From an uncultured delta proteobacterium (GTDB lineage Bacteria; Desulfobacterota; Desulfobulbia; Desulfobulbales; Desulfocapsaceae): a stretch of 64,000 nucleotides of DNA. Shown piece by piece: positions 1 to 64,000 of this stretch. The notes beneath the pieces are model-generated. The model was not told where the DNA came from. It worked only from the letters and a program-made list of their open reading frames with translations, and searched no databases. The translations under genes and the position numbers were made by a program. The number at the start of each line of letters is the position of its first letter. The stretch's first letter is position 1. Where the stretch lies: positions 43,223 through 107,222 of the forward strand of contig CAIQWD010000027.1 in assembly GCA_903875445.1 (NCBI GenBank). Direction: 5' to 3'.

Positions 1-1
1 C

Positions 2-1474
2 TGCGGCACCGGCGGCATGCTGGCCGAGGCGCAGAATTGGATTCGCGCCCACAACGAACAGGCCACCGTCAAGGTCTACGGCCAGGATTACAACCCGCGC
101 TCCTATGCCGTCGCCGCCTCCGACCTGCTCATCAAGGGTCACAAGGACAGCCGCATCGAGTACGGCAATACCCTGACAAACGACCAGTTTCCCGACATGC
201 GCTTCGACTATCTGCTGGCCAATCCCCCCTTTGGTGTTGATTGGAAAGGGGAAAAGAAGGAAATCGATCGCTGGCCCAACTTTCGCGGCTACAACGGCAA
301 GCTGCCGCGCATCAACGATGGCGCGCTGCTGTTTTTGATCCATATGATTGCTAAGTTCCAACCCTGGCAGACCGGCAATCGCAATCTGCCCGGTTCGCGG
401 GTGGCTATCGTCTTCAATGGCTCGCCGCTGTTCACCGGCGGCGCGGGCAGTGGCGAGAGCGAAATCCGTCGCTGGATCATTGAAAACGACTGGCTCGAAG
501 CCATTGTCGCCCTGCCCGAGCAGATGTTCTACAACACCGGCATCGGCACTTTCATCTGGGTGCTCAGCAATCGCAAGGAGCAACACCGCGAAGGAAAAAT
601 CCAGCTGATCGATGCACGTGAACGCTTCACGCCGATGAAACGCAGCCTCGGCAACAAACGCCGCTATCTCGATGAAGCCGCCATCGCCACGCTTACCCGC
701 GAGCATGGCGCGTTGGAAGATTCGAAGACCAGCAAAGTTTTCGCCAATACCGATTTCGGCTACCGGCGTATTACCGTCCATCGCCCGCTGCGCTTGCGTT
801 TCCAGATGATTCGGGAGAATAAAGAGCGGTTTCTCGACACTTGCCCGGAACTGCTGGATGCCGTTCTGGCGCTGGAAGAAAGATTGGGCGCCGAACCCTA
901 TTTCAATTGGAATACCACCTGGGAAATGGTGCAGAAAACAGTCAAGGCCCTGCCGGATGACGAGGTCGGCTGGACAGCGGGCGCCAAAGGCACAGCCCAA
1001 AAAAAACTGTTCCGCGAGGTATTCACCGAGGTCGACCCGGAAGCAGAGCCGGTCATCGCCAAACAGTATAAGAATGAGAAGCTCGATATCGCCAACCTGT
1101 TTCCCGGCCAGAACCTGCCTCGCGAGCTGACACCTTCCCAGCTGCAAGCGGTGCTGGGCTTCTATGCCCAGGGAAAAGGCAAACTCATCGAATATGAGCC
1201 CGACCCGGCTCTCAAAGACAGTGAAAACATTCCCCTGAAGGAAGACATCGTCAGGTACTTCCTGCGTGAGGTCCGGCCCTATGTGGCTGATGCCTGGATC
1301 GATCGGGCAACGCTCGACGAACAGGATGGCGGTATCGGTAAGGTTGGCTACGAGATCAACTTCAACCGCGTGTTTTTCCAATACCAGCCGCCCCGCCCGC
1401 TGCACGAGATCGACCGGGAGCTTGCCGCTGTCGAGCAGCGGATTATGGATTTGCTGCGGGAGGTGACCGAGTGA
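2..1474 (+). CDS. hsdM: Type I R-M methyltransferase subunit, 5'-truncated by the window edge
   Basis: The frame from nt 2 reads CGTGGML (end of SAM-binding motif I). It has catalytic motif IV LANPPF, NGSPLFTGGAGSGES and a C-terminal GYEINFNR.F typical of HsdM. Confidence 0.95.
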   Translation, partial: CGTGGMLAEAQNWIRAHNEQATVKVYGQDYNPRSYAVAASDLLIKGHKDSRIEYGNTLTNDQFPDMRFDYLLANPPFGVDWKGEKKEIDRWPNFRGYNGKLPRINDGALLFLIHMIAKFQPWQTGNRNLPGSRVAIVFNGSPLFTGGAGSGESEIRRWIIENDWLEAIVALPEQMFYNTGIGTFIWVLSNRKEQHREGKIQLIDARERFTPMKRSLGNKRRYLDEAAIATLTREHGALEDSKTSKVFANTDFGYRRITVHRPLRLRFQMIRENKERFLDTCPELLDAVLALEERLGAEPYFNWNTTWEMVQKTVKALPDDEVGWTAGAKGTAQKKLFREVFTEVDPEAEPVIAKQYKNEKLDIANLFPGQNLPRELTPSQLQAVLGFYAQGKGKLIEYEPDPALKDSENIPLKEDIVRYFLREVRPYVADAWIDRATLDEQDGGIGKVGYEINFNRVFFQYQPPRPLHEIDRELAAVEQRIMDLLREVTE

Positions 1475-2583
1475 ACCTGCTGCTTTCCGACATCCGCGAC
1501 CTGATCCTCTCTGCCCGCCGGGCGGCGGTCCATTCCATTGATCTGCTTCAGGTGTTGACCAATTTTGAGATCGGCCACCGCATCATTGAGCATGAACAGC
1601 AGGGTGCGGAACGGGCCGAATACGGCAAAGCACTTCTCAAGGATTTGTCAACGGAACTCACAGCGGAATTTGGCAGAGGGTTTTCCCGTTCCAATTTGGA
1701 ATATATGCGAAAATTCTATTTGGCCTATAAAGACAGGGCATTGGCAATTTCCCAGATGCCATCTGGGAAATTGGCGGATGAACGAAAAGGTCAGCCACCA
1801 TTTTGCGAATCCTCTAAGGCAGAACTTCTGCTTGTCGCGGGCAAAGCTGACCGGCCGTTCTCTTTGAGCTGGTCGCAATATGTGTTTTTGGTTTCGATTA
1901 ATGATCTCGATGAGCGCCGGTTCTACGAAATTGAAGCATCGGCTAATGGCTGGACCTTGCCGGAACTGAAACGCCAGTTCAACACCGGCCTCTATGAACG
2001 TCTGGCCCTCAGTCTGGATAAAGACGGTATCCGCAAGCTGGCGGCGGAAGGGCAGATCGTCAGCCGCCCAGAAGACCTGCTGAAAGATCCCTACGTTCTG
2101 GAATTTCTCGGGCTCGATGAAAAGACCAGATATTCCGAATCAGACCTGGAAACTGCCATCATCAACAAGATCGAACACTTCCTGCTCGAACTGGGCAAGG
2201 GTTTTCTCTTTGAGGCCCGGCAGAAACGCTTCACCTTCGACGAGGAGCATTTCTTTGTCGATCTGGTCTTCTATAACCGCCTGCTGCGCTGCTATGTGCT
2301 GCTTGATCTGAAGATCGGCAAGCTCAATCATCAGCACCTCGGGCAGATGCAGATGTATGTCAACTATTTCGACCGCTTCGTTAAGCTGGCAGACGAAAAC
2401 CCGACTATCGGTATAGTCCTGTGCAAAAAGAAACATGACGCATTGGTGGAAATCACCTTGCCCAGGGACGCAAATATCCATGCCAAGGAATATCAACTCT
2501 ATTTGCCCGATAAGGAGCTGTTGCGCCGGAAGTTGGAGGAGTGGGGTGAAGAGGTGGATACTCGAAAAGAGGTGGGGGAATGA
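1471..2583 (+). CDS. YhcG/DUF1016-family PD-(D/E)xK nuclease-domain protein
   Basis: GRGFSRSNL..MRKFY, LSWSQY, KDPYVLEFLG, FVDLVFYNRLLRCYVLLDLK and GQMQMYVNYFDR. GTGA overlap with the hsdM stop. Confidence 0.9.
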   Translation: MNLLLSDIRDLILSARRAAVHSIDLLQVLTNFEIGHRIIEHEQQGAERAEYGKALLKDLSTELTAEFGRGFSRSNLEYMRKFYLAYKDRALAISQMPSGKLADERKGQPPFCESSKAELLLVAGKADRPFSLSWSQYVFLVSINDLDERRFYEIEASANGWTLPELKRQFNTGLYERLALSLDKDGIRKLAAEGQIVSRPEDLLKDPYVLEFLGLDEKTRYSESDLETAIINKIEHFLLELGKGFLFEARQKRFTFDEEHFFVDLVFYNRLLRCYVLLDLKIGKLNHQHLGQMQMYVNYFDRFVKLADENPTIGIVLCKKKHDALVEITLPRDANIHAKEYQLYLPDKELLRRKLEEWGEEVDTRKEVGE

Positions 2584-3920
2584 GTGCAAATCAGAGCAAG
2601 CGAGATTGGCAAGCAGTTCCTCTTCGTTATGTGTGTCAACTCAACCCGCCGGTGGATTTCGGTGCATTTGGAGAAGATGATGAGCTGACCTTTTTGCCCA
2701 TGGATAGGGTCAAGAGTGGTTACTTCATTCCCAATACCGACAAATTTTCAAAATACGCCTCTTCCTATAATTCTTTCGAGGAAGGGGATATTGTTTTGGC
2801 CAAAGTTACACCATGCTTCGAAAATGGTAACATTGCGATTGGTGAGAATCTTTTAGGGGGCAAGGGCTTTGGCAGTTCGGAATTGTTCGTGATTCGGGCA
2901 ACAGGTGTTGCTCGCAAATTCCTCTTCTATTACTTTCAATCTTCTACGTTCAAACAGGAAGGGGAAGCATCAATGACCGGTGCCGGTGGACTCAAGCGGG
3001 TATCACCAGACTTGCTCCGCCGGCATTATTTACCCTTGCCAGCAGTCAAAATCCAACACCAAATCGCCGACTACCTCGACCTTGAAACCGCCCGCATCGA
3101 TGAGCTGGTAGCGGAAAAACTGCACATGCTGGCCCTGCTGGAAGAAAAGCGAGTCGCCCTCATCAGCCGCGCTGTTACCCGCGGACTCAACCCCGACGCC
3201 CCCCTTAAACCCTCCGGCCTCGACTGGCTGGGGGATATTCCGGCGCATTGGGAAGTGATGCCAATTAAGTATGTTGCGACGGTTGGCAACGGATCAACGC
3301 CAGCCGTCGACAATGTGGACTATTGGGATGAAAACGGCTTTCCTTGGCTAAATAGCTCCGTTGTCAACGCCGATTATGTGAAGGAACCATCAAGGCATGT
3401 TACAGCCAAGGCGCTGACGGAGTGCCATCTGCCAACAATAAATCCCCCCGCCGTTTTGGTTGGCATTACGGGCCAAGGCAAAACTCGTGGGATGGCTTCG
3501 ATATTAACGATTGAGGCAACGATCAATCAGCATCTTGCGTTCGTAAAACCAAGGGGCGAAAGGATAACGGCAGAATATCTGCGTTACGTCCTCGTACGAG
3601 TATACTCTTTTCTCAGAAGCGACAGTGATGGCTCGGGGAGCACGAAAGGAGCCATTACATGTGAACAACTTGCGAACTTTCGTATCACGCTGCCTCCTGA
3701 AAATGAGCAAGTTCATATTGTTCGGCAAATTCAAGAAGGCAAGCGTGTCATGGATCGTATACAACAAGAACTTAACAGCTCAGTCAGACTTCTCAAGGAA
3801 CGCCGTGCCGCCTTGATTACAGCAGCCGTCATTGGGCAAATCAATTTCAGTCCAGACAGTAAAAATTGTAGAAGAATTGAAAATCGAGCAATCGAGGTCA
3901 ACGGGGATTTTCCTTGTTAA
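2580..3920 (+). CDS. hsdS: Type I R-M specificity subunit
   Basis: Two variable TRDs separated by the conserved helix IADYLD..TARIDEL...LLEEKR.ALIS.AVTRGL.P...LKPSG..WLG.IP.HW. C-terminal LKERR.ALITAAV.GQI. ATGA overlap with the upstream gene. Confidence 0.93.
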   Translation: MSANQSKRDWQAVPLRYVCQLNPPVDFGAFGEDDELTFLPMDRVKSGYFIPNTDKFSKYASSYNSFEEGDIVLAKVTPCFENGNIAIGENLLGGKGFGSSELFVIRATGVARKFLFYYFQSSTFKQEGEASMTGAGGLKRVSPDLLRRHYLPLPAVKIQHQIADYLDLETARIDELVAEKLHMLALLEEKRVALISRAVTRGLNPDAPLKPSGLDWLGDIPAHWEVMPIKYVATVGNGSTPAVDNVDYWDENGFPWLNSSVVNADYVKEPSRHVTAKALTECHLPTINPPAVLVGITGQGKTRGMASILTIEATINQHLAFVKPRGERITAEYLRYVLVRVYSFLRSDSDGSGSTKGAITCEQLANFRITLPPENEQVHIVRQIQEGKRVMDRIQQELNSSVRLLKERRAALITAAVIGQINFSPDSKNCRRIENRAIEVNGDFPC

Positions 3921-3963
3921 TTGCCTTGCCATACCGGTGAAAACTCTTTAAAGTTCCGATCTT

Positions 3964-4758
3964 ATGCACATGACCACCACACACTACACCTTGGGAGCAG
4001 CCCCCGTTACGGGAGCGGGCTTGGGTATATCGCCCACCGACCTCGACACTGCACTGTCCGGTCCGGTTGCTGCGGTGGTCTTTGACGATGCGGGCAATGA
4101 CAAAATAGCCGCGCTGCTCGGTGGCGTGGCCGATACGGAATTTACCCAGAACAATCTGGATGTGCTCCTGAAACATGAGCGCGAACCAGAAGACTGGCGC
4201 GTGGGCGAGGCACTGGCAGAATGCTATTTGTCGGAATGCAGGAGCTGCCATTTCCCCTGGCCCGATGGTCGCGATGAACGCAAGCGCGGTTCGAGTCTGC
4301 CGGGCGCGGATTTGGTGGGCTTTCACCGCGATGGCGAGGCTGATCACTTCGCCTTTGGCGAAGTGAAAACCTCAGCCGAACAATCTTATCCGCCCGGTGC
4401 CGCCTACGGACGACACGGATTAAAGCAACAGATGGAGGATTTGCGTGACCGGCGGGAGATTCGGGATGATCTGGTTAAATATCTTGCCCACCGTGCGGTG
4501 AATGCCACTTGGAAAGATCGTTTCCAGTCCGCCGCCGGAGTGTATTTGCGAGATCCTGGAGATGTGCGGATTTTTGGCCTATTGGTGCGAGATGTGCCGC
4601 CGAACGAGGATGACTTGCGTGCTCGGGTGAATGGGCTTGCGCAATACTGTCCAGCCTCGACGGTCATTGAGTTGCTGGCACTCTATCTCCCTCAAGGTCG
4701 AATTGCTACCTTGGGAGTACAGGTCGTGACATCTCGACGAAATGGAGGTGCCCGATGA
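3964..4758 (+). CDS. HamA-like (DUF1837-like) PD-(D/E)xK nuclease
   Basis: Motifs VGEALAECYL, GADLVGF and FAFGEVKTS match the GE / G.D / GE.K pattern of HamA-type nucleases. ATGA-coupled to the downstream helicase. Confidence 0.65.
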   Translation: MHMTTTHYTLGAAPVTGAGLGISPTDLDTALSGPVAAVVFDDAGNDKIAALLGGVADTEFTQNNLDVLLKHEREPEDWRVGEALAECYLSECRSCHFPWPDGRDERKRGSSLPGADLVGFHRDGEADHFAFGEVKTSAEQSYPPGAAYGRHGLKQQMEDLRDRREIRDDLVKYLAHRAVNATWKDRFQSAAGVYLRDPGDVRIFGLLVRDVPPNEDDLRARVNGLAQYCPASTVIELLALYLPQGRIATLGVQVVTSRRNGGAR

Positions 4759-7700
4759 GCCTGCGCAAAGAAGAACTGGATCGTGTGGACAATCACTGGG
4801 CCGTCCTCGCAGTAGGTGTCGAAGAGCGTGAACGTGGTCTGGAAGTTGCCAACGCGCGGCTGGTCGCCAAAGCGGTGGGCAGACAAATGCGCCTCGCTTT
4901 CGAAGAGCGGGCCAGCGACGGGGATTTACTGCACCGTCTCGCGATGGCCTACGAGATGGCCGCCATCGAAGGCCTGACGGCACTCCTCAACCTTTCCACC
5001 GCAGAGGACGATCGGCGGCAACAATGTGTCGCCGGAGCGTGGCGCGCCTTTGAACTAAGGCGCTTGTTCGAAGTTCCCGAGGCTGTTGAAGAACGCATCT
5101 TTCATGTCCTCCATTTATCGGCACTGGCTTATTGCGGCGATCGTTGGTCGGATATCCGGCGTTGGTATGTGGAGAATGGATGCAGCATCGTGGAGCTCTC
5201 CGCAGCGGATCAGCCATGGCACTACCGTTTGCTCTTCCGGCTCTTCGACTGTTGGGTGCGTCTTTTTCGCAAAAAAGGATGGGACGATCTCGACCGCATC
5301 CGGGAAATTGTGGCCGGGTTGCGGGAGGATCAGCGGCAATACGAGCGGACTTCCCTTGACAGTGGCTCTAATGAGCAGGACCGGGCCATGGCGTTGAGGC
5401 TGATTGCATTCTATAACTGGGCCAAGGCCACGGAACTGCTAGCTAAGTATGTATTGCAGGGCGAGCCAAGGGGCATCAACGCGCTCCTCGACAAACATTT
5501 CGAGGCGGCGGCGGAAGCGGCGATCGCTGCGGACGACGCTCAACTGGAAATCCTCATGCGGTGGCTGCATGCGACCGCCCGGCAGATGATTTCCGGTTCG
5601 CTCTGGTGGGTTGCCCACTCAATCAATTCACGGGTCACTCGTTTTGTCGGGTCTTCCACCAAACATCAGGCCATGTTTGAGCTGTTGCCGCCGCAAAGGG
5701 CGGCCTTGCAGGAACAGGGGCTGCTCGATCAAGCGGCCACGGCGGTGGTTATCGATCTGCCGACGTCAGGAGGAAAGACCCTGCTGGCTCAATTCCGCAT
5801 TCTCCAAGCTCTCAATCAATTCGCCGAAGAAAGTGGTTGGGTTGCCTACGTGGTGCCTACTCGTGCCCTCAGCGCCCAAATCACCCGCCGCTTGCGCCGC
5901 GATTTTACGCCAATCGGCGTGCGCGTGGAGCAACTGACCGGTGCTGTTGAGATTGATGCCATCGAAGCGGAGATGCTCTCAGCGCAGGCGCGTGGCGATG
6001 AGCGCAGCTTCGACGTGCTGGTGGCGACACCGGAAAAGTTACAGCTGGTGATCCGAAATAAAAAGGTGCAGCGTCCGCTCGCGTTGATCGTGATGGACGA
6101 GGCCCACAACATGGAGAGCAAGTCGCGCGGAATGCGTATTGAGCTGCTGTTGGCTACGGTCAAACAGGAGAGCAATCAGGCGAATTTTCTGCTATTGATG
6201 CCGTTTGTTGAAAAAGCGGAGGCACTCGCACGATGGCTTGCCAATGATGTTGGCGGCGGTCGCTCGATCAGTCTCGGCACCAGTGTCTGGAGACCCAACG
6301 AGCGCATTGTCGGTATGTTTCGTGCTGAGGCAGACGATAACCAGAGAGCAGGGTGGCGGCTCCAATATCAAACTTTGGTCACAACACCGAAAACGATTCA
6401 TCTGGCTGGAATCCATCAAGTAGGCGGGATAAAGCCGCTCGACTTAGCCAAATCCAAGTTGATCAGGGCAAATGGGGAGCAACAGGGCTTTGGCCTCCAG
6501 GCAGCTGCAATGGCCACAGTCTTTTCCTCGCGAGGCACAAGTATCGCAGTCGGGGGAACAATTCCCTCGGCATGGTCCATGGCACGGGAGGCAGCGAAGA
6601 AACTGCCACCAATCGACACACCATCAGAGCGTATTCAGCTCGTCCAAAAGTTCCTTGCAGCGGAGATCAGCCCTGACTTCGAGTTAGTTGAGATGCTTGC
6701 CCGAGGGGTTGCCGTGCATCATGCGGGCCTTTCCGACGAGATGAGAGCGCTTGTCGAATGGTTGGCGGAGGAAGGCGATATCCGCGTGCTTTGCGCGACG
6801 ACTACGCTGGCTCAGGGCATCAATTTCCCGGTTTCATCGGTATTTTTGGCTACAACATCAATGAAATCGCGGAAGTTTCCGTATCAAGTTGATATGGTAC
6901 CCCGCGAATTTTGGAATCTGGCTGGGCGTGCGGGCCGCATGAATCAGGACAGCGTTGGAGTTGTTGGTATCGCCGAGGCGAACCGGACAGAAGAGATCGT
7001 TCGTTTCGTGAAAGAAGCTACGGGGGAACTGGTGTCACGCTTGGTGATTGTCGTGGCAGAACTGGATGCGGCCAATTCGCCCGATGAACTCTCCGCAGTA
7101 ATTCAACAAGAGCAATGGGAAGACTTCCGCTGCTATGTGACCCACCTCGTTCATGAGATCGGCAACTTGGAACGCGTTCTTTCGAGTACTGAGTTGTCCC
7201 TACGCAACACCTTTGGCTACCGTGTCCTTCAAGAAAGCGTCGAAGGTCGTACTCGTGCCCAAAAATTGATCGAAGCCACCAAACAATACGCGCGGAAAAT
7301 TTCGGCTAATCCCGGCCAAGTGGCGATGGCCGACATGACCGGCTTTTCGTTCGAGGGGGTCGGGAGAGCATTGAGCGGAGTCAGCGCTCTTGAGCGGAAG
7401 CTTACGGCCAATGATTTTTCCGCTGAACGACTTTTTGGAAACGACGGCGGCATGGCTGACTTTTATGGCATCATGCTCCGCATTCCTCAACTTGCACGAA
7501 ACTTGGACGAACTCACGACCTCCGGCACTGACAACCGTCAACTGGCGGACATAACCAAAGCTTGGGTGGAAGGGCGGAGTCTTCGGGAAATCGCCAGAAC
7601 CTATTTCCAAGTGGACGGCGACGCCACTCTTGCGATTACGAAGGCATGTCGCGCCATCTATCGGAACCTTGCCAACAACGGGACGTGGGGGTTATCCGCG

Positions 7701-8036
7701 CTCAGTCGGCTATCGGGAATAGATTTCGAAATTCTTACGCCTCAGCAGAAGCGGCAAATCGATCTACTCCCGGCGATGATTTACCACGGCGTGAAGACAG
7801 AGGAAGGTGTCCTCATGCGCATGAATGGCGTTCCCCGCTCGATTGCCGAGCGAATGGGCGAACGTTATCAACAAATAGGCAACGCGGATGGCGTTGGATC
7901 TGGCATCCAGAAAGTCCGGCAATTTCTCGGTTCGGCGGATATTGAAACCTGGAATCGGGCGCGTCCCAGCAACGCCCCTCTCTCCGGCCGAGAATATAAG
8001 GAAGTCTGGAAAGTTATTTCTGGTGACGAGCGATAA
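4755..8036 (+). CDS. Ski2-like SF2 DEAH helicase (HamB-like), 1093 aa, with a ~300-aa N-terminal helical region
   Basis: LPTSGGKT (motif I), VPTRALSAQ (Ia), VATPEK (Ib), MDEAHN (II), HHAGLS, ATTTLAQGINFP (V) and NLAGRAGR (VI). Confidence 0.9.
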   Translation: MSLRKEELDRVDNHWAVLAVGVEERERGLEVANARLVAKAVGRQMRLAFEERASDGDLLHRLAMAYEMAAIEGLTALLNLSTAEDDRRQQCVAGAWRAFELRRLFEVPEAVEERIFHVLHLSALAYCGDRWSDIRRWYVENGCSIVELSAADQPWHYRLLFRLFDCWVRLFRKKGWDDLDRIREIVAGLREDQRQYERTSLDSGSNEQDRAMALRLIAFYNWAKATELLAKYVLQGEPRGINALLDKHFEAAAEAAIAADDAQLEILMRWLHATARQMISGSLWWVAHSINSRVTRFVGSSTKHQAMFELLPPQRAALQEQGLLDQAATAVVIDLPTSGGKTLLAQFRILQALNQFAEESGWVAYVVPTRALSAQITRRLRRDFTPIGVRVEQLTGAVEIDAIEAEMLSAQARGDERSFDVLVATPEKLQLVIRNKKVQRPLALIVMDEAHNMESKSRGMRIELLLATVKQESNQANFLLLMPFVEKAEALARWLANDVGGGRSISLGTSVWRPNERIVGMFRAEADDNQRAGWRLQYQTLVTTPKTIHLAGIHQVGGIKPLDLAKSKLIRANGEQQGFGLQAAAMATVFSSRGTSIAVGGTIPSAWSMAREAAKKLPPIDTPSERIQLVQKFLAAEISPDFELVEMLARGVAVHHAGLSDEMRALVEWLAEEGDIRVLCATTTLAQGINFPVSSVFLATTSMKSRKFPYQVDMVPREFWNLAGRAGRMNQDSVGVVGIAEANRTEEIVRFVKEATGELVSRLVIVVAELDAANSPDELSAVIQQEQWEDFRCYVTHLVHEIGNLERVLSSTELSLRNTFGYRVLQESVEGRTRAQKLIEATKQYARKISANPGQVAMADMTGFSFEGVGRALSGVSALERKLTANDFSAERLFGNDGGMADFYGIMLRIPQLARNLDELTTSGTDNRQLADITKAWVEGRSLREIARTYFQVDGDATLAITKACRAIYRNLANNGTWGLSALSRLSGIDFEILTPQQKRQIDLLPAMIYHGVKTEEGVLMRMNGVPRSIAERMGERYQQIGNADGVGSGIQKVRQFLGSADIETWNRARPSNAPLSGREYKEVWKVISGDER

Positions 8037-8196
8037 GGTTTGTACGGCGCTGGATGTGTCGCCCCCACTGGCCAATGCGCTGATCCGCGAGTTCGTGCAG
8101 CTTGGCATCCTGCAGGAAGTCACCGGACAGCAGCGGGGACGGGTTTTTGTCTTCCAACGTTACTTAAGCCGTTACTTAAGCCTCTTCGTTATTTAA
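8031..8196 (+). pseudogene. C-terminal HTH remnant of a Fic-family protein
   Basis: Reads KVCTALDVSPPLANALIREFVQLGILQEVTGQQRGRVFVFQRYLSRYLSLF, like the tail of Fic-HTH proteins. No start and no Fic HPFxxGNGR motif. Confidence 0.6.
8158..8181 (+). repeat. 12-bp tandem duplication CGTTACTTAAGC x2
   Basis: Seen directly. It gives RYLS-RYLS in the Fic remnant frame. Confidence 0.9.
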
Positions 8197-8422
8197 AATT
8201 GGCGACGTTTCTTTAATTAAGGCAGCTAGTAAATTAAAGTTGAGCAAAGGAATCATTGCCATTAAACAGACCAGCGAGGCCGTGTAGCTCGCTAAGGGCT
8301 ATCTACAAACATTCGTCCCAAAACAAGCAACCGTGAACGAGTGGTCTTCCCAAAAAAGATGGAGGCGTGAGGTACGTTACTCACGGTGCAAAGGTCACCT
8401 TGCAAATACAGCTTTTTGTCCC

Positions 8423-8483
8423 TTGACCTGCATAAGCACCAATGGTACACATAAAGTAATAAAAAATGTAACCTTATGTGGAC
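8423..8483 (+). promoter_or_regulatory. Putative abiE promoter with overlapping inverted-repeat operator
   Basis: TTGACC at 8423-8428. Imperfect inverted repeat GTACACATAAAG (8445-8456) / CCTTATGTGGAC (8472-8483), 10/12 match, just upstream of the antitoxin start. AbiEi proteins autorepress through promoter inverted repeats. Confidence 0.45.
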
Positions 8484-8490
8484 TATGCCC

Positions 8491-9039
8491 ATGCAACCGA
8501 TGAAGGAATTAGCCCGACTTCTGGAGCACCTGGCTAGCGCAGAGCAGTATCTCTTTTCGCCGGATGATCTGCGTAGCGCCTTGCCGGAAGCAAGTCCGGG
8601 CGCGTTCAAGGCTTTGCTCTGTCGGGCGGAGAAGGCCGGGCTGCTGCGACGGGTCTGCCGGGGAATCTATCTGTACCCTCGGGTGGCCTACCCGGCCGGG
8701 CTGGTCCTGTTTCATGCGGCGGCAAAACTGCGGGCGGATGCCTTCAATTACCTGAGTCTTGAGACGGTGTTGAGTGATGCCGGGGTGATATCACAGATCC
8801 CCCTGAACTGGGTTACTCTGATGTCTTCGGGGCGCAGCCATATCGTAGACTGCGGGGATTTCGGTCATATCGAATATATCCACAGCAAACGCCGGTCGGC
8901 GAATGTCGCCGACCGGTTGAACTATGATCAAGACTGTCGTCTGTGGCGGGCCTCGGTGTCTCTTGCCCTGCTGGATATGAAGTTGACCCGGCGCAGTATG
9001 GACCTGATCGATTGGGAGGTGGCCGATGAACATGTTTGA
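8491..9039 (+). CDS. Type IV TA antitoxin, AbiEi family (likely start MQPM at 8491; ORF opens at 8476)
   Basis: wHTH-type LRRVCRGIYLYP, then YLSLETVLSDAGVISQIP..W.T.MSSGRS and C-terminal SMDLIDWEVA. Confidence 0.8.
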   Translation: MQPMKELARLLEHLASAEQYLFSPDDLRSALPEASPGAFKALLCRAEKAGLLRRVCRGIYLYPRVAYPAGLVLFHAAAKLRADAFNYLSLETVLSDAGVISQIPLNWVTLMSSGRSHIVDCGDFGHIEYIHSKRRSANVADRLNYDQDCRLWRASVSLALLDMKLTRRSMDLIDWEVADEHV

Positions 9040-9112
9040 GCAGTTGGTCGAACAAGCATATCTCGTCGGTTTTGTCGCTGATGAATGCGAACGGGTGCGA
9101 CGGGAAGCCTGA
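9026..9112 (+). pseudogene. AbiEii toxin remnant (28-aa mini-ORF, apparent large internal deletion)
   Basis: SD GGAGGT at 9015-9020. ATG overlaps the antitoxin 3' end. Translates MNMFEQLVEQAYLVGFVADECERVRREA*, resembling the toxin N-terminus (M.LF..LV..A) joined to a toxin-like C-terminal helix. Confidence 0.6.
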
Positions 9113-9150
9113 AGGATGAATACGATATGAAGAACCAGGGGGAGTAGGGC

Positions 9151-12100
9151 ATGAAACAGACCAGCGAAGCCGCCTTTGAAACCGCCATCGAGGCCGTATT
9201 GCTGGCCGATGGGTATCAGAAGCTAGGGTCCAGCGAGTTCGACCGCGAGCGGGCAATCTTTCCTGAAGTGGCGTTGGATTTCATTCGCGCAACCCAGGCC
9301 AAAACCTGGGACAAACTGCAAACCCTGCACGGCGAGCAGACCGGCGACAGAGTGCTGGAAGCACTCTGTAAATGGCTGGACACCTACGGGGTGTTAGCTA
9401 CGCTGCGCCATGGCTTCAAGTGTTTCGGCAAGACTCTGCGCATCGCCTTCTTCCGCCCGGCGCATGGCCTCAACCCAGAGCTTGAGGCGCGCTATCAGGC
9501 CAACCGGCTGGGCCTGACACGGCAACTGCATTTCAGCCCCAAGAATGAAAAGTCGCTGGATGTGGTGCTGTCGGTCAACGGCGTGCCGGTGGTGACGCTG
9601 GAACTGAAGAACCCGCTTTCCGGCCAGTCGTTGGCCAATGCCATCCACCAATATCGCCATGACCGCGATCCGCGTGAGCTGATCTTTCAGTTCACCAAGC
9701 GCACGTTGGTGCATTTTGCCGTGGACACGGAAGAGGTGCACATGACCACCCGCCTGGCCGGCGCCGGCAGCCATTTCTTACCCTTCAACCGGGGTAATCA
9801 GGGGGGCGCCGGCAATGAACCCGACACGGCGGGCCGCAACTACAAGACGGCCTATCTGTGGGAAGAGGTCTTGCAACGTGACAGCCTGCTCGATCTGCTG
9901 GCCCGCTTTCTCCATCTGGACGTGCAGGAGAAGATTGCCGAAGACGGCAAGAAGATGCGCAAGGAAACCATGATCTTCCCGCGTTATCACCAGTTGCAGG
10001 CCGTACGCCGGATGGTTGCGGCAGCGGGTGTCGAAGGCGTGGGACACACCTACCTGGTCGAGCATTCGGCGGGGAGCGGCAAGAGCAACACCATCGGCTG
10101 GCTGGCGCATCGTCTTTCCTCGCTGCATAACGACAATGACCAGCGGATTTTCGACAGCGTGGTGGTGATCACCGATCGGGTGGTGCTGGATCGGCAGTTG
10201 CAGAATACCATCTACCAGTTCGACCACCGCCAGGGCGTGGTGCAGAAGATCGACGAAGACTCACGCCAGTTGGCCGAGGCACTGGAATCCGGGGTGCCGA
10301 TCGTTATCACCACCTTGCAGAAGTTTCCATTTGTGTCCGGGCAGTTGATGAAGCTTTCGGAGGAGCACGGTGGTCCCTCTCGGGCGTCCTGCCCTCCGGG
10401 ACATAAGCCCATCCCTGGGCAAAAAAAAGGTTCCAGCCATTTGCCGATGCGCCAATATGCGGTGATTATCGATGAGGCCCACAGTTCACAGTCCGGCGAA
10501 ACCGCCACTGAACTAAAAGGTGTTTTGGGTGGTGCTCAGCTGCGTCAATTAGCCCGGCAAATGGCCGAGGAAGAAGGCAAAGTTGAATTGGAGCGCCTGT
10601 TCCGTTCCATGGCCAAACGTGGTCACCAACCGAACATGAGTTTCTTCGCCTTCACCGCCACGCCCAAACACAAAACCCTGGCCATCTTCGGCAGGGGCGG
10701 TGAACCCTTCCACCGCTATACCATGCGGCAGGCCATCGAAGAGGAATTTATCGAGGATGTGCTGGCCAGCTATGTGACCTACAAGACCTATTACAAACTC
10801 ATCAAGAAAGCGGAGGACGATCCCAACGTCGAGCGCAAGAAGGCGGCTCGGGCGCTCGCCCGCTTTATGCGACTGCACCCGCACAATATCGGGCAAAAGA
10901 CCGAGGTGATGGTCGAGCATTTCCAGCAGCATACCCGGCATAAGATCGGTGGTCGCGCCAAGGCCATGGTGGTAACCGGCTCGCGGCTGGAGGCGGTGCG
11001 TTACAAGCAGGAGTTTGATCGCTACATAGGCGAGAAGGGCTATCCCATCAAGAGTCTGGTGGCCTTTTCCGGCATTGTTGAAGATGATAAGCTGCCCGAG
11101 AAGACCTACACCGAGGTTGCAATGAACTCCGGGGTAAAAGAGAAGGAGCTGCCCGATACCTTTGCCAAGCCCGATTACCGTGTGTTGCTGGTTGCCGAGA
11201 AATATCAGACCGGTTTTGACCAGCCGTTGTTGCATACCATGTACGTTGACAAGCGGTTGGCGGGCATTCAGGCGGTGCAGACTTTGTCACGGTTGAATCG
11301 GACGCATCCGCTGAAGGACGATACCTTTGTCCTCGATTTCGTCAATGACCCGAGCGAGATTCAAGAGGCCTTTCGTCAGTACTACGAAGGCTCGGTGATG
11401 GGCGAGCAAGTGGACCCGGACAAGCTCTATGAGGTGAAAGCAGAGCTTGATGCCTCGGGCATGTATCTGCAACCCGAGGTGGACGACTTTACTGCCATCT
11501 TCTTTGCTCCCAAACGCCGCCAGAGCCCGTCCGATCACAAAGCCATGAATGCGATCCTTGATCAGGCGGTGGCGCGGTTTCGGCAGTTGCAAATTACCGA
11601 AGAGGAGGAGGCCGAATTGTGGCGCGGCAAGATGCAGGCCTTTCGTAATCTCTACAGTTTTTTGAGCCAGGTGATACCCTATCAGGACAGTGATCTGGAG
11701 AAGTTATTCACCTACTTGCGGCATCTCGCCTTGAAATTGCCAAAGCGTAAGAGCGGCCCCGGCTATCAATTCGATGAAGAGGTTGAACTCGATTACTACC
11801 GGTTACAGAAGATCAGTGAAGGTTCCATCAGTTTAAGCGAAGGCTACGCCAAACCGCTCGATGGGCCGCGCGAGGTGGGCACGGGCGAGGTTCGCGAAGA
11901 GTACGTGACACTGTCACGCCTGATCGACATCATCAATGAGCGCTTTGGCAGCGAGATGAATGAAGCGGATCAGCTCTTTTTCGATCAAATCGCCGAGGCG
12001 GCAAGTAGGAATGAATCACTGCAAAAAGCTGCGGGAGTCAATTCTCTTGATAAATTTCAACTGGTGTTCCGGCAGGTTCTCGAATCGTTGTTTATTGAGC

Positions 12101-12246
12101 GTATGGATCTTAATGAAGGGCTGTTTACCGATTATATGAGTAAACCTGAAATGCAGGAGCTTGTATCCAAGTGGCTGGGAACCCAGGTGTATGATCGATT
12201 GGCCGGGGTTGAAAAACGGCAACATTCGGAATTACTTGCTAAGTGA
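9151..12246 (+). CDS. hsdR: Type I R-M restriction/motor subunit
   Basis: Nuclease motif DVVLSVNGVPVVTLELKN, PRYHQL, HSAGSGKS (Walker A), IIDEAHSSQ, FTATPK, KYQTGFDQP and QTLSRLNR. Confidence 0.95.
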   Translation: MKQTSEAAFETAIEAVLLADGYQKLGSSEFDRERAIFPEVALDFIRATQAKTWDKLQTLHGEQTGDRVLEALCKWLDTYGVLATLRHGFKCFGKTLRIAFFRPAHGLNPELEARYQANRLGLTRQLHFSPKNEKSLDVVLSVNGVPVVTLELKNPLSGQSLANAIHQYRHDRDPRELIFQFTKRTLVHFAVDTEEVHMTTRLAGAGSHFLPFNRGNQGGAGNEPDTAGRNYKTAYLWEEVLQRDSLLDLLARFLHLDVQEKIAEDGKKMRKETMIFPRYHQLQAVRRMVAAAGVEGVGHTYLVEHSAGSGKSNTIGWLAHRLSSLHNDNDQRIFDSVVVITDRVVLDRQLQNTIYQFDHRQGVVQKIDEDSRQLAEALESGVPIVITTLQKFPFVSGQLMKLSEEHGGPSRASCPPGHKPIPGQKKGSSHLPMRQYAVIIDEAHSSQSGETATELKGVLGGAQLRQLARQMAEEEGKVELERLFRSMAKRGHQPNMSFFAFTATPKHKTLAIFGRGGEPFHRYTMRQAIEEEFIEDVLASYVTYKTYYKLIKKAEDDPNVERKKAARALARFMRLHPHNIGQKTEVMVEHFQQHTRHKIGGRAKAMVVTGSRLEAVRYKQEFDRYIGEKGYPIKSLVAFSGIVEDDKLPEKTYTEVAMNSGVKEKELPDTFAKPDYRVLLVAEKYQTGFDQPLLHTMYVDKRLAGIQAVQTLSRLNRTHPLKDDTFVLDFVNDPSEIQEAFRQYYEGSVMGEQVDPDKLYEVKAELDASGMYLQPEVDDFTAIFFAPKRRQSPSDHKAMNAILDQAVARFRQLQITEEEEAELWRGKMQAFRNLYSFLSQVIPYQDSDLEKLFTYLRHLALKLPKRKSGPGYQFDEEVELDYYRLQKISEGSISLSEGYAKPLDGPREVGTGEVREEYVTLSRLIDIINERFGSEMNEADQLFFDQIAEAASRNESLQKAAGVNSLDKFQLVFRQVLESLFIERMDLNEGLFTDYMSKPEMQELVSKWLGTQVYDRLAGVEKRQHSELLAK
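10382..10428 (+). repeat. Twin mini-hairpin segment in frame within hsdR
   Basis: GGGC-GTCCT-GCCC (10382-10394) and GCCCA-TCCC-TGGGC (10407-10420), followed by A8. It encodes the Pro/Gly-rich stretch GPSRASCPPGHKPIPGQKK. Confidence 0.5.
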
Positions 12247-12300
12247 AGATAAAGACGTTGAAAATGACGTCGAGCAACTCATGAAGGAGGCGGTACAGGC

Positions 12301-13058
12301 ATGAGTAGGGAAAAAGCTGCGAGTTTTCGCCCAACCGCCATGGGCCAGTTTCTAGTCTACGAGGCTGAAGATGGCCGCATTAAGATCGATGTGCGGTTGG
12401 AGAATGAGACGGTCTGGTTGACTCAACGCTTGATGGCCGAGCTGTTCCAGAAGGATGTGCGGACGATCAACGAACATATCCAGAATGTCTATGAAGAGCG
12501 CGAACTGGAGCCGGAGGCAACTATCCGGAAATTCCGGATAGTTCAAAAAGAGGGGGCACGGGACGTCACTCGGATGGTTGATTTCTTCAAGACCGTGCAG
12601 AACAAGATGCACTGGGCGATCACCGGCAAAACCGCGGCTGAAATTGTCCACAGTCGTGCCGATGCCGACAAGGCCAACATGGGGTTGACCAACTGGCGCG
12701 ACGCGAAGGTACGCAAACAGGACGTAGCCATCGCCAAAAACTATCTGGACGCAGGTGAACTGGCGGCACTGAATAATCGGTGGAGCAATACCTGATCTTC
12801 GCCGAAGGCCAGGCCATGCGCCGCATCCCCATGCATATGGATGACTGGCTGAAAAAGCTCGACGCCTTTTTGAATATCAACGACCGTGATATCCTTTGCC
12901 ATGCCGGCAAAATCTCCCATGAGATGGCGCGGCTGGCAGTGGAAGACGAATATGAGAAATTTCACCGCAAACAGATTGCCGAACTCGACCGGATGGGCAA
13001 TGAATTTGACAGATTGGCCCAACAACTGCCTGGTGGCAAACGGGGGAAACAAGAATGA
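12301..13058 (+). pseudogene. rhuM: RhuM-family protein, internally deleted and frameshifted
   Basis: The N-terminus (ETVWLTQRLMAELFQKDVRTINEHI) runs directly into FFKTVQNKMHWAITGKTAAE. The frame breaks near 12778 and continues as VEQYLIFAEGQAMRRIPMHM..W..KLDAFL...ISHEMA. Confidence 0.8.
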
Positions 13059-13329
13059 AGCTGACCATGCAGCAGCAAGACCTCCAAGGAACTCCAGGTC
13101 GGGATTGCCAGATCCGAAGACACGGTTCCCCCGCCTGTTTTTTTTATCGGCAAAAAAAGAGTCTGAAGAGCCGGCTGGATATTTGACTTTTAACTCTTTC
13201 CGGTGATAGGCTAAAGAGGGCTAATGCTGTTTTTCTGTACGATGTCGCTCAGGGAATGCGGAGAGTGCCAATGGTAAGAGTTTGCCGGGGTATTGCAAGC
13301 GTTTCTCTACTCGCCGGGGAGGATAGGCT

Positions 13330-15171
13330 GTGCGTATGCATACGATGACAACGCATTATTGGCTCTCCGATGCGCAGGGGCGATTGCTGGAAACGGACGC
13401 GACCCTGGGCGAATTGCTCGGCTATTCCCTGCCGCAATTGCAGGCTTTTGCCGTCACCGATCTGGAGGTCGGATTGGTTTTACAACCGACCTCAGCCGTT
13501 CGGCAACGGGAGACCTACTACCGTAAAAGCGACGGCACCCTGCTCAAGATGAGCTGCTGTACCCGCTATCTGGCGGATAAAGACGAGCAGTATTTCACCT
13601 TCCTGCAAGAAATTTGCCCTGACAGTGAGCCATCCGGGCCTGGGGCTCAGTCCTCCATGCTGCACCTCATACTCGAGTCGCAACCGAGCAAGATAGTGCT
13701 TTTCAATCTTCAGTCTGAGGCACTCTGGCTGAATAAGAGCGCCTGTCGGAGTAGCGGTCGCGACCTTTTTGCCCTTCTTGGTAAAAAGTGCCATGAAATA
13801 TGGCCGGGATGTGGTGACAAGGGCTGTAACAATTGTCCGGTAGCACAGGTTATTGCCTCGAAAAAGATTGAACAGCGGAAGATGTCAATGCCGAACAACC
13901 GGCGGTGGCGGGTGACCACCATCCCGATAGAGGATGATACCGGAAAACTGCAGAATGTATTGTATGTAGGCGATGATATTACCGAATACCTGACCATTGA
14001 CAAGGAGGTTCGGCAGACGCATAAACTCGAGTCCCTTGGCACCTTAGCCGGAGGTATTGCCCATGATTTTAATAACATACTCTCGGGGATAGTCGGCTAT
14101 ACGGAACTTTCCCTGGCTATTGTCAAAGAGGAGGGAGCACTTAAGGACTATTTGTTGGAGCTGGCCCAGGCCGGGAAGCGGGCAACCGCCCTGGTACGCC
14201 AGATTCTCACCTTTACCAGACGAGGTGAAGGAAAACTGGTGAATACGGAAATTCCGATTATTGCCAAGGAGGTATTGCAACTGCTGCGCTCGACCCTGCC
14301 CACTACCATCGAACTGAAGAAAAAAATCGACAACAATGTAGCCCCGGTACTCGCCGACCCGGTACAGATTCACCAGATCATCATGAACCTCTGCACCAAT
14401 GCCAGCCACGCCATGGAACCGTATGGCGGGGTGCTCACCGTCACCATCGGCAAGGCGGTCTTGCCCCCGCAGTTTTTTGAACGTAACCGCGATCTTCTGC
14501 CTGGCGAGTATCTGCAGTTGTCGGTCAGTGACACGGGTTGTGGCATGAACCAGGAGGTGGTGGCTTCAATCTTTGATCCCTATTTTACCACCAAACCGCC
14601 GGGTCAGGGCACCGGCCTCGGGCTTTCCGTGGTGCACGGCATCGTCAAGGATTGCGGTGGCCATATTACGGTCGATTCGTCGGTGGGTCGCGGCTCAACC
14701 TTCACCATCTATCTGCCGACGGTAGAAAGAACTGTTTCCCATGATGTGGTTACGGTAATCGGCGGCAGGCTGGGCGGTACGGAGACCATCCTGGTGGTCG
14801 ACGATGAACCGGTAATTCTCGAAGTGACCAAGATCTATCTGCAAATGCAGGGGTATAAGGTGCAGACGGAGAAGAACAGTCAGGCGGCACTCAATACCTT
14901 CCGTGACAACCCGCAGGCTATTGATCTGCTGATCTCGGATGTGACCATGCCGCACCTGACCGGGGATCGCCTGGCCAGGGAATGTTTGGCGGTGCGCCCC
15001 GATTTACCGATAATTCTTATGACCGGGTATACCGATCTGGTAACGGATCAATCCCTGCAGGACCTGGGGGTTCGGGCCTTGATGATGAAACCGCTGGTCG
15101 GCAAGACCTTTCTCACCAAGGTTCGGCGTCTGCTTGACGAAGGCAAGGAGGCTAAGCAGGCCAATCAGTAA
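13330..15171 (+). CDS. PAS hybrid sensor histidine kinase / receiver
   Basis: H-box LAGGIAHDFNNIL, N-box QIIMNLCTNA, G boxes DTGCGM / FTTK / GTGLGLS and receiver ILVVDDE...LLISDVTMP. Confidence 0.92.
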   Translation: MRMHTMTTHYWLSDAQGRLLETDATLGELLGYSLPQLQAFAVTDLEVGLVLQPTSAVRQRETYYRKSDGTLLKMSCCTRYLADKDEQYFTFLQEICPDSEPSGPGAQSSMLHLILESQPSKIVLFNLQSEALWLNKSACRSSGRDLFALLGKKCHEIWPGCGDKGCNNCPVAQVIASKKIEQRKMSMPNNRRWRVTTIPIEDDTGKLQNVLYVGDDITEYLTIDKEVRQTHKLESLGTLAGGIAHDFNNILSGIVGYTELSLAIVKEEGALKDYLLELAQAGKRATALVRQILTFTRRGEGKLVNTEIPIIAKEVLQLLRSTLPTTIELKKKIDNNVAPVLADPVQIHQIIMNLCTNASHAMEPYGGVLTVTIGKAVLPPQFFERNRDLLPGEYLQLSVSDTGCGMNQEVVASIFDPYFTTKPPGQGTGLGLSVVHGIVKDCGGHITVDSSVGRGSTFTIYLPTVERTVSHDVVTVIGGRLGGTETILVVDDEPVILEVTKIYLQMQGYKVQTEKNSQAALNTFRDNPQAIDLLISDVTMPHLTGDRLARECLAVRPDLPIILMTGYTDLVTDQSLQDLGVRALMMKPLVGKTFLTKVRRLLDEGKEAKQANQ

Positions 15172-16016
15172 CGCAGGACCTTCGGTTCCCGCCAGTCGGT
15201 GTCAAACCCCAGTTCGCTGAGAATGGCGATGCCCGTCGCCATATTGGCCCCGACATTGCCGACGCCATGCGAATCGTCGCCGGGGACGACGGCGATGCCC
15301 ATGTCCCGGGCCATCTGCAGAATTACCCGGGAGATGTACGGTTCGTCGGCGCTCTTCAGGAGTGAGCGAAGGTTGAAATCCATAAGCAGATCGAGTTCTT
15401 TGATGAGTTCCAGGTTTCTCTTGATTTTGGCCATTATCTGCGGTTGTAGCAGTCTTGCCTTGTAATCGGGATCGAAGATGCGAATGAGATCGAAATGGCC
15501 GACCACGGACGGCCTAAGTAACTGGAGCATCTCATACTGTTGGTCAAAATAGCGGCAATACAGCTCGTCTTTGCCGCCGACGGCTGCTGCCGTCTGGTCG
15601 TATTGTTCGCGGGAATAATCAAAACCCATATTGTCGACGAAATGCACCGAGCCGACCACATAGTCCGGTTGGAAAGTAGCGATCAGATACGGCATGAACT
15701 CTTTGTAACCACTGTAGGTTTCGCTTTCGATAGCGGCAAAGATCCTGATCTGCGAACGGTATTTTTCCTGGAGCCTGCGGCATTCGGTCATATACAGGGA
15801 AAAACGCTTAAGGAGAAACTCGGGCGTCAGCCCCGCCGCCTGCTGATCGGGATAGAGCAATTCCTGTCTTATTCCTGGGGCGTGTTCGGTGATTCCCACC
15901 CAGGGAAATTGCTTGGCGATATATTGCTGAATAATTTCTTCCAGCGTGTTGGTTGCATGGTGACAGAACTGGCCGCTATGGCCGCCGTGGACGGATACGG
16001 ATGCGATGTTTTTCAT
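15165..16016 (-). CDS. PHP-family histidinol-phosphatase (HisJ-like)
   Basis: HGGHSGQFCHHA, GITEH, VVGSVH, GHFDLI and GDDSH metal motifs. Confidence 0.8.
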   Translation of the reverse strand: MKNIASVSVHGGHSGQFCHHATNTLEEIIQQYIAKQFPWVGITEHAPGIRQELLYPDQQAAGLTPEFLLKRFSLYMTECRRLQEKYRSQIRIFAAIESETYSGYKEFMPYLIATFQPDYVVGSVHFVDNMGFDYSREQYDQTAAAVGGKDELYCRYFDQQYEMLQLLRPSVVGHFDLIRIFDPDYKARLLQPQIMAKIKRNLELIKELDLLMDFNLRSLLKSADEPYISRVILQMARDMGIAVVPGDDSHGVGNVGANMATGIAILSELGFDTDWREPKVLRY

Positions 16017-16033
16017 TCTCTACGGTAACCTTA

Positions 16034-16444
16034 TTAGTGCAGGAATTTTCCCGTGCTGGACATGGCCAGATTGGCGTCACGCACCCCTCGGAGGGCACTG
16101 AGACGATCGGCAAGTTCCTGGACATCCTTGGCCTTGCCCCGCACGACGATGACTTCGAGACAGTTATCGTGGTCCATATGCACATGGGTGGTGGAGACGA
16201 TATGGTGATGGTAGTCGTGCTGCACCAGGGTGACTTTTTCCTGCAGTTTATGCTGGTGGTGGTCATAGACCAGGCTGATGACGCCCATGACGGTTTTGTC
16301 CGCCTGCCACTCGTCCTTGATAAAGGTCTTACGGATCAGATCGCGGATTGCCTCCGAGCGGTTGGTGTAGCTGCGGGCGGTGATATGTTCGTCAAAGATC
16401 GTCAACAGTTCCTCTTCAAGGGATATGGAGAATCTTTTCAGCAT
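16034..16444 (-). CDS. nikR: Nickel-responsive regulator (start MLKRF at 16444)
   Basis: RHH N-terminus RFSISL...NRSEAIRDLIR, YDHH, H.H.DHDNCLEV and SD GGAGG upstream. Confidence 0.92.
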   Translation of the reverse strand: MLKRFSISLEEELLTIFDEHITARSYTNRSEAIRDLIRKTFIKDEWQADKTVMGVISLVYDHHQHKLQEKVTLVQHDYHHHIVSTTHVHMDHDNCLEVIVVRGKAKDVQELADRLSALRGVRDANLAMSSTGKFLH

Positions 16445-16634
16445 GGAATTGTACCTCCTGACATTGTGATAAACGGGACATTTTTCGGTACTTCCGCGAG
16501 GTGGCCGCCTCCTTGCCGCGAAGGTGGGCAATCGGCGGCAGGCGGCGCATTCGGGACTCACTATATAAGGTCAGTGCCAGAACTGCAAGTCGCAAGTATT
16601 GGAGGAAAAACGGAAAACTTCCGGTGTTTGCCGG

Positions 16635-16673
16635 TCCGAACAAATTGTAAATAGAATTGACAATTTGTTCGGA
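16635..16673. promoter_or_regulatory. Perfect 14-bp inverted repeat (terminator or operator) between the MFS gene and nikR
   Basis: TCCGAACAAATTGT-N11-ACAATTTGTTCGGA. Confidence 0.55.
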
Positions 16674-16701
16674 ACACACTGTCGCCAGGCGACTGGTTCC
16701 T

Positions 16702-18060
16702 TCAACCAATTTTCCGGTAATCATCGGTGCCGCGGAGACGGTACAGACAAAAGAGGATTGTCAGGATAAGGCCGACCGCCGCATACCACGGAAACCAGCC
16801 GATGGCTTCTCGGAAGGCAAAGTTTTCAACCGCCGCCGCACTCCAATCGGGATGGGCGGTTTTTCCTCCCTCACGAATGCCGGTTATGAGCAGGGCAAAG
16901 AGAAAGCCGATGGTGCCGTAGGCAAGGTTGAAGGCCAGGCCTTTAAAGCTGAGGACGGTTGCCCGTTGATGCGATGCGGTGATGCGGTTGAGGTAATGGC
17001 TGGTGAAAAAGGAGACCAGCATCAGGGCGGTAAAGACCAGGGCCATCGGCAGCAGGCCCCAGTAAGGGTAAAAGCCGGTGAGACCGATGAGACCGAGAAG
17101 GGTTATCCCGGACACCCAGTAGACATTGACGGTCGGCGAGTTTTTCGCCACCATCCGTTCGGCAATTTTCGGGGTCACCAAACCGAGAACGGCCATGGCC
17201 GAGCCGATCAGGCCGAAACTTGCCTCCGGCAGGTCGATGAGACGAAAGTATTGACTGGTCATGGTGACGATCATCCGCAGGACGTGGTCGTATAAGGTGC
17301 CGAGAAGGATAACCGCCAGGGCAAAAGGCGTCTTCGCCAGCCAGACCGCCGCCTCCAGGGTCTTGCGCAGGGCGGCAACGGCGGTGGAGCCCCCGCCGGT
17401 CGTTTTTTCACGGCGCTTTTCCTGCATTTTCAGCGCCGTTACGGTGGCGAGGATCGCCAGCACAAGGGTCAGATAGATGGGGTAGCGCATGCTCATCTGC
17501 TGGGTGACGGTAGCGGTGGAGCCGAAGAAGGCCAGCAGTCGGTTGACCATGTGCGGATCATAGACCAGGGCACCGACCGTCATGGTGATGACCGAGGCGA
17601 TGGAGCGCAACCGCATCTGGACGCTGAGCACCTGCGGCCAATGGTCGGGATTGCCTTCGGCGACCAGCGAGTCGTAGGCAATGGCCTCGTCGGCACCGCT
17701 GGCCATGGCTTCGGCCAGGCCGCTGAGAACACGGTTGATGAGAAAGACCGTGAAAATAAGACTGCTGTTGCCCAAGGGGACGAAGGCCAAGAGGCTCATC
17801 TCCACCACCATGATAATCGCGGTTCCGACCAAGAGGTATTTGCGGCTGAGGATATCGGCAAGCGCCCCGGACGGTATCTCGGCGCAGACGATGGTGATCG
17901 CCCAGACGGTGTTCAGCAGGGAGAACTGCTCAATGGAGAGGCCGTAATCGAGAAAGAGTATGGTGAAAACCGGATAGTAAAAACGGGCATTGAAGAACAC
18001 CCGCAGGGCGATGAACAGTCGGATATTGGGGATGGAAAAAGGTGAAGATGGCGTTGACAT
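16702..18060 (-). CDS. MFS transporter
   Basis: About 12 hydrophobic segments. EIPSGALADILSRK, SGADEAIAYDSL and RATVLSF. Confidence 0.85.
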   Translation of the reverse strand: MSTPSSPFSIPNIRLFIALRVFFNARFYYPVFTILFLDYGLSIEQFSLLNTVWAITIVCAEIPSGALADILSRKYLLVGTAIIMVVEMSLLAFVPLGNSSLIFTVFLINRVLSGLAEAMASGADEAIAYDSLVAEGNPDHWPQVLSVQMRLRSIASVITMTVGALVYDPHMVNRLLAFFGSTATVTQQMSMRYPIYLTLVLAILATVTALKMQEKRREKTTGGGSTAVAALRKTLEAAVWLAKTPFALAVILLGTLYDHVLRMIVTMTSQYFRLIDLPEASFGLIGSAMAVLGLVTPKIAERMVAKNSPTVNVYWVSGITLLGLIGLTGFYPYWGLLPMALVFTALMLVSFFTSHYLNRITASHQRATVLSFKGLAFNLAYGTIGFLFALLITGIREGGKTAHPDWSAAAVENFAFREAIGWFPWYAAVGLILTILFCLYRLRGTDDYRKIG

Positions 18061-18094
18061 GACAAATATCCTTTTTGCAATTATTCCGAAAAGA

Positions 18095-18370
18095 TTATTG
18101 ACGCCGGGGAGGTTTATCGGGACCGCGAACCTTGAAGTAGATCACAATGAGTGCCAGGATAAGCGTTGCGCTGTTGGCGAGGATAACAGGCCACAGGCAT
18201 AGCATAACACCATAAACCAACCATAGCGCTACACCGGTTGTGAACAAGATATACATCCACAGCGAAATTGCATGGGTATCATGGGTGCGCATCACCCGCA
18301 CTACCTGCGGTATGAAGGCCGTTGTCGTGAGAAAGGCGGCAAGTATGCCGATTGAAGATGAAAACGCCAT
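18095..18370 (-). CDS. SemiSWEET (PQ-loop) transporter
   Basis: 91 aa with three TM segments. LTTTAFIPQVVRVMRTHDTHAISLWMY and WPVILAN. Confidence 0.88.
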   Translation of the reverse strand: MAFSSSIGILAAFLTTTAFIPQVVRVMRTHDTHAISLWMYILFTTGVALWLVYGVMLCLWPVILANSATLILALIVIYFKVRGPDKPPRRQ

Positions 18371-18396
18371 TTGGAGTCCATTCGCGGTAATGAATT

Positions 18397-19440
18397 TTAT
18401 GGGGATGGAGGAGCGTCCTCGCTTTTCAGACGTTTACCGTTATTATCAAAGAAAAAACGGTACTTATCGGCAGCAGTCAAGCCGACGCTTGTCGCCAAAG
18501 CGGGCGGGGTGGTGGCGCTCTCCAGGCGAAGGATATATTTTTCACCATTTTGGGAACGTAAATGCACCAGAGTTTCCGCACCAAGTTCCTCGAAAAAGGC
18601 AACTTCAGCATCGCAGAGGCCGGTCCCGAGCGGGCAAAATCGTAGATGTTCCGGCCGGATACCGACTAGTGAGGCCTTTACTGGGACGGGAACGATGTTG
18701 TGGTTGTTAAGATCGAGAAAATTCATCGGCGGTGAGCCGATAAACCCGGCAACAAAGGTGGTTGCCGGGTTGTGATACACTTCAAGGGGAGTGCCCACCT
18801 GTTCAACTATCCCGTTGTTCATCACCACCATTCGATCGGCGAGGGTCATTGCCTCGACCTGATCATGGGTGACATAGAGCAGGGTCGCGCCGAGTTTCCG
18901 TTGCAGGGTTTTAATTTCCATGCGCATCTGCACCCGCAAACGGGCGTCGAGATTGGAAAGCGGTTCGTCGAAGAGAAAGACCGCCGGGTTACGAACAATG
19001 GCGCGGCCCATGGCCACCCGCTGCCGTTGACCGCCGGAAAGCTGACGGGGTTTGCGTTTAAGGAAGGATTCCAGTTCGAGAAGACGAGCCGTTGTCTCGA
19101 TCCGTTTTGCGATTTCACCCTTGTCCAGTCCGGCAATCTTCAGGCTGTAGGCCATATTGGCAAAGACCGTCATATGCGGATAAAGGGCATAATTCTGGAA
19201 AACCATGGCAATATCCCGTTCTCGCGGCTCCAGGTTGTTGACGACGCGGTCGGCGATGACCACCGTCCCGGCGGTTATGGTCTCGAGACCGGCGATCATT
19301 CTCAGCAGGGTGGATTTACCGCACCCCGAAGGACCGACGATAACGATCAGCTCGCCATCTTCAATGGCAAGAGTAAGATCATCGATCACCACGGTTTTAC
19401 CGTAGGATTTTTTCACCGCTGTAAGACTGACTCGTGCCAT
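18397..19440 (-). CDS. ugpC: sn-glycerol-3-phosphate ABC ATPase
   Basis: [34 protein letters not shown] and DEPLSNLD, in operon with ugpBAE. Confidence 0.88.
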
Positions 19441-19442
19441 GG

Positions 19443-20288
19443 TTATTTTTCACTCTCGATGAGACCTTTGACAAAGAGGTTGCGCATGCCGATTACTACC
19501 GCAACCGGGGGAACCATGGCCAGGATGGCTGTTGCCATGATTACCGGCCATTCCACTGTCTGATCGCCGGAGGGAAGCATCTGCTTGATCCCCATGACGA
19601 TGGTGTTCATGACCGGATCGGTGGTGATGAGAAGCGGCCAGAGATACTGATTCCACCCATAGATAAAGAGGATGACGAACAAGGCGGCGATATTGGTCCT
19701 GGACAGGGGCAGGAGAATGTCGAAAAAAAACCGAATCGGCCCGGCGCCATCGACTCTGGCCGCCTCCACCAGTTCGTCCGGGATAGTCATAAACAACTGC
19801 CGGAACAGGAAAGTTGCCGTCGCCGAGGCAACCAGGGGCAGGATCAGACCGCTATAGCTGTTGAGGAGGTGCATTCCGGCGACAACCTCGTAGGTGGGAA
19901 CAATACGGACTTCCACCGGCAGCATCAGGGTGAGAAAGATCAGCCAGAAAAAAAAGCTCCGCAACGGAAAGCGGAAATAGACGATGGCATATGCGGAAAT
20001 CAGGGAGATGGAAATTTTGCCGATCGTGATGCCGAGAGCCATGACCAAGGAGTTGGCCATCATCTTCCAAACCGGCGTACTCATCCCGGAAAACAGGGCA
20101 GCCCGGTAGTTTTCGAGAAAATGACCCCCAGGCAGAAGCGGCATCGGCGGCGTCACCAGGTCTGCCTGGGTCACAGTCGATGCTATCAGGGCGATATACA
20201 GCGGATAGCAGATTATTATAATCCCAGCCAGGAGTCCAACATGGGTAAGCCATAGGCCCCATCCTTTTTTTTCTACCATGCCGGTCAT
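19443..20288 (-). CDS. ugpE: G3P ABC permease
   Basis: [27 protein letters not shown] and EAA motif [11 protein letters not shown]. Confidence 0.88.
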
Positions 20289-21169
20289 CAGTATTGCACC
20301 CGTCGTTCGATAAAGCGAAACTGGATAATGGTCAAGCCGCTGACCAAAAGCAGGAGAACGACCGATTGCGCGGCAGAGGAGCCGAGATCCTGGCTGACAA
20401 AACCGTCGGAAAAAACTTTGTAGACAAGAATTGAGGTCGATTGTTGCGGCCCGCCGCCGGTAATTGTGTGGATGACCCCGAATGTCTCGAAAAAGGCGTA
20501 AACCACATTAACCACCAAAAGAAAAAAAGTGGTCGGCGACAACAGGGGAAAGACAATGGTCCAGAAACGGCGGGTAAAGGACGCTCCATCGATTGCCGCA
20601 GCCTCGATCAGGCTGCGGGGAATCGATTGCAGGCCGGCGAGAAAAAAAAGAAAATTATAGCTGATCTGTTTCCAGGCCGAGGCGATGACGACCAGAAACA
20701 TGGCCTGTCCCCCGTTTAAGGCGTGGTTCCAGGTATATCCGAAGTGGCCGAGAGCGCGGGCAAGCACACCGATGGACGGCATGAAAAGAAACATCCACAG
20801 AACCCCGGCAATGGCCGGTGCCACCGCATAGGGCCAGATCAAGAGAGTTGTGTATCTCCCGGCCTTTTTACCGACTCGGTCCGCCAGCACTGCCAGCCAC
20901 AGAGCCACGGACATGGAGATCGTGGTAACAAGGCTGCTGAAGAGCGCAGTTGTCGCAAAGGAATTACGATAGTAGGGGTCGGTAAAAAGGAACTGGAAGT
21001 TGGCAAGACCGACATAACGGGTTTTTAAGCCGAAAGGGTCAGGCATAAAGACCGACTGGTAGACGGCCTCTCCCGCCGGCCAGAAAAAAAACACCAGGGT
21101 GACGGCAATTTGTGGGGCGACCAGAAGATAGGGCAACCATTTGTTCCGAAAGAAAACACGTTTTTCCAT
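20288..21169 (-). CDS. ugpA: G3P ABC permease
   Basis: [39 protein letters not shown] and GSSAAQSV. Confidence 0.9.
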
Positions 21170-21225
21170 GGAGTATCCTGTCTCGGTGAAGTGGATAGGG
21201 AGAGGCCCCCATCCACTCAGTCGTC

Positions 21226-22557
21226 TTATTTATTTGCTTGCTCGAAGCGGCGCAGGAGTTTATTGCCGCGTTCCACGGCTTTGTCCAGGGCGACTTGAGC
21301 GGTTTCTTTTCCGCCCCAGACCCCTTCGAGTTCTTCATCGATAATTGTTCGGATTTGGTCAAAGCTGCCCAGACGCAGACCTTTGGAATTGCCGGTGGGC
21401 TTTTTGCCGGTCATTTGGAGGATGGCGATATCGGTTCCGGGGTTGGTTTTGTAGAATCCCTGGGATTTGGTTAGTTCATAGGCCGCCATGGTAATCGGCA
21501 GATAACCGGTATCCTGATGCCATTTGGCCTGGATGGCAGGAGATGACATGAATTCCAGAAAGGCCGCCACCCCTTTGTACTTCGCCGGAGTTTTACCGGC
21601 CATTACCCAGAGGGAGGCACCGCCGATAATGGTATTCTGCGGAGCTCCGGCAACATCCGGCCAATAGGGGAGGGGACGAATATCGAAGGCGAATTTCGCT
21701 TCCGCCTTCACCCCGGCATAGCCGGCGGAGGATTCGCTGTAGAGGGCGCATTCACCGGCCCGGAATTGGGCGCCGCTCTCGTTTTTCCGCCCGCCATAGA
21801 TGAACTTGCCTTCTTTTGCCCATTCACCCATCTTGGCGATGTGCTTTACCTGGATCGGGCCGTTAAAGACCAGCTCAGTGTCCAGGCCGCCGAAACCGTT
21901 TTCCTTGGTGGCGAAGGGAACATTGTGGTAGGCGGATACATTTTCGAGGTGCACCCAGCTCTGCCAGGCGGTGGTCATCGGGCATTTGCTGCCGCCTGCT
22001 TTCAGTTTTGTAAGGGCATTATCCACCTTATCCCAGGTCGATAAATCCATGTCGGGGTTAAGACCGGCCTTGGTCATCGCATCGCGGTTCACGTATAACA
22101 CCGGAGTCGATGAGTTGTAGGGCAGAGAGAGCATCCGGCCATCGGAAGTGGTGTAGTAGCCGGTAACCGAAGGGATATAGCCTGCCGGGTCGAATTTTGA
22201 TCCGGCTTCCTTCATCACCTCGTAAACCGGCTTGATGGCACCGGTTGCCGCCATCATCGTTGCCGTGCCCACCTCGAACACCTGAAGAATATCGGGATGT
22301 TGTCCGGCCCGGAATGCGGCAATTCCGGCATTCAACGTCTCGGAATAATTGCCCTTGTTGGTTGCTACCACCACATAGTCCGATTGCGAGGAGTTGAAGG
22401 TCTTCACCTGTTCATCCAATAAGGTTCCAAGCTGGCCGGTGAAAGCATGCCACAAATCGATCTGGGTGGCGGCCGAACTCGGTCCCGCACCCAGGAAAAG
22501 GGACCCGGCCAAGAGACCGGCAAAAGCATAACGTCCGAAAATACCTGGTGTTTTCAT
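21226..22557 (-). CDS. ugpB: G3P-binding periplasmic protein
   Basis: Signal peptide, [33 protein letters not shown] and WHQDTGYLP. Confidence 0.9.
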
Positions 22558-22706
22558 TTCTTTCTCCTTGAGGTTGAAAAGAGTAACAGCAATGACCTCC
22601 GCCGCAGCACAATGTATTTTCAGCAGTTTCTATCTCGAAGATATTTGTTCATGATCAGGATTGTGTTAGTAATCCGCAGTTGACCATGTTTCATGGACCT
22701 TTTCCA

Positions 22707-23624
22707 CTAATATTGCGGGAATTGCGGCGCGGCCTGCACGGACCCGTCGGAACGGGCAAAGACCTTTTCCAGCCGCCGTACCAGAAGAGAGAGGCTGAGG
22801 CAGAGGGCCAGGTACATGGCCGAGATGGTCAGCCACACCTCGATGGTCGCCCGGGTCGAGGCCATGACCTGCAGGCCCTGGAAGGTCAGTTCCTGGATGG
22901 AGATAATGGAGACGATGGATGACCATTTGATGGTGTTGATAAATTCACCCGCCAGCGGCGGCAGCATGATGCGGATTGCCTGGGGCAGAATGATTTGTCG
23001 AAGGAGTTGCCGGCTGGTAAGGCCTATGGCTTTGCCTGCCTCCCACTGACCGGTGTCGATGGCCTGGATTCCGGCGCGGACGATCTCGGCGATATAGGCG
23101 CCCTGAAAAAGAGCCAGGGTCAGGACACCGGAGAGGAACTGGTTGATGAGGTGCGGTTCGGCAAAGAAAAAGGTGAGAATTGCCCTGGTTGTGCCTGCCG
23201 TCGTGCGGAACAGCGCCTCAATGCCGACCGCGGCCAGGAGTTGATCGCTGACAAAATAATAGAAAATAAAAACCAGCACCAAGGGCGGCGTGTTGCGGAT
23301 TGCCTCGACATAGGTCCGACCGACCAGCCGGGGCAAAAGCTGTGGCGAAATCCGGCAGAGACCGATAAAAAAGCCGAGCAGCACCGCCAGCAAGGTTCCC
23401 CAGAGGCTGAGTTTGATGGTGGTGAGAAAACCCTCAAGGAGAATATTGGCGGTCCAGCGTTGCTGTTCGGCGTCGAAACGCACCATGTAGGTCGGGATAA
23501 CCGCCCAATTCCATTTATAGTTCAGAGCGAAAAAGAGCCGATAGGCGATGAACGCGAAAAAGCCGAGGACGGCGGTCAGGACAAGAGCATCAAGGACGGT
23601 AACCGGGTATTTTTTCGTTTGCAT
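22707..23624 (-). CDS. Polar amino-acid ABC permease
   Basis: YVEAIRNTPPLV, AYIAEIVRAGIQAID.GQWEA and IILPQA. Confidence 0.9.
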   Translation of the reverse strand: MQTKKYPVTVLDALVLTAVLGFFAFIAYRLFFALNYKWNWAVIPTYMVRFDAEQQRWTANILLEGFLTTIKLSLWGTLLAVLLGFFIGLCRISPQLLPRLVGRTYVEAIRNTPPLVLVFIFYYFVSDQLLAAVGIEALFRTTAGTTRAILTFFFAEPHLINQFLSGVLTLALFQGAYIAEIVRAGIQAIDTGQWEAGKAIGLTSRQLLRQIILPQAIRIMLPPLAGEFINTIKWSSIVSIISIQELTFQGLQVMASTRATIEVWLTISAMYLALCLSLSLLVRRLEKVFARSDGSVQAAPQFPQY

Positions 23625-23644
23625 GGCACTGGAAATTTCGGTGT

Positions 23645-24478
23645 CTATTCAACCATCCCTGCCCAATCCTTAGTGGCGAACCAGTAGTCGTGCCGCTCCT
23701 TCAACCAGCCTTCGAGGGCGACGATGCTGATCCAGCTATTAAAAAATGCCAGGCTGTCCGGGTCGCCCTTGCGCAGGGCAAAACCGATCGGTTCCTGGGT
23801 AAAGGTCCCCTGTATCGGCAAAAACAGCGAGTCGGCGTACTCAACCGCCTCATAGGCGGGACGGGGGGCCGAGCCGACAACCGCGTGCACCTTGCCGTTG
23901 CGCAGTTCCTGATAGGCTTGCGGCTCGGTATCGAACATTCTGAGCGTCGCCTTGGGCAGGTATTTTTTAGCGGCGGCGACGGCGGTGGTGCCGAGTTTCA
24001 CGGCAATCTGCACATCCGGGCGATTGAAGCTTTCAAGCGAGGTAAAACCGGCGGCGAGGCCCTTATGGGCGACGATGGCCATTCCGGAATAGTCGTAGGG
24101 GTTCGAGAAGTTGACCTGCAGGGCCCGCTGGGCGGTAATCCCCATGCCGCCGATAATGACGTCGAATTTGCCGGTCAGCAGCGCCGGGATGATTCCCGAC
24201 CAGGCGGTGGGGACGAATTCGACCGTAACCCCCATATCGGCGGCGAGTCGGGTGGCAACATCGATCTCAAAGCCGATCAACTTGCCGGTTTTGTCCTTCA
24301 TGGCCCAGGGCTGAAAAATATCCATGCCGACCTTGAGCACACCTTTTTTCTTGACGGCTTCAACGGTGCTGCCGGTGACGATGTCCTGCTGGGCCGAGGC
24401 GGCGTAACCGACGGTGCTTATGGCAAGCAGCAGAAGGGTGAGAATGCAGAGGTGGAGGCTTGAGTGCTGGGGTTTCAT
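23645..24478 (-). CDS. Polar amino-acid ABC substrate-binding protein (SBP_bac_3)
   Basis: Signal peptide, GFEIDVA, WSGIIPALLTGKFDVIIGGM and AVKLGTT. Confidence 0.9.
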   Translation of the reverse strand: MKPQHSSLHLCILTLLLLAISTVGYAASAQQDIVTGSTVEAVKKKGVLKVGMDIFQPWAMKDKTGKLIGFEIDVATRLAADMGVTVEFVPTAWSGIIPALLTGKFDVIIGGMGITAQRALQVNFSNPYDYSGMAIVAHKGLAAGFTSLESFNRPDVQIAVKLGTTAVAAAKKYLPKATLRMFDTEPQAYQELRNGKVHAVVGSAPRPAYEAVEYADSLFLPIQGTFTQEPIGFALRKGDPDSLAFFNSWISIVALEGWLKERHDYWFATKDWAGMVE

Positions 24479-24528
24479 GGGGGATCTCCTGTAAAGAATT
24501 TTGAGTGGCTGTGAATAAACGCGATATC

Positions 24529-25350
24529 CTACGGCAAGTTAAGTCGTTTTTCGAGAATGCCAACCAGCATCGATAAAAGAAAGGCGATGACAAAGTACAT
24601 AGCCGCGACGGTGAACCAGATTTCAAAGGTCAGATACGATTCGGCGATGATCGCCTGGGCCTGCATGGTCAGGTCATAGATGGCGATGGTACTGACCAGC
24701 GCCGAATCCTTGACGAGCGAAATGGCCTGGCTGGTAAGCGGCGGCAGCACTGTGCGCAGGGCCTGGGGCAGGATGATATGGCGGTAGGTGGCAAAGGTGG
24801 TAAGTCCGAGGCTGTGTGCCGCCTCGATCTGCCCTCTTGCCACCGACTGGATGCCGGCGCGGAGGATTTCCGAGGTATAGGCGCCCTCGAAGAGGCTGAG
24901 GGCAAGGATCGCCGCCGGCAGCCTTTCCAGGCCCAGGGCCGGGCCAAGGACGAAGTAGATAAAGAAAATCTGGATGAGCAGCGGGGTGTTGCGGCTGGTC
25001 TCCAGGTAGAATACCGCAAGGCCCCGAGCGACAAACGAATGGGAGAGTCGCAGGCCGGCGGTCAGTAAACCGATGAGGAGGGCAAAAACCAGGCCGGCAA
25101 GCGAGATGGTCAGGGTTATCTTCAACCCTTCCAGCAAGGGCCCGGCGATGATGCCGCCATCGGTCTTGGTAAACAGATAGCGGGGGATCTGGTACCATTG
25201 CCAGTTATAGCCGATGCTGTCGGCGCTGTGCACAAGAAGCCAGGCAAGGCCTGCCAAGAGAAGGCAAAATTGCAGCAAAGCGCTGCCACGGGAACGGCAA
25301 AGACCCTGCCAGGTTCTGCTGTCTGCCGGAGCCGGTCGTTGTCCTTTCAT
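24529..25350 (-). CDS. Polar amino-acid ABC permease (likely start MKGQR at 25350)
   Basis: RNTPLLIQ, AYTSEILRAGIQSV..GQ.EAA and LVKDSALV. Confidence 0.9.
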   Translation of the reverse strand: MKGQRPAPADSRTWQGLCRSRGSALLQFCLLLAGLAWLLVHSADSIGYNWQWYQIPRYLFTKTDGGIIAGPLLEGLKITLTISLAGLVFALLIGLLTAGLRLSHSFVARGLAVFYLETSRNTPLLIQIFFIYFVLGPALGLERLPAAILALSLFEGAYTSEILRAGIQSVARGQIEAAHSLGLTTFATYRHIILPQALRTVLPPLTSQAISLVKDSALVSTIAIYDLTMQAQAIIAESYLTFEIWFTVAAMYFVIAFLLSMLVGILEKRLNLP

Positions 25351-25364
25351 CGCGGTGCTGCGTG

Positions 25365-26984
25365 TTAGGAGATGCTCTTGCGACTCAACTGTTCCCTGGC
25401 CATTTCCGAAATGATCCGGAAATCGATCTTGCCGCTGCCCATTTTCGGCAGATTCTCCCATACCAGAAAGATTTTCGGCAGGGAGATAGGTGCCAGGTGC
25501 TTGGCCATCTGCTTGAGGACCGCCTTCTCGTCGAGCGGTGTCGTCACCACTGCGACGATCCGCGCACCCTTAATGGCGTCGGGAATCTCGACCACGCAGC
25601 AATGGCTGTCCTCGGGCAGGAATTTTTCCAGGATATCCTCGATTTTTACTAAAGAGACCATCTCCCCGCCGATCTTGACAAAACGTTTCAAACGGCCGAC
25701 ATGCCAGAGATAGCCGTCCCGGTCGAGATTGCCCATATCGCCGGTGTCGTACCAGCCGTGGCGAATATGCAGGGATGTCTGCTCAAAATCATTGAAATAG
25801 CCCTTCATGACGCTGTCGCCCTTGACCAGGATGCGGCCATCTTCGCCCTGGGCGCATTCTTCGCCGGTCTGGTAATTTTCGATCCGTACCTGCAGGCCGG
25901 GGACGGGTTTGCCGACACTGCCCGGCCGGTTGAATTCCGGGGTGTTGACCGAGATGACCGGCGAACATTCGGTAGCCCCGTAGCCTTCGTAGAGGGTGAT
26001 GTTATGTTTCGTTTTAAAGCCGTCGCGCAGGGCATCGGGACATTTATCGGCACCGGTCATGGCAATGCGCAGGGAGGCGAAGTCGCCCTCCTCGGATTTT
26101 CGCAGGTAGCCCCAGAAAAACGCCGGGGTGCCGACTATGAAGGTGGCTTTATGTTCCCTGACAATGCTGCAGACCTTCTTGAAGTCGAGGGGGTTGGCGT
26201 AGGTGAGCATGGTCATGCCGTGATGGATCGGCAGCCAGAAGGTAGTCATCAGACCGAAGACGTGGAAATGGGGAAGGGTGCACATGAACACGTCTTCACT
26301 GCGAAAATTGAAGATCGGCGAAACCGAGGCGATGTTTGCCAGGAGGTTTTTGTGGGTAAGCTGCACCGCCTTCGGATCCTTTTCGCTGCCGCTGGTGAAG
26401 AGGACCACCGCCGTGTCATCTTCCTGCCCTCCGTGCACCAGCATCTTGATTACGGCGGCGGGCAGGGCGGCGATGGCGGCGGCCCGGAGCTTCTGGCCGG
26501 AGGTGATGCCGGCCATGATGTCCTCGATATAGAGCATACCGTCGACATGGGCGCATTCGATTTTTTCCAACAGGGCCTTGGAGGTGATGATGGTTTTAAA
26601 ATCGCACTTTTGCTGGGCGTATCTGGCGTTCTGTTCCGCCCCGGTCGAGTAGTTGATCATTACCGGGATGCGGCCGCTCATCAGCACCCCGGTCTTGGCC
26701 AGGATGCAACCGGCCGAGGTCGGCAGCATGATGCCGGTGAATCCCGGTTCGAGTTTCTTGAAAATTTGCGCAAGAATGAGGCTGGCGATCAGGGATCTGC
26801 CGTAGGTGAGTTCTCGGTTTGTGGTAAAATCGTGGATTGCCAGTTTTTTGCCGAACTGCTTGGCGATGTCGATAAAAGTGTGATGGAGCAGCACCGGCGC
26901 CTCCGAACTGTTACATGGGTTCGTGGTTGTTCCGGCCATCCGCCGCGGTTGGCGTGCGACCGGGAAGCAAAACATCAGCTCCAA
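25365..26984 (-). CDS. AMP-binding acyl-ACP/CoA synthetase (Aas C-terminal-like); real start probably GTG near 26894
   Basis: LFTSGSEKDPKAVQLTH, YEGYGATECSP, WYDTGD and RFVKIGGEMVSL. Confidence 0.85.
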   Translation of the reverse strand: MELMFCFPVARQPRRMAGTTTNPCNSSEAPVLLHHTFIDIAKQFGKKLAIHDFTTNRELTYGRSLIASLILAQIFKKLEPGFTGIMLPTSAGCILAKTGVLMSGRIPVMINYSTGAEQNARYAQQKCDFKTIITSKALLEKIECAHVDGMLYIEDIMAGITSGQKLRAAAIAALPAAVIKMLVHGGQEDDTAVVLFTSGSEKDPKAVQLTHKNLLANIASVSPIFNFRSEDVFMCTLPHFHVFGLMTTFWLPIHHGMTMLTYANPLDFKKVCSIVREHKATFIVGTPAFFWGYLRKSEEGDFASLRIAMTGADKCPDALRDGFKTKHNITLYEGYGATECSPVISVNTPEFNRPGSVGKPVPGLQVRIENYQTGEECAQGEDGRILVKGDSVMKGYFNDFEQTSLHIRHGWYDTGDMGNLDRDGYLWHVGRLKRFVKIGGEMVSLVKIEDILEKFLPEDSHCCVVEIPDAIKGARIVAVVTTPLDEKAVLKQMAKHLAPISLPKIFLVWENLPKMGSGKIDFRIISEMAREQLSRKSIS

Positions 26985-27082
26985 CTACCATTTTTCCCAA
27001 GACTTGGCAACTGCAAGCGCTTGGTTCTCTTTCTGCCTTTATGGTATGCAGGTTGCCAATACTGTAACGATAAGTATCGCTC

Positions 27083-28417
27083 TCAGTTAGTCACGTTTTC
27101 CGGCTCACAATCGGCAATTTCGGTGATCGATTTGGGCAGTTCTTTTTTTATCTGAACCCCCAGCTCCCGCAGCTGTTCGGCATGGGCGACAAGATTGCCG
27201 CGGCCCCTGGTCAGCTTCAAAAAGGCGGTATCGTAGGTGGCGTGGCAGGTGGCCAGTTGTTTGCCGATCTTCTCCATCTCTTCGGCAAAGCTGCGGAACT
27301 TGTCGTACATAAGGCCCGCGCGGCGGGCGATTTCCAGAGAATTCTTGCTTTGCTGCTCATATTGCCAGATGTTTTCAATGGTCCTGAGGGTTGCCAGGAG
27401 GGTGGTGGGGGTGACGATGACCACATTGGCCGCCAGGGCCTCGGTGAAGATGCCGTCGTCCTGCTGCAGGATGGCGGCAAAGGCCGATTCGATGGGTAGG
27501 AACATGAGGACAAAATCGAGGGAATGGATGCCGGCAAGACCCGGATAATTTTTGCCGCCGAGGCCGGTGATGTGGTCGCGCACCGCCTTTACCAGCTGGG
27601 TCAGGTGGCCGGCCCGTTCGGCCTCGTCGTCGCAGTTGACATAGCGCTCCCAGCTGATGAGAGAAACCTTGGAATCAACGATAATATCCCGGCCTTCCGG
27701 CAGGTGGAGGATGACGTCCGGCTTAAAGAGGCGGTTGCCGTCGTCGCGGAAACCGCCCTGGATGTCGTATTCCTGGCCGAGGCGCAGGCCGGACTTTTCC
27801 AGTACCCGGTTAAGAACCAGCTCCCCCCAGTTGCCCTGCAGCTTGGTGTCGCTTTTCAGGGCGCGGGTCAGATTCATCGCCTCGCGGTTGATCTGCTGGT
27901 TGAGATCGCGCAGCTGGAGGATCTCGCCTTTCAGCGACAAGCGTTCGCGGCTGTCGGTGCGGTAGATCTCGTTTATCTCTTGCTTGAAGGCGGTGAGCTG
28001 GTGGTTGAAGGGCTGGAGAATCGATTCGAGGCGATCCTTGTTCAAGTCACTGAAGCGGGCGCTTTTTTCATCGAAGATCTGCTGCGCAAGACCGGCAAAG
28101 CGCAGGCTCAGCTCCTCCCTAGCATCTTCAAGGAGTTGCAGCTTTTCGCTCGCGTGTTTCCGATCGTTTTTCAGCAGGGTGATGAGTTTTGCGGCGCGAA
28201 TTTCCTGCTGCGCCCCGCGTTGTTCGGCTGAAGCCAGTTTTCGCTCTGTTTCGCGCAGCCGCCGCTTCTGCCCGAGGAGGTAGATGATCCCGGCAAGCAT
28301 GGCAAAAAACAGCAGGAGAAAACCGCCGGCAAACAGCAGGAGAAGCGTTGGTGGGGCAAGCGCCGGTGGCAGAATTTTCGCCATCGCGGCGCTTATTTCC
28401 AGCGCAAATTCATTCAT
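27083..28417 (-). CDS. rmuC: DNA recombination protein RmuC
   Basis: N-terminal TM plus coiled coil. GNWGELVL.RVLE.SGL, PDVILHLP...IIVDSKVSL, FVLMFLPIE and TPTTLLATLRT. Confidence 0.93.
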   Translation of the reverse strand: MNEFALEISAAMAKILPPALAPPTLLLLFAGGFLLLFFAMLAGIIYLLGQKRRLRETERKLASAEQRGAQQEIRAAKLITLLKNDRKHASEKLQLLEDAREELSLRFAGLAQQIFDEKSARFSDLNKDRLESILQPFNHQLTAFKQEINEIYRTDSRERLSLKGEILQLRDLNQQINREAMNLTRALKSDTKLQGNWGELVLNRVLEKSGLRLGQEYDIQGGFRDDGNRLFKPDVILHLPEGRDIIVDSKVSLISWERYVNCDDEAERAGHLTQLVKAVRDHITGLGGKNYPGLAGIHSLDFVLMFLPIESAFAAILQQDDGIFTEALAANVVIVTPTTLLATLRTIENIWQYEQQSKNSLEIARRAGLMYDKFRSFAEEMEKIGKQLATCHATYDTAFLKLTRGRGNLVAHAEQLRELGVQIKKELPKSITEIADCEPENVTN

Positions 28418-28422
28418 CCCGC

Positions 28423-28761
28423 TTACAGGGGCCAGGGTCTTTCCCGGCCGCCGAGGATATGCAGATGGACATGAAATACCTCCTGCCCGGCCTTTTTGCC
28501 GTTGTTGAAGATCACCCGAAAGCCGTCCGCCACCCCGTTTTCTTTGGCCAATTGGCCGCCGATACGGATGAGCTTGCCGATGACCCGGTCATCTTCTTCC
28601 AGCACATCGACCGGGGCGGCGATATGTTTTTTGGGAATGACGAGAAAGTGGACCGGAGCCTGCGGGGAAATATCCCAGAAGGCCAGTACGTCATCGTCTT
28701 CATAGAGTTTTTTGGCGGGAATTTTCCCAGCTACAATCTTGCAAAAGATACAGTCATGCAT
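28423..28761 (-). CDS. HIT-family nucleotide-binding protein (start MHDCIFC)
   Basis: CIFCKIV, DISPQAPVHFLVIPKKHI and histidine triad HVHLHILGG. Confidence 0.93.
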   Translation of the reverse strand: MHDCIFCKIVAGKIPAKKLYEDDDVLAFWDISPQAPVHFLVIPKKHIAAPVDVLEEDDRVIGKLIRIGGQLAKENGVADGFRVIFNNGKKAGQEVFHVHLHILGGRERPWPL

Positions 28762-28935
28762 TGCCTGCTCTCCTTGTTGGGTTGTCGCTCCCTCACCCCG
28801 GCACCGGTTGCGACAACGGGGTACGGAAGGCGCAAAATCGTTATATACAATACTGGAAGGGATTCGTAAACGGCTTGTGGGTGGAAGGGTGAGAAGGGGT
28901 GCAATCGTGGTCAATCTTGTTATCTGTTTTTTCCC

Positions 28936-29343
28936 TTAAATCAGCCAGTTCTCTAAACTGATTTCGGCAATACGGGAAAAATGCCGAGTATTGCCGCTGA
29001 CAAGAACCATGTTGTTGGCAATGGCAATCGAAGCGACTTCGAGATCGGCCAGGGCAAGCGGTTGTCCTTGCAGTTCGAGACGAGCACGGAGTTTGCCGCA
29101 GATATAGGCCGCCTTGCTGTCAAAGTCGACGATCCGTACCGCCGGCAGCAAAATATTTTCCAGGTTCCGCAGGTGTTGCTCAGGATTTCTGCTCTTCCAG
29201 GCACCGTACACGATCTCGCTGATTGTTATTGTGGAAATGTACTGCTCCTTGGTTGGTGTTTCGGCGAGTCTGGCCAGCAATTGCCCTGATGGTCGTTTTT
29301 TGAAGATGTTGGTTATGATATCCGTGTCAAAGAGATATTTCAC
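28936..29343 (-). CDS. vapC: VapC/PIN-domain toxin (likely GTG start at 29343)
   Basis: YLFDTDII, ISEIVYG, ADLEVASIAIA..MVLVSGNTRHF.RI and SD GGAGG. Confidence 0.9.
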   Translation of the reverse strand: MKYLFDTDIITNIFKKRPSGQLLARLAETPTKEQYISTITISEIVYGAWKSRNPEQHLRNLENILLPAVRIVDFDSKAAYICGKLRARLELQGQPLALADLEVASIAIANNMVLVSGNTRHFSRIAEISLENWLI

Positions 29344-29605
29344 GTCCGCCGCCTCCATGCTGACGCAATGCCTCGATATCACTTAGGGTTTCTTCTATTT
29401 CCTCGAATCCCCTCCACGTTCCTGCCAGAGATGCCAGTCCTTGCCTGGCTTTATGTTGTTCGATAATTGCCAGATCTTCGAGACTGACAAGGGCGGCTAC
29501 TGGACGGTCGTGTCGGGTTATGACAAAACGCTCATGACCGTGGACGCTCCTGGACACCAACTCGGAGAGATGGCTTTTGGCCGCGGCTATAGAGATGTGT
29601 TCCAT
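29327..29605 (-). CDS. Phd/YefM-family antitoxin
   Basis: ISIAAAKSHLSELV...ERFVITRHDRPVAALV. Overlaps the toxin start. Confidence 0.9.
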   Translation of the reverse strand: MEHISIAAAKSHLSELVSRSVHGHERFVITRHDRPVAALVSLEDLAIIEQHKARQGLASLAGTWRGFEEIEETLSDIEALRQHGGGGREISL

Positions 29606-29651
29606 GAATGGTACCTCCGATGGCTGTTTGTTGGTTATAATGATCTATATG

Positions 29652-29684
29652 ACTATGTATTATGTTGTTTCATAGTACTGTCAA
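29652..29684 (-). promoter_or_regulatory. Putative TA promoter/operator
   Basis: Perfect TTGACA on the minus strand (29679-29684), AT-rich but imperfect -10 candidates, and inverted repeat ACTATG-N13-CATAGT between them. Confidence 0.4.
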
Positions 29685-29827
29685 GTGAAATAATACAAAG
29701 GTCGGGAAGGGGGAGACGGCTCTTTTTCGGTACATGCGGAATGTTTCTGCAGTTCGTTAAACATGAAGTTTTCAACCAAACGCTTCGTGAATGGGAATTT
29801 CCTGCAGACCAGCAAGTTGGGTGAGAA

Positions 29828-29880
29828 AGGCCTCCTGTCCTGTCTGCCTTGCCAGGTGGCGACAACAGGGCAGGAGGCCT
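29828..29880. terminator. Strong hairpin downstream of the RTX fragment
   Basis: AGGCCTCCTGTCCTGT ... ACAGGGCAGGAGGCCT, 15/16 complementary. Confidence 0.6.
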
Positions 29881-29905
29881 GTATCAGGTGTATATCCCTC
29901 AGCCG

Positions 29906-30735
29906 TTAAGCAACGACGAGGAAATCACCGGCGGTAATCGTCGGTTTGGTAGTAAGGGTTGCGAACTGCATCGCTACGCCCTGGCCGTTGCCGTCGGCGT
30001 CGTAAAGAAGCGCTCCGGAGGTAGTATTGTAGAGAAAATAATCGTTGTCGTCGCCGGCACCGGTTGTGCTTGCCTTAAAGAAGGCGGAAGACAGCGTTCC
30101 CACACTGGAAAGAGCGGTAAAGATATCTTTGTCCAGGGCGATCTTATCCTGACCGGAGGTGAAATCGGTCAGGCTGTCCTTATTTGTCGTGGCGTTCAGG
30201 GCGGTATCGAAGAGGAAGGTGTCGTTACCGGCACCGCCTGTCAGGGTGTCATTGCCGAGACAGCCGTTCAATACGTCATTCCCGGCGTCGCCACTGAGGG
30301 TATTCGCCGCACTGTTGCCGAGGAGCACATTGTCCAGGGTGTTGCCGGTACCGTTAATAGCCGAGGTGCCGGTCAAGGTGAGGTTCTCGACATAGGCGAG
30401 CAGGGTGTAGGTGATACTTGCTTGCACGGTGTCCGTTCCTGCGCCGGCATTCTCGGTGACGATATCACCGACATTGTCGACCACATAGGTATCGTTGCCC
30501 AGATCACCTTTCATGGTATCGGCACCGCTGCCGCCGTCGAGGAGGTTTGCGCCGCTATTGCCGGTCAGGGTATTGTTCAGGATATTGCCGGTGCCGTTTA
30601 AGGCGGCGGAACCGGTGAGAATGAGATTTTCGACATAGGCGGCCAGGGTGTAGGTGACACTCGATTGCACGGTGTCGGTTCCTTCACTGGCATTCTCGGT
30701 CACGATATCGCCGACATTGTCAACGAGATAGGTAT
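29906..30735 (-). pseudogene. C-terminal fragment of an RTX/hemolysin-type Ca-binding protein
   Basis: GGxGxD nonapeptides, an 81-aa (243-nt) repeat YxVDNVGDIVTENA...VENL.LTG, and the T1SS-substrate-like tail LLYDADGNGQG.AMQFATL. Similarity begins mid-repeat near 30735; the in-frame ATG at 30811 lies in unrelated sequence. Confidence 0.75.
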
Positions 30736-30775
30736 GCCAGCGGTGAAAACAAGAGCATATGCAAACTCGCTTTGA

Positions 30776-30814
30776 ACCATGAAATTTCGGTTTTGTTCTC
30801 CGAAATTTCATGGT
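30776..30814. repeat. Perfect 15-bp inverted repeat at the junction of two gene fragments
   Basis: ACCATGAAATTTCGG-TTTTGTTCT-CCGAAATTTCATGGT. Confidence 0.9.
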
Positions 30815-31162
30815 ATTCGTCTGCTTTGAGCCGGGATTGGCGCAAAGCCTTCATCCGCACCTATCTGGAACGCGATTTGCCGCAGTTGGGTATTCGCCTT
30901 CCGGCCCTCACTCTGCGCCGTTTCTGGACCATGCTGGCGCACTATCACGGCCAGACCTGGAACGGCAGCGAACTGGCGCGCGCCCTGGGAGTAAGCGACA
31001 AGTCGGCAGGGCGCTACCTGGACATCCTCGAAAGCACGTATATGGCATTTCGACTCGTTCCCTGGCACGAAAACACGGGGAAACGGGAGGTCAAGGCCCC
31101 TGGCCGACGGCATTGTCGCCGTTCCGGCCATGTGTATCACCTTGTCGCAATGGCTGGAATGA
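30810..31162 (+). pseudogene. Collapsed AAA+/DUF4143 ATP-binding protein
   Basis: Internal piece DWRKAFIRTYLERDLPQLGIRLPALTLRRFWTMLAHYHGQTWNGSELARALG...PWHENTGKREVKAP. A different frame then gives LADGIVAVPA...WLE* (31100-31162). No Walker A present. Confidence 0.7.
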
Positions 31163-31195
31163 ATTTCACCTCCCATCACGAATGAAAAGAAAAAA

Positions 31196-32425
31196 ATGAA
31201 CTCCACTCCTTCGCGGTCGGTTTTACTGCACCGGCCATTTGTACTTTATTTATGCGCTCGTGCAGCTACCTTTACGGCGTTCCAGATGCTTGGTGTCGCC
31301 GTAGGCTGGCAAATCTATGCGATCACCGGCAGTGCAATGTATCTTGGTTTTGTCGGGCTTGCCCAATTTTTGCCGATGTTCCTGCTGACTCTCGTGGTTG
31401 GTCATGTTGCCGACCGATATGATCGAAGAAATATTGCCCGCATTTGTCAGGCCATAGAAGGGCTTGCTGCAGGTGCTTTGGCCCTGGCGAGTTACTGCGG
31501 ATGGCAAAGTAAAGAGAGCATCCTTCTGATTATCTTTATTGTCGGAGCTGCGCGCGCCTTCGAAGGGCCGACTCTGCATGCATTGCTGCCAAGACTGGTT
31601 CCGGTGCAAATCTTTCCCCAGGCTGCGGCCTGGTCGTCTTCAGCAATGCAGACTGCCACGATCATCGGTCCGGCTCTGGGTGGGTTCCTGTATGCAGCGG
31701 GACCGACTGCGGTATATATGACAACCGGAATAGCGTTCCTGGTTGCCGGCGTATTTATGTCCTTGATCAGGCTTGAACGCCTTCCGGTAAGGCATGAGCC
31801 GGTCAGCATTCGGTCGGTATTTGCCGGCATCTCCTTTATTTGCAGTCGTCGGGAGATCCTCGGAGCAATTTCTCTCGATCTCTTTGCCGTCCTGCTCGGT
31901 GGGGCAACGGCCTTGCTGCCGATTTATGCCCGGGATATTTTGGCCACCGGCCCATGGGGATTGGGGCTGCTGCGTGCGGCCCCCGCCGTCGGTGCCCTGA
32001 CGATATCGATCTACCTTGCCCGCCACCCGCTTCGCCACCGTGTCGGCAGATCGATGTTTCGGGCGGTTGCCGTCTTCGGTGCGGCCACTGTGCTCTTTGC
32101 CGTTTCCACCTCGTTTCTTTTCTCGTTTGCCTTGCTGGTTATCTTGGGGGCATCCGATGTCATCAGCGTCGTCATCCGCCAATCGCTGGTGCAGATCAGG
32201 ACTCCCGATGAAATGCGAGGGAGGGTCAGTGCCGTCAATTCGATGTTCATCGGCACCTCGAACCAGTTGGGTGAATTCGAATCGGGGCTGACCGCTGCCC
32301 TGTTCGGTACTGTGCCCGCAGTCCTGATAGGCGGCATCGGTACGATCGTCGTGGTACTGCTGTGGATGCGTTCTTTTCCACAGCTGGCGGCAATTGACAC
32401 GCTTGATCAAGGACCGGCAGGATAA
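31196..32425 (+). CDS. MFS transporter (EntS/H+ antiporter-like)
   Basis: GHVADRYDRR, ILGAISLDLFAVLLGGA and MRGRVSAVNSMFIGTSNQLGEFESG. Confidence 0.88.
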   Translation: MNSTPSRSVLLHRPFVLYLCARAATFTAFQMLGVAVGWQIYAITGSAMYLGFVGLAQFLPMFLLTLVVGHVADRYDRRNIARICQAIEGLAAGALALASYCGWQSKESILLIIFIVGAARAFEGPTLHALLPRLVPVQIFPQAAAWSSSAMQTATIIGPALGGFLYAAGPTAVYMTTGIAFLVAGVFMSLIRLERLPVRHEPVSIRSVFAGISFICSRREILGAISLDLFAVLLGGATALLPIYARDILATGPWGLGLLRAAPAVGALTISIYLARHPLRHRVGRSMFRAVAVFGAATVLFAVSTSFLFSFALLVILGASDVISVVIRQSLVQIRTPDEMRGRVSAVNSMFIGTSNQLGEFESGLTAALFGTVPAVLIGGIGTIVVVLLWMRSFPQLAAIDTLDQGPAG

Positions 32426-32639
32426 GGAGAATCGCACGGCAATGGCAGGCTCCCAAGTTTACAAGTTATCCAATTTGGTCGTATTGGTATCCGGGGCTCG
32501 ACACAAAAAAAATTGCGACATTTGCGTTGAAAGGGTAGCTTAGAGGCGTTTGATGAGATATCGCTTGGCTGGAAAGGATCTTTTAAAAAAATCACGAAGA
32601 AAGCAGTTGCTTATCTCCCACCGACAAGAAGGCGAAACA

Positions 32640-33488
32640 ATGAAAGAACATTCGACCCCAAGCCTCACCGGTACAGTGCTGGCTCTCACAGCCGCTTTGC
32701 TGGTCGCGACCGGCGCACCCGCCGCCACGACTGAAGCCGAAACATCGACGCGGCCCTGGGAACTGGAAATTGGACTCGGCTCGTCCTACAAACCGGACTA
32801 CAGCGGCAGCAAGGACTCCAGCCTGCGCCTGCCGATATGGGCGAGCGGCAAGTATCAGACCGAACACCTAGGCACCTTTGCGTTCGACAGCGGCTCGCTG
32901 GTGCTGAATCCCGAAGTGCGCTGGAACTTCCTCGACGGCCGCGACGCCGCCTTCGGCCTGCTGCTCGGCTATCGCGACGGTCGCGACGAGGAGGATCCCG
33001 GCCTGCTCGGCGGCGGCACCGGCAGCACGCGTTTGCAGGGCATGGGTACAATAGACACCGCCGTGGATGCCGGCGTGCAGGGCCATGTCTTAGTGTTTGG
33101 CGTGCCACTGTTTGCGCAGGTCCGCTCGGCCTTGAACAGCGAGCAGGGGACGCTTGCGATCCTCGGTGCCTACGTGCCGCTGAAACTGGGTAGCAGCTTT
33201 GAACTGACCGTGATGCCTACAGTAACCTGGGCCGACTCGACCCAGATGCAGGCCTTCTACAGCGTGACACCGGTACAGAGCGCGCGTAGCGGCTTCAGAA
33301 CCTACGAAGCCGGCTCCGGCTGGCAAAGCGCAGCGCTGGAGATTGGCGGAGACTTGACGATCAGCGGCGGATGGCACGCAATTGGTTCCGTCGCCTACCA
33401 GCGGCTGCTGGCCGATGCAGCCGCGAGCCCGGTGGTGCAGGAGAAGGGGCAGGCCAGCGGCCTACTCGGCCTGTCGTACCGGTTCTAA
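32640..33488 (+). CDS. MipA/OmpV-family outer-membrane protein (start MKEHS at 32640)
   Basis: Signal peptide, KPDYSGSKD, MQAFYSVTPVQSARSG.RTYEAGSG and terminal beta-strand GLSYRF. Confidence 0.8.
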   Translation: MKEHSTPSLTGTVLALTAALLVATGAPAATTEAETSTRPWELEIGLGSSYKPDYSGSKDSSLRLPIWASGKYQTEHLGTFAFDSGSLVLNPEVRWNFLDGRDAAFGLLLGYRDGRDEEDPGLLGGGTGSTRLQGMGTIDTAVDAGVQGHVLVFGVPLFAQVRSALNSEQGTLAILGAYVPLKLGSSFELTVMPTVTWADSTQMQAFYSVTPVQSARSGFRTYEAGSGWQSAALEIGGDLTISGGWHAIGSVAYQRLLADAAASPVVQEKGQASGLLGLSYRF

Positions 33489-33920
33489 TCAGATGAGTTC
33501 CTGCAGGATCTGCACCGAATCCTCGACAAGTTTCGTACAAATCTTGTTCTGGATATCGTTGTCTTTGACATATTTTTTCCCCTCCTCCGTCAGGATATTG
33601 ACGCCGATCAGCTCATGACAGTTGATCCAACCGTGAAGTTCCTTGAATTTTTCAAGGAACTCGATGTTTTTCCGCATGACCACCCGGAACCTTTCCGGGT
33701 CTCCGGGATGGGAGAATCCATGGGCCATGCCGTTGACCAGATAGGCGACCGAGACGGCGCCGCACTCGCCGCCGGCGCCCGATCCTGCAGCCAGACCGAG
33801 GGAAATCTTCCGTGCGATATCGGAAGAAAGTCCCAAATCCTCGGCAAATGCCTCCAAAACCGCCTGGGAACATTTGTAGCCATCGAGCAAGAGGGCCTTT
33901 ACCTTTTCTTGTTTTTCCAT
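33489..33920 (-). CDS. C_GCAxxG_C_C family putative redox protein
   Basis: YKCSQAVL, GECGAVS, INCHEL and ICTKLV. Confidence 0.85.
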   Translation of the reverse strand: MEKQEKVKALLLDGYKCSQAVLEAFAEDLGLSSDIARKISLGLAAGSGAGGECGAVSVAYLVNGMAHGFSHPGDPERFRVVMRKNIEFLEKFKELHGWINCHELIGVNILTEEGKKYVKDNDIQNKICTKLVEDSVQILQELI

Positions 33921-34000
33921 GATCACTCCTTTTTTCTTGGTATCTTGCAGAGATTGATTTCCTCTTCTTGACAGGCACCTGTCTTTCTTTTAGATATAAT

Positions 34001-34038
34001 CCATCGAAAAAATTGTGTCTAACGAATGTTTTCGATGG
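34001..34038. promoter_or_regulatory. Divergent promoter region with probable LysR-binding inverted repeat
   Basis: CCATCGAAAA-N18-TTTTCGATGG between the divergent C_GCAxxG and LysR genes. Confidence 0.55.
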
Positions 34039-34070
34039 TTATAATCGAAATTAACGAACAGAGGAATACT

Positions 34071-34970
34071 ATGGAACTCAGGCAACTCAAGACTTTTCAG
34101 GTAGTGGGCAGGCTTCTGAGCTTCAATCGAGCGGCGGAGCATCTGAACTATGCCCAATCCACCGTCTCGGCCCAGATTAAACTCCTGGAGGAGGAATTCG
34201 CGGTCCCTCTCTTTGACCGGCTGGGAAAAAAGGTGGTGTTGACCGGGGCGGGCGATCTGCTGATGCAGTACGCAGAAAAGCTCCTGACCATGGAGGACGA
34301 GACCAGGACCCAGGTATCCGGCTGGGAGGAACCGCAGGGGATATTGACCCTGAGGGTCCCCCAGAGCATCGGTATCCGTCTGATGCCTGCGGTCCTCCGG
34401 GAATTTCACAAGGTTTATCCGAGGATCGGTTTCAGCATCAACAGCTGTGCCTTCGATTCCCTGAAACAGGAGTTCCGGGCCGGAGTTACCGACCTGGCCT
34501 TTTTGATTGCCGAATACGTTACCGCCTCGGAACTCATTGTCGAAACGCTGGGTTTCCTGCAGATCGTTGCGGTCTGTTCGCCTAGCCATCCGGCATCGAC
34601 GAAAAAGACCTTCGCCCTCCACGACTTCCAAGACGAGACGCTTCTTCTGCCGAAACATGACTGCAGTTACAAGATGGAATTCGAGAAGGAGCTGATCGAG
34701 AACAAGATCCGGCCGGCCGCGAAGATCGAGATGAACAGCGTTGAGATGCTCAGGCAATGCGTGATTGCCGGCATCGGCATCACGATCATCCCCGAGATCA
34801 TGGTCCGCGAGGAAACGGCATCGGGCCGCCTGCAGGTGATCCCCTGGCCGGAGACGCCGCTTGAGAAAGCGGTGATGATGATCCACCATAAGGACAAATG
34901 GATCTCCCCGTCACTTCAGGCCTTCATGGAGGCGGTCAGAACCGGGATACAACCGGTTCTCAATACTTGA
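34071..34970 (+). CDS. LysR-family regulator (start MELRQL at 34071)
   Basis: HTH MELRQLKTF...SFNRAAEHLNYAQSTVSAQIKLLEEE...LFDR. Confidence 0.93.
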   Translation: MELRQLKTFQVVGRLLSFNRAAEHLNYAQSTVSAQIKLLEEEFAVPLFDRLGKKVVLTGAGDLLMQYAEKLLTMEDETRTQVSGWEEPQGILTLRVPQSIGIRLMPAVLREFHKVYPRIGFSINSCAFDSLKQEFRAGVTDLAFLIAEYVTASELIVETLGFLQIVAVCSPSHPASTKKTFALHDFQDETLLLPKHDCSYKMEFEKELIENKIRPAAKIEMNSVEMLRQCVIAGIGITIIPEIMVREETASGRLQVIPWPETPLEKAVMMIHHKDKWISPSLQAFMEAVRTGIQPVLNT

Positions 34971-35006
34971 AAACTTCCGGAGGCACTATCGTCCGCTGCC
35001 TTTCCC

Positions 35007-36377
35007 CTATTTCTCCAGCTTGTCCAGCCGATATCTGAGGGTCGCCCGGGAGAGTCCGAGCAGCCTTGCCGCTTTCGAAACATTGCTTTCGGCCGTGGTC
35101 ATGGCATAGTTGATGCAACGTTTTTCCAGCTCCTCCAGGCCGACCCGGTGGTCGCGGATAAGGAGCCTGACGATCCGATCGAGGTCGAATTCACCGAGCG
35201 GTATGTCATGGGACTCGTTGAGAATCACATGGCGCGAGGTGATCTTGTCGCTGCCCCGGGAGAGAATCATCGCCCTTTCCAGAACATTGCGCAACTCGCG
35301 GATATTGCCCTTCCACGGGTGATTGGTGAGCATCTCCATGATCTTGTCGGAGAGGACAGGAGGCGGAAGACCAAAGGCGGTACTGAATTCGCCGACAAAA
35401 TACAGCGACAGGAGCGGGATATCGCTCCGTCGCTCGCGCAAGGGCGGGATGCGGATGGGAAAGACGCTGATGCGGTAATAAAGGTCCTCGCGAAAGGTTC
35501 GGGCGTGGACCATCTTCTCCAGATCCTTGTTGGTGGCGGCGATTATCCGCACGTCCGCCTGGATGGTCTTGGTACCCCCCAGCCGCTCGAAGCTCTTAGA
35601 CTCGAGGACCCGGAGGAATTTTGCCTGGACGTCCAGAGTCATGTCGCCGATCTCGTCGAGAAAGAGCGTGCCGCCCGAGGCCAGCTCGAACTTGCCCTTT
35701 TTCTGCTGCTGGGCGCCGGTGAAGGCGCCCCGTTCGTAGCCGAATAGTTCCGACTCGAGGAGGGCGGAAGGGATGGCAGCGCAGTTGACCGGTAAAAACG
35801 GCCCCTTGCCACGCGGGCTGTTGAGGTGCGTGGCGCGACTGAGCAGCTCCTTGCCCGTGCCGCTCTCGCCGGTGATCAGCACGGTTGTGTCGGTGCGGGA
35901 GACCTCGCCGGCCAGGCGAAGGATGTCGCAGATTTCGCTCGAATTGCCGACGATATTGTTGAAGGTGTATTTACTCTCGATCTCACTTCTGAGATACTCC
36001 ACCTCCGAGGTTAAGCGACTGATCTGCATGGCCTTCTCGACGCAGGCGCGCAGCTTGTCTTCGGTAAAGGGCTTGGTCACATAGTCGAAGGCACCGAGAC
36101 GGATGGCCTCCACCGCGTTGTCGATGGAGCCGAAGGCAGTAATGATGATCACCGGCACCTCCGGATTCTTCTTCTTGATATGGCCGAGCACCTCCATGCC
36201 GCCGACCTTCGGCAGTTTCAGGTCGGTGATCACCAAGTGAATGGTCTCGGAATCAAAGATCTCGATGGCCTCCGCTCCGTCCCGCGCCTCGAACATGGTG
36301 AGCTCCATATCCGAAAGCAACATCATGAGCACCTCGCGCATCCGGGTTTCGTCTTCAACTATCAGTAGGTTCGTCAT
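35007..36377 (-). CDS. NtrC-family sigma-54 response regulator
   Basis: Receiver domain, GESGTGKEL, ESELFGYERGAFTGA, LFLDEIG, WKGNIREL and HTH AARLLGLSRATLRYRL. Confidence 0.95.
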   Translation of the reverse strand: MTNLLIVEDETRMREVLMMLLSDMELTMFEARDGAEAIEIFDSETIHLVITDLKLPKVGGMEVLGHIKKKNPEVPVIIITAFGSIDNAVEAIRLGAFDYVTKPFTEDKLRACVEKAMQISRLTSEVEYLRSEIESKYTFNNIVGNSSEICDILRLAGEVSRTDTTVLITGESGTGKELLSRATHLNSPRGKGPFLPVNCAAIPSALLESELFGYERGAFTGAQQQKKGKFELASGGTLFLDEIGDMTLDVQAKFLRVLESKSFERLGGTKTIQADVRIIAATNKDLEKMVHARTFREDLYYRISVFPIRIPPLRERRSDIPLLSLYFVGEFSTAFGLPPPVLSDKIMEMLTNHPWKGNIRELRNVLERAMILSRGSDKITSRHVILNESHDIPLGEFDLDRIVRLLIRDHRVGLEELEKRCINYAMTTAESNVSKAARLLGLSRATLRYRLDKLEK

Positions 36378-38256
36378 CGCTTAGTGGCCTTTGGAGTAAA
36401 CATGGAAAAAAGATATGGAAGGTGGTGCCATGCCCTTCCCGGCTTTCGATTTGCAGGTGGCCACGGTGCAGTTTGACCAACTGAGCAACTATGGACAGGC
36501 CGAGACCGATGCCATCGTCGCGGAAACTGACAAAGGGCTCCATGATTTTTTCCAGCCTTTCCGCCGAAATTCCCTGACCCTCGTCACGAATCGAAACAAT
36601 CAGCCAATGGCGGGCTACGGCAAAGGGATTGCGGAGGGAGATGAAGCGCTTGTTGATGGTCAGCATTTCCGGTTCCTTCTCCGCCCGAATCCGAATGGTA
36701 ATGATGCCGCCATCCGGCATGGCCTTGCAGCTGTTGAGAAAAATGTTCGTGAAGATCTGCCGCAGCTGCGAGGGGTCGGCCTCAAGGAGCGGAACGCGCT
36801 CCGGGAAGTCGCGGACGAAAAGGTAACCGTCCTCGCGGTAGCGTTCCTCAGTGGCCGACAGCGTCTCTTCCAGAAGGCGAATGATATCGATCTCCCCGAA
36901 CACCGGCGTGGCCGGTTTGGCGAAGGCCAGGAAGGCCTTGAGGGTGTTGTCGAGACGCATCACCTCCTCCATGATGAAGCTTGCCGCCTTTTCGCGCATC
37001 TCCCAAGGTCGCTTGCGGTCGAGGACCACCTGGGTCGAACCGAGTATGATCCCTAAGGGGTTTTTAATCTCGTGGGCGATACCGGCGGTCATCTTGCCCA
37101 CCGCAGCCAGTTTTTCCTTGTCCTGGAGTTTCACGTAGGTGGACTTCAACTCTGCCAGACTTCTCCTTAACGACAGGGCCATGCGGTTAAACGACCGGGC
37201 CAGGTCGCGGGCGATATCCGGGTCTTTGATGGCAACGCGGTATTCCAGGTCGCCGCTGGTAATGCGCTCGATGCCCTGTTGCAGGCGAAGCAGCGGGCTG
37301 ATGATGGTCTTGGCCAGCAGATAACTGAGAAAGCTGGAGATGAGGATGGCGACGATCACCAAGGTGATGGTGGTCGCGCGGATCACCTGGATCTTCTTGA
37401 GATACTCGGAGATCGACAAGGTAACCCCCACCGTCCAGTCCTTGCCGGGATAGCGCGAGTAGGCGGTGAAGTATTGCCCGCCAGCGTAGGAGGTACGACC
37501 GAAACCGGTCTTGCGGGTGGTGAGGTCGCCAAGACAGGCTCGGAGCAATCCCAATTTATCGGCTTTCTCCGGCAACCCGGCAAGCAGTGGGTGGGCGATG
37601 AGATGGCCGGTGCGATTCTCGAAAATATAGGCAACACCCTGATCGCCGATATCGATACCTTGAAGGAATTTCGAGAAAGCGACCAGGTCGATGTCGATGG
37701 CACAGACGCCGCGCAGTAGCTTATTGTCGGCATAGATCGGTGCCGACACGGTGATTCCCGGTTTCTGGGTGGAGGCGAACAGATAGACATCGGTCCAATG
37801 GATGCCCCGGCTCTCCACCGCCCCGCGGTACCACGGGCGCTGCCGTGGATCGAAGATTTTATACACCTCGGGGCTTTGTGGCGGAACCATGACAAAACGG
37901 CCGCGTTCATCGCCGAAATAAATATTGACGAACTCCGGGTGATCCTTCCTGAACAACCGGAAATAGTTGAGAAGTTCCCGGTCGTCGGTGGCATTGATCA
38001 AGCCCTTTTCAAAAAGCGAGGCGAGGAGGTTGACGTTGTAGGTATGCTGGGCAAGGAAGGAGGTCACCCGCTTGGAGATTTGATCGGCGGTGCCGATGGT
38101 ATACTGCTCCATCTGGTCCTCCGCTACCTTCAGGGCCTGGAGGTAGCCGACATAGCCAGTCACCGGTAGAAAGATGACAATGACCAGGACCAGGGCGAGA
38201 AAAACCCGCAGATGAAAGGATTGCCGGCATCTCCTCAACTCGTGTTTGAGTTTCAT
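36355..38256 (-). CDS. dCache-HAMP sensor histidine kinase
   Basis: TM, dCache DPRQRPWY..A...W.DVY, HAMP, AGIAHEIKNPL, NIFLNS and GIGLGL. Confidence 0.92.
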   Translation of the reverse strand: MKLKHELRRCRQSFHLRVFLALVLVIVIFLPVTGYVGYLQALKVAEDQMEQYTIGTADQISKRVTSFLAQHTYNVNLLASLFEKGLINATDDRELLNYFRLFRKDHPEFVNIYFGDERGRFVMVPPQSPEVYKIFDPRQRPWYRGAVESRGIHWTDVYLFASTQKPGITVSAPIYADNKLLRGVCAIDIDLVAFSKFLQGIDIGDQGVAYIFENRTGHLIAHPLLAGLPEKADKLGLLRACLGDLTTRKTGFGRTSYAGGQYFTAYSRYPGKDWTVGVTLSISEYLKKIQVIRATTITLVIVAILISSFLSYLLAKTIISPLLRLQQGIERITSGDLEYRVAIKDPDIARDLARSFNRMALSLRRSLAELKSTYVKLQDKEKLAAVGKMTAGIAHEIKNPLGIILGSTQVVLDRKRPWEMREKAASFIMEEVMRLDNTLKAFLAFAKPATPVFGEIDIIRLLEETLSATEERYREDGYLFVRDFPERVPLLEADPSQLRQIFTNIFLNSCKAMPDGGIITIRIRAEKEPEMLTINKRFISLRNPFAVARHWLIVSIRDEGQGISAERLEKIMEPFVSFRDDGIGLGLSIVAQLVKLHRGHLQIESREGHGTTFHIFFPCLLQRPLSDDEPTDS

Positions 38257-39236
38257 CGCAGGGTTTCCTTGCTCGATTCGGCATCACCCAGATGGGCGGA
38301 GAGAACGAGTTGCAGGTCATCTTTTATCGCTTGGTCGGCGGAACTTTGGGCGAGATAGCTCCTCGTCAGTTGTTCACTCCGTTCCTCGAAATCATGGCCG
38401 GTGAGAAATACCTTGAGGGCTATCCCGGCAAAACCGTCGTTGCCATGGTTGGCACGGATGGCGAGAAGCGCCGCCCAAGCCCGCTCCTGCTCGGTGGCGT
38501 AGCGGATGATCTCCAGGTAGGCAACGTCCGCCCAGGTGAGCCCCGGGTTTGAATAAGAGAGCCGGTGCTCCACGCTTTCCTCGGTCCGGTGGATGGTCAG
38601 CCAGGGGGCGGGCGGAAGAAAGTGCAGGCTTTCATTGGGGTATTGGTCGATGATCCGCTGGTAATAGGTAAGGCCGCACCTACGGTCGCCAAGAAGATCA
38701 CTGGCTATCCAACCCTGATACCAGAGCGATTTGGCCGCAACTTCCGGGAGATCGGAGAAGGTGTCGAGAATGTCCCGGTACTGCTCCATGGCTAGGCTGC
38801 ATTGCCGGCTGTCGGCCAGACGGTAGTCGGGGCCGAGTTCGAGGTAGGCGAGTTCCAGGGCGGCCATGGCCGCATGGCGTCTTGCGGTCGGATGGAGCGC
38901 CGCGACCGCCTTGAGAGCGGCTTTCTTTTCATGCACCTCCTCAAAGTCGGAGCGAGCATGGGCGAGCTGTTCGTCAGCCGTGGCCAGTATCGGAATACGA
39001 AAGGCATCAATTACTGTGAACCGAAGGACTTGCTCTTTATCCTTTTCGCCTTCCGCCGCCGGCCGACAGGCCAATATCGGCAAAACAAGGAAGAATATTA
39101 AGGGCAGAAGGAGTGTTCGAGCAGGGAGGCGCTGTAAGAAACAGGCTATCATAACAAGGATCTCCGGGACCATCCCGAGCGCCTCCCCCAGGCGAACAGC
39201 CGGGGGCTGGAAGGGGGGGCACTCATGCTGAGTCAA
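38253..39236 (-). CDS. Putative lipoprotein with TPR-like helices (true start probably downstream of 39236)
   Basis: Hydrophobic stretch ending LPILAC (lipobox-like), AAKSLWYQGWI and YYQRIIDQYP. Overlaps the kinase start by ATGA. Confidence 0.6.
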   Translation of the reverse strand: MTQHECPPFQPPAVRLGEALGMVPEILVMIACFLQRLPARTLLLPLIFFLVLPILACRPAAEGEKDKEQVLRFTVIDAFRIPILATADEQLAHARSDFEEVHEKKAALKAVAALHPTARRHAAMAALELAYLELGPDYRLADSRQCSLAMEQYRDILDTFSDLPEVAAKSLWYQGWIASDLLGDRRCGLTYYQRIIDQYPNESLHFLPPAPWLTIHRTEESVEHRLSYSNPGLTWADVAYLEIIRYATEQERAWAALLAIRANHGNDGFAGIALKVFLTGHDFEERSEQLTRSYLAQSSADQAIKDDLQLVLSAHLGDAESSKETLR

Positions 39237-39382
39237 GCTTCACTTTGCAGGAATTACTCGACAATTGCAAGGGACAAAGAAGTTGCGTGCCGTTCTTGCA
39301 TCTATTAGAGCGAAGATTCATACCAGTTCGCAGCAATCCGTCACCGGGATGGTTGGAAGTTGTGATCCTCACTCCCCATCTT

Positions 39383-40153
39383 TTAGTCGAGTATCTGGCT
39401 CAGGAAGAGTTTGGTACGTTCATGCTGCGGATGGTGAAAGAATTCTTCGGGGCTGTTTTCTTCGAGAATCTCGCCACTATCCATAAAGAGCACCCGGTGG
39501 GCGACGCTCTTGGCAAAGCCCATCTCATGACTGACGACCAGCATGGTCATGCCCTCTTGGGCGAGGCTGATCATGACATCGAGAACCTCCTTAACCATCT
39601 CCGGGTCGAGTGCCGAGGTCGGTTCGTCAAAGAGCATGACGTTAGGTTTCATGCAGAGACTGCGGGCGATGGCCACCCGCTGTTGCTGTCCGCCCGAGAG
39701 CTGGCCGGGAAATTTCTTGGCCTGTTCGGCAATCCTGACCTTTTCCAGGTAGTACATGGCGATTTGTTCCGCCTCTTTTTTCGGCGTCTTGCGCACCCAA
39801 ATCGGCCCGAGGGTCAGATTCTCGAGGATGGTGAGATGGGGAAAGAGGTTGAAGTGCTGAAACACCATGCCCACCTCGGTCCTGATCTTTTCGATATTTT
39901 TCAGATCATTGGTCAGTTCGATGCCGTCGACGACGATACGACCCCGCTGATGTTCCTCCAGGCGGTTAATGCACCGGATCAGCGTCGATTTCCCCGAGCC
40001 GGAAGGGCCGCAGATGACTATTCGTTCGCCTTTTGAAACCGTCAGATTGACATCCTTTAAGACATGGAACTCCCCGTACCATTTATGCATATTTTCGATG
40101 GTGATAATCGGCATCGTGTCGACATTCTGCTGTCCGGCTTTTTGCGGGTTCAT
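39383..40153 (-). CDS. General L-amino-acid ABC ATPase (AapP/BztD-like)
   Basis: [33 protein letters not shown] and [11 protein letters not shown]. Confidence 0.92.
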
Positions 40154-40230
40154 TGCTTTTCTTCCTCGGTTCTGATCACGGTTGATCATTATGGTGGTTT
40201 GATTCTTTCCTTTTTCGGGGCAATTCTTGG

Positions 40231-41331
40231 CTAATGCCCGGTATCAAGCTCCTTTTCCAGCCGTCTGCTGTAGTTGGACATGGCGTAACAACAAACAAAG
40301 TAGACCAACGCCACGAAAAAATAAGCCTCGGCGGAAAAGCCCATCCACTTCGGGTCGGACAGCGTGGTCTGGGTGGTTTTCAGTAAATCGTACAGGGCAA
40401 TGATGACTACCAGCGAGGTGTCCTTGAAGGCCGAAATAAGAATGCCCATCGAAGGTGGAATAACAATTTTCAAGGCCTGGGGCAGGATGATCAAGCGCAT
40501 GGCCTGGAAGTAATTCAGCCCAAGGGATTCGGCCGCCTCGTATTGTCCCTTGTTCATACCCTGCAGGCCGCCACGCACCACCTCGGCAATATAGGCAGCG
40601 GTAAAGAGAATAATCGCCACCTGGGCCCGCAGAATTTTATTGAGGGTCACCCCTTCCGGCAAAAACAACGGGAAAACCACCGACGACATAAACAACATGC
40701 TGATCAGGGGAACCCCTCTGATCAACTCGATGTACACCACAGAAAAAGATTTGATGATCGGCATCCTCGATTGTCGGCCGAGGGCCAACATCACCCCAAT
40801 CGGATAGGCGGCGGTGAGGCCGAACACCGACAGCAGCAAGGTGAGCGGCAGTCCGCCCCAGTTATCACTGTCAACGACCTCAAGGCCGAGGCCGCCCTTT
40901 AGCAGCAGGCCCATGGAAAACAGACCAAGCAACCAGGCATAAGCCAGCGATTTCCGCCAATGTTTCCGATTTTGGCTAAAAAACAGCAACAGCACCAGAA
41001 TGATCATCGCCAGCAGCGGTCGCCATTGCAGCTGGTGCGGATAAAAGCCGAAAGTAATAAAACGGATATTGGCGGTGATGACCGACCAACAGGCGCCGCT
41101 CCCTGCCTTGCACTGGTCACTGGTGGTAAACCAGCTGCTGTTGATAAAGGCCCACTTGATGAAGGAAGGAAGGGTCATAGAGAGCAGATAGAGAACAATC
41201 AACGAGAGGATGGAATTGAACCATCCGTCAAACAGGTTGACACGCATCCAGCCAATAATACCGATGCTGGTAACCGGCGGCTTGATGGCATCAGCGACTT
41301 TTTGGGGTTTAGTGAGTTCCATGGTTGCCAT
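40231..41331 (-). CDS. General L-amino-acid ABC permease (AapM-like)
   Basis: [19 protein letters not shown] and [12 protein letters not shown]. Confidence 0.9.
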
Positions 41332-42515
41332 TATCTTTCCACGATAGCGATTTTTTTATTGTACCAGTTCATGAACGCCGAGGTCGAGAGGCTGAATGCC
41401 AGGTAGACGAACATGATCAAGGCGACTCCCTCAATGGCCTGGCCGGTCTGGTTAATGGTAGTACCGGCCACCGAGACAAAATCGGGATAACCGATGGCCA
41501 CCGCCAGTGAGCTGTTTTTGGTCAGATTGAGCATCTGGCTGGTAAGCGGCGGCACAATCACCCGCAGTGCCTGGGGGAGAATCACCAGATTAAGAACCTG
41601 ACCAGGTTTCAGGCCGATGGTCAGCGCCGCTTCGCGCTGACCCTTGCCGACCGACTGGATTCCCGCCCGGACGACTTCGGCAACAAAGGCCGAGGTATAA
41701 AGAACGAGACCGAGGAGCAGCGCGGTGAATTCCGGACTGATGGTGACTCCGCCTTTAAAATTGAAACCGGACAGCCTCGGTACATTCATGGTCGCAGGTG
41801 CACCCGTCAGCCACCAGGCGAGCAGGGGCAGACCGACGAAGAGGGCGATGGCGACTTTCATTACCGGAAAGATCCGGCCGCTGGCCGCCTGACGTTTGGC
41901 TGCCCATGTGCGGATGAAGAAAATCAGTAGGCAGGCCAGGCCGAAGGCCGCCGCCGCATAGAGATGGGCAACATGCCAATACGGTACCCCGAAAATAAGC
42001 CCCCGGTTGCAGAGGAAGACACCCGGCATGAGACCGAGCGCCTTTTGCGGTGCCGGCAGGATCTCATAGAAGAAGGCGTACCAGAAAAACAGTTGCAGGA
42101 GTATCGGAATGTCCTGGAACACCTCGATATAGATGGCCGCGAGTCTGGCCATTAGCCAGTTTTTGGATAGCCGGGCGATTCCCAGGACCGTCCCGAAAAT
42201 GACGGTGAGGGTAATACCGATGAAGGCGACGACCAAGGTATTGAGAAAACCTATGGAGAGCGCCCGACCGTAGCTATCGGCGGCGGAGTAACGCATAAGT
42301 TTTTCACCGATCTCGAAAGAAGCTTCTTTCCCGAGAAAGTCGAACCCTGTCGAGATCGACTGCCGCTCAAGGTTGGCCAAGGTATTGTGGATCAGATAAT
42401 AACTGAGCAGCCCGACACCGATTACGGTGAGCAGCTGATAGAGAATTGCCAGCTTGGCCGGGTCACGCAGAAAGGGAATTTTCTCTGGTACAGTAGTGTC
42501 CATATTCACCTGCAT
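41331..42515 (-). CDS. General L-amino-acid ABC permease (AapQ-like)
   Basis: GFDFL..EASFEI, GIARLSKNWL, SAFVAEVVRAGI and NLTKNSSLAVAIGYPD. Confidence 0.9.
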   Translation of the reverse strand: MQVNMDTTVPEKIPFLRDPAKLAILYQLLTVIGVGLLSYYLIHNTLANLERQSISTGFDFLGKEASFEIGEKLMRYSAADSYGRALSIGFLNTLVVAFIGITLTVIFGTVLGIARLSKNWLMARLAAIYIEVFQDIPILLQLFFWYAFFYEILPAPQKALGLMPGVFLCNRGLIFGVPYWHVAHLYAAAAFGLACLLIFFIRTWAAKRQAASGRIFPVMKVAIALFVGLPLLAWWLTGAPATMNVPRLSGFNFKGGVTISPEFTALLLGLVLYTSAFVAEVVRAGIQSVGKGQREAALTIGLKPGQVLNLVILPQALRVIVPPLTSQMLNLTKNSSLAVAIGYPDFVSVAGTTINQTGQAIEGVALIMFVYLAFSLSTSAFMNWYNKKIAIVER

Positions 42516-42520
42516 AATCG

Positions 42521-42548
42521 GTCCTGCCCGGCAGGAACCGGGCAGGAC
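42521..42548. terminator. Intergenic stem-loop between the binding-protein and permease genes (mRNA stabiliser or partial terminator)
   Basis: GTCCTGCCCGG-CAGGAA-CCGGGCAGGAC. Confidence 0.6.
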
Positions 42549-42563
42549 ATCGGGGTTAATTCG

Positions 42564-43583
42564 CTACTTAAAAGGAGGTGAATACATCAGACCGCCATTA
42601 TTCCACAGGGCGTTTAGGCCGCGTTTGAGCATCAGCGGGGTGTTGACGCCGACGTTACGTTCAAAGACCTCGCTGTAGTTGCCGACCTGCTTGACAATAT
42701 TGTAAGCCCATTTCTCGTCAAGGCCGAGGGACTTGCCGTTACCCGGGGTAACGCCGAGGAACCGCATGACAGCAGGGTTGGTGCTGGTCATCATTTCGTC
42801 GACGTTCTTCGAGGTTATGCCCAGTTCTTCCGCCTCGATCATCGCCAGGACCACATAGTTGACGACATCCTTCCATTGGTTGTCGCCATGCCGGACAGCT
42901 GGGGCGAGAGGTTCCTTGGAGATGATTTCCGGGAGGATGGTATAGTCGGCGGGATTGGGGGCTACCGCGCGGATACCGGCCAGCTGAGAGGCATCGGAGG
43001 TCAGACAATCGCAACGACCGGCGAAGAAGGCCTTGGCCAATTCGGCATTGTTCTCGATAACCACGGGATTCATCTTCATCTTGTTGACTCGGAAATAATC
43101 GGCGACATTCTGCTCGGTGGTGGTGCCGGGGAGGACGCAGACGGAGGCGCCATCCAGTTCCTTGGCGCTTTTTACCCCGAGTTTGTTGGGAATCAGGAAG
43201 CCCTGGCCGTCATAGTAGTTGACCTGAACGAAGTCGAGACCGAGGTCGGTGTCACGACTAAGGGTCTGGGTGGCATTACGGGTGAGGACATCAATCTCGC
43301 CGGATTGCAGAGCGGTGAAACGGGTTTTGGTGGTCAGCGGGGTAAATTTCACCTTTTCCGCATCGCCGAAAATGGCGGCGGCAATCGCTCTGGCGGTATC
43401 GATATCAAGGCCTTTCCATACGCCTTTTTCATCGGGTTTGCCGAAGCCGAAAAGGTCGCTGTTGACGCCGGTCTGAACAAAGCCCTTGGTCTTGACAGCA
43501 TCAAGGGTGCCGGAAATCGCAACGCCTGCGGTCAGACAAAATGCGACCACTACTGCTGGGACAATTCGCTGAAAATGTGCCAT
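42564..43583 (-). CDS. General L-amino-acid-binding protein (AapJ/BztA-like)
   Basis: RFTALQSGEIDVL.RN, YYDGQGFL, ISKEPLAP.VRHGD.QW and GNYSEVFERN. Confidence 0.92.
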   Translation of the reverse strand: MAHFQRIVPAVVVAFCLTAGVAISGTLDAVKTKGFVQTGVNSDLFGFGKPDEKGVWKGLDIDTARAIAAAIFGDAEKVKFTPLTTKTRFTALQSGEIDVLTRNATQTLSRDTDLGLDFVQVNYYDGQGFLIPNKLGVKSAKELDGASVCVLPGTTTEQNVADYFRVNKMKMNPVVIENNAELAKAFFAGRCDCLTSDASQLAGIRAVAPNPADYTILPEIISKEPLAPAVRHGDNQWKDVVNYVVLAMIEAEELGITSKNVDEMMTSTNPAVMRFLGVTPGNGKSLGLDEKWAYNIVKQVGNYSEVFERNVGVNTPLMLKRGLNALWNNGGLMYSPPFK

Positions 43584-43847
43584 AAAAACGCCTCCTTGTG
43601 GAATTGTAGTAAATTATGCCGCCGGAGAACCTCGTCGGACAGCTGGAATCGATACTTCGCAATGACCAAGCCCTTCAACAGCACCTAATTCTACCTGATA
43701 GGCACGATCATCGTTAATAGATAATGTTATTCCAATATTTACAGATTGTGTCAAGCAGTCTGATCACTGGGAATCATTATTTTAAACAGGGGCAAAGGTC
43801 GAGACCATCAACACTTTCAGAGTATTTGATCTATGGTCGACGTCGCT

Positions 43848-44513
43848 TTATGAGGATAACTGATGGGTGCTTGCGGTGGGAAGGAATATCTCTTCCCTCA
43901 GGTGAAGGGTAATTTCATCCGGTGTGAGGTCGAGGAAGCTGAACAGGTACTTTTCAAAGTCCAGGGTACGTTTAAAATTCAGGCGGATATGCTGTTCCTT
44001 CTGCGGATTGTCGTCGCCATAGCGTTCAAGAATATATTCAAGACGACTGGCCAGCGGCACCACCTGGTCGTGGCGCACCCGCTTGTCGGCATAGAAAACC
44101 AGTTCTTTGGCACCGAACAGGCCGCGTTGGTAAAGATCGGCATGAAAATGCTGCAACACCACATGTTCGGCGACGATCGCGCCGATCTCCGGGTAGCCGA
44201 GATCGACGCAGATCTGCCGACCGATTTCCGCATGATGGCAACCGGTTTTGATGCACAGGGTCTTGGCGATATCGTGCAGCAGGGCGCCGGCAATTGTCTC
44301 GTCGCGGTTCGGCGGGGGACCTGGGCATTTCCCTGTTCTCGCCAGGCCATCGACCAGGGCCCCGGCTACCCGGGCGACAAGAATCGAGTGCTCGCGAATA
44401 TTGTCAAACATTGCAAACTGGTCGAAAAGGTCTCGGCACTGGCTGGGGGAAGGAATGGCTATGGCCATGGGATCACTCATGTTATGATGATATATTTCGA
44501 CCGTTATCGGCAA
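43848..44513 (-). CDS. HD-domain phosphohydrolase
   Basis: IREHS, ALLHDIAK, HAEIG and YADKRV. Confidence 0.85.
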   Translation of the reverse strand: MPITVEIYHHNMSDPMAIAIPSPSQCRDLFDQFAMFDNIREHSILVARVAGALVDGLARTGKCPGPPPNRDETIAGALLHDIAKTLCIKTGCHHAEIGRQICVDLGYPEIGAIVAEHVVLQHFHADLYQRGLFGAKELVFYADKRVRHDQVVPLASRLEYILERYGDDNPQKEQHIRLNFKRTLDFEKYLFSFLDLTPDEITLHLREEIFLPTASTHQLSS

Positions 44514-45523
44514 CTGAGTTCATGGACCGCGTCAACGGCAATTTTCGCCTGTTCCGGTGGGGTGAATTGATGAATCCCGTGGCCGAGGTTGAAAATGTGA
44601 CCATGTGCATCCTTGGCATCGTCGAGCAGGCGACCGATCCTCGTCCGCAACCGGTCCTTGGGGAGGAGCAGGGCAAAGGGGTCGAGGTTGCCTTGAACCG
44701 CTTTTGCCCCGACTCTTTTTATGGCTTCACCGATGGGAATGCGCCAGTCGAGGCCGATAACGTCGGCACCGGAGCCGGCGGAGAGTTCGAGTAGCGTCGC
44801 CCCGTTATTGGCAAAATAGATGAGGGGCAGGGCGCACGGCTTAAGGGCGGCGAGAATCTTTTGTACATAGGGCAGGGCGAACTCGGCAAAATCGTCGGGT
44901 GCGAGGATCCCGACCCAGCTGTCGAAGAGTTGCAGGGCCTGGGCTCCGGCCCTGGCCTGGGCCTGCAGGTATAAGATGGTGCTGTCGGTAATTTTGGCCA
45001 TCAGGTTGTGGAACAGTTCCGGTTCGCGGTACATCATCTTCTTGGTTTCCCAGAACACCTTGGAGGACCCGCCTTCAATGAGGTAGGTGGCACAGGTAAA
45101 AGGCGCTCCGGCAAAACCGATGAGCGGCACCTGCAACTCCCGGCGCAGCAGGCGGATGGTTTCCATGACAAAACCTGTTTGTTCGTTCGCGTCGGGAACG
45201 ATGAGGCGGTCAAGGGCGGCCTGGTCGCGAATGGTCGTATGAAAAATCGGTCCCCGGCCTTCGTGGAATTCAAGCGGTGCCCCCATCGCCTCCATGAGAA
45301 TGAGGATATCGGAAAAGAGGATTGCCGCATCCATGCCGAGGAGGTCCACCGGCTGGAGAGTCACCTCGACGCACAGCTCCGGGGTCTTACACAGTTCGAG
45401 AAAGGAGATTTTGCCCCTGACCTTCTGGTATTCCGGCAGATATCGTCCGGCCTGGCGCATCATCCAGATCGGCGTGTAAGCGGTTTGTTCACCGCGGCAT
45501 GCTTTGAGAAAGGTATCGTTCAT
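44504..45523 (-). CDS. hemE: Uroporphyrinogen decarboxylase
   Basis: PIWMMRQAGRYLPEY, DAAILFSDIL, LIGFAGAPFT and HIFNLGHG. Confidence 0.96.
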   Translation of the reverse strand: MNDTFLKACRGEQTAYTPIWMMRQAGRYLPEYQKVRGKISFLELCKTPELCVEVTLQPVDLLGMDAAILFSDILILMEAMGAPLEFHEGRGPIFHTTIRDQAALDRLIVPDANEQTGFVMETIRLLRRELQVPLIGFAGAPFTCATYLIEGGSSKVFWETKKMMYREPELFHNLMAKITDSTILYLQAQARAGAQALQLFDSWVGILAPDDFAEFALPYVQKILAALKPCALPLIYFANNGATLLELSAGSGADVIGLDWRIPIGEAIKRVGAKAVQGNLDPFALLLPKDRLRTRIGRLLDDAKDAHGHIFNLGHGIHQFTPPEQAKIAVDAVHELSCR

Positions 45524-45556
45524 AGATTTTTCAGGTTGATTTCTGGTAGTGTGCTT

Positions 45557-46627
45557 CTATTGTTCTTTTGGGGTAAATTGCCTTGGAATGTAGCTGCAAA
45601 AGGGCTCTTGGGCCAGATAGTCTCCCGTCATGGCATAAGCCCTTGCCCGGCATCCGCCGCAGACCCCGACATATTCGCATTTTCCACAATTATCCTTATA
45701 CCCTTTGAAATCGCGAAGTTGAAGGAAAAGTTCCGATTCTTCCCAGATTGTTTTAAAAGGGGTCTTGGTGATGTTGCCGGCGGATTTGGCAAAGTAGCTG
45801 CAGGGTAGGACCTCGCCGTCGACATCGATCAGGCAGATGAGCTGGCCGGCCAGACAGCCTTTCGAGCCGCCGGTTGAAAACTGCAGATTCCTCCTCGCCA
45901 ATTTTTCGCCCTCCTCCTTGGCCTTCTGCCGAACAATCCGGTAGTAATGGGGGGCGCAGGTCGGCCGCATGAGCAGTTCATTCTCCTGCTTTTCGACTTG
46001 ATAATGCCATTCGAGGATTTCGTCGTACACGCTCTCCGGAATGAGTTCCTCCATGATCTCCTGGCCGCGACCGGTGGGGACGATCATGAACATATACCAG
46101 GCGGTGGCTCCGAGGGATTTGACGAGCCGGTAGATTTCCGGGATTTCCAGGCGATTGCGAACGGTAAAAGAAGAATTGATCAAAAAAGGGATGGAGTGTT
46201 TTTTAAAGAGGCGGATGGCGTTCATGGTGCCGTCAAAGGCCCCTTGTTGATTCCTGAAGTTGTCGTGGGTTTCGGCCCTTGCACCGTCGAGGCTGAGGGA
46301 CACCATTTTAATCTCGGCCGCCTTTATTTGCTCGCAGATGGCGTCGTTTACCAGGGTGCCGTTGGTGGCCAGACACATGCGAAAACCTTGAGCGGTGCCG
46401 TATTTGGCGATCTCGAAGACATCGGCGCGGAGCAGAGGTTCGCCGCCGGAAAGCACCAGCACCGGCCTCGCGTAGGAGGCGATAGCGTCGATAATCGCCT
46501 TGGCCTGGTCGAAGGAAAAATCGGGGTGTCCGGCGGCTTCAAGTTCAGATGAGGAGCGGCAGTGGACGCATTTGAGATTGCAGCGGCGGGTGATTTCCCA
46601 GGCTATCCATTTCGGTTGAAACTCCAT
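45557..46627 (-). CDS. ahbD: Radical SAM/SPASM heme b synthase, AhbD-like (start MEFQP at 46627)
   Basis: [37 protein letters not shown] and CGKC...CGGCRARA. Confidence 0.7.
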
Positions 46628-46915
46628 GCACTCTCCTCCCTGCGCGGTTGCTGTCTTTGAAAAAGCTACAGGAAAATGTTGTGACCCTTTGTGGTCGTGA
46701 ATCTTGCCCAATAGGTTTGTTCATTGAGCCGCAACGTGGAAAAAACCATAATCGGGATAGCTTGTAAACAGTAAGTATTTTCGCGGGAGAAATAAAGCGC
46801 CCACCTTCCGGAGGCCTATTGCGATTTCTTTGGAGGGGAGGTGGAAGCATCGCAAGTATTCGCGTTAAGCCGTTGTAAAAAAATATGGGCCGAAGGCATG
46901 CCTGGAACGGCATAA

Positions 46916-46966
46916 GGAGCCGTAAGGAAATGGTTATAAATGGTCTAGTTATTTCCTAACGGCTCC
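46916..46966. mobile_element. 51-bp MITE-like element with 16-bp terminal inverted repeats, flanked by TAA on both sides
   Basis: TAA|GGAGCCGTAAGGAAAT...ATTTCCTAACGGCTCC|TAA. Related sequences at 53945-53988 and 46868-46890. Confidence 0.6.
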
Positions 46967-47125
46967 TAAATCTTGAATTCCCGATGCTTGATCTTTATAA
47001 TTTGTGCTAAATAGCTTATAGTGCTAACCCTGTTACGATCCGGCTGGTAAAAGCCTTGTTGGTTATGCAAAGTGTTCAAAGTGACGCACAAAATCTTGCG
47101 CTAAGATACGCATTGAAGGGGAAAT

Positions 47126-48433
47126 ATGTTGATCTCACCGGTTGTTCTGAGCAGTCCCGAAGGTGAAAGCCTGCTGCACGGCCTGTTGAACCGTTTTCAG
47201 GCGGGCGATAATTCCTGTCGTGGAGTTGTCAGGGATATACTCCAGGCGGTGCGGGAAATGAAGGATGAAGCGGTGGTCGCCTATGGCCGCAAATACGATG
47301 CCCCGGAACTGAGTGCCGGGCAACTGCAAGTGAGCGCCAAGGAACTGCAGGAGGCCTACCAACAGGTTGACGACCAGTTTCTCGAAAGTCTTGGCAGGGC
47401 TATCGAACGTATCCAAGCCTTCCACGAACGGGAGATGGAAGACTCCTGGTTGCAGACTCGTGAGGATGGGACAATCGTCGGCAGGCTGGTACGTCCCGTG
47501 GACTCGGCCGGGCTCTATGTTCCCGGCGGCAAGGGTGGAACGACCCCGCTCGTCTCCTCGGTCCTTATGAACGGCATTCCGGCCGGTATCGCCGGTGTCA
47601 ACCAGCGGGTGATGGTAACGCCTCCGGGTAAAGACGGCAAGGTCAGTCCGCATCTTCTCGTGGCCGCCCAGGAAATAGGTATCACCGAAATTTATAAGGC
47701 CGGCTCGGCCTGGGCGATCGGCGCCTTGGCCTTTGGTACCGAGACCATCCCCCGCGTCGATGTGATTGTCGGCCCCGGCAACCAGTATGTCGCCGAGGCG
47801 AAAAGACAGGTGTCGGGAATGGTTCGCATCGATATGATCGCCGGGCCCTCCGAGGTGCTGATCGTCGCCGATGCCACCGCCTCCGCCGTAAGTGTTGCCG
47901 CCGATATGCTGGCGCAGGCGGAACATGATCCGCTGGCCCTGGCCATTCTCGTGACCACCCATGCGCCACTCGCCGGCGCGGTGGTGGCCGAACTTGAGCG
48001 GCAGTTGCCGTTGCTGTCCAGGCAAGAAATTGCCCGGAAGGCGCTGGCCGACCGCGGGATCATCCTCATCGCGGAAGACCTGGAGACGGCAATTGAACTC
48101 GCCAACAATGTGGCAATCGAGCATCTTGAATTGATGATAGCCGACCCTTGGTCGCAGCTCCCGCATATCCGTCATGCCGGGGCGATTTTCCTCGGTGCCA
48201 ATACCCCGGAGGCGGCCGGAGACTATATTGCCGGCCCGAATCATGTCCTGCCGACCATGGGCACCGCGCGGTTTGCCTCGGCCCTTGGGGTTGAGACTTT
48301 TTTGAAAAAGAGTTCAATCATCAGTTATTCGGCGCAGGGCCTTGCCGCCGACAGCGAGCATATCATCCGTTTGGCAGAACTCGAGGGCTTGACCGCCCAT
48401 GCCGCCTCGGTTGCCGTGAGACTCGGGAAATGA
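47126..48433 (+). CDS. hisD: Histidinol dehydrogenase
   Basis: GLYVPGG, VGPGNQYVAEAK, IDMIAGPSEV, AQAEHD, EHLEL and DYIAGPNHVLPT. Confidence 0.96.
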   Translation: MLISPVVLSSPEGESLLHGLLNRFQAGDNSCRGVVRDILQAVREMKDEAVVAYGRKYDAPELSAGQLQVSAKELQEAYQQVDDQFLESLGRAIERIQAFHEREMEDSWLQTREDGTIVGRLVRPVDSAGLYVPGGKGGTTPLVSSVLMNGIPAGIAGVNQRVMVTPPGKDGKVSPHLLVAAQEIGITEIYKAGSAWAIGALAFGTETIPRVDVIVGPGNQYVAEAKRQVSGMVRIDMIAGPSEVLIVADATASAVSVAADMLAQAEHDPLALAILVTTHAPLAGAVVAELERQLPLLSRQEIARKALADRGIILIAEDLETAIELANNVAIEHLELMIADPWSQLPHIRHAGAIFLGANTPEAAGDYIAGPNHVLPTMGTARFASALGVETFLKKSSIISYSAQGLAADSEHIIRLAELEGLTAHAASVAVRLGK

Positions 48434-49092
48434 GCAGCGAGTTTTCTGCTCGCCTGGCAACCGGCCTGAACAGTTTTAACCTGGTTCTGCCGCCCGATGC
48501 GGTTGGGCGACTGGCGTGCTATTTCAACGAACTGCTGAAGTGGAGCAAAAAGGTCAACCTGATCGCCAAGGCGACCGAACCGGAGCAGATTATTGAGAAC
48601 CATTTTATCGATTCCCTGACCCTTCTGCCGCTGCTTACCGGCGCTGGCACGCATCTTTTGGACATCGGCAGCGGTGCCGGTTTTCCCGGCCTGGTCTGCA
48701 AGGCGGCCCTGCCGGAGCTGGCCGTCACCCTGGTGGAACCGCGCGGCAAGCGGGTAAGTTTTCTTGGCCATATCGCCCGAACCCTGGGACTGCAGGGAGT
48801 CACCATTCTTACCTGCCGGATTGAGAACGAGGTGCAGCTGCCATCTAGGCAGATCTTCTCCCATATAACCGGCAGGGCGATAACGGAGATCGGCCCTTTC
48901 CTTCTTATGGTCGAAAGGTTCGCCCCGACCGGTCCGCAGGTGATCTGTATGAAAGGCCCGAAATGGCAGGAAGAACTGGCCACCGCTGCGGAAATTGTCA
49001 GCCGTTCTTCCTATAGGCTGACCAAGGTGATTGAGCATACATTGCCTTTTTCCGGGGCAAAACGCAGTCTTTTGCTTTTTGACAGCCGGTAA
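48430..49092 (+). CDS. rsmG: 16S rRNA G527 methyltransferase
   Basis: NLIA, HFIDSL, LDIGSGAGFPGL and EPRGKRVSFL. Confidence 0.92.
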   Translation: MSSEFSARLATGLNSFNLVLPPDAVGRLACYFNELLKWSKKVNLIAKATEPEQIIENHFIDSLTLLPLLTGAGTHLLDIGSGAGFPGLVCKAALPELAVTLVEPRGKRVSFLGHIARTLGLQGVTILTCRIENEVQLPSRQIFSHITGRAITEIGPFLLMVERFAPTGPQVICMKGPKWQEELATAAEIVSRSSYRLTKVIEHTLPFSGAKRSLLLFDSR

Positions 49093-49133
49093 GCAGTTGA
49101 AAGTTGTTTGTTGTTGCTTGCGATTCCTATTAA

Positions 49134-50231
<1,098 letters not shown>

Positions 50232-50244
50232 GAAGAGCAAGACA

Positions 50245-50279
50245 GTCCCGGAAAACCACAGTCACATGTTTTCCGGGAC
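50245..50279. terminator. 12-bp stem-loop between leuB and prs, abutting the prs SD
   Basis: GTCCCGGAAAAC-N11-GTTTTCCGGGAC, then GGAGGA. Confidence 0.55.
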
Positions 50280-50291
50280 GGAGGAACGCCC

Positions 50292-51209
50292 ATGCAGAAC
50301 AAGGAGAATGTCATTCTCGTGGCCAACGAGGCCTCTACCGAGCTTGGTCATAAACTGGCCGAGCGGCTGTGGATGCCGTTTACCGAAATGATCCGCAAGC
50401 GCTTTTCCGACGGCGAGCAATACCACGCCTTTCCAACGTCCATAGCCGGCAAGGATCTGGTGATCCTTGGCGTCACCCACGACGACACTTCGCATCAGGA
50501 ACTCCTCGATCTTATCTCCGGGGGGATCTATTGGAATGCTTTGTCGATCAGCGTCATTATCCCTTTTCTCGGCTATTCCACCATGGAAAGGGCCAAACCG
50601 CGATCCCATGAAATCCCCAAGGGGATTACCCGGACCAGGCAGATATTCAAGGCCAGACCCAATTACGTGGCCTTCGTCGATCTGCATTCGGAGGCGGTTC
50701 TCCATGCCCATGGTGGAGAAATTCGTACTCAGCATGTTTGGACTGACGACCTGGTGGTCGACAAAATAAAAAAGAGCGGGCTCACTGATTATGTCCTCGT
50801 CTCTCCGGATTACGGCTATTCCAAAAGGATCGCCAAGCTGGCGAGCATGTTGGATTGTCCGCATACAGCCGCCGACAAAGACCGCTATGATACCGATAAA
50901 ACCATTGTCGGCCAGGTGTCGAGCGTCGTTAAGGGGAAAACGGCCATAATTTGCGACGATATGATCCGTACCGGCGGTTCGATCCTCCAGACCGCCAGGA
51001 GATGTCTTGAGGCGGGAGCGAAGGATGTCGTCGCCCATGCCACGCATCTGGTGCTGGCCGGCGATTCCCTGGAAAATTTTCGCCACGGACCGATCTCCCG
51101 GATCCTCGGTTCCGACACCTATCCGGGGCGGAAAAGCGACGACCTCCTTGATGTCTATTCGGTGGCACCGCTTCTCGCCGACGTTATTGAACAGCATCTG
51201 CAGATCTGA
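50292..51209 (+). CDS. prs: Ribose-phosphate pyrophosphokinase (divergent)
   Basis: RFSDGE, PFLGYSTMER, DLHS, VSPDYG and PRT motif ICDDMIRTGGSI. Confidence 0.85.
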   Translation: MQNKENVILVANEASTELGHKLAERLWMPFTEMIRKRFSDGEQYHAFPTSIAGKDLVILGVTHDDTSHQELLDLISGGIYWNALSISVIIPFLGYSTMERAKPRSHEIPKGITRTRQIFKARPNYVAFVDLHSEAVLHAHGGEIRTQHVWTDDLVVDKIKKSGLTDYVLVSPDYGYSKRIAKLASMLDCPHTAADKDRYDTDKTIVGQVSSVVKGKTAIICDDMIRTGGSILQTARRCLEAGAKDVVAHATHLVLAGDSLENFRHGPISRILGSDTYPGRKSDDLLDVYSVAPLLADVIEQHLQI

Positions 51210-51308
51210 AGGACAGGCCGTACAAGAAAGGGGCAGCCATCACCGTGTCCACTGCGGATGCGGTGAAACAGGGCTGTCAATGGCCGGCAAGGGAGCCGTG
51301 GTTGGGGT

Positions 51309-53945
51309 ATGAAAAGAGAAGACATCGCACTGCATCTTCGACAGTCCCTCCTTTTTAAGGATGCCACTGCCTCTGAAATCGAATCCTATGCCGGGGGTGC
51401 CCGGGTACAGATTATTCCGGAAGGGCAGTATGTGTACCGACAGGGGGAGGCCAGCGAGGTTTTCTTTATCCTTGCCATGGGGGAGGCGGAGCTGGTTCTC
51501 GGCAGTGACAACGGTCGTGTGAAAATCGTCGGGAGAATAGGGCCGGGCGGTCATTTTGGCGAGACCGGTATCCTTACCGACAAGCCGCGCTCGCTTTCGG
51601 TCCGTGCCCTGTGCGATCTTGTAGTCATCTGCTTTGACAAACGTTATTTCAAGATCACCCTCCTTGCCAACAGCAGGATACACAGGCAGTTGGACGCGAT
51701 CCTCGCCGAGAGGCTGCGGGTGGCTTTCCTCGATCAGGTGGACCCGAGCAGCGAGGGAAGTCGGCAGGAGGAAGAATCCGAGGCGGATGACGTCATTCTT
51801 TTCAAAGAGTCGAATATGTCGGCCATCAGTCTCAGACGCTTGGCCCGGAGGCGACAAGACGATATTCGAGAATCGAAAACGGCGCAAAAAACCCAGGCGG
51901 TAGTCGATCAATTGGCGATGAGTAGTTCGCCCTTCATCCTCACCGGTGAGGCGGGGACCGGCAAACTCATCATCGCCCGGCAGATCCATCTGCAGAGTAA
52001 ACGCGCCGGCGGACAGTTCCTGGAGGTGGATTTGCGCGACTTTGAGCCCCTGCAACTGGAACGCGTCTTATTCGGCAATGAACAGAGTGCCTTTCCCTTT
52101 GTCCAGGCTCGTCAGGCCGGATTGTTCGAGCAGACCGCCAACGGCACCCTGGTTTTCACCCACATTCATTTGATGAAAGAAGAGTTGCAGGAAAAGCTTG
52201 TGCGGATTCTCGAAAGCAGCAGTTACCATCACATCGACAGTAATCGGCAGGTGGCGATGCAATCGCGACTTGCCTTTATCAGTTCCTATCCCCTCGATCA
52301 TCTGCGGAGCACCGGCAAACTGTTGCCGGAATTGCTCGCTCTGATACAGGGTCGGCACTTCCACGTTCCACCCCTGCGCAACCACAAGGAGGATCTGCCA
52401 CGCCTGGTGCTCCATTACCTTGAGCGTTTCAGCAAGGAATACGGCAAGAAGATCTTTAAGGTGTCCCCGGAAACCCTGGGCATTTTCATGAACTACGATT
52501 GGCCCGGCAATCTGACCGAATTGTCCAGCGTCATTCGCCGGGCGGTCATGCTGGCAAAAAAAGATGAAATCGTCGCCGAACAGATTTTACTTGGCCTGCC
52601 GAAGACGGAAGGCAAGTGGGAGTATAATATCCTGCGCATCGCCTGGATCAGGAAATTTCTCGAAAGCCGCATCTTTCCGAGGGTTCCTCAAGTTATTATC
52701 GGTTGTGTCCTGTTGATTACCGTTGTCTTTCTCTTTTTTGGGCCGTCGGACCCGCAGGCGAATATCGGCCTAACCCTGGGGTGGTACATCGGTTGGCCGC
52801 TGATGTTTTTCTCGTTCTTCTTTCTCGCCAGAACGTGGTGCAGCGTCTGCTCCCTTGCCCTGCCTGGGACCCTTCTGCAAAATATCGTCAAACCGACACG
52901 TAAGACTCCTGAGTTCATCAAGGAGTATTCCGGTTGGATCATGGCCATGCTGTGTATTTTGGTGTTTTGGATCGAGATTGTCTGGGACGCGTATAACAAT
53001 CCTTATCTGACCGGTGGAATCATCCTCATCATTACCTTGGGTTCTATCCTCTTCAGTGTGCTCTTTTCCAGGCGCAGCTGGTGCCGCTACCTTTGTCCCC
53101 TGGGAGCGGTGAACGCTATTTTTGCCATGCCTTCGGTTGTTGAATTGCGCTCGAACAGGCACGTCTGCCTCAATCGTTGTCAGAATCACTCATGTTTTAC
53201 CGGGGATGGAGATAATTCCGGCTGTCCGATGTTCAGACATCCCTATCTGGTCGATAACAACCGGGACTGCATCATGTGTGCGAAATGTATCAAGAGCTGC
53301 GGCAATAGTTCGATTCAACTGAATTTGCGTCTTGCACCACAGGAATTGTGGGCGTTAGAGACACCGCGACGGGCCGACAGCTTCCTTATCGTCTCCATGG
53401 GGGCGATCTTTTTCCCCTTTGCCCTGCAAAGCGAGTTTTTCCGACTGACCGACTGGCTGGTGACCCTTGCCGCTCATGCGGGTATATTGCTTCCCGGGCA
53501 TCTCGTCGGCAGCGTCATCTTTTTTTTGTTAATCCTGGTGTTCCAGATCGGCTACTACCTCATGGTGACCATTCAGTCCCTGTATGCCAGAATAGACAAA
53601 AATCTACTGCTCCCCCTCTTCGGCTATGGGGTCATTCCTCTTATTCTTGGCGGCTATATGGCCCTGCACCTGGAATTTTTCGTCAGAGGTGCCGGGCGAA
53701 TACTTCCTAACGTCCAGGAATTGCTCGGTATGCATTCTTCCTATGAAAATTTGCGACTGATCAGCGGCGACAGCACCCATGTCTTGCAAATTTTGACGGT
53801 GCTTGGTGGTTTTTTGGCTTCGCTTTATGTTACCTATCGGATCACCGAGCGGGTGCTGGTCGGCGATGCCTTGACCTCAAAAGCTTTGGCCATTCCTTTC
53901 AGTTTTCTCACGATTCTTGCGGGACTGTTCGTCTTCATGGTTTAG
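51309..53945 (+). CDS. cNMP-binding / degenerate sigma54-type AAA / membrane 4Fe-4S fusion protein
   Basis: cNMP GHFGETGILTDKPRSLSVRA, GEAGTGK, WPGNL, multiple TM segments, WCSVC, WCRYLCPLG and CIMCAKCIKSC. Confidence 0.85.
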   Translation: MKREDIALHLRQSLLFKDATASEIESYAGGARVQIIPEGQYVYRQGEASEVFFILAMGEAELVLGSDNGRVKIVGRIGPGGHFGETGILTDKPRSLSVRALCDLVVICFDKRYFKITLLANSRIHRQLDAILAERLRVAFLDQVDPSSEGSRQEEESEADDVILFKESNMSAISLRRLARRRQDDIRESKTAQKTQAVVDQLAMSSSPFILTGEAGTGKLIIARQIHLQSKRAGGQFLEVDLRDFEPLQLERVLFGNEQSAFPFVQARQAGLFEQTANGTLVFTHIHLMKEELQEKLVRILESSSYHHIDSNRQVAMQSRLAFISSYPLDHLRSTGKLLPELLALIQGRHFHVPPLRNHKEDLPRLVLHYLERFSKEYGKKIFKVSPETLGIFMNYDWPGNLTELSSVIRRAVMLAKKDEIVAEQILLGLPKTEGKWEYNILRIAWIRKFLESRIFPRVPQVIIGCVLLITVVFLFFGPSDPQANIGLTLGWYIGWPLMFFSFFFLARTWCSVCSLALPGTLLQNIVKPTRKTPEFIKEYSGWIMAMLCILVFWIEIVWDAYNNPYLTGGIILIITLGSILFSVLFSRRSWCRYLCPLGAVNAIFAMPSVVELRSNRHVCLNRCQNHSCFTGDGDNSGCPMFRHPYLVDNNRDCIMCAKCIKSCGNSSIQLNLRLAPQELWALETPRRADSFLIVSMGAIFFPFALQSEFFRLTDWLVTLAAHAGILLPGHLVGSVIFFLLILVFQIGYYLMVTIQSLYARIDKNLLLPLFGYGVIPLILGGYMALHLEFFVRGAGRILPNVQELLGMHSSYENLRLISGDSTHVLQILTVLGGFLASLYVTYRITERVLVGDALTSKALAIPFSFLTILAGLFVFMV

Positions 53946-53988
53946 GATTGGCAACGAAAATATAAAGCCCATATTTCGTAACGGCTCC
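53945..53988. repeat. Degenerate copy of the MITE-like element
   Basis: Right end ATTTCGTAACGGCTCC|TAA matches the 46.9-kb copy at 15/16. The left end is degenerate (GGATTGGCAACGAAAAT) and overlaps the upstream TAG stop. Confidence 0.55.
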
Positions 53989-54163
53989 TAAGCTTTGTTG
54001 TAAATATTGGATTGACTAATTCCCGGGGAGTTGCCACAATATACAGATTACAAAACGGAAGACGGAAAGGAAAAAATGAGCAAACAAAGAATGTTTGTAT
54101 AACTGCCTTCCTAAGATTCCAAGTCAATTTTGGTCGTAACTCATCTCTATCGCCAACATATCT

Positions 54164-54928
54164 ATGAAAACCGTCGGTTTTATTATCTTATTGTTTATCC
54201 TCCTGTGTCAGCCACTTTTCTCGGTAGCCGGCGACAATTCTCCGGCTCCTAATATTTTCCCAAATCTCCTCGATGAGGAGGTAAGTGTCGACGAGGCAGT
54301 TGAGAGAGGACAAGAGGTGGCGGTTTATGATCCGCTGGAATCGATGAATCGGTTCCTTTTTGAGGTCAATGATCGGCTGTATATCTGGGCGGTGAAGCCG
54401 GTTACCAAAGGCTACCGATTGGTTCTGCCCCATGAACTCCGGGAAAGCCTTGGAAATTTCTTCCTTAATATCAGTTTTCCGGTGAATTTTCTCAATTCCG
54501 TTTTGCAAGGCGACTTCAGTACCATGGCCATTGTTGCGGAACGGTTTCTCATCAACAGCACAATAGGCATTTGCGGCCTGGTCGATGTGGCTGCCGGCGA
54601 GTTTGATATCGGCCCTCGGCGTGCCGATTTTGGTCAGACCCTCGGGCGGTGGGGGATCGGAGAAGGAATGTTTATCTACTGGCCGTTAGTTGGTCCTTCC
54701 AATTTGCGAGACACCATCGGTTTGACAGCTGACACCTTTGCCAAGCCGCTCCCCTATTTATACGATGATCGCATGATTGATCTCGCTATCTATTCAACCG
54801 AAAGGATCAATGTCCTGTCTCTCAACCCGGGTCTTTACGAAGATCTGAAAAGGTACTCACTGGATCCTTACGTAGCTGCCCGTCAGGCATATTCCGAATA
54901 TCGTAGGAGCCTCCTCGTTCGAGACTGA
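54164..54928 (+). CDS. mlaA: VacJ/MlaA-family lipoprotein
   Basis: DPLESMNRFLF, RFLINSTIGICGL, DFGQTLGRWG.GEG and GPSNLRD. Confidence 0.9.
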   Translation: MKTVGFIILLFILLCQPLFSVAGDNSPAPNIFPNLLDEEVSVDEAVERGQEVAVYDPLESMNRFLFEVNDRLYIWAVKPVTKGYRLVLPHELRESLGNFFLNISFPVNFLNSVLQGDFSTMAIVAERFLINSTIGICGLVDVAAGEFDIGPRRADFGQTLGRWGIGEGMFIYWPLVGPSNLRDTIGLTADTFAKPLPYLYDDRMIDLAIYSTERINVLSLNPGLYEDLKRYSLDPYVAARQAYSEYRRSLLVRD

Positions 54929-55521
54929 GTGGCAACACCAGAACCTCATTCCAAGTTAGGCGTTGTTATTGCCAGGTCGATGGGCCAAAAAAGAAATCGG
55001 GCAGAAAATACAAACTGCGTAGATTCTACCCGATTGGGGGGGCTTGATAATCTCCCTCGTGGGGTTACCCTTTTTAAAGCAAAGGGCGTGCCATGAATCA
55101 ATCAATTATATTTTCTCATTAAGATGATTTATTTCAGTTCCTTATATCCGGTCCTATGGTTTCCATAAAAAACCAAGTGGCATTCAATTACATAAAACCT
55201 GTTAGCATTTCCAAAGTGTAATTCAAGGCTGTTACTGGTAATTCGGGTCCCGGTACCGAGCGGAGAGCGGATTTTCGCAAAAGAAGCAATTGCTGCGAGA
55301 ATTTTGCGGTTTTCCGACAATTGCTGCTAGACTTGTCACGTCTTTTTATGTTAGTGATTCCTACAGCATTTCCTAGTGATACTAAGGAAGTGTCAAGAAA
55401 GTGCCAAGGTTCGCCTGGTGCCGACGCCGGTGCCGTATGGGGAGCCAAAATGCGATGTGCTGCAGAGATGTGCTCTTACGAGTGCTAGCCGTTTAGCCTA
55501 CAAACGGCATGGGGTTGAAGG

Positions 55522-57624
55522 ATGAAACGATTCATTAGATATGGTGTTGTTCCTGTAGGGATTTTTTTCATTCTCTTGCTTGTTACCGTCATCCTTATTC
55601 CTATTTTGGTAAACGTCCAAAAATATGTTCCGGAGATTGAAAAACAAGTCAACAAGGCCACCGGAAGAGCGTTTTCACTCGGTCCGGATCTCGGGGTGTC
55701 TTTTTTTCCCTGGCTGAGTATTTCCTTTTCCGATATGAAAATCGGCAATCCGCCGGGTTTTTCGAGTGACGAGTTTATCAAGGTACGAAGCTTCGAAGCG
55801 AGAATTAAGGTATTGCCCCTGTTGCGGAAACGGATTGAAATAAGTCGCTTTGTCGTCGGAGGCCTGTCGGTTAATCTTGAGAAAAACGCGTCTGGACAGG
55901 TTAACTGGGAGTTCGGGGGGGAAGCGGAAAGCGGTAAAGACTCCGCGACATCCCCTCCCTTTTCTCTTGGCCTTCTTGCGGAAAAACTGTCCTTTGCCCT
56001 CTTGGCTGTGACTGATGGTCAGGTGAAGTGGCATGACAGCACGCAGAACGTTAAGTACCAGGTTGAGGACATCATGCTGCTGCTCAACGATTTCACTCCT
56101 GATCGTCCGGTTTCCCTGGATTGCAAGGCTACCTTCGATGGAAAAGCGGTGGCTGTCGAAGGCAAGGTTGGTCCGATAATGGAGGAGAAAAACAATCAGG
56201 GCGCTTTGCCGGTCGATCTTGTTTTCAGTGTGGTGAACAAAATGCGGGGACAAATGCGGGGCACGATCACCCCACAGGACAAGATTCCGAACTTTGACTT
56301 GTCTCTGCACCTTTATTCTTTTTCTCCTCGCGATTTTTTATCCGCCTGTGATCTGCCTTTTCCTCTACAGACCAAAGATCCCGAGACATTCAGGGCTTCC
56401 GATCTGGAATTTACGGCTCGTGGCGACAAGGAGAAAATCACCATCGAGAAGGGCATTGGCCATCTCGATGACTCGAAACTGAATTTTTCGCTTCTGGCCC
56501 AAAACTTCAAGCATCCGCAGGTCGATTTCACCCTCGATCTCGACCGAATCGATCTTGATCGCTACCTGCCGCTCTCCATCCCGGAGGATCAAACCGATGA
56601 AAAAAATCCCGGGCAGGAGGAGGCCGTCGGCGGATGCAGGACGTGGAGGGATCTTGCCCTGGCCGGAGTCATTCAGGTCGGTGCCTTGAAAATGCATGGG
56701 GGAACCATGACGGAGGTGCATCTGCCGCTGCAGAGTAAAGAGGGCATCCTCACCGTGGCACCGGCCACCTTCAACATCGGTAGGGGACAAGTGGAGGCCG
56801 CTTTAACCCTTGATCTGCCTGCCGCAACTCCGACCATGCAGGCGACCTTTAAAGCCCAAGGGCTTGAGGCCGAAGCGCTGTTGCACGATTATTTCGGCTG
56901 GGACGCTCTGCGTGGCACCCTCTCCGCCGACCTGGCGCTGCAGTTTGCCGGCGGCAGGTTGGAACCGATGAACCTGAGTGGCGAGGCGACGTTACTTATA
57001 CGGGACGGCTCACTGGTCGGCCTCGATTTAACCCGGACGACAGGAATGGATGGAACGCATGATAGCTCGCACGGTGCTGTTGCCGTTGACGTTCCAAAAG
57101 AAAAGCTGTCGACTGATTTCACCGAGGCTAAAAGTGTCGTCACCATCAATAACGGCCTTGTGCAAATCCGTGAGGCAAGTCTCGTTGCCCCGGACTGCAA
57201 CCTGCAGATAAGCGGTACCGCTGACCTTGCTCGGCAGCAGTTGAACCTGCAGGTGAAAACCGGTTTTGTGACAACGGTCCTTGGTAAGGGCGGTCGCGAG
57301 GAAAAGGTGGATCACTCCTCCCTCTCTACAATCAGCGGTACTTTTACCGAGCCGGAAATTAACACCCGGGAGGTCTTGGCGAGTGGCGGCAATACCGGTG
57401 GCAGAAACAATCTCAAACATCTGGTGGCGCAAAAACTGTCGTCACCGCTTGAAGACGATGTGAAAAATCTGGTAGGGAAGGATCTTGTCGACCCGGCAGT
57501 TGTCGCCCAGCGATTTCGATTGCAGCCTGAGACCTTGCGGCGCACTGAGATCAAGAAAAAACTGCCAATCGGAACGGGGAAGGTACATATCGATGCCTTG
57601 CGGGAAGAAACAACGCTCCGTTAG
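55522..57624 (+). CDS. AsmA-family protein
   Basis: N-terminal TM, ATGRAF, SFFPWL, LEKNASGQVNW, IDLDRYLP and C-terminal G.ADL..QQL. Confidence 0.85.
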   Translation: MKRFIRYGVVPVGIFFILLLVTVILIPILVNVQKYVPEIEKQVNKATGRAFSLGPDLGVSFFPWLSISFSDMKIGNPPGFSSDEFIKVRSFEARIKVLPLLRKRIEISRFVVGGLSVNLEKNASGQVNWEFGGEAESGKDSATSPPFSLGLLAEKLSFALLAVTDGQVKWHDSTQNVKYQVEDIMLLLNDFTPDRPVSLDCKATFDGKAVAVEGKVGPIMEEKNNQGALPVDLVFSVVNKMRGQMRGTITPQDKIPNFDLSLHLYSFSPRDFLSACDLPFPLQTKDPETFRASDLEFTARGDKEKITIEKGIGHLDDSKLNFSLLAQNFKHPQVDFTLDLDRIDLDRYLPLSIPEDQTDEKNPGQEEAVGGCRTWRDLALAGVIQVGALKMHGGTMTEVHLPLQSKEGILTVAPATFNIGRGQVEAALTLDLPAATPTMQATFKAQGLEAEALLHDYFGWDALRGTLSADLALQFAGGRLEPMNLSGEATLLIRDGSLVGLDLTRTTGMDGTHDSSHGAVAVDVPKEKLSTDFTEAKSVVTINNGLVQIREASLVAPDCNLQISGTADLARQQLNLQVKTGFVTTVLGKGGREEKVDHSSLSTISGTFTEPEINTREVLASGGNTGGRNNLKHLVAQKLSSPLEDDVKNLVGKDLVDPAVVAQRFRLQPETLRRTEIKKKLPIGTGKVHIDALREETTLR

Positions 57625-57773
57625 CAGTACCGGGTGAATTGCCTATCCTCCGGCATCATTCTTTTCTCCGGTCAAATCTTTTGATGATTTCCTCTGTTGC
57701 GGCAGGAATCCAGTTGCCGGTGGATTCCATGACAACCGTGCTGCCCTGAAGCTCGTCGGTTTCCTTTGATGTT

Positions 57774-57789
57774 CTGTATTAATGTACAG
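57774..57789. promoter_or_regulatory. Putative LexA (SOS) box, E. coli type
   Basis: CTGT-ATTAATGT-ACAG, ending 42 nt upstream of the probable imuB ATG. Confidence 0.55.
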
Positions 57790-57831
57790 TTTACACTTTA
57801 CATTAACCATACATTTCGTTACATATGCTTT

Positions 57832-59019
57832 ATGGAACGAAAGATCATTCATCTGAATATTGCAGACTTCGGCGTTGCGGTAGAACGTCTGCTCGACAAC
57901 AGCCTGAAAGGCAAGGCATTGATCCTTGCCGAACCATCGGCTCGTTCCGTGGTGTACGATATGAGCGACGAGGCTTATGGCGATGGGGTGCGCAAGGGAA
58001 TGCAACTCAGCATTGCCCGGAACCGGTGCCGTCGGGCTGTGGTTTTCCCACCTCGTCCGGAACACTACCAAAAAGCCCTGACTCCTTGTCTGCAGCATGC
58101 ATTGCACTATACTCCTCTGGTTGAACGTTCCAGCGGCAACGGCCATCTCTACCTCGATGTCACCGGTACGCAACGGCTTTTCGGCTCACCTCCCGACATC
58201 GGATGGCGACTCCGTAATACTCTCCGACAAGACATCGGCCTCGATCCCATCTGGTCCTTGGCACCCAATAAACTGGTGGCCAAGGTGGCAAGCCGATTGG
58301 TCAAACCCTTGGGCGAGTACATTGTTGCCGATGGGGAGGAGGCCTCCTTTCTTGCTCCCTTGCCGCTCATGCTCCTCCCCGGCATGTCGATCCCTGATTT
58401 GATTCGGCTGCGACAGGTAAATATCCACAAGGTGTATCAAGCGGCCGCTCTTTCGCTTCGGGAACTCAGTGTGCTCTGTGATCATCGGGCCGACTTTCTC
58501 TATAGCGCAGTTCGCGGAGTTGATCCGACACCCGTTCAAGCGAATGGTTCGGCGCGCCCCAATTTTGTCCATCGGCACATTTTTTCCCCGGATACCAATA
58601 ACGAGCAGGTCATACGCGCCGCTCTCACGACCCTCGCCCAGCAAGCCGGTTATAGCCTGCGACAACAGCATCTCGGTTGTCGCAGGCTGACCGTACATAT
58701 ACTGTATAGCGACGGTCTCAACGTTACCCGGCAAGCCGGCGTGAAATTGCCGATGAACGATGATGTCACCCTGAGAGAACAGGCAGTCCGCCTCCTTCAG
58801 CGCAGCTGCCGGCGGCGCGTCCGTTTGCGGCAGATTGCGTTGGCTTGCTCTCAGATGTGTCACCCTGTGCGGCAGTTATCGCTTTTTGAGGTGGTTGATT
58901 GCCGACAGCAGAAGAACAAACGGCTCAGCGAAGCCTTTGATACAATCCGTAATCGTTGTGGGGGCGACAAGATATATCGAGGATCGCAGCAGCCGATGGT
59001 CGCTGCCCGACCGGCATGA
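57832..59019 (+). CDS. imuB: ImuB-like catalytically inactive Y-family polymerase
   Basis: DinB fold (GM.LSIAR.RC, LYLDVTG..RLFG, NKLVAKVAS) but catalytic Asp/Glu appear replaced (HLNIADF; SSGNGHL). Clamp motif RQLSLF. Confidence 0.8.
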   Translation: MERKIIHLNIADFGVAVERLLDNSLKGKALILAEPSARSVVYDMSDEAYGDGVRKGMQLSIARNRCRRAVVFPPRPEHYQKALTPCLQHALHYTPLVERSSGNGHLYLDVTGTQRLFGSPPDIGWRLRNTLRQDIGLDPIWSLAPNKLVAKVASRLVKPLGEYIVADGEEASFLAPLPLMLLPGMSIPDLIRLRQVNIHKVYQAAALSLRELSVLCDHRADFLYSAVRGVDPTPVQANGSARPNFVHRHIFSPDTNNEQVIRAALTTLAQQAGYSLRQQHLGCRRLTVHILYSDGLNVTRQAGVKLPMNDDVTLREQAVRLLQRSCRRRVRLRQIALACSQMCHPVRQLSLFEVVDCRQQKNKRLSEAFDTIRNRCGGDKIYRGSQQPMVAARPA

Positions 59020-62000
59020 TTTGCTTCGGCCTCCATTCGCATTTCTCGCTGATGCAGGGTACCGCCAGCCCCCGGAGTCTGTGCCGACAGGCCGGGAAGA
59101 TGGGTTATCGCACTCTGGCCCTGACCGATATCAATAATCTCTACGGTCTGTGGCCTTTTCTCGCCGCCTGCGCCGAGGAAAATCTCACTCCGATCATTGG
59201 TGCCGAAATACGAACGGATAGATTCCGGCTCTTCTGTCTGGTTAAGGACCGAAACGGATACCGCAACCTCTGCCGCCTGCTTACCGAACGTCACTGCAAG
59301 CCCACTTTCGATCTGCAAACCGCCGTGACTGCCCATCACGATGGCCTGGTACTGCTGGCGTCGGATGAGACGCTTCTCTCTCACTGCCGGGATATCGGCG
59401 CCGATACGGCAGCGGCGCTGATCGGCCACCCCGATCAACACAACAGCCGTCTGCGGCAATCGGCACTTCGCCAAAGAATTCCAGTCCTTGCCATGGGGGA
59501 CACCTTCTTTCTCGACCGCACAGAATACTCTTCCTATAGGTTGTTGCGGGCCATCGACAGCAACAGCTCTCTTTGCCGATTGCCGCAGAGCGAAACCGTT
59601 ACAGATGGAGCACATCTCATTCCTCCTACCGAGTTGGCTCGCCGCTTCCAGGTCTGGCCGGAAAGTTTATCTCAGGCAACCCTGATTGCCGAAAAATGCA
59701 GCTTTCGCTCGCCACGAGCCGGCCTGATCATGCCTCCCTGGGAGCATGAAGATCCGGACGAGCAACTCCACCAAGCCGCCTACGAAGGAGCAGGGCAGCG
59801 CTACGGCACGCCGCTGCCGACAGAGGTTATTACTCGGCTCGAATATGAACTCGGCGTCATTGCTGCCATGCGATTTTCGTCATATTTTCTGGTAGTACGC
59901 GATATCGTCGGACCGGTTGCCCGAACCTGCGGCCGCGGCTCCGGGGCTGCCTCTCTTGTCGCCTACTGTCTCGGTATCACCAATGTCTGTCCGATACGCC
60001 ACAATCTCTATTTCGAGCGATTTCTCAATCCCGGCCGTACCGATCCCCCGGACATCGACATCGACTTTGCCTGGGATGAGCGAGACCGGATCTTGTCCTC
60101 GGTCTTGCAACGTTTTGGCGCCCATGCGGCGATGGTGGCCAACCATGTCGCCCTCCAACCGCGCATGGCGATCCGCGAAACCGCCAAGGTATTCGGCATT
60201 CCCGGCGGCGAGATCAGCCGGGTAACCAAGAAGCTGCCATGGATTTGGCGAGCCGATACCGAAGACGACGGATATCTGGCTGTTTTGCAGGATCTGCCCC
60301 AGATGCGGGATGTCGATCTTTCCGGCCCATGGCCCGAGATTCTCCGGCTGGCTTCCCGAATCAGCGGTATTCCCCGGTATCTTTCCGTGCATCCGGGCGG
60401 TGTGATCATCACCCCTGATCCGATAACTGATTATGTGCCGGTGCAGATGGCACCCAAAGGGGTACCGATCATCCAGTGGGAAAAAGACGGGACGGAGGAG
60501 GCGGGCCTCGTGAAGATCGATCTGCTCGGTAACCGTAGCCTCGGTGTGATCCGCGATGCAGTCCGTCAGGTGCGGGCGAACGGCCACTGCCTGTGCGAAC
60601 GGAGCTGGCTGCCGGAGGATGACCCGGCTACGCAGCGGACCGTGGCCCAAGGTTTGACCATGGGCTGTTTCTATATCGAAAGCCCGGCAATGCGGCTTTT
60701 ACAGCAACGATCCGACTGTGGCGACTTCGAACATTTGGTCATCCATTCTTCCATCATCCGGCCGGCAGCCAACGAATTCATCCGCGAATATCTGCGGCGT
60801 TTGCATGGGGCTTCCTGGCAGCCCCTGCATCCTCTTTTGGCCGGGGTGCTTGATGAAACCTATGGGATCATGGTCTATCAGGAGGACGTGTCGCGGGTCG
60901 CCGTGCAGTTCGGTTTTTCCCATGCCGATGCCGACCGGTTACGGAAAATCATGTCGAAAAAGGACAAGGAAAAACAACTGAAAGATTATCGCCACCAGTT
61001 TTTTGCATCCGCTACTGAACGTGGGCTGCCGGAAGCCGATACCATTCGGATATGGGACATGATGATGAGCTTTGACGGTTACTCTTTTTGTAAGCCGCAT
61101 TCTGCGAGTTATGCCCGCGTTTCCTTTCAGGCCGCCTACCTGAAAACCCACTTTCCCGCCGAATTCATGGCAGCGGTTATTTCCAATCAGGGCGGATTCT
61201 ATTCGACCTTCGCCTATGTCTCCGAGGCGCGGCGACTCGGTCTGGCTATCCTGCCGCCGGATGTCAACCGCAGTGAGATATATTGGCAGGGAGGACAGTG
61301 CCGGATACGGGTAGGCTTGATGGCCATTGCTAGGCTTTGTGGCGAAACGGCGGCCAGGATTATTGCCTTACGGAAGGAGAAACCGTTCGTTTCGATGTTC
61401 GATTTTCTCCGGCGCGTCCAGCCCAAAGAAGATGAATGTATGGCTCTCATCCAGGCCGGTGCCCTGGATACCTTGCAAGCCGATGGGTGGCAGGTTGCGT
61501 CGAACCGCAGTAGTCTTTTCTGGTTGCTTGCCAGTTGGCGAAAAACCCAGACATTTGCCCAAGCCTCGCTTTTTTCCTTTGAACCAACGCCTCCCTCCCT
61601 GCCTCCCGATGATCCGCTGGAGAGGTTGCGCAACGAATACAAGGCCCTGGGGTTTCTCTGTACAGTGCATCCGATAACTCTTTTTGCCGAACAGCGAAGG
61701 CGCGCCGGGGCGGCAACAGCTAAAGAACTGCTCTGCGTACCCCTTGATACTGCGGCACGTAACCGCCATCGTTTCCTCGGCTGGCTGATTACCGGCAAGA
61801 TTGTCGGCACCAAAAGCGGGGAACCTATGGAGTTCCTAACTTTTGAGGATGAAACCGGCCTGGTGGAATGCACCTTCTTCCCCAAGGTCTATGAACGGTC
61901 TTGCCACCTCCTCTACCGTAAGGGGCCGCTCTTACTGGAAGGCTATCTGGAGGAGGAATTTGGCGCCCGCACCCTCACTGTTGAACGTGCCGCCGGAGCT

Positions 62001-62057
62001 CAAAGTGCTTTTTCCTTTAGCCAAAATAAAAGAATTGCCATTCGAAGGCGCAAGTGA
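59016..62057 (+). CDS. dnaE2: Error-prone DNA polymerase III alpha (DnaE2/ImuC)
   Basis: PHP LHSHFSL / LTDINNLYG, GRGSGAASLV, FERFL, catalytic PDIDIDF, KIDLLG, YSFCKPHSASY and OB fold FLTFEDETG. ATGA-coupled to imuB. Confidence 0.92.
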   Translation: MICFGLHSHFSLMQGTASPRSLCRQAGKMGYRTLALTDINNLYGLWPFLAACAEENLTPIIGAEIRTDRFRLFCLVKDRNGYRNLCRLLTERHCKPTFDLQTAVTAHHDGLVLLASDETLLSHCRDIGADTAAALIGHPDQHNSRLRQSALRQRIPVLAMGDTFFLDRTEYSSYRLLRAIDSNSSLCRLPQSETVTDGAHLIPPTELARRFQVWPESLSQATLIAEKCSFRSPRAGLIMPPWEHEDPDEQLHQAAYEGAGQRYGTPLPTEVITRLEYELGVIAAMRFSSYFLVVRDIVGPVARTCGRGSGAASLVAYCLGITNVCPIRHNLYFERFLNPGRTDPPDIDIDFAWDERDRILSSVLQRFGAHAAMVANHVALQPRMAIRETAKVFGIPGGEISRVTKKLPWIWRADTEDDGYLAVLQDLPQMRDVDLSGPWPEILRLASRISGIPRYLSVHPGGVIITPDPITDYVPVQMAPKGVPIIQWEKDGTEEAGLVKIDLLGNRSLGVIRDAVRQVRANGHCLCERSWLPEDDPATQRTVAQGLTMGCFYIESPAMRLLQQRSDCGDFEHLVIHSSIIRPAANEFIREYLRRLHGASWQPLHPLLAGVLDETYGIMVYQEDVSRVAVQFGFSHADADRLRKIMSKKDKEKQLKDYRHQFFASATERGLPEADTIRIWDMMMSFDGYSFCKPHSASYARVSFQAAYLKTHFPAEFMAAVISNQGGFYSTFAYVSEARRLGLAILPPDVNRSEIYWQGGQCRIRVGLMAIARLCGETAARIIALRKEKPFVSMFDFLRRVQPKEDECMALIQAGALDTLQADGWQVASNRSSLFWLLASWRKTQTFAQASLFSFEPTPPSLPPDDPLERLRNEYKALGFLCTVHPITLFAEQRRRAGAATAKELLCVPLDTAARNRHRFLGWLITGKIVGTKSGEPMEFLTFEDETGLVECTFFPKVYERSCHLLYRKGPLLLEGYLEEEFGARTLTVERAAGAQSAFSFSQNKRIAIRRRK

Positions 62058-62229
62058 AATTCTAGGAGTCGTTTCGGCAAATTCACCCATATCACCAGCA
62101 AGTTTTATTGCCTCAGGCGAGAAAACAGCATAAAGTATGAAAAACCATTTCCCACAAAAGGAGAATCGACGTGGAGCGTCGATTCTCCTGGTTGGGATTC
62201 ATTTTCGAAATTAAACAAGGAGGTTGCAA

Positions 62230-62874
62230 GTGAAGAAAGTGGTCTTCGCGATATTTTTTGCGACAATGTTTATTGCTGCAATGGAACCAAGTTATGCAGA
62301 AACCTTGGAGTTGCCCGGCGGAATACGGTTGAGGCTTGAAACAGGGGATTGGCATGGTGGGATACGGTCGAGGATAGAAGCGGCTCAACAAAGGATAGAA
62401 CAGGGAGTCGAGCAAGGATCCCTGACAAGACATGAGGCAGGGAGGCTGCAGGGGGAATTGAGCAGCATTCTCGAAAAAATCGACTACATGAAACAAGATG
62501 GCCGTCTCGACGAACGGGAAAGGGAGATAGTCAATCGTAACCTTGATAGATTGGAGATGGATATTTCGAGGGAAAAGCACGATGATGAAATGGCGCCAAG
62601 ATATGGAGAAAGTCGGGATTGGCATGGTGCAATTCGGTCGAGGATTGAAGAGGCTCAACAAAGGATAGAGCAGGGGGTCGAGCGAGGATCCCTGACAGGG
62701 CATGAAGCAAGGAGGCTGCAGGAGGAATTGGGTGGCATTCTCGAAAAAATCGACTACATGAAACAAGATGGTCGTCTCGACGAACGGGAACGGGAGACGG
62801 TCAATCGCGACCTTAATAGATTGGATATGGATATTGCGAGAGAAAAGCACGATGATGAACGAAGACGTTACTAA
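62230..62874 (+). CDS. Secreted protein with two tandem 81-aa helical repeats (GTG start, SD AAGGAGG)
   Basis: Signal peptide. Repeats at 62347-62589 and 62617-62859, period 270 nt. Confidence 0.8.
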   Translation: MKKVVFAIFFATMFIAAMEPSYAETLELPGGIRLRLETGDWHGGIRSRIEAAQQRIEQGVEQGSLTRHEAGRLQGELSSILEKIDYMKQDGRLDEREREIVNRNLDRLEMDISREKHDDEMAPRYGESRDWHGAIRSRIEEAQQRIEQGVERGSLTGHEARRLQEELGGILEKIDYMKQDGRLDERERETVNRDLNRLDMDIAREKHDDERRRY

Positions 62875-62978
62875 AGCGTCCGTCTGATTGGCAACGGGAT
62901 CTGTATTTATTTTTTAATATGGGTTCCGTTTTCGGCTGCATGAAAGCATTGAACGTATCGCAGTTATTGAGGTGAAAT

Positions 62979-63380
62979 ATGAGGTTTTCACTGGTGATCG
63001 TTGTTACCATTTTCTTCCTGCTGTCCGGGTGCGCGGACAACCGAGAATTTATTCAAGAGAGGGCACTGAAACTGGCTCAAACCACCCCGCATTGCTATAC
63101 CGATCAGGAATGCAAAGACAAATGGAATGCAGCTAAGGCATGGGTAGAAAAAAATTGCCCAATGGAAATAATAATTGCCACCGATTCAACCATCGAAACC
63201 GCTAAATCTCCTCCCAAGTCTTCAAGCCTTTCCGCGGTAGTAAGTAAAGAAACCTTTGGCGGCGGCAAATATAAATTCATCATCAAAACATGGTGCGATA
63301 ATGCTGTCGGTTGCACCCCTGATGCCTACAATTCAACTCTGAACTTTAACGATTACTTGAATGCTGTCGTGGCAAAATGA
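62979..63380 (+). CDS. Hypothetical lipoprotein
   Basis: Lipobox LLSGC, SD GAGG, four further Cys (C..QEC..KW...WCDN..GC). Confidence 0.75.
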   Translation: MRFSLVIVVTIFFLLSGCADNREFIQERALKLAQTTPHCYTDQECKDKWNAAKAWVEKNCPMEIIIATDSTIETAKSPPKSSSLSAVVSKETFGGGKYKFIIKTWCDNAVGCTPDAYNSTLNFNDYLNAVVAK

Positions 63381-63463
63381 GCATAGTAGTGACATTTTTG
63401 ATAGCCTGATTGACAAATGCAACCCTGGGTCAAATTACAGCTTTGATTTAAGAGGATAATGAA

Positions 63464-63739
63464 ATGAAGAAAAGCATAATGTTGTTTATTGTTTTATCGA
63501 CCCTTCTTATATCGATTGGCGGATGTGTACTCCCGCCACCCTGGCCAGATAGTGACGAGAGATATGATCACGACAGGGACCGAGAAGGCCGTGATCACGA
63601 AAGAGGCCGAAGAGACCATGATCGTGACAGAGATCATGAGCACGATAGAGACCATGATCGTGACAAAGACCATGATCGCGACAGAGACCGTGATCGCGAT
63701 AGAGACCGTGATCACGATAGAGGTCGTGATAGCTACTGA
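63464..63739 (+). CDS. Small lipoprotein with a D/R/H low-complexity tail
   Basis: SD AGAGGA, lipobox-like ISIGGC, then (DHDR/DRDR)n. Confidence 0.7.
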   Translation: MKKSIMLFIVLSTLLISIGGCVLPPPWPDSDERYDHDRDREGRDHERGRRDHDRDRDHEHDRDHDRDKDHDRDRDRDRDRDRDHDRGRDSY

Positions 63740-63835
63740 GGCCATTACGGATAGAAAAAGCTTGTTGAGCGGTTCAGTTTTCGGCTATTCGATGTAAAGG
63801 TTGTATAGGGGAGTTGGACAAATCGTCAAAAACGC

Positions 63836-63870
63836 AAAAAGCACTTAAAGCGGTAACGCTTTAAGTGCTT
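63836..63870 (-). terminator. Rho-independent terminator, possibly bidirectional
   Basis: AAGCACTTAAAGCG-GTAA-CGCTTTAAGTGCTT is a perfect 14-bp stem. The A-run at 63836-63840 gives a U-tract on the minus strand. Confidence 0.75.
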
Positions 63871-63888
63871 GATTTCATGTCACTCATC

Positions 63889-63999
63889 CTACAGCTGTTT
63901 TTTGGGAGGCGGTGCCGGCTTACTGTCATCAGCTGAGACCTGTTTATGGGCAGCCGAGAAATCATCAACGGAAGCACCATGGCCTTCAACCTCGACAAT
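63889..63999 (-). CDS. C-terminal end of a gene entering from the right edge
   Basis: Open minus frame IVEVEGHGASVDDFSAAHKQVSADDSKPAPPPKKQL* ends 18 nt before the terminator. Confidence 0.45.
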   Translation of the reverse strand: MVEVEGHGASVDDFSAAHKQVSADDSKPAPPPKKQL

Positions 64000-64000
64000 G

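Follow-up and report, generated by a model that had tools for sequence, protein, structure and literature searches.

Anti-phage genes nested in a type I restriction-modification operon, with scars suggesting cargo exchange through conserved hsd genes

The window analysed here is a stretch of 64,000 nucleotides, and all positions below are given in its coordinates unless stated otherwise. Its first 13 kb contain a type I restriction-modification operon whose three core genes are interspersed with further anti-phage genes. Annotation of the window confirmed the ten-element order read earlier from the sequence, with every element on the plus strand: hsdM, a DUF1016/YhcG gene, hsdS, a nuclease-helicase pair, the tail of a fic gene, abiEi, an abiEii stub, hsdR and a broken rhuM. 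The genes of this hsd family are mostly chained through overlapping stop and start codons. The whole island measures 14.3 kb, with a small XRE-type HTH gene and hsdM at one end and the dead rhuM at the other, and the window covers its main part. Where the island stands, two congeners (G017 and G007) still have about 1.2 kb separating nifA from a PAS histidine kinase; relative to both, the island is an insertion or replacement. The original prediction also held that the restriction-modification core, DUF1016, the nuclease-helicase pair and the antitoxin are intact, and that Fic, AbiEii and RhuM are damaged. Genes of the first group all proved to be full length, and the damage to the second was borne out when each gene was compared with an intact relative.

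The three core genes carry the features expected of a type I system. The methyltransferase gene hsdM (2–1474; PF02384, E 3.8e-38; PADLOC MTase_I, 2.6e-164) is cut at its 5' end by the window, with its 3' 490 codons inside and its start 659 nt upstream. The full gene (42564–44696 on contig C27) encodes 710 amino acids with an N6-adenine methyltransferase domain and the catalytic motifs DPACGTG and NPPF. The specificity gene hsdS (2580–3920) is intact and encodes 446 amino acids; PF01420 matches in two stretches, corresponding to two target-recognition domains, and the PADLOC Specificity_I profile (1.6e-119) is covered from 23 to 439 of 448 positions. The gene for the restriction and motor subunit, hsdR (9151–12246), is also intact, with 1031 codons. 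Its product combines an N-terminal nuclease domain with an SF2 motor (PF04313, PF18766, PF04851 and PF22679), carries DEAH at residue 441, and is full length against more than 60 relatives, to which it is 80–94% identical. Ahead of the DEAH motif is a 17-residue in-frame insert, common to this locus and to two of the comparison loci, L001 and L003.

Two of the nested elements between hsdM and hsdR have intact nuclease or helicase genes. The DUF1016/YhcG gene (1471–2583), whose start overlaps the hsdM stop, encodes a PD-(D/E)xK protein matching PADLOC PDC-S02 (E 2.3e-135), with DUF1016_N and YhcG_C domains present end to end (PF17761, 1–137 of 137; PF06250, 2–156 of 157). Downstream of hsdS are two genes that match the PADLOC candidate system PDC-M23. 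The first (PDC-M23A, 3964–4758; PDLC04529, E 4.5e-98) is intact and encodes a predicted PD-(D/E)xK nuclease of 264 amino acids, in which D116, E133 and K135 are invariant across 38 homologues. The second (PDC-M23B, 4755–8036) encodes an intact Ski2/Hel308-type SF2 helicase of 1093 amino acids, matching PDLC04531 with 1410 bits over positions 4–1059 of 1060. This helicase resembles HamB of the Hachiman system by sequence, matching HamB models at E 1e-54 and the HamB structure 8vx9_B at E 2.5e-24 over residues 305–737. Sequence searches with the putative nuclease (Pfam with a limit of E 10, and the PDB both with phmmer and with a 38-homologue profile) gave no match to Pfam or HamA, and its likeness to HamA came from a fold search alone: the AF2 model (pLDDT 86) has HamA 8vx9_A as its top Foldseek match (E 1.1e-5, probability 1.0, TM 0.53). 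Hachiman has the same arrangement, with a gene for a PD-(D/E)xK protein of about 260 amino acids followed by an overlapping gene for a Ski2/Hel308-like helicase of about 1100. The HamA residues E138 and K140, which are mutated in entry 8vxy, correspond in position to the E-x-K of the PDC-M23 nuclease. PADLOC lists PDC-M23 separately from Hachiman, as a candidate system, and the literature searched does not mention it. Judging by family membership, the intact parts of the locus most likely give layered anti-phage defence, with HsdMSR restriction alongside the Hachiman-like and DUF1016 nucleases.

The remaining elements are damaged or orphaned. The fic remnant (8038–8196) begins 2 nt past the helicase stop and retains the last 48 codons of a SoFic-type gene. 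It aligns with the 3' end of the 377-residue Fic of L002 at 80% amino acid identity, and has neither a start codon nor a Fic motif; in the intact L002 protein the Fic_N and Fic domains occupy residues 39–229. A 12-bp tandem duplication (four codons, 8158–8181) within the tail is present only in the window locus. The next gene, abiEi (8476–9039), is intact (NF047376, 183.8 bits against a cutoff of 150, positions 3–172 of 172; PADLOC AbiEi, 9.1e-60), and its product is an antitoxin/regulator that is now orphaned, as its toxin partner is reduced to 28 codons. This abiEii stub (9026–9112), whose start overlaps the abiEi stop, joins the first 11 codons to the last 17 of the intact 287-residue AbiEii of L039 and reads MNMFEQLVEQA/YLVGF...REA*. 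A clean in-frame deletion of 786 bp has removed the nucleotidyltransferase domain, corresponding to the region of the L039 protein that matches PF08843 (E 1.8e-29). Finally, rhuM (PDC-S05; 12301–13058, read as 12301–12795 plus 12780–13058) was recognised as a pseudogene from its profile match, tblastn with an intact RhuM and direct reading. About 93 codons have been lost in frame at about 12585 (junction ...RMVDFF/KTVQNK), a -1 frameshift at about 12780 places the tail in another frame, and the profile is covered from 9 to 82 and then from 185 to 250, with positions 83–184 missing.

We compared the operon with related loci to determine how its cargo varies. Non-hsd genes on the same strand are found here in three slots: DUF1016 between hsdM and hsdS; the HamA/HamB-like pair, the Fic tail, a copy of the hsdR 5' end described below, abiEi and the abiEii stub between hsdS and hsdR; and the dead rhuM after hsdR. 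The first and third slots, which the original prediction overlooked, are also variable, and about half of the relatives have nothing in the first. Tabulating the genes between hsdS and hsdR, as that prediction proposed, gave variable defence cargo between conserved flanks. Among about 50 loci from many phyla, with hsdR 80–94% identical, the gap holds at least ten cargo types (as annotated through cluster representatives only, with crude ORF calling), including Septu, SoFic, Schlafen-like proteins and an M78-DUF4411 pair. A fixed gene set, which would have spoken against a hotspot, was not seen; L039 is the only one of these loci to share the cargo set of the window. Even the three loci closest in hsdR have different gaps, empty in L001 (hsdR 93% identical), with an unannotated 442-residue gene in L049 (91%) and with PDC-M23 and AbiE in L039 (90%). 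The predicted hotspot with cargo turnover is thus supported, and so is turnover without an integrase. In the window's genome, the genes annotated for about 10 kb to each side include no integrase, and neither do the cargo genes that were annotated across the family; we rejected delivery by an integrase or transposon, as well as an integron-like cassette array, at this locus. Occasional insertions resembling IS or REP-associated transposases occur in L013, L020, L028, L047 and L064 (those in L013, L047 and L064 were judged by eye rather than scanned), and none of them borders cargo.

The non-coding sequence between the Fic tail and abiEi contains a decayed copy of the 5' end of hsdR (8259–8350), which we refer to as a ghost. 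The original prediction drew on no such gene ends as evidence of mechanism in this finding. A 24-nt core matches the hsdR start with three mismatches, against a chance expectation of 0; the ATG has become ATT, and 24 nt have been deleted internally. The ghost lies 62 nt past the Fic stop, close to the 64 nt between fic and hsdR in L002, a spacing estimated from the coordinates of ORFs and matches. The stretch formed by Fic tail, spacer and ghost can be aligned with L002 base for base across its junction of fic, spacer and hsdR. In L039, which has the same junctions as the window and an intact AbiEii, the ghost is about 103 nt long. Ghosts of the hsdR 5' end, 34–343 nt long, are found on the left side of cargo in L011, L023, L028, L039, L046, L048 and L064, and ghosts of the hsdM 3' end flank first-slot cargo in L007, L017 and L064. 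In L011, L028 and L064 the hsdR ghost runs straight into a copy of an hsdS 3' end, whose stop overlaps the cargo ATG; another hsd locus was therefore the source of the incoming piece. L028 comes from an isolate genome; therefore these scars are not only artefacts of metagenome-assembled genomes.

Synonymous divergence between the window and L039 is likewise mosaic. The core genes hsdM and hsdR have dS values of 0.77 and 0.68, and the cargo genes 0.47 (DUF1016), 0.26 (abiEi), 0.08 (PDC-M23 nuclease) and 0.18 (PDC-M23 helicase); such differences could be inflated by saturation or codon usage, but a tenfold range is hard to explain in this way. Within hsdS, dS is 1.38 for the N-terminal half and 0.05 for the C-terminal half. 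The N-terminal half, up to about position 3200, is unrelated to that of L039, and the C-terminal half belongs to the recently shared block.

Because of the duplicated gene ends and the mosaic synonymous divergence, host recombination anchored in the conserved hsd genes probably swaps the cargo, and the broken genes are probably scars of replacement and decay rather than of a purge directed at toxins. Under this model, hsd loci of one family would trade cargo through host recombination with conserved hsd sequences as anchors. Two homologous crossovers would give a clean swap, and one homologous end combined with an illegitimate join at the other would leave a duplicated hsd gene end behind. The history of the window locus might then have started from an ancestor with the order hsdS-fic-hsdR. 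A segment carrying an hsdS 3' end, abiEi, abiEii and hsdR would have been joined inside the 5' end of the resident hsdR, leaving the ghost, after which the HamAB-like pair would have replaced the first 329 codons of fic. The 786 bp of abiEii would have been lost later, in the lineage of the window only, and rhuM would have decayed separately. The proposed process resembles homology-facilitated illegitimate recombination, which has been described for naturally transformable bacteria. It has one junction in homologous DNA (hsdR or hsdM in the present case) and the other in non-homologous DNA, so that adjoining foreign DNA is carried in; here the likeness is read from natural scars. A circular intermediate integrating through short hsdR homology, or a recombinase acting in trans, would leave similar duplications.

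A broader version of this model can be offered more tentatively, with the case for it falling a little short of the case against. The hsdM/S/R family is spread across phyla, and the conserved ends of the three genes may act as portable homology arms, with defence cassettes hopping between type I operons across phyla by one-sided, homology-anchored illegitimate recombination and selection keeping only the scars that preserve coupling. The scars to be kept would be in-frame stubs, gene tails and mini-ORFs that fuse HsdR-N to HsdS-C, which would couple translation down to hsdR.

The remnants themselves may be kept for a function, either because they maintain coupling or avoid polarity for the downstream hsd gene, or because the promoter and repressor of the orphan AbiEi now control hsdR. 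The abiEii stub overlaps the abiEi stop and ends in frame 38 nt before the hsdR ATG, and the RhuM stubs of L038, L043 and L049 are C-terminal tails that abut hsdS. The reading frame of hsdR continues without a shift into an hsdS-type stop overlapping the cargo ATG at four of five ghost junctions. Among the damaged genes, a frameshift is found only in rhuM, which has no operon gene downstream, and abiEi appears to be under constraint (dN/dS 0.046/0.259 against L039, about 0.18). However, an in-frame count of four out of five exceeds chance only slightly (P about 0.045, binomial), and a 440-nt non-coding gap (8036–8476) already interrupts the coupling chain. A sigma-70 promoter scan of 7900–9250 found no promoter, a result that is uninformative for transcription of hsdR or abiEi. 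We consider a retained function possible but somewhat doubtful, and it complements the recombination explanation rather than competing with it.

The original prediction also proposed that costly toxic cargo is selectively deleted at this locus while non-toxic cargo and the restriction-modification core are kept. The families of all three damaged genes are indeed generally counted among toxins or abortive-infection effectors; AbiEii was lost by a clean, lineage-specific deletion, with the antitoxin left under purifying selection; and the RhuM beside the closest hsdR relative (L001) is likewise truncated, at a different point in the gene. This part of the prediction is nonetheless not supported. 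The Fic truncation lies immediately past the stop of the incoming helicase and is shared with L039, in which the tail junction is 94% identical, which marks it as a by-product of cassette arrival, a displacement scar. DUF1016 is broken in about 6 of 15 relatives, as commonly as Fic (two breakage events against six intact copies), and RhuM is broken in 6 of 10; these counts come mostly from metagenome-assembled genomes, in which some apparently broken genes may be assembly errors. As effectors, the intact HamA-like and DUF1016 nucleases are broadly similar in kind and no less "toxic", and the same genome keeps an intact 347-residue RhuM in a second type I operon (C66). Loss of the toxin first is expected in a toxin-antitoxin pair, since loss of the antitoxin first should be harmful, and would require no special selection. 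Moreover, three events have no statistical power to establish selectivity. Selective purging is therefore unlikely, and broken toxin genes should not be read as a sign of it.

It is scarcely credible that the breaks are assembly or binning artefacts and that the genes are intact in the organism: the window does come from a 117-contig draft, and two other assemblies have single-base indels elsewhere in the locus, but the three breaks, in an identical locus, recur with the same junctions in at least five metagenome contigs assembled independently from different JGI/ENA samples (L067–L071, 99.99–100% identity), the deletions keep the frame and span hundreds of bases, and L039 carries the same Fic junction, so we rejected this cause.

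Scars of replacement and decay, which we favour, can be set beside what is known of nested defence genes. Anticodon nuclease PrrC, encoded between hsdS and hsdR in EcoprrI, is the classical embedded effector that backs up restriction. The window locus is similar in having abortive-infection-type genes between hsdS and hsdR, but it has no PrrC. Defence genes inside type I restriction-modification operons are the subject of "guilt by embedding" in Payne et al. 2024 (bioRxiv 10.1101/2024.01.29.577857). Their systems have same-strand genes nested among hsdM, hsdS and hsdR, as here, and the PADLOC candidates from that work, PDC-S02 (DUF1016), PDC-S05 (RhuM) and PDC-M23, match the cargo of this locus. 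Systems with pseudogenes were left out of that study, which also did not deal with cargo exchange, whereas the window locus and its relatives bear scars relevant to mechanism (gene tails, ghost ends and mosaic dS). The RptR-HsdM-HsdS-DarTG2-HsdR island of EPEC (Nucleic Acids Res 2025, PMC12255303) also has a toxin-antitoxin-type module between hsdS and hsdR and a small HTH gene directly upstream of hsdM. It carries DarTG2, whereas the window locus has the Hachiman-like pair and AbiE remnants, with the toxin partner deleted. We dropped RptR as an identity for the 73-residue HTH protein upstream of hsdM: its best PDB matches are generic XRE-type proteins, with no RptR among the listed hits at E 0.01 or better.

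Embedding is already published, as is the possibility that the hsdS-hsdR gap is a recombination hotspot. Restriction operons are at present yielding new anti-phage systems in the form of embedded defence genes, whose route of entry is explained neither by Payne et al. 2024 nor by PMC12255303. The locus and its relatives provide a clear case at sequence level, with one operon backbone and at least ten cargo sets, and the leftover gene ends suggest that cassettes have been taken out of one hsd operon and inserted into another with no integrase involved. Two practical leads follow, the candidate Hachiman-like PDC-M23 pair and the unannotated 442-residue protein that two relatives encode in the same slot. 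If the hsd gene ends do serve as portable homology arms, ghost ends would record, in general and in datable form, which embedded defence system arrived before which.

[quoted passage not shown] Compared with more than 60 relatives, the core genes hsdM, hsdS and hsdR are full length, and their motifs are kept (DPACGTG and NPPF in HsdM, DEAH in HsdR). AbiEi scores above its NCBIfam cutoff (183.8 bits vs 150). Just upstream of the DEAH motif, at residues ~408-424 (window 10372-10428), HsdR has a 17-aa in-frame insert (GPSRASCPPGHKPIPGQ). It is common to the window, L001 and L003 (a Sedimenticola isolate) and absent in seven other relatives, and is therefore a transferable variant and no private lesion. 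A 73-aa XRE-type HTH gene (C27 42340-42561, window approximately -880 to -660) ends just upstream of the hsdM start and is kept there in ~10 of 37 related loci. It has the same position as RptR of an EPEC island; no PDB match listed for it was named RptR, the best being generic XRE proteins.

Fic, AbiEii and RhuM are damaged, as had been predicted, when each is compared with an intact relative or profile. Starting 2 nt downstream of the helicase stop, the Fic frame corresponds to the 3'-terminal 48 codons of a SoFic-type gene (377 aa) and is 80% identical to a gene located between hsdS and hsdR in locus L002; it contains a 12-bp duplication found neither there nor in the sister locus, L039. 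The latter, in a Desulfobulbaceae metagenome-assembled genome, has an intact 287-aa AbiEii (PF08843, E = 1.8e-29). Since the abiEii frame of the window consists of codons 1-11 and the last 17 of this gene, 786 bp have been deleted in frame. RhuM lacks profile positions 83-184, with RMVDFF joined directly to KTVQNK, and has a -1 frameshift near 12780. The objection that these breaks are assembly artefacts fails, because several JGI and ENA samples, assembled independently, yielded contigs in which the locus carries all three lesions (99.99-100% identity). At window 3190 and 4670, single-base indels appear in further assemblies from this population: one (L071) gains a C within a C run of hsdS and another (L069) loses an A close to the end of the HamA-like gene, reflecting either real heterogeneity or assembly errors.

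PADLOC files the genes after hsdS as PDC-M23A (264-aa protein) and PDC-M23B (helicase). The helicase matches HamB models too, and the HamB of the solved Hachiman complex with an E-value of 2.5e-24. No sequence match for the 264-aa protein was found in Pfam or PDB. We consider it a nuclease candidate because D116...E133-x-K135 is invariant in 38 homologues, its predicted structure is confident (pLDDT 86), and the best PDB match of the model is HamA (E = 1.1e-5, probability 1.0, TM 0.53). The pair may thus be read, from sequence and modelled structure, as a divergent Hachiman-type system. It occurs outside hsd operons as well, and the literature searched contained no mention of PDC-M23.

An HsdR search returned 66 loci, mostly at 80-94% protein identity, from Desulfobacterota, Gamma- and Betaproteobacteria, Cyanobacteria, Acidobacteriota, Lentisphaerota and others. 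ORFs were called, hsd genes were labelled by BLAST, and the remainder was clustered, with annotation of cluster representatives only. Septu PtuA/PtuB occupies the hsdS-hsdR gap in about half of the loci; others have SoFic, Schlafen/AlbA_2-HATPase_c_4 proteins (600-665 aa), HTH-peptidase M78 with DUF4411, a 442-aa protein lacking annotation, a 23S-IVP-like protein, an OLD-like ATPase, zeta-toxin-like pairs, IS elements or, in L001, nothing. The hsdM-hsdS gap is empty in about half and otherwise holds DUF1016, RhuM, Schlafen-like proteins or AAA_21 with DUF4276, while Fic (8 loci), McrB-like proteins, RhuM and what we take to be Wadjet JetA follow hsdR. Among these relatives, the cargo set of the window was found again in L039 only. 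Even in the three closest HsdR relatives, the hsdS-hsdR gap is empty (L001, 93%), holds the 442-aa protein (L049, 91%) or holds PDC-M23 and AbiE (L039, 90%). Cargo between conserved flanks therefore varies, and this comparison, proposed with the original prediction, supports the hsd locus as a probable cargo hotspot.

Some of this cargo deserves separate mention. The 442-aa protein occupies the hsdS-hsdR gap in two relatives (L004, 8670-9998, and L049), had no Pfam or PADLOC match, and is a candidate for a new embedded defence gene; one carrier is a Desulfofustis metagenome-assembled genome with a 91% identical hsdR. In the metagenome-assembled genome holding L039, a DUF3375 protein, presumably Wadjet JetA, stands after hsdR in place of RhuM (L045, 1678-3159). 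A 178-aa ORF (MEYRRAFIPGGSFFF...MPDHLHSIW) at 5676-6212 of L013 and 2282-2818 of L064 sits in or beside DUF1016, between direct repeats of 170-290 nt; by eye, we take it to resemble a REP-associated tyrosine transposase.

The hotspot had been proposed to operate without an integrase, and the annotated genes of the window's genome include none within ~10 kb. The whole 14.3-kb island (C27 42206-56552) stands where two congeners (G017:C308 and G007:C33) have ~1.2 kb between nifA and a PAS kinase gene. In the congeners this ~1.2 kb holds a homocitrate-synthase-like (nifV-like) gene of 371-373 aa; elsewhere in the window's 95%-complete genome, its best match reaches only 27% identity.

At synonymous sites, divergence between the window and L039 differs more than 10-fold among segments. 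dS is 0.77 for hsdM, 0.68 for hsdR, 0.47 for DUF1016, 0.26 for abiEi, 0.18 for M23B, 0.08 for M23A and 0.05 for the C-terminal half of hsdS; the N-terminal halves of hsdS are unrelated. The low values from the second half of hsdS to PDC-M23 show that this block, whose left break lies in hsdS at ~3050-3200, was exchanged much more recently than its flanks.

An ancestral junction is also preserved. In L002, Fic, a spacer and the hsdR start follow one another, and the window's Fic tail, spacer and 8259-8350 can be aligned with them base by base, which indicates an ancestor of the form hsdS-fic-hsdR. This leftover duplicate of the hsdR 5' end (8259-8282 has 3 mismatches in 24 nt to the true hsdR start; chance expectation 0) is ~103 nt long in L039 and has decayed in the window (ATG to ATT, 24 nt deleted). 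The abiE module would have joined within the first ~115 nt of the ancestral hsdR. Similar hsdR-5' leftovers of 34-343 nt lie left of differing cargo in six loci (L011, L023, L028, L046, L048, L064). In L011, L028 (an isolate genome) and L064 the leftover is fused directly to a copy of the hsdS 3' end whose stop overlaps the cargo ATG, suggesting that another operon of the family supplied the incoming DNA as an hsdS3'-cargo-hsdR piece. Such a piece may have entered by homologous recombination in hsdR and illegitimate joining on the left, a pattern resembling homology-facilitated illegitimate recombination. Mirror-image hsdM-3' leftovers lie beside hsdM-hsdS cargo in L007, L017 and L064. Integration of a circular intermediate is a possible alternative source of the junction scars. 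Together, the mosaic ages, ancestral junction and recurring scars make recombination by the host, anchored in the hsd genes, the probable route.

It had further been proposed that costly toxins are purged selectively. We do not think that the data support this. Fic was truncated as a side effect of the helicase pair's arrival, and L039 has the same truncation. In a rough tally among relatives, RhuM is broken in 6 of 10 cases, DUF1016 in 6 of ~15, SoFic in 2 events (vs 6 intact copies) and Septu rarely, a distribution that fails to distinguish toxins from non-toxins. On contig C66 of the same genome (95634-104812, - strand), a further type I operon, unrelated to this one, reads hsdM, DUF1016 (373 aa), hsdS, an unknown 350-aa protein, RhuM (347 aa) and hsdR, with DUF1016 and RhuM both intact and all genes linked by overlapping stops and starts. 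For AbiE, we infer that a toxin-first loss should be the tolerated order. More economically than by toxin purging, stubs tend to be gene ends abutting the next hsd gene, a pattern that RhuM tails in L038, L043 and L049 fit. The deletions ahead of hsdR preserve the frame, and rhuM, with no operon gene downstream, is frameshifted. At 4 of 5 leftover junctions the hsdR reading frame continues in register to a stop overlapping the cargo start. This pattern, only marginally above chance, may reflect selection against polar effects.

Genes embedded in type I R-M, BREX and DISARM systems have been described and PDC candidates derived from them, in work that left out pseudogene-containing systems and offered no discussion of how exchange takes place (Payne et al., bioRxiv 10.1101/2024.01.29.577857). 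DarTG2 lies between hsdS and hsdR, with a small HTH gene ahead, at a site called 'a potential recombination hotspot' (RptR paper, PMC12255303). In one study (10.1101/2024.09.26.614923), E. coli carrying PDC-S05 (RhuM) was protected from T4, T5 and T7. The observation itself is thus confirmed, the toxin purge is unsupported, and a hotspot without an integrase is supported, yet known in kind. What this locus and its relatives add is a set of well-documented junction scars, indicating how cargo moves.

What the first reader, a model, noticed from the sequence alone, without database searches (positions are those of the whole stretch)
3964..8036. Intact Hachiman-like nuclease-helicase pair nested inside a type I R-M operon
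Seen: a 264-aa ORF with GEALAECYL / GADLVGF / GEVKTS is ATGA-coupled to a 1093-aa Ski2-like helicase. The helicase has all core motifs except a canonical SAT (LLLMPF at the motif III position) and carries a ~300-aa helical N-terminus. The pair sits between hsdS and hsdR. Established: Hachiman (HamA nuclease plus HamB Ski2-like helicase) and AbpAB are anti-phage pairs of this architecture. Inference: this is a divergent Hachiman-like or new sister system that could back up R-M, for example by responding to DNA ends or damage when restriction fails. It is the best candidate here for an undescribed system.
Basis: partly seen in the sequence, partly recalled or inferred. Interest (0 to 1): 0.8.

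Follow-up and report, generated by a model that had tools for sequence, protein, structure and literature searches.

The report
Divergent Hachiman-type nuclease-helicase defence pair
Two intact, overlapping genes nested in a restriction-modification operon encode a very distant relative of the Hachiman anti-phage nuclease-helicase system; one public database already lists the pair as an untested defence candidate, PDC-M23.

Summary
ORF A (3964-4758, 264 aa) and ORF B (4755-8036, 1093 aa) overlap by ATGA, carry the quoted motifs and lie between hsdS and hsdR.

PADLOC's models name them PDC-M23A (4.5e-98) and PDC-M23B (E=0, 1411 bits). PDC-M23 is a computationally predicted, untested "phage defence candidate" from Payne et al. 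2024, found by embedding in other defence systems. So the pair is catalogued, not undescribed.

The Hachiman inference holds at fold level:
- A gets no Pfam or PADLOC HamA hit. Its model (pLDDT 95) matches the three HamA chains in the PDB first, and E82/D116/E133/K135 are conserved.
- 11 of 89 relatives of A give sub-threshold PF08878 hits over the catalytic core.
- B hits HamB models at 1e-54. Only HamB chains align with its N-terminal helical domain.

In 78 of 78 related loci B directly follows A, and the two proteins co-vary (r=0.91). About a third of well-flanked loci (17/53) sit inside type I R-M operons.

Most likely this is a deeply diverged Hachiman subtype: a helicase-gated DNase causing abortive infection. 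A role backing up R-M is untested. Interest is moderate.

The parts
3964..4758 (+). Gene A: 264-aa HamA-like PD-(D/E)xK nuclease (PADLOC PDC-M23A). Catalytic candidates are E82, D116, E133 and K135.
   Evidence: ORF. PDC-M23A 4.5e-98 over the full length. No Pfam or NCBIfam hit. AF2 pLDDT 95.1. Foldseek top hits are HamA 8vxy_A (3.9e-7) and 8vx9_A (3.1e-6, TM 0.59/0.60). Residue conservation.
4744..4758 (+). Translational-coupling junction: GGAGG (4744-4748) inside the 3' end of A, then ATGA (4755-4758), where B's start overlaps A's stop.
   Evidence: Sequence. The same 4-nt overlap recurs in most related loci (A end = B start + 3). The A-to-B gap is -1 to +50 nt in 78/78 loci.
4755..8036 (+). 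Gene B: 1093-aa HamB-like Ski2-type SF2 helicase (PADLOC PDC-M23B). It has a HamB-type N-terminal helical domain (1-~300), a RecA1/RecA2 core (~305-760) and a C-terminal region. The motif III position reads NFLLLMPF.
   Evidence: PDC-M23B E=0, 1411 bits; HamB1 models 1e-54 over 226-1019. DEAD, ResIII and Helicase_C domains. PDB sequence hits include SLH1, ASCC3, Brr2, Hel308 and HamB. Foldseek of residues 1-555: HamB chains at 1.6e-11 to 1.1e-10 with 541-587 aligned columns; other helicases align over the RecA1 part only, a few longer low-quality alignments aside. Motif conservation.
3926..3954 (+). Promoter-like site TTGCCA-17-TAAAGT in the 43-nt hsdS-A spacer. Weak lead only.
   Evidence: The region holds fewer promoter-like sites (3) than shuffles (7.7), so this is not evidence of function.
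17..1474 (+). hsdM of the host type I R-M operon (5' end cut by the window edge).
   Evidence: N6_Mtase 3.8e-38.
1471..2583 (+). YhcG/DUF1016 PD-(D/E)xK nuclease gene embedded between hsdM and hsdS (PADLOC candidate PDC-S02).
   Evidence: YhcG_C 1.8e-52 and DUF1016_N 2.9e-35. PDC-S02 2.3e-135.
2580..3920 (+). hsdS of the host type I R-M operon.
   Evidence: Methylase_S 8.1e-21, two stretches.
8017..8196 (+). 3' remnant of a Fic-family gene, beginning about where B ends.
   Evidence: ORF 7888..8196 residues 44-94 match SoFic profile positions 306-356 of 361, E=9.3e-7.
8476..9039 (+). AbiEi antitoxin/regulator gene without its AbiEii partner.
   Evidence: NCBIfam TAA_AbiEi 2.1e-54 and PADLOC AbiEi 9e-60. 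L001 has a 287-aa ORF after AbiEi, and about 775 nt are missing here.
9151..12246 (+). hsdR of the host type I R-M operon.
   Evidence: SWI2_SNF2, HSDR_N, ResIII and T1R_D3-like domains.

Best explanation
A and B form a deeply diverged subtype of the Hachiman (HamAB) anti-phage system. It is the family PADLOC lists as candidate PDC-M23, here carried as cargo inside a type I R-M operon.

Proposed mechanism, by analogy with E. coli HamAB (Tuck et al. 2024, PMC12278908):
1. The two proteins are made in fixed ratio from translationally coupled genes and form a heterodimer. B's N-terminal helical domain holds the A nuclease inactive.
2. B surveys DNA and engages 3' ssDNA, ends or damage that appear during phage replication.
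3. ATP-driven movement of B then frees or activates A.
4. A's E82/D116/E133-x-K135 metal site degrades DNA indiscriminately, aborting the infection.

Shown here:
- gene structure and overlap;
- strict A-B linkage and co-variation;
- the HamA-like fold and conserved catalytic residues of A;
- the HamB-like N-terminal domain and intact motifs I, II, V and VI of B;
- sporadic cross-phylum distribution and frequent embedding in R-M operons.

Inferred:
- the A-B complex;
- DNA as substrate;
- the trigger;
- the abortive outcome;
- any anti-phage phenotype.
For: Identity: PDC-M23A 4.5e-98 and PDC-M23B E=0, both full length. The candidate is defined in Payne et al..

A is HamA-like:
- AF2 pLDDT 95.1, pTM 0.92.
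- The three best Foldseek PDB hits are the three HamA entries: 8vxy_A 3.9e-7, 8vx9_A 3.1e-6 (271 columns, TM 0.59/0.60) and 8zue_A 1.3e-3. FokI follows at 2.5e-2.
- PF08878 'HamA' is the only Pfam family recurring among 89 relatives (11 hits, best 2.4e-5). PADLOC HamA1 models are hit by 14 of 89.
- Those weak hits cover member residues ~83-146 and profile positions 50-114, which is the catalytic core.
- The model places the helix carrying E82 at 77-92, D116 just before strand 117-123, and E133/K135 in strand 126-137. That is the PD-(D/E)xK topology.

B is HamB-like:
- HamB1 and HamB2 models score down to 1e-54, covering 226-1019 of the protein and 142-929 of a 995-position model.
- HamB 8vx9_B scores 2.5e-24 by sequence.
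- Foldseek of residues 1-555 gives only HamB chains over the whole length.

A and B behave as a unit:
- B follows A in 78/78 loci that have room.
- Pairwise identities of A and B correlate at r=0.91, Mantel 0/999.

Defence context:
- 17/53 fully flanked loci are embedded between hsdM/S and hsdR/S.
- Neighbours of non-embedded loci include AAA_21, OLD/GajA, AriA, MADS, HerA, REase, integrase and transposase genes.
- Relatives occur across many bacterial phyla and in archaea.
Against: - The window's A is not recognised by Pfam PF08878 or any PADLOC HamA model, even at E<=1.
- The family's best PF08878 scores among the ten members inspected (18 bits) are below the 25-bit gathering cut-off.
- A profile of the A family finds no HamA chain in the PDB by sequence and does not align with AbpA (hhalign probability 0.1).
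- TM-scores to HamA and HamB are moderate (0.53-0.60) at 12-20% identity.
- By sequence, B scores no better against HamB than against eukaryotic Ski2-like helicases.
- Motif III lacks Ser/Thr in every family member examined, so B may not unwind as HamB does.
- No complex prediction, biochemistry or phage assay exists. No paper in the searched library reports a test of PDC-M23.
- The neighbour survey is descriptive, not a statistical enrichment.
Confidence: 0.7

Rival explanations
1. The pair guards the type I R-M system in the manner of PrrC. It would associate with the Hsd complex, or read its products (DNA ends made by HsdR, or an R-M complex blocked by a phage anti-restriction protein), and fire only when restriction fails.
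For: The pair lies inside the hsd operon with no convincing terminator on either side. 17/53 well-flanked loci are embedded the same way, in R-M operons whose HsdR is only 22-26% identical to this one while A and B stay 55-63% identical. That suggests repeated capture. Payne et al. cite PrrC as a system found almost only inside type I R-M.
Against: 36 of 53 well-flanked loci show no Hsd genes around the pair detectable with the window's proteins. The pair therefore persists and stays intact without R-M. Hachiman itself works alone in E. coli. Nothing in A or B resembles an Hsd-binding module.
Confidence: 0.1
2. The pair is a housekeeping or stress-related DNA repair module, a Hel308-like helicase with a partner nuclease, and not an immune system.
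For: B's strongest named NCBIfam hits are archaeal Hel308-type 'ATP-dependent DNA helicase' equivalogs (8.2e-42). Hel308, Pol theta and ASCC3 appear among the PDB hits. HamAB itself responds to DNA damage.
Against: All NCBIfam scores are far below their cut-offs (143 bits against 887). Distribution is patchy across unrelated phyla, with 80%+ identity between a Desulfobulbaceae window and Chlorobiaceae MAGs, which is typical of mobile accessory genes. The pair is embedded in R-M operons and has defence or mobile neighbours. The N-terminal domain matches only HamB.
Confidence: 0.08
3. The pair is canonical Hachiman (type I/AbpAB or ECOR31-type HamAB) that annotation simply missed.
For: It has the same two-gene order and 4-nt overlap as abpA/abpB in E. 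coli K-12. HamB models hit B. The B family aligns with AbpB at 96% hhalign probability.
Against: A has no HamA hit in Pfam or PADLOC and is 12-13% identical to HamA in the structural alignment. A lacks AbpA's Cap4-type N-terminal domain (264 aa against 538 aa), and hhalign to AbpA gives nothing. PADLOC's own PDC-M23 models score about 1400 bits against 184 bits for the best HamB model.
Confidence: 0.07

Closest known systems
PADLOC phage defence candidate PDC-M23 (Payne, Hughes, Fineran, Jackson; bioRxiv 10.1101/2024.01.29.577857; PADLOC-DB v2)
   Same: Both proteins match the PDC-M23A and PDC-M23B models over their full length (4.5e-98; E=0). They are adjacent and embedded in a type I R-M operon, which is the criterion by which the candidate was defined.
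   Different: Nothing differs; this locus is a member. PDC-M23 is a prediction only. No function, fold or relation to Hachiman appears in the parts of the text and stored supplementary tables I read or searched, and it was not among the systems tested there or in the cold-seep study.
Hachiman HamAB, E. coli ECOR31 type (PDB 8VX9, 8VXA, 8VXY; Tuck et al. 2024, PMC12278908)
   Same: A small D-E(x)K nuclease gene sits directly upstream of a large Ski2-like helicase gene of about 1100 aa. A has the HamA fold, and HamA chains are its top PDB hits. B has the HamB-specific N-terminal helical domain plus the helicase core. The catalytic E-x-K lies at nearly the same position (E133/K135 here, E138/K140 in HamA).
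   Different: Identity is 12-13% for A and 19-20% for B. Pfam and PADLOC HamA models do not recognise A. Motif III reads LLLMP instead of LSAILP. The pair is often embedded in type I R-M operons. Complex formation, the DNA-damage trigger and the phenotype are untested.
AbpAB (YfjL/YfjK), Hachiman type I of E. coli K-12
   Same: Nuclease gene then helicase gene with a 4-nt overlap. The helicase core is homologous (hhalign 96%, E 4.2e-9). Motif III is similarly atypical, 'FYLTGPFV' against 'FLLLMPFV'.
   Different: AbpA is 538 aa, with a Cap4-like nuclease fused to a catalytically inactive HamA domain. A is a single 264-aa domain with intact catalytic residues, and the A family shows no hhalign match to AbpA. 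AbpB (729 aa) has only ~115 residues before the core, against ~300 in B.
Hel308/Hjm and other Ski2-like helicases (Brr2, ASCC3, SLH1)
   Same: The RecA1/RecA2 core with motifs I, Ia, II, V and VI.
   Different: They have no partner nuclease and no HamB-type N-terminal domain; Foldseek aligns them over only ~190-256 columns. They keep a canonical SAT, and NCBIfam equivalog cut-offs are missed by a wide margin.

Membership tests
PADLOC PDC-M23 | Protein A matches a PDC-M23A model and protein B a PDC-M23B model over their full length. | tested here: met
   PDLC04529 4.5e-98 (residues 3-255 against 5-258 of 265). PDLC04531 E=0, 1411 bits (13-1090 against 4-1059 of 1060).
PADLOC PDC-M23 | The two genes are adjacent on one strand, and the cassette is found embedded in BREX, DISARM or type I R-M. 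| tested here: met
   ATGA overlap. The pair lies between hsdS and hsdR. Table S8 of the preprint lists CAS_00096 = FAM_02460>>FAM_00699 as PDC-M23.
Hachiman (HamAB) | HamA is recognised as DUF1837/PF08878 (or by PADLOC HamA models) at curated thresholds. | tested here: not met
   The window's A has no Pfam or PADLOC HamA hit even at E<=1. 11 of 89 relatives give PF08878 hits (best 2.4e-5). Where bit scores were inspected (10 members), the hits were 15-18 bits against the 25-bit gathering cut-off.
Hachiman (HamAB) | The small protein has the HamA fold. | tested here: met
   AF2 pLDDT 95.1. Foldseek PDB ranks 1-3 are HamA chains, probability 1.00/1.00/0.97, TM 0.54-0.60 over 261-271 columns for the first two.
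Hachiman (HamAB) | A conserved D-E(x)K metal-dependent nuclease motif in the small protein. | tested here: met
   D116, E133 and K135 (plus E82) are present in 69/69 loci. In the 89-sequence family alignment K135 and E82 are invariant and D116 and E133 are >=90% conserved.
Hachiman (HamAB) | The large protein is an SF2 Ski2-like helicase homologous to HamB. | tested here: met
   More than 20 PADLOC HamB1/HamB2 models hit, best 1e-54 over 226-1019. HamB 8vx9_B scores 2.5e-24 by sequence and 3.5e-30 by profile. Motifs I, II, V and VI are conserved.
Hachiman (HamAB) | HamB-specific N-terminal helical HamA-interaction domain, absent from other Ski2 helicases (Tuck et al.). | tested here: met
   Residues 1-285 are all-helical with pLDDT above 90. 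Only HamB chains align over the whole 555-residue model with significant scores (541-587 columns, E 1.6e-11 to 1.1e-10). Other helicases align over the RecA1 part only.
Hachiman (HamAB) | The nuclease gene sits immediately upstream of the helicase gene and the two are inherited as a unit. | tested here: met
   78/78 loci. Identity matrices correlate at r=0.91, Mantel 0/999.
Hachiman (HamAB) | A and B form a physical heterodimer in which the helicase restrains the nuclease. | not testable with these tools
   Only single-chain prediction was available, and a fused A+B sequence would exceed the length limit and the tool's input rules.
Hachiman (HamAB) | Anti-phage protection and activation by DNA damage, with ATP-dependent DNA degradation. 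| not testable with these tools
   This needs experiments. No published test of PDC-M23 was found.
AbpAB (Hachiman type I) | A nuclease subunit with an N-terminal Cap4-like domain fused to an inactive HamA domain. | tested here: not met
   A is 264 aa, a single domain with intact catalytic residues. AbpA is 538 aa. hhalign of A2 against AbpA gives probability 0.1.
PrrC-like R-M-dependent guard | Found almost exclusively inside type I R-M operons. | tested here: not met
   17 of 53 fully flanked loci are embedded. This is a lower bound, since Hsd genes were detected with the window's proteins only.
Hel308-type DNA repair helicase | Reaches the NCBIfam equivalog cut-off for Hel308 / ATP-dependent DNA helicase. 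| tested here: not met
   Best score is 143 bits against a cut-off of 887; helicase_Hel308 scores 105 against 1200.

The most novel reading that the evidence does not exclude
The PDC-M23 clade may be a Hachiman offshoot with a changed control logic. Every member examined has hydrophobic LLLMP where motif III (SAT) normally couples ATP hydrolysis to strand separation. B could therefore act as an ATP-gated sensor or translocase rather than an unwinding helicase.

The clade has also been captured repeatedly by unrelated type I R-M operons. Its natural trigger could therefore be a product or failure state of restriction, such as DNA ends made by HsdR or an Hsd complex jammed by an anti-restriction protein. 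That would make it a second layer wired to R-M rather than a free-standing genome-integrity sensor.
Probability: 0.12. Interest if true: 0.65.

Novelty: new variant of a known kind. Interest (0 to 1): 0.4.

Why it matters
Hachiman is one of the commoner broad-spectrum defence systems, and its mechanism was solved only in 2024. If PDC-M23 is a remote Hachiman clade, three things follow:
- one of PADLOC's 145 unexplained candidates gets a concrete, testable mechanism;
- the known sequence space of HamA and HamB grows, and current HMM-based tools would be shown to undercount Hachiman;
- there is a natural variant with an altered motif III, frequently co-transcribed with type I R-M, in which to ask how helicase movement gates the nuclease and whether layered defences are functionally coupled.

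The gain is incremental. The architecture and likely chemistry are those of a known system, and the gene pair is already catalogued.

Tried and rejected
- A sequence profile of the A family against all PDB chains found only chance-level hits (E>1) and no HamA. Fold comparison was needed.
- hhalign of the A family against E. coli AbpA gave no match. The template was a single sequence and AbpA's HamA domain is itself aberrant, so this is weak negative evidence.
- The full-length B homolog search timed out. Searching with the N-terminal third returned only fragments of 556 aa or less, so a full-length B model with a proper alignment could not be made.
Only residues 1-555 were modelled, and the RecA1 part has low confidence.
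- tblastn of A found no match in 72,556 plasmids or 50,697 phage records, so there is no evidence that plasmids or phages carry it.
- No paper in the library contains 'PDC-M23'. Searches for Hachiman with embedding in type I R-M, and for 'guilt-by-embedding', found no functional study. The cold-seep study tested PDC-S02 and PDC-S05 but not M23.
- The promoter and terminator scan was uninformative (counts at or below shuffles). No tRNA genes occur in the window.
- I considered and rejected three readings: canonical Hachiman, a Hel308-type repair helicase, and an obligate R-M accessory. See the rival explanations and the membership tests.

Full report
**1. Observation**

The ORF list confirms gene A at 3964..4758 (+, 264 aa) and gene B at 4755..8036 (+, 1093 aa).

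The junction reads GGAGGtgcccgATGAgc. B's ATG overlaps A's TGA by four bases, and a Shine-Dalgarno-like GGAGG lies inside the end of A.

The quoted motifs are all present:
- In A: GEALAECYL (81-89), GADLVGF (114-120) and GEVKTS (132-137).
- In B: PTSGGKT, MDEAH, TTTLAQGINFPV and AGRAGR.
- At the motif III position in B: NFLLLMPF (477-484).

HMMER alignments place that last stretch opposite 'GLSAT' of Hjm, 'GMSTA' of SLH1 and 'CLSAILP' of HamB.

All genes in the neighbourhood are on the + strand:

| Coordinates | Gene |
|---|---|
| 17..1474 | hsdM, cut by the window edge |
| 1471..2583 | YhcG/DUF1016 nuclease gene |
| 2580..3920 | hsdS |
| 3964..4758 | A |
| 4755..8036 | B |
| ~8017-8196 | Fic-gene remnant |
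| 8476..9039 | AbiEi |
| 9151..12246 | hsdR |
| 12301..13058 | decayed RhuM gene |

So the pair is nested in a type I R-M operon, though B is not directly adjacent to hsdR.

**2. What the databases call it**

PADLOC-DB v2 models PDC-M23A and PDC-M23B match A and B over their full length (4.5e-98; E=0, 1411 bits).

PDC-M23 is one of 145 'phage defence candidates' from Payne, Hughes, Fineran and Jackson (bioRxiv 10.1101/2024.01.29.577857). They were derived by 'guilt-by-embedding' from gene cassettes nested in BREX, DISARM and type I R-M systems. Table S8 lists cassette CAS_00096 (FAM_02460>>FAM_00699, 161 cassettes in RefSeq v209) as PDC-M23.

The seven systems tested in that paper were Hma-embedded candidates, not PDCs. 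No paper in the searchable library contains 'PDC-M23'. A cold-seep study that tested eight PADLOC candidates did not include it.

The pair is therefore catalogued but functionally untested, and I found no statement linking it to Hachiman.

**3. Is A a HamA?**

By sequence, the window's protein is not recognisable as one:
- It has no Pfam, NCBIfam or PADLOC HamA hit.
- A family profile finds nothing in the PDB.
- hhalign to E. coli AbpA is null.

The family is sizeable and self-contained: 2463 homologs and 571 clusters at 50% identity.

An 89-sequence alignment reaching 27% identity keeps E82, K135, G114, G119, S137, P144, Q156 and D217 invariant. D116, E133, R103 and D104 are >=90% conserved. 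This is an E...D...ExK signature.

With that alignment AlphaFold2 gives pLDDT 95.1 and pTM 0.92. E82 lies on helix 77-92, D116 just before strand 117-123, and E133/K135 on strand 126-137. That is the PD-(D/E)xK core arrangement.

Foldseek against the PDB ranks the three HamA entries first:
- 8vxy_A, E 3.9e-7;
- 8vx9_A, E 3.1e-6, 271 columns, TM 0.59/0.60;
- 8zue_A, E 1.3e-3;
- then FokI at 2.5e-2.

There is also a faint sequence bridge. PF08878 (now named HamA) is the only Pfam family hit repeatedly when the 89 members are scanned singly (11 members, best 2.4e-5). PADLOC HamA1 models are hit by 14. The matches fall on the catalytic core (member residues ~83-146, profile positions 50-114). The two whose bit scores I inspected were below the gathering score, at 15-18 bits against 25.

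I conclude that A is a remote homolog of HamA with an intact active site. It lies outside what current HamA models capture.

**4. Is B a HamB?**

More than twenty PADLOC HamB models hit B. The best scores 1e-54 and aligns residues 226-1019 with 142-929 of a 995-position model, well beyond the helicase core.

By plain sequence against the PDB, HamB (2.5e-24) scores no better than SLH1, ASCC3, Brr2 or Hel308. The discriminating feature is therefore the N-terminal domain.

Tuck et al. [quoted passage not shown]

I could model only residues 1-555. Residues 1-285 are all-helical with pLDDT above 90. Foldseek ranks three HamB chains first (E 1.6e-11 to 1.1e-10) with 541-587 aligned columns, which is the whole model. 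Other helicases match over the RecA1 part only, at E >= 6e-4.

B thus has the HamB-specific architecture, and its length (1093 aa) is close to ECOR31 HamB (1174 aa).

**5. The pair as a unit, and its context**

A scan of one genome per species found 213 relatives of A, of which 80 loci were fetched.

- Linkage: in all 78 loci with sequence downstream of A, a B homolog follows within -1 to +50 nt, mostly with the same 4-nt overlap.
- Co-variation: pairwise identities of A and B across 69 pairs correlate at r=0.91, with no Mantel permutation of 999 reaching that value.
- Conservation: the catalytic residues of A are present in 69/69, and helicase motifs I, II, V and VI are retained apart from rare single substitutions.
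- Distribution: hosts span Desulfobacterota, Chlorobiota, Verrucomicrobiota, Planctomycetota, Proteobacteria, Acidobacteriota, Firmicutes (Paenibacillus agri) and archaea (ANME-1, Methanosarcinales).
- Closest loci: the closest is a Desulfobulbaceae MAG (L001, 97% identity). The whole operon hsdM-YhcG-hsdS-A-B-hsdR is 81-87% identical in a Chlorobiaceae MAG (L003), which points to horizontal transfer of the operon.
- Embedding: of 53 loci with at least 6 kb upstream and 5 kb downstream, 17 are embedded between hsdM/S and hsdR/S on the same strand. This is a lower bound.
- Host operons: in most embedded loci HsdR is only 22-26% identical to the window's while A and B remain 55-63% identical. 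That fits repeated capture by different R-M lineages.
- Other neighbours: non-embedded loci have AAA_21, OLD/GajA, AriA, MADS, HerA, type II REase, integrase and transposase genes nearby. This has a defence-island or mobile flavour but is not a formal enrichment.
- Mobility: no homolog of A occurs in the plasmid or phage collections.

**6. Mechanism**

The best-supported explanation is Hachiman-like. A heterodimer forms in which B's N-terminal domain restrains A. B engages aberrant DNA, such as 3' ssDNA, ends or damage. ATP-driven motion then activates A, which degrades DNA and aborts infection.

What is shown here is homology, conserved active sites, linkage and context. The complex, substrate, trigger and phenotype are inferred from E. 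coli HamAB.

A family-wide peculiarity is the hydrophobic motif III, NFLLLMP(F/Y)V in all 69 sequences. In SF2 helicases this motif couples ATP hydrolysis to unwinding (established knowledge from DEAD-box and Ski2 studies), so B might translocate or switch rather than unwind. The feature is not unique, however: E. coli AbpB reads 'FYLTGPFV' at the aligned position.

**7. Rivals**

- A PrrC-like guard dependent on R-M is disfavoured, because two thirds of loci lack R-M around the pair.
- A housekeeping Hel308-type repair role is disfavoured by the patchy distribution, the R-M embedding, the HamB-only N-terminal domain and NCBIfam scores far below cut-off.
- Canonical Hachiman is excluded by the failure of HamA models and by PADLOC's own models scoring about eight times higher than HamB models.

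**8. Novelty and verdict**

This locus is a member of the already catalogued candidate PDC-M23. What the analysis adds is that PDC-M23 is, at fold level, a deeply diverged Hachiman.

I rate it a new variant of a known kind. Interest is moderate (0.4). It gives a testable mechanism to an orphan candidate and offers an interesting helicase variant and R-M association, but the architecture and chemistry are those of a known system and nothing has been tested experimentally.

Noticed in passing
window 8476-9039 and 9040-9150; L001 9040-10453: The AbiEi antitoxin/regulator gene has lost its AbiEii toxin partner. The near-identical locus L001 carries a 287-aa ORF right after AbiEi. blastn shows about 775 nt (L001 ~9622-10396) missing from the window at position ~9056.
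   Followed up: partly
window 7888-8196 (homologous part ~8017-8169): A 102-aa ORF overlaps the 3' end of B. Its residues 44-94 match the extreme C-terminus of PADLOC's SoFic model (positions 306-356 of 361, E 9.3e-7). It looks like the 3' remnant of a Fic gene, beginning about where B ends, which may mark an old insertion or deletion boundary.
   Followed up: partly
window ~8250-8300; L001 8787-8990: A short duplicate of the 5' end of hsdR lies upstream of AbiEi in both the window and L001: '...IKQTSEAV' in the window, and 'MKQTSEAAFEAALEAVLLADGY...' within a 67-aa ORF in L001. This may be a footprint of the AbiE cassette inserting at the start of hsdR.
   Followed up: partly
window 1471-2583: A second embedded gene lies between hsdM and hsdS: a YhcG/DUF1016 PD-(D/E)xK nuclease matching PADLOC candidate PDC-S02 (2.3e-135). 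A PDC-S02 representative gave no protection against T4, T5 or T7 in the cold-seep study (bioRxiv 10.1101/2024.09.26.614923).
   Followed up: partly
window 12301-12795 and 12780-13058: A RhuM-family gene (PADLOC PDC-S05) lies downstream of hsdR. It is split into two overlapping frames and lacks about 100 profile positions, so it is probably a pseudogene. A PDC-S05 representative reduced plating of T7 and T5 about 1000-fold in the cold-seep study.
   Followed up: partly
L003 5710-17195 (Chlorobiaceae MAG) compared with window 17-12246: The whole operon hsdM-YhcG-hsdS-A-B-hsdR is syntenic and 81-87% identical at protein level (hsdS 54%, YhcG 72%) between a Chlorobiaceae MAG and this probably Desulfobulbaceae window. 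That indicates cross-phylum transfer of the R-M operon together with its embedded cargo. L003 lacks the Fic remnant and AbiEi.
   Followed up: partly
L081 5352-9154 (E. coli K-12 abpB/abpA): abpA and abpB overlap by 4 nt, as A and B do. AbpB also has a non-canonical motif III ('FYLTGPFV'), so an atypical motif III may be common among Hachiman helicases.
   Followed up: partly
window 13330-15171: Just beyond the R-M island lies a 613-aa ORF that looks like a hybrid sensor histidine kinase with a C-terminal receiver domain, judged from the translation only. No tRNA gene occurs anywhere in the 64-kb window.
   Followed up: no
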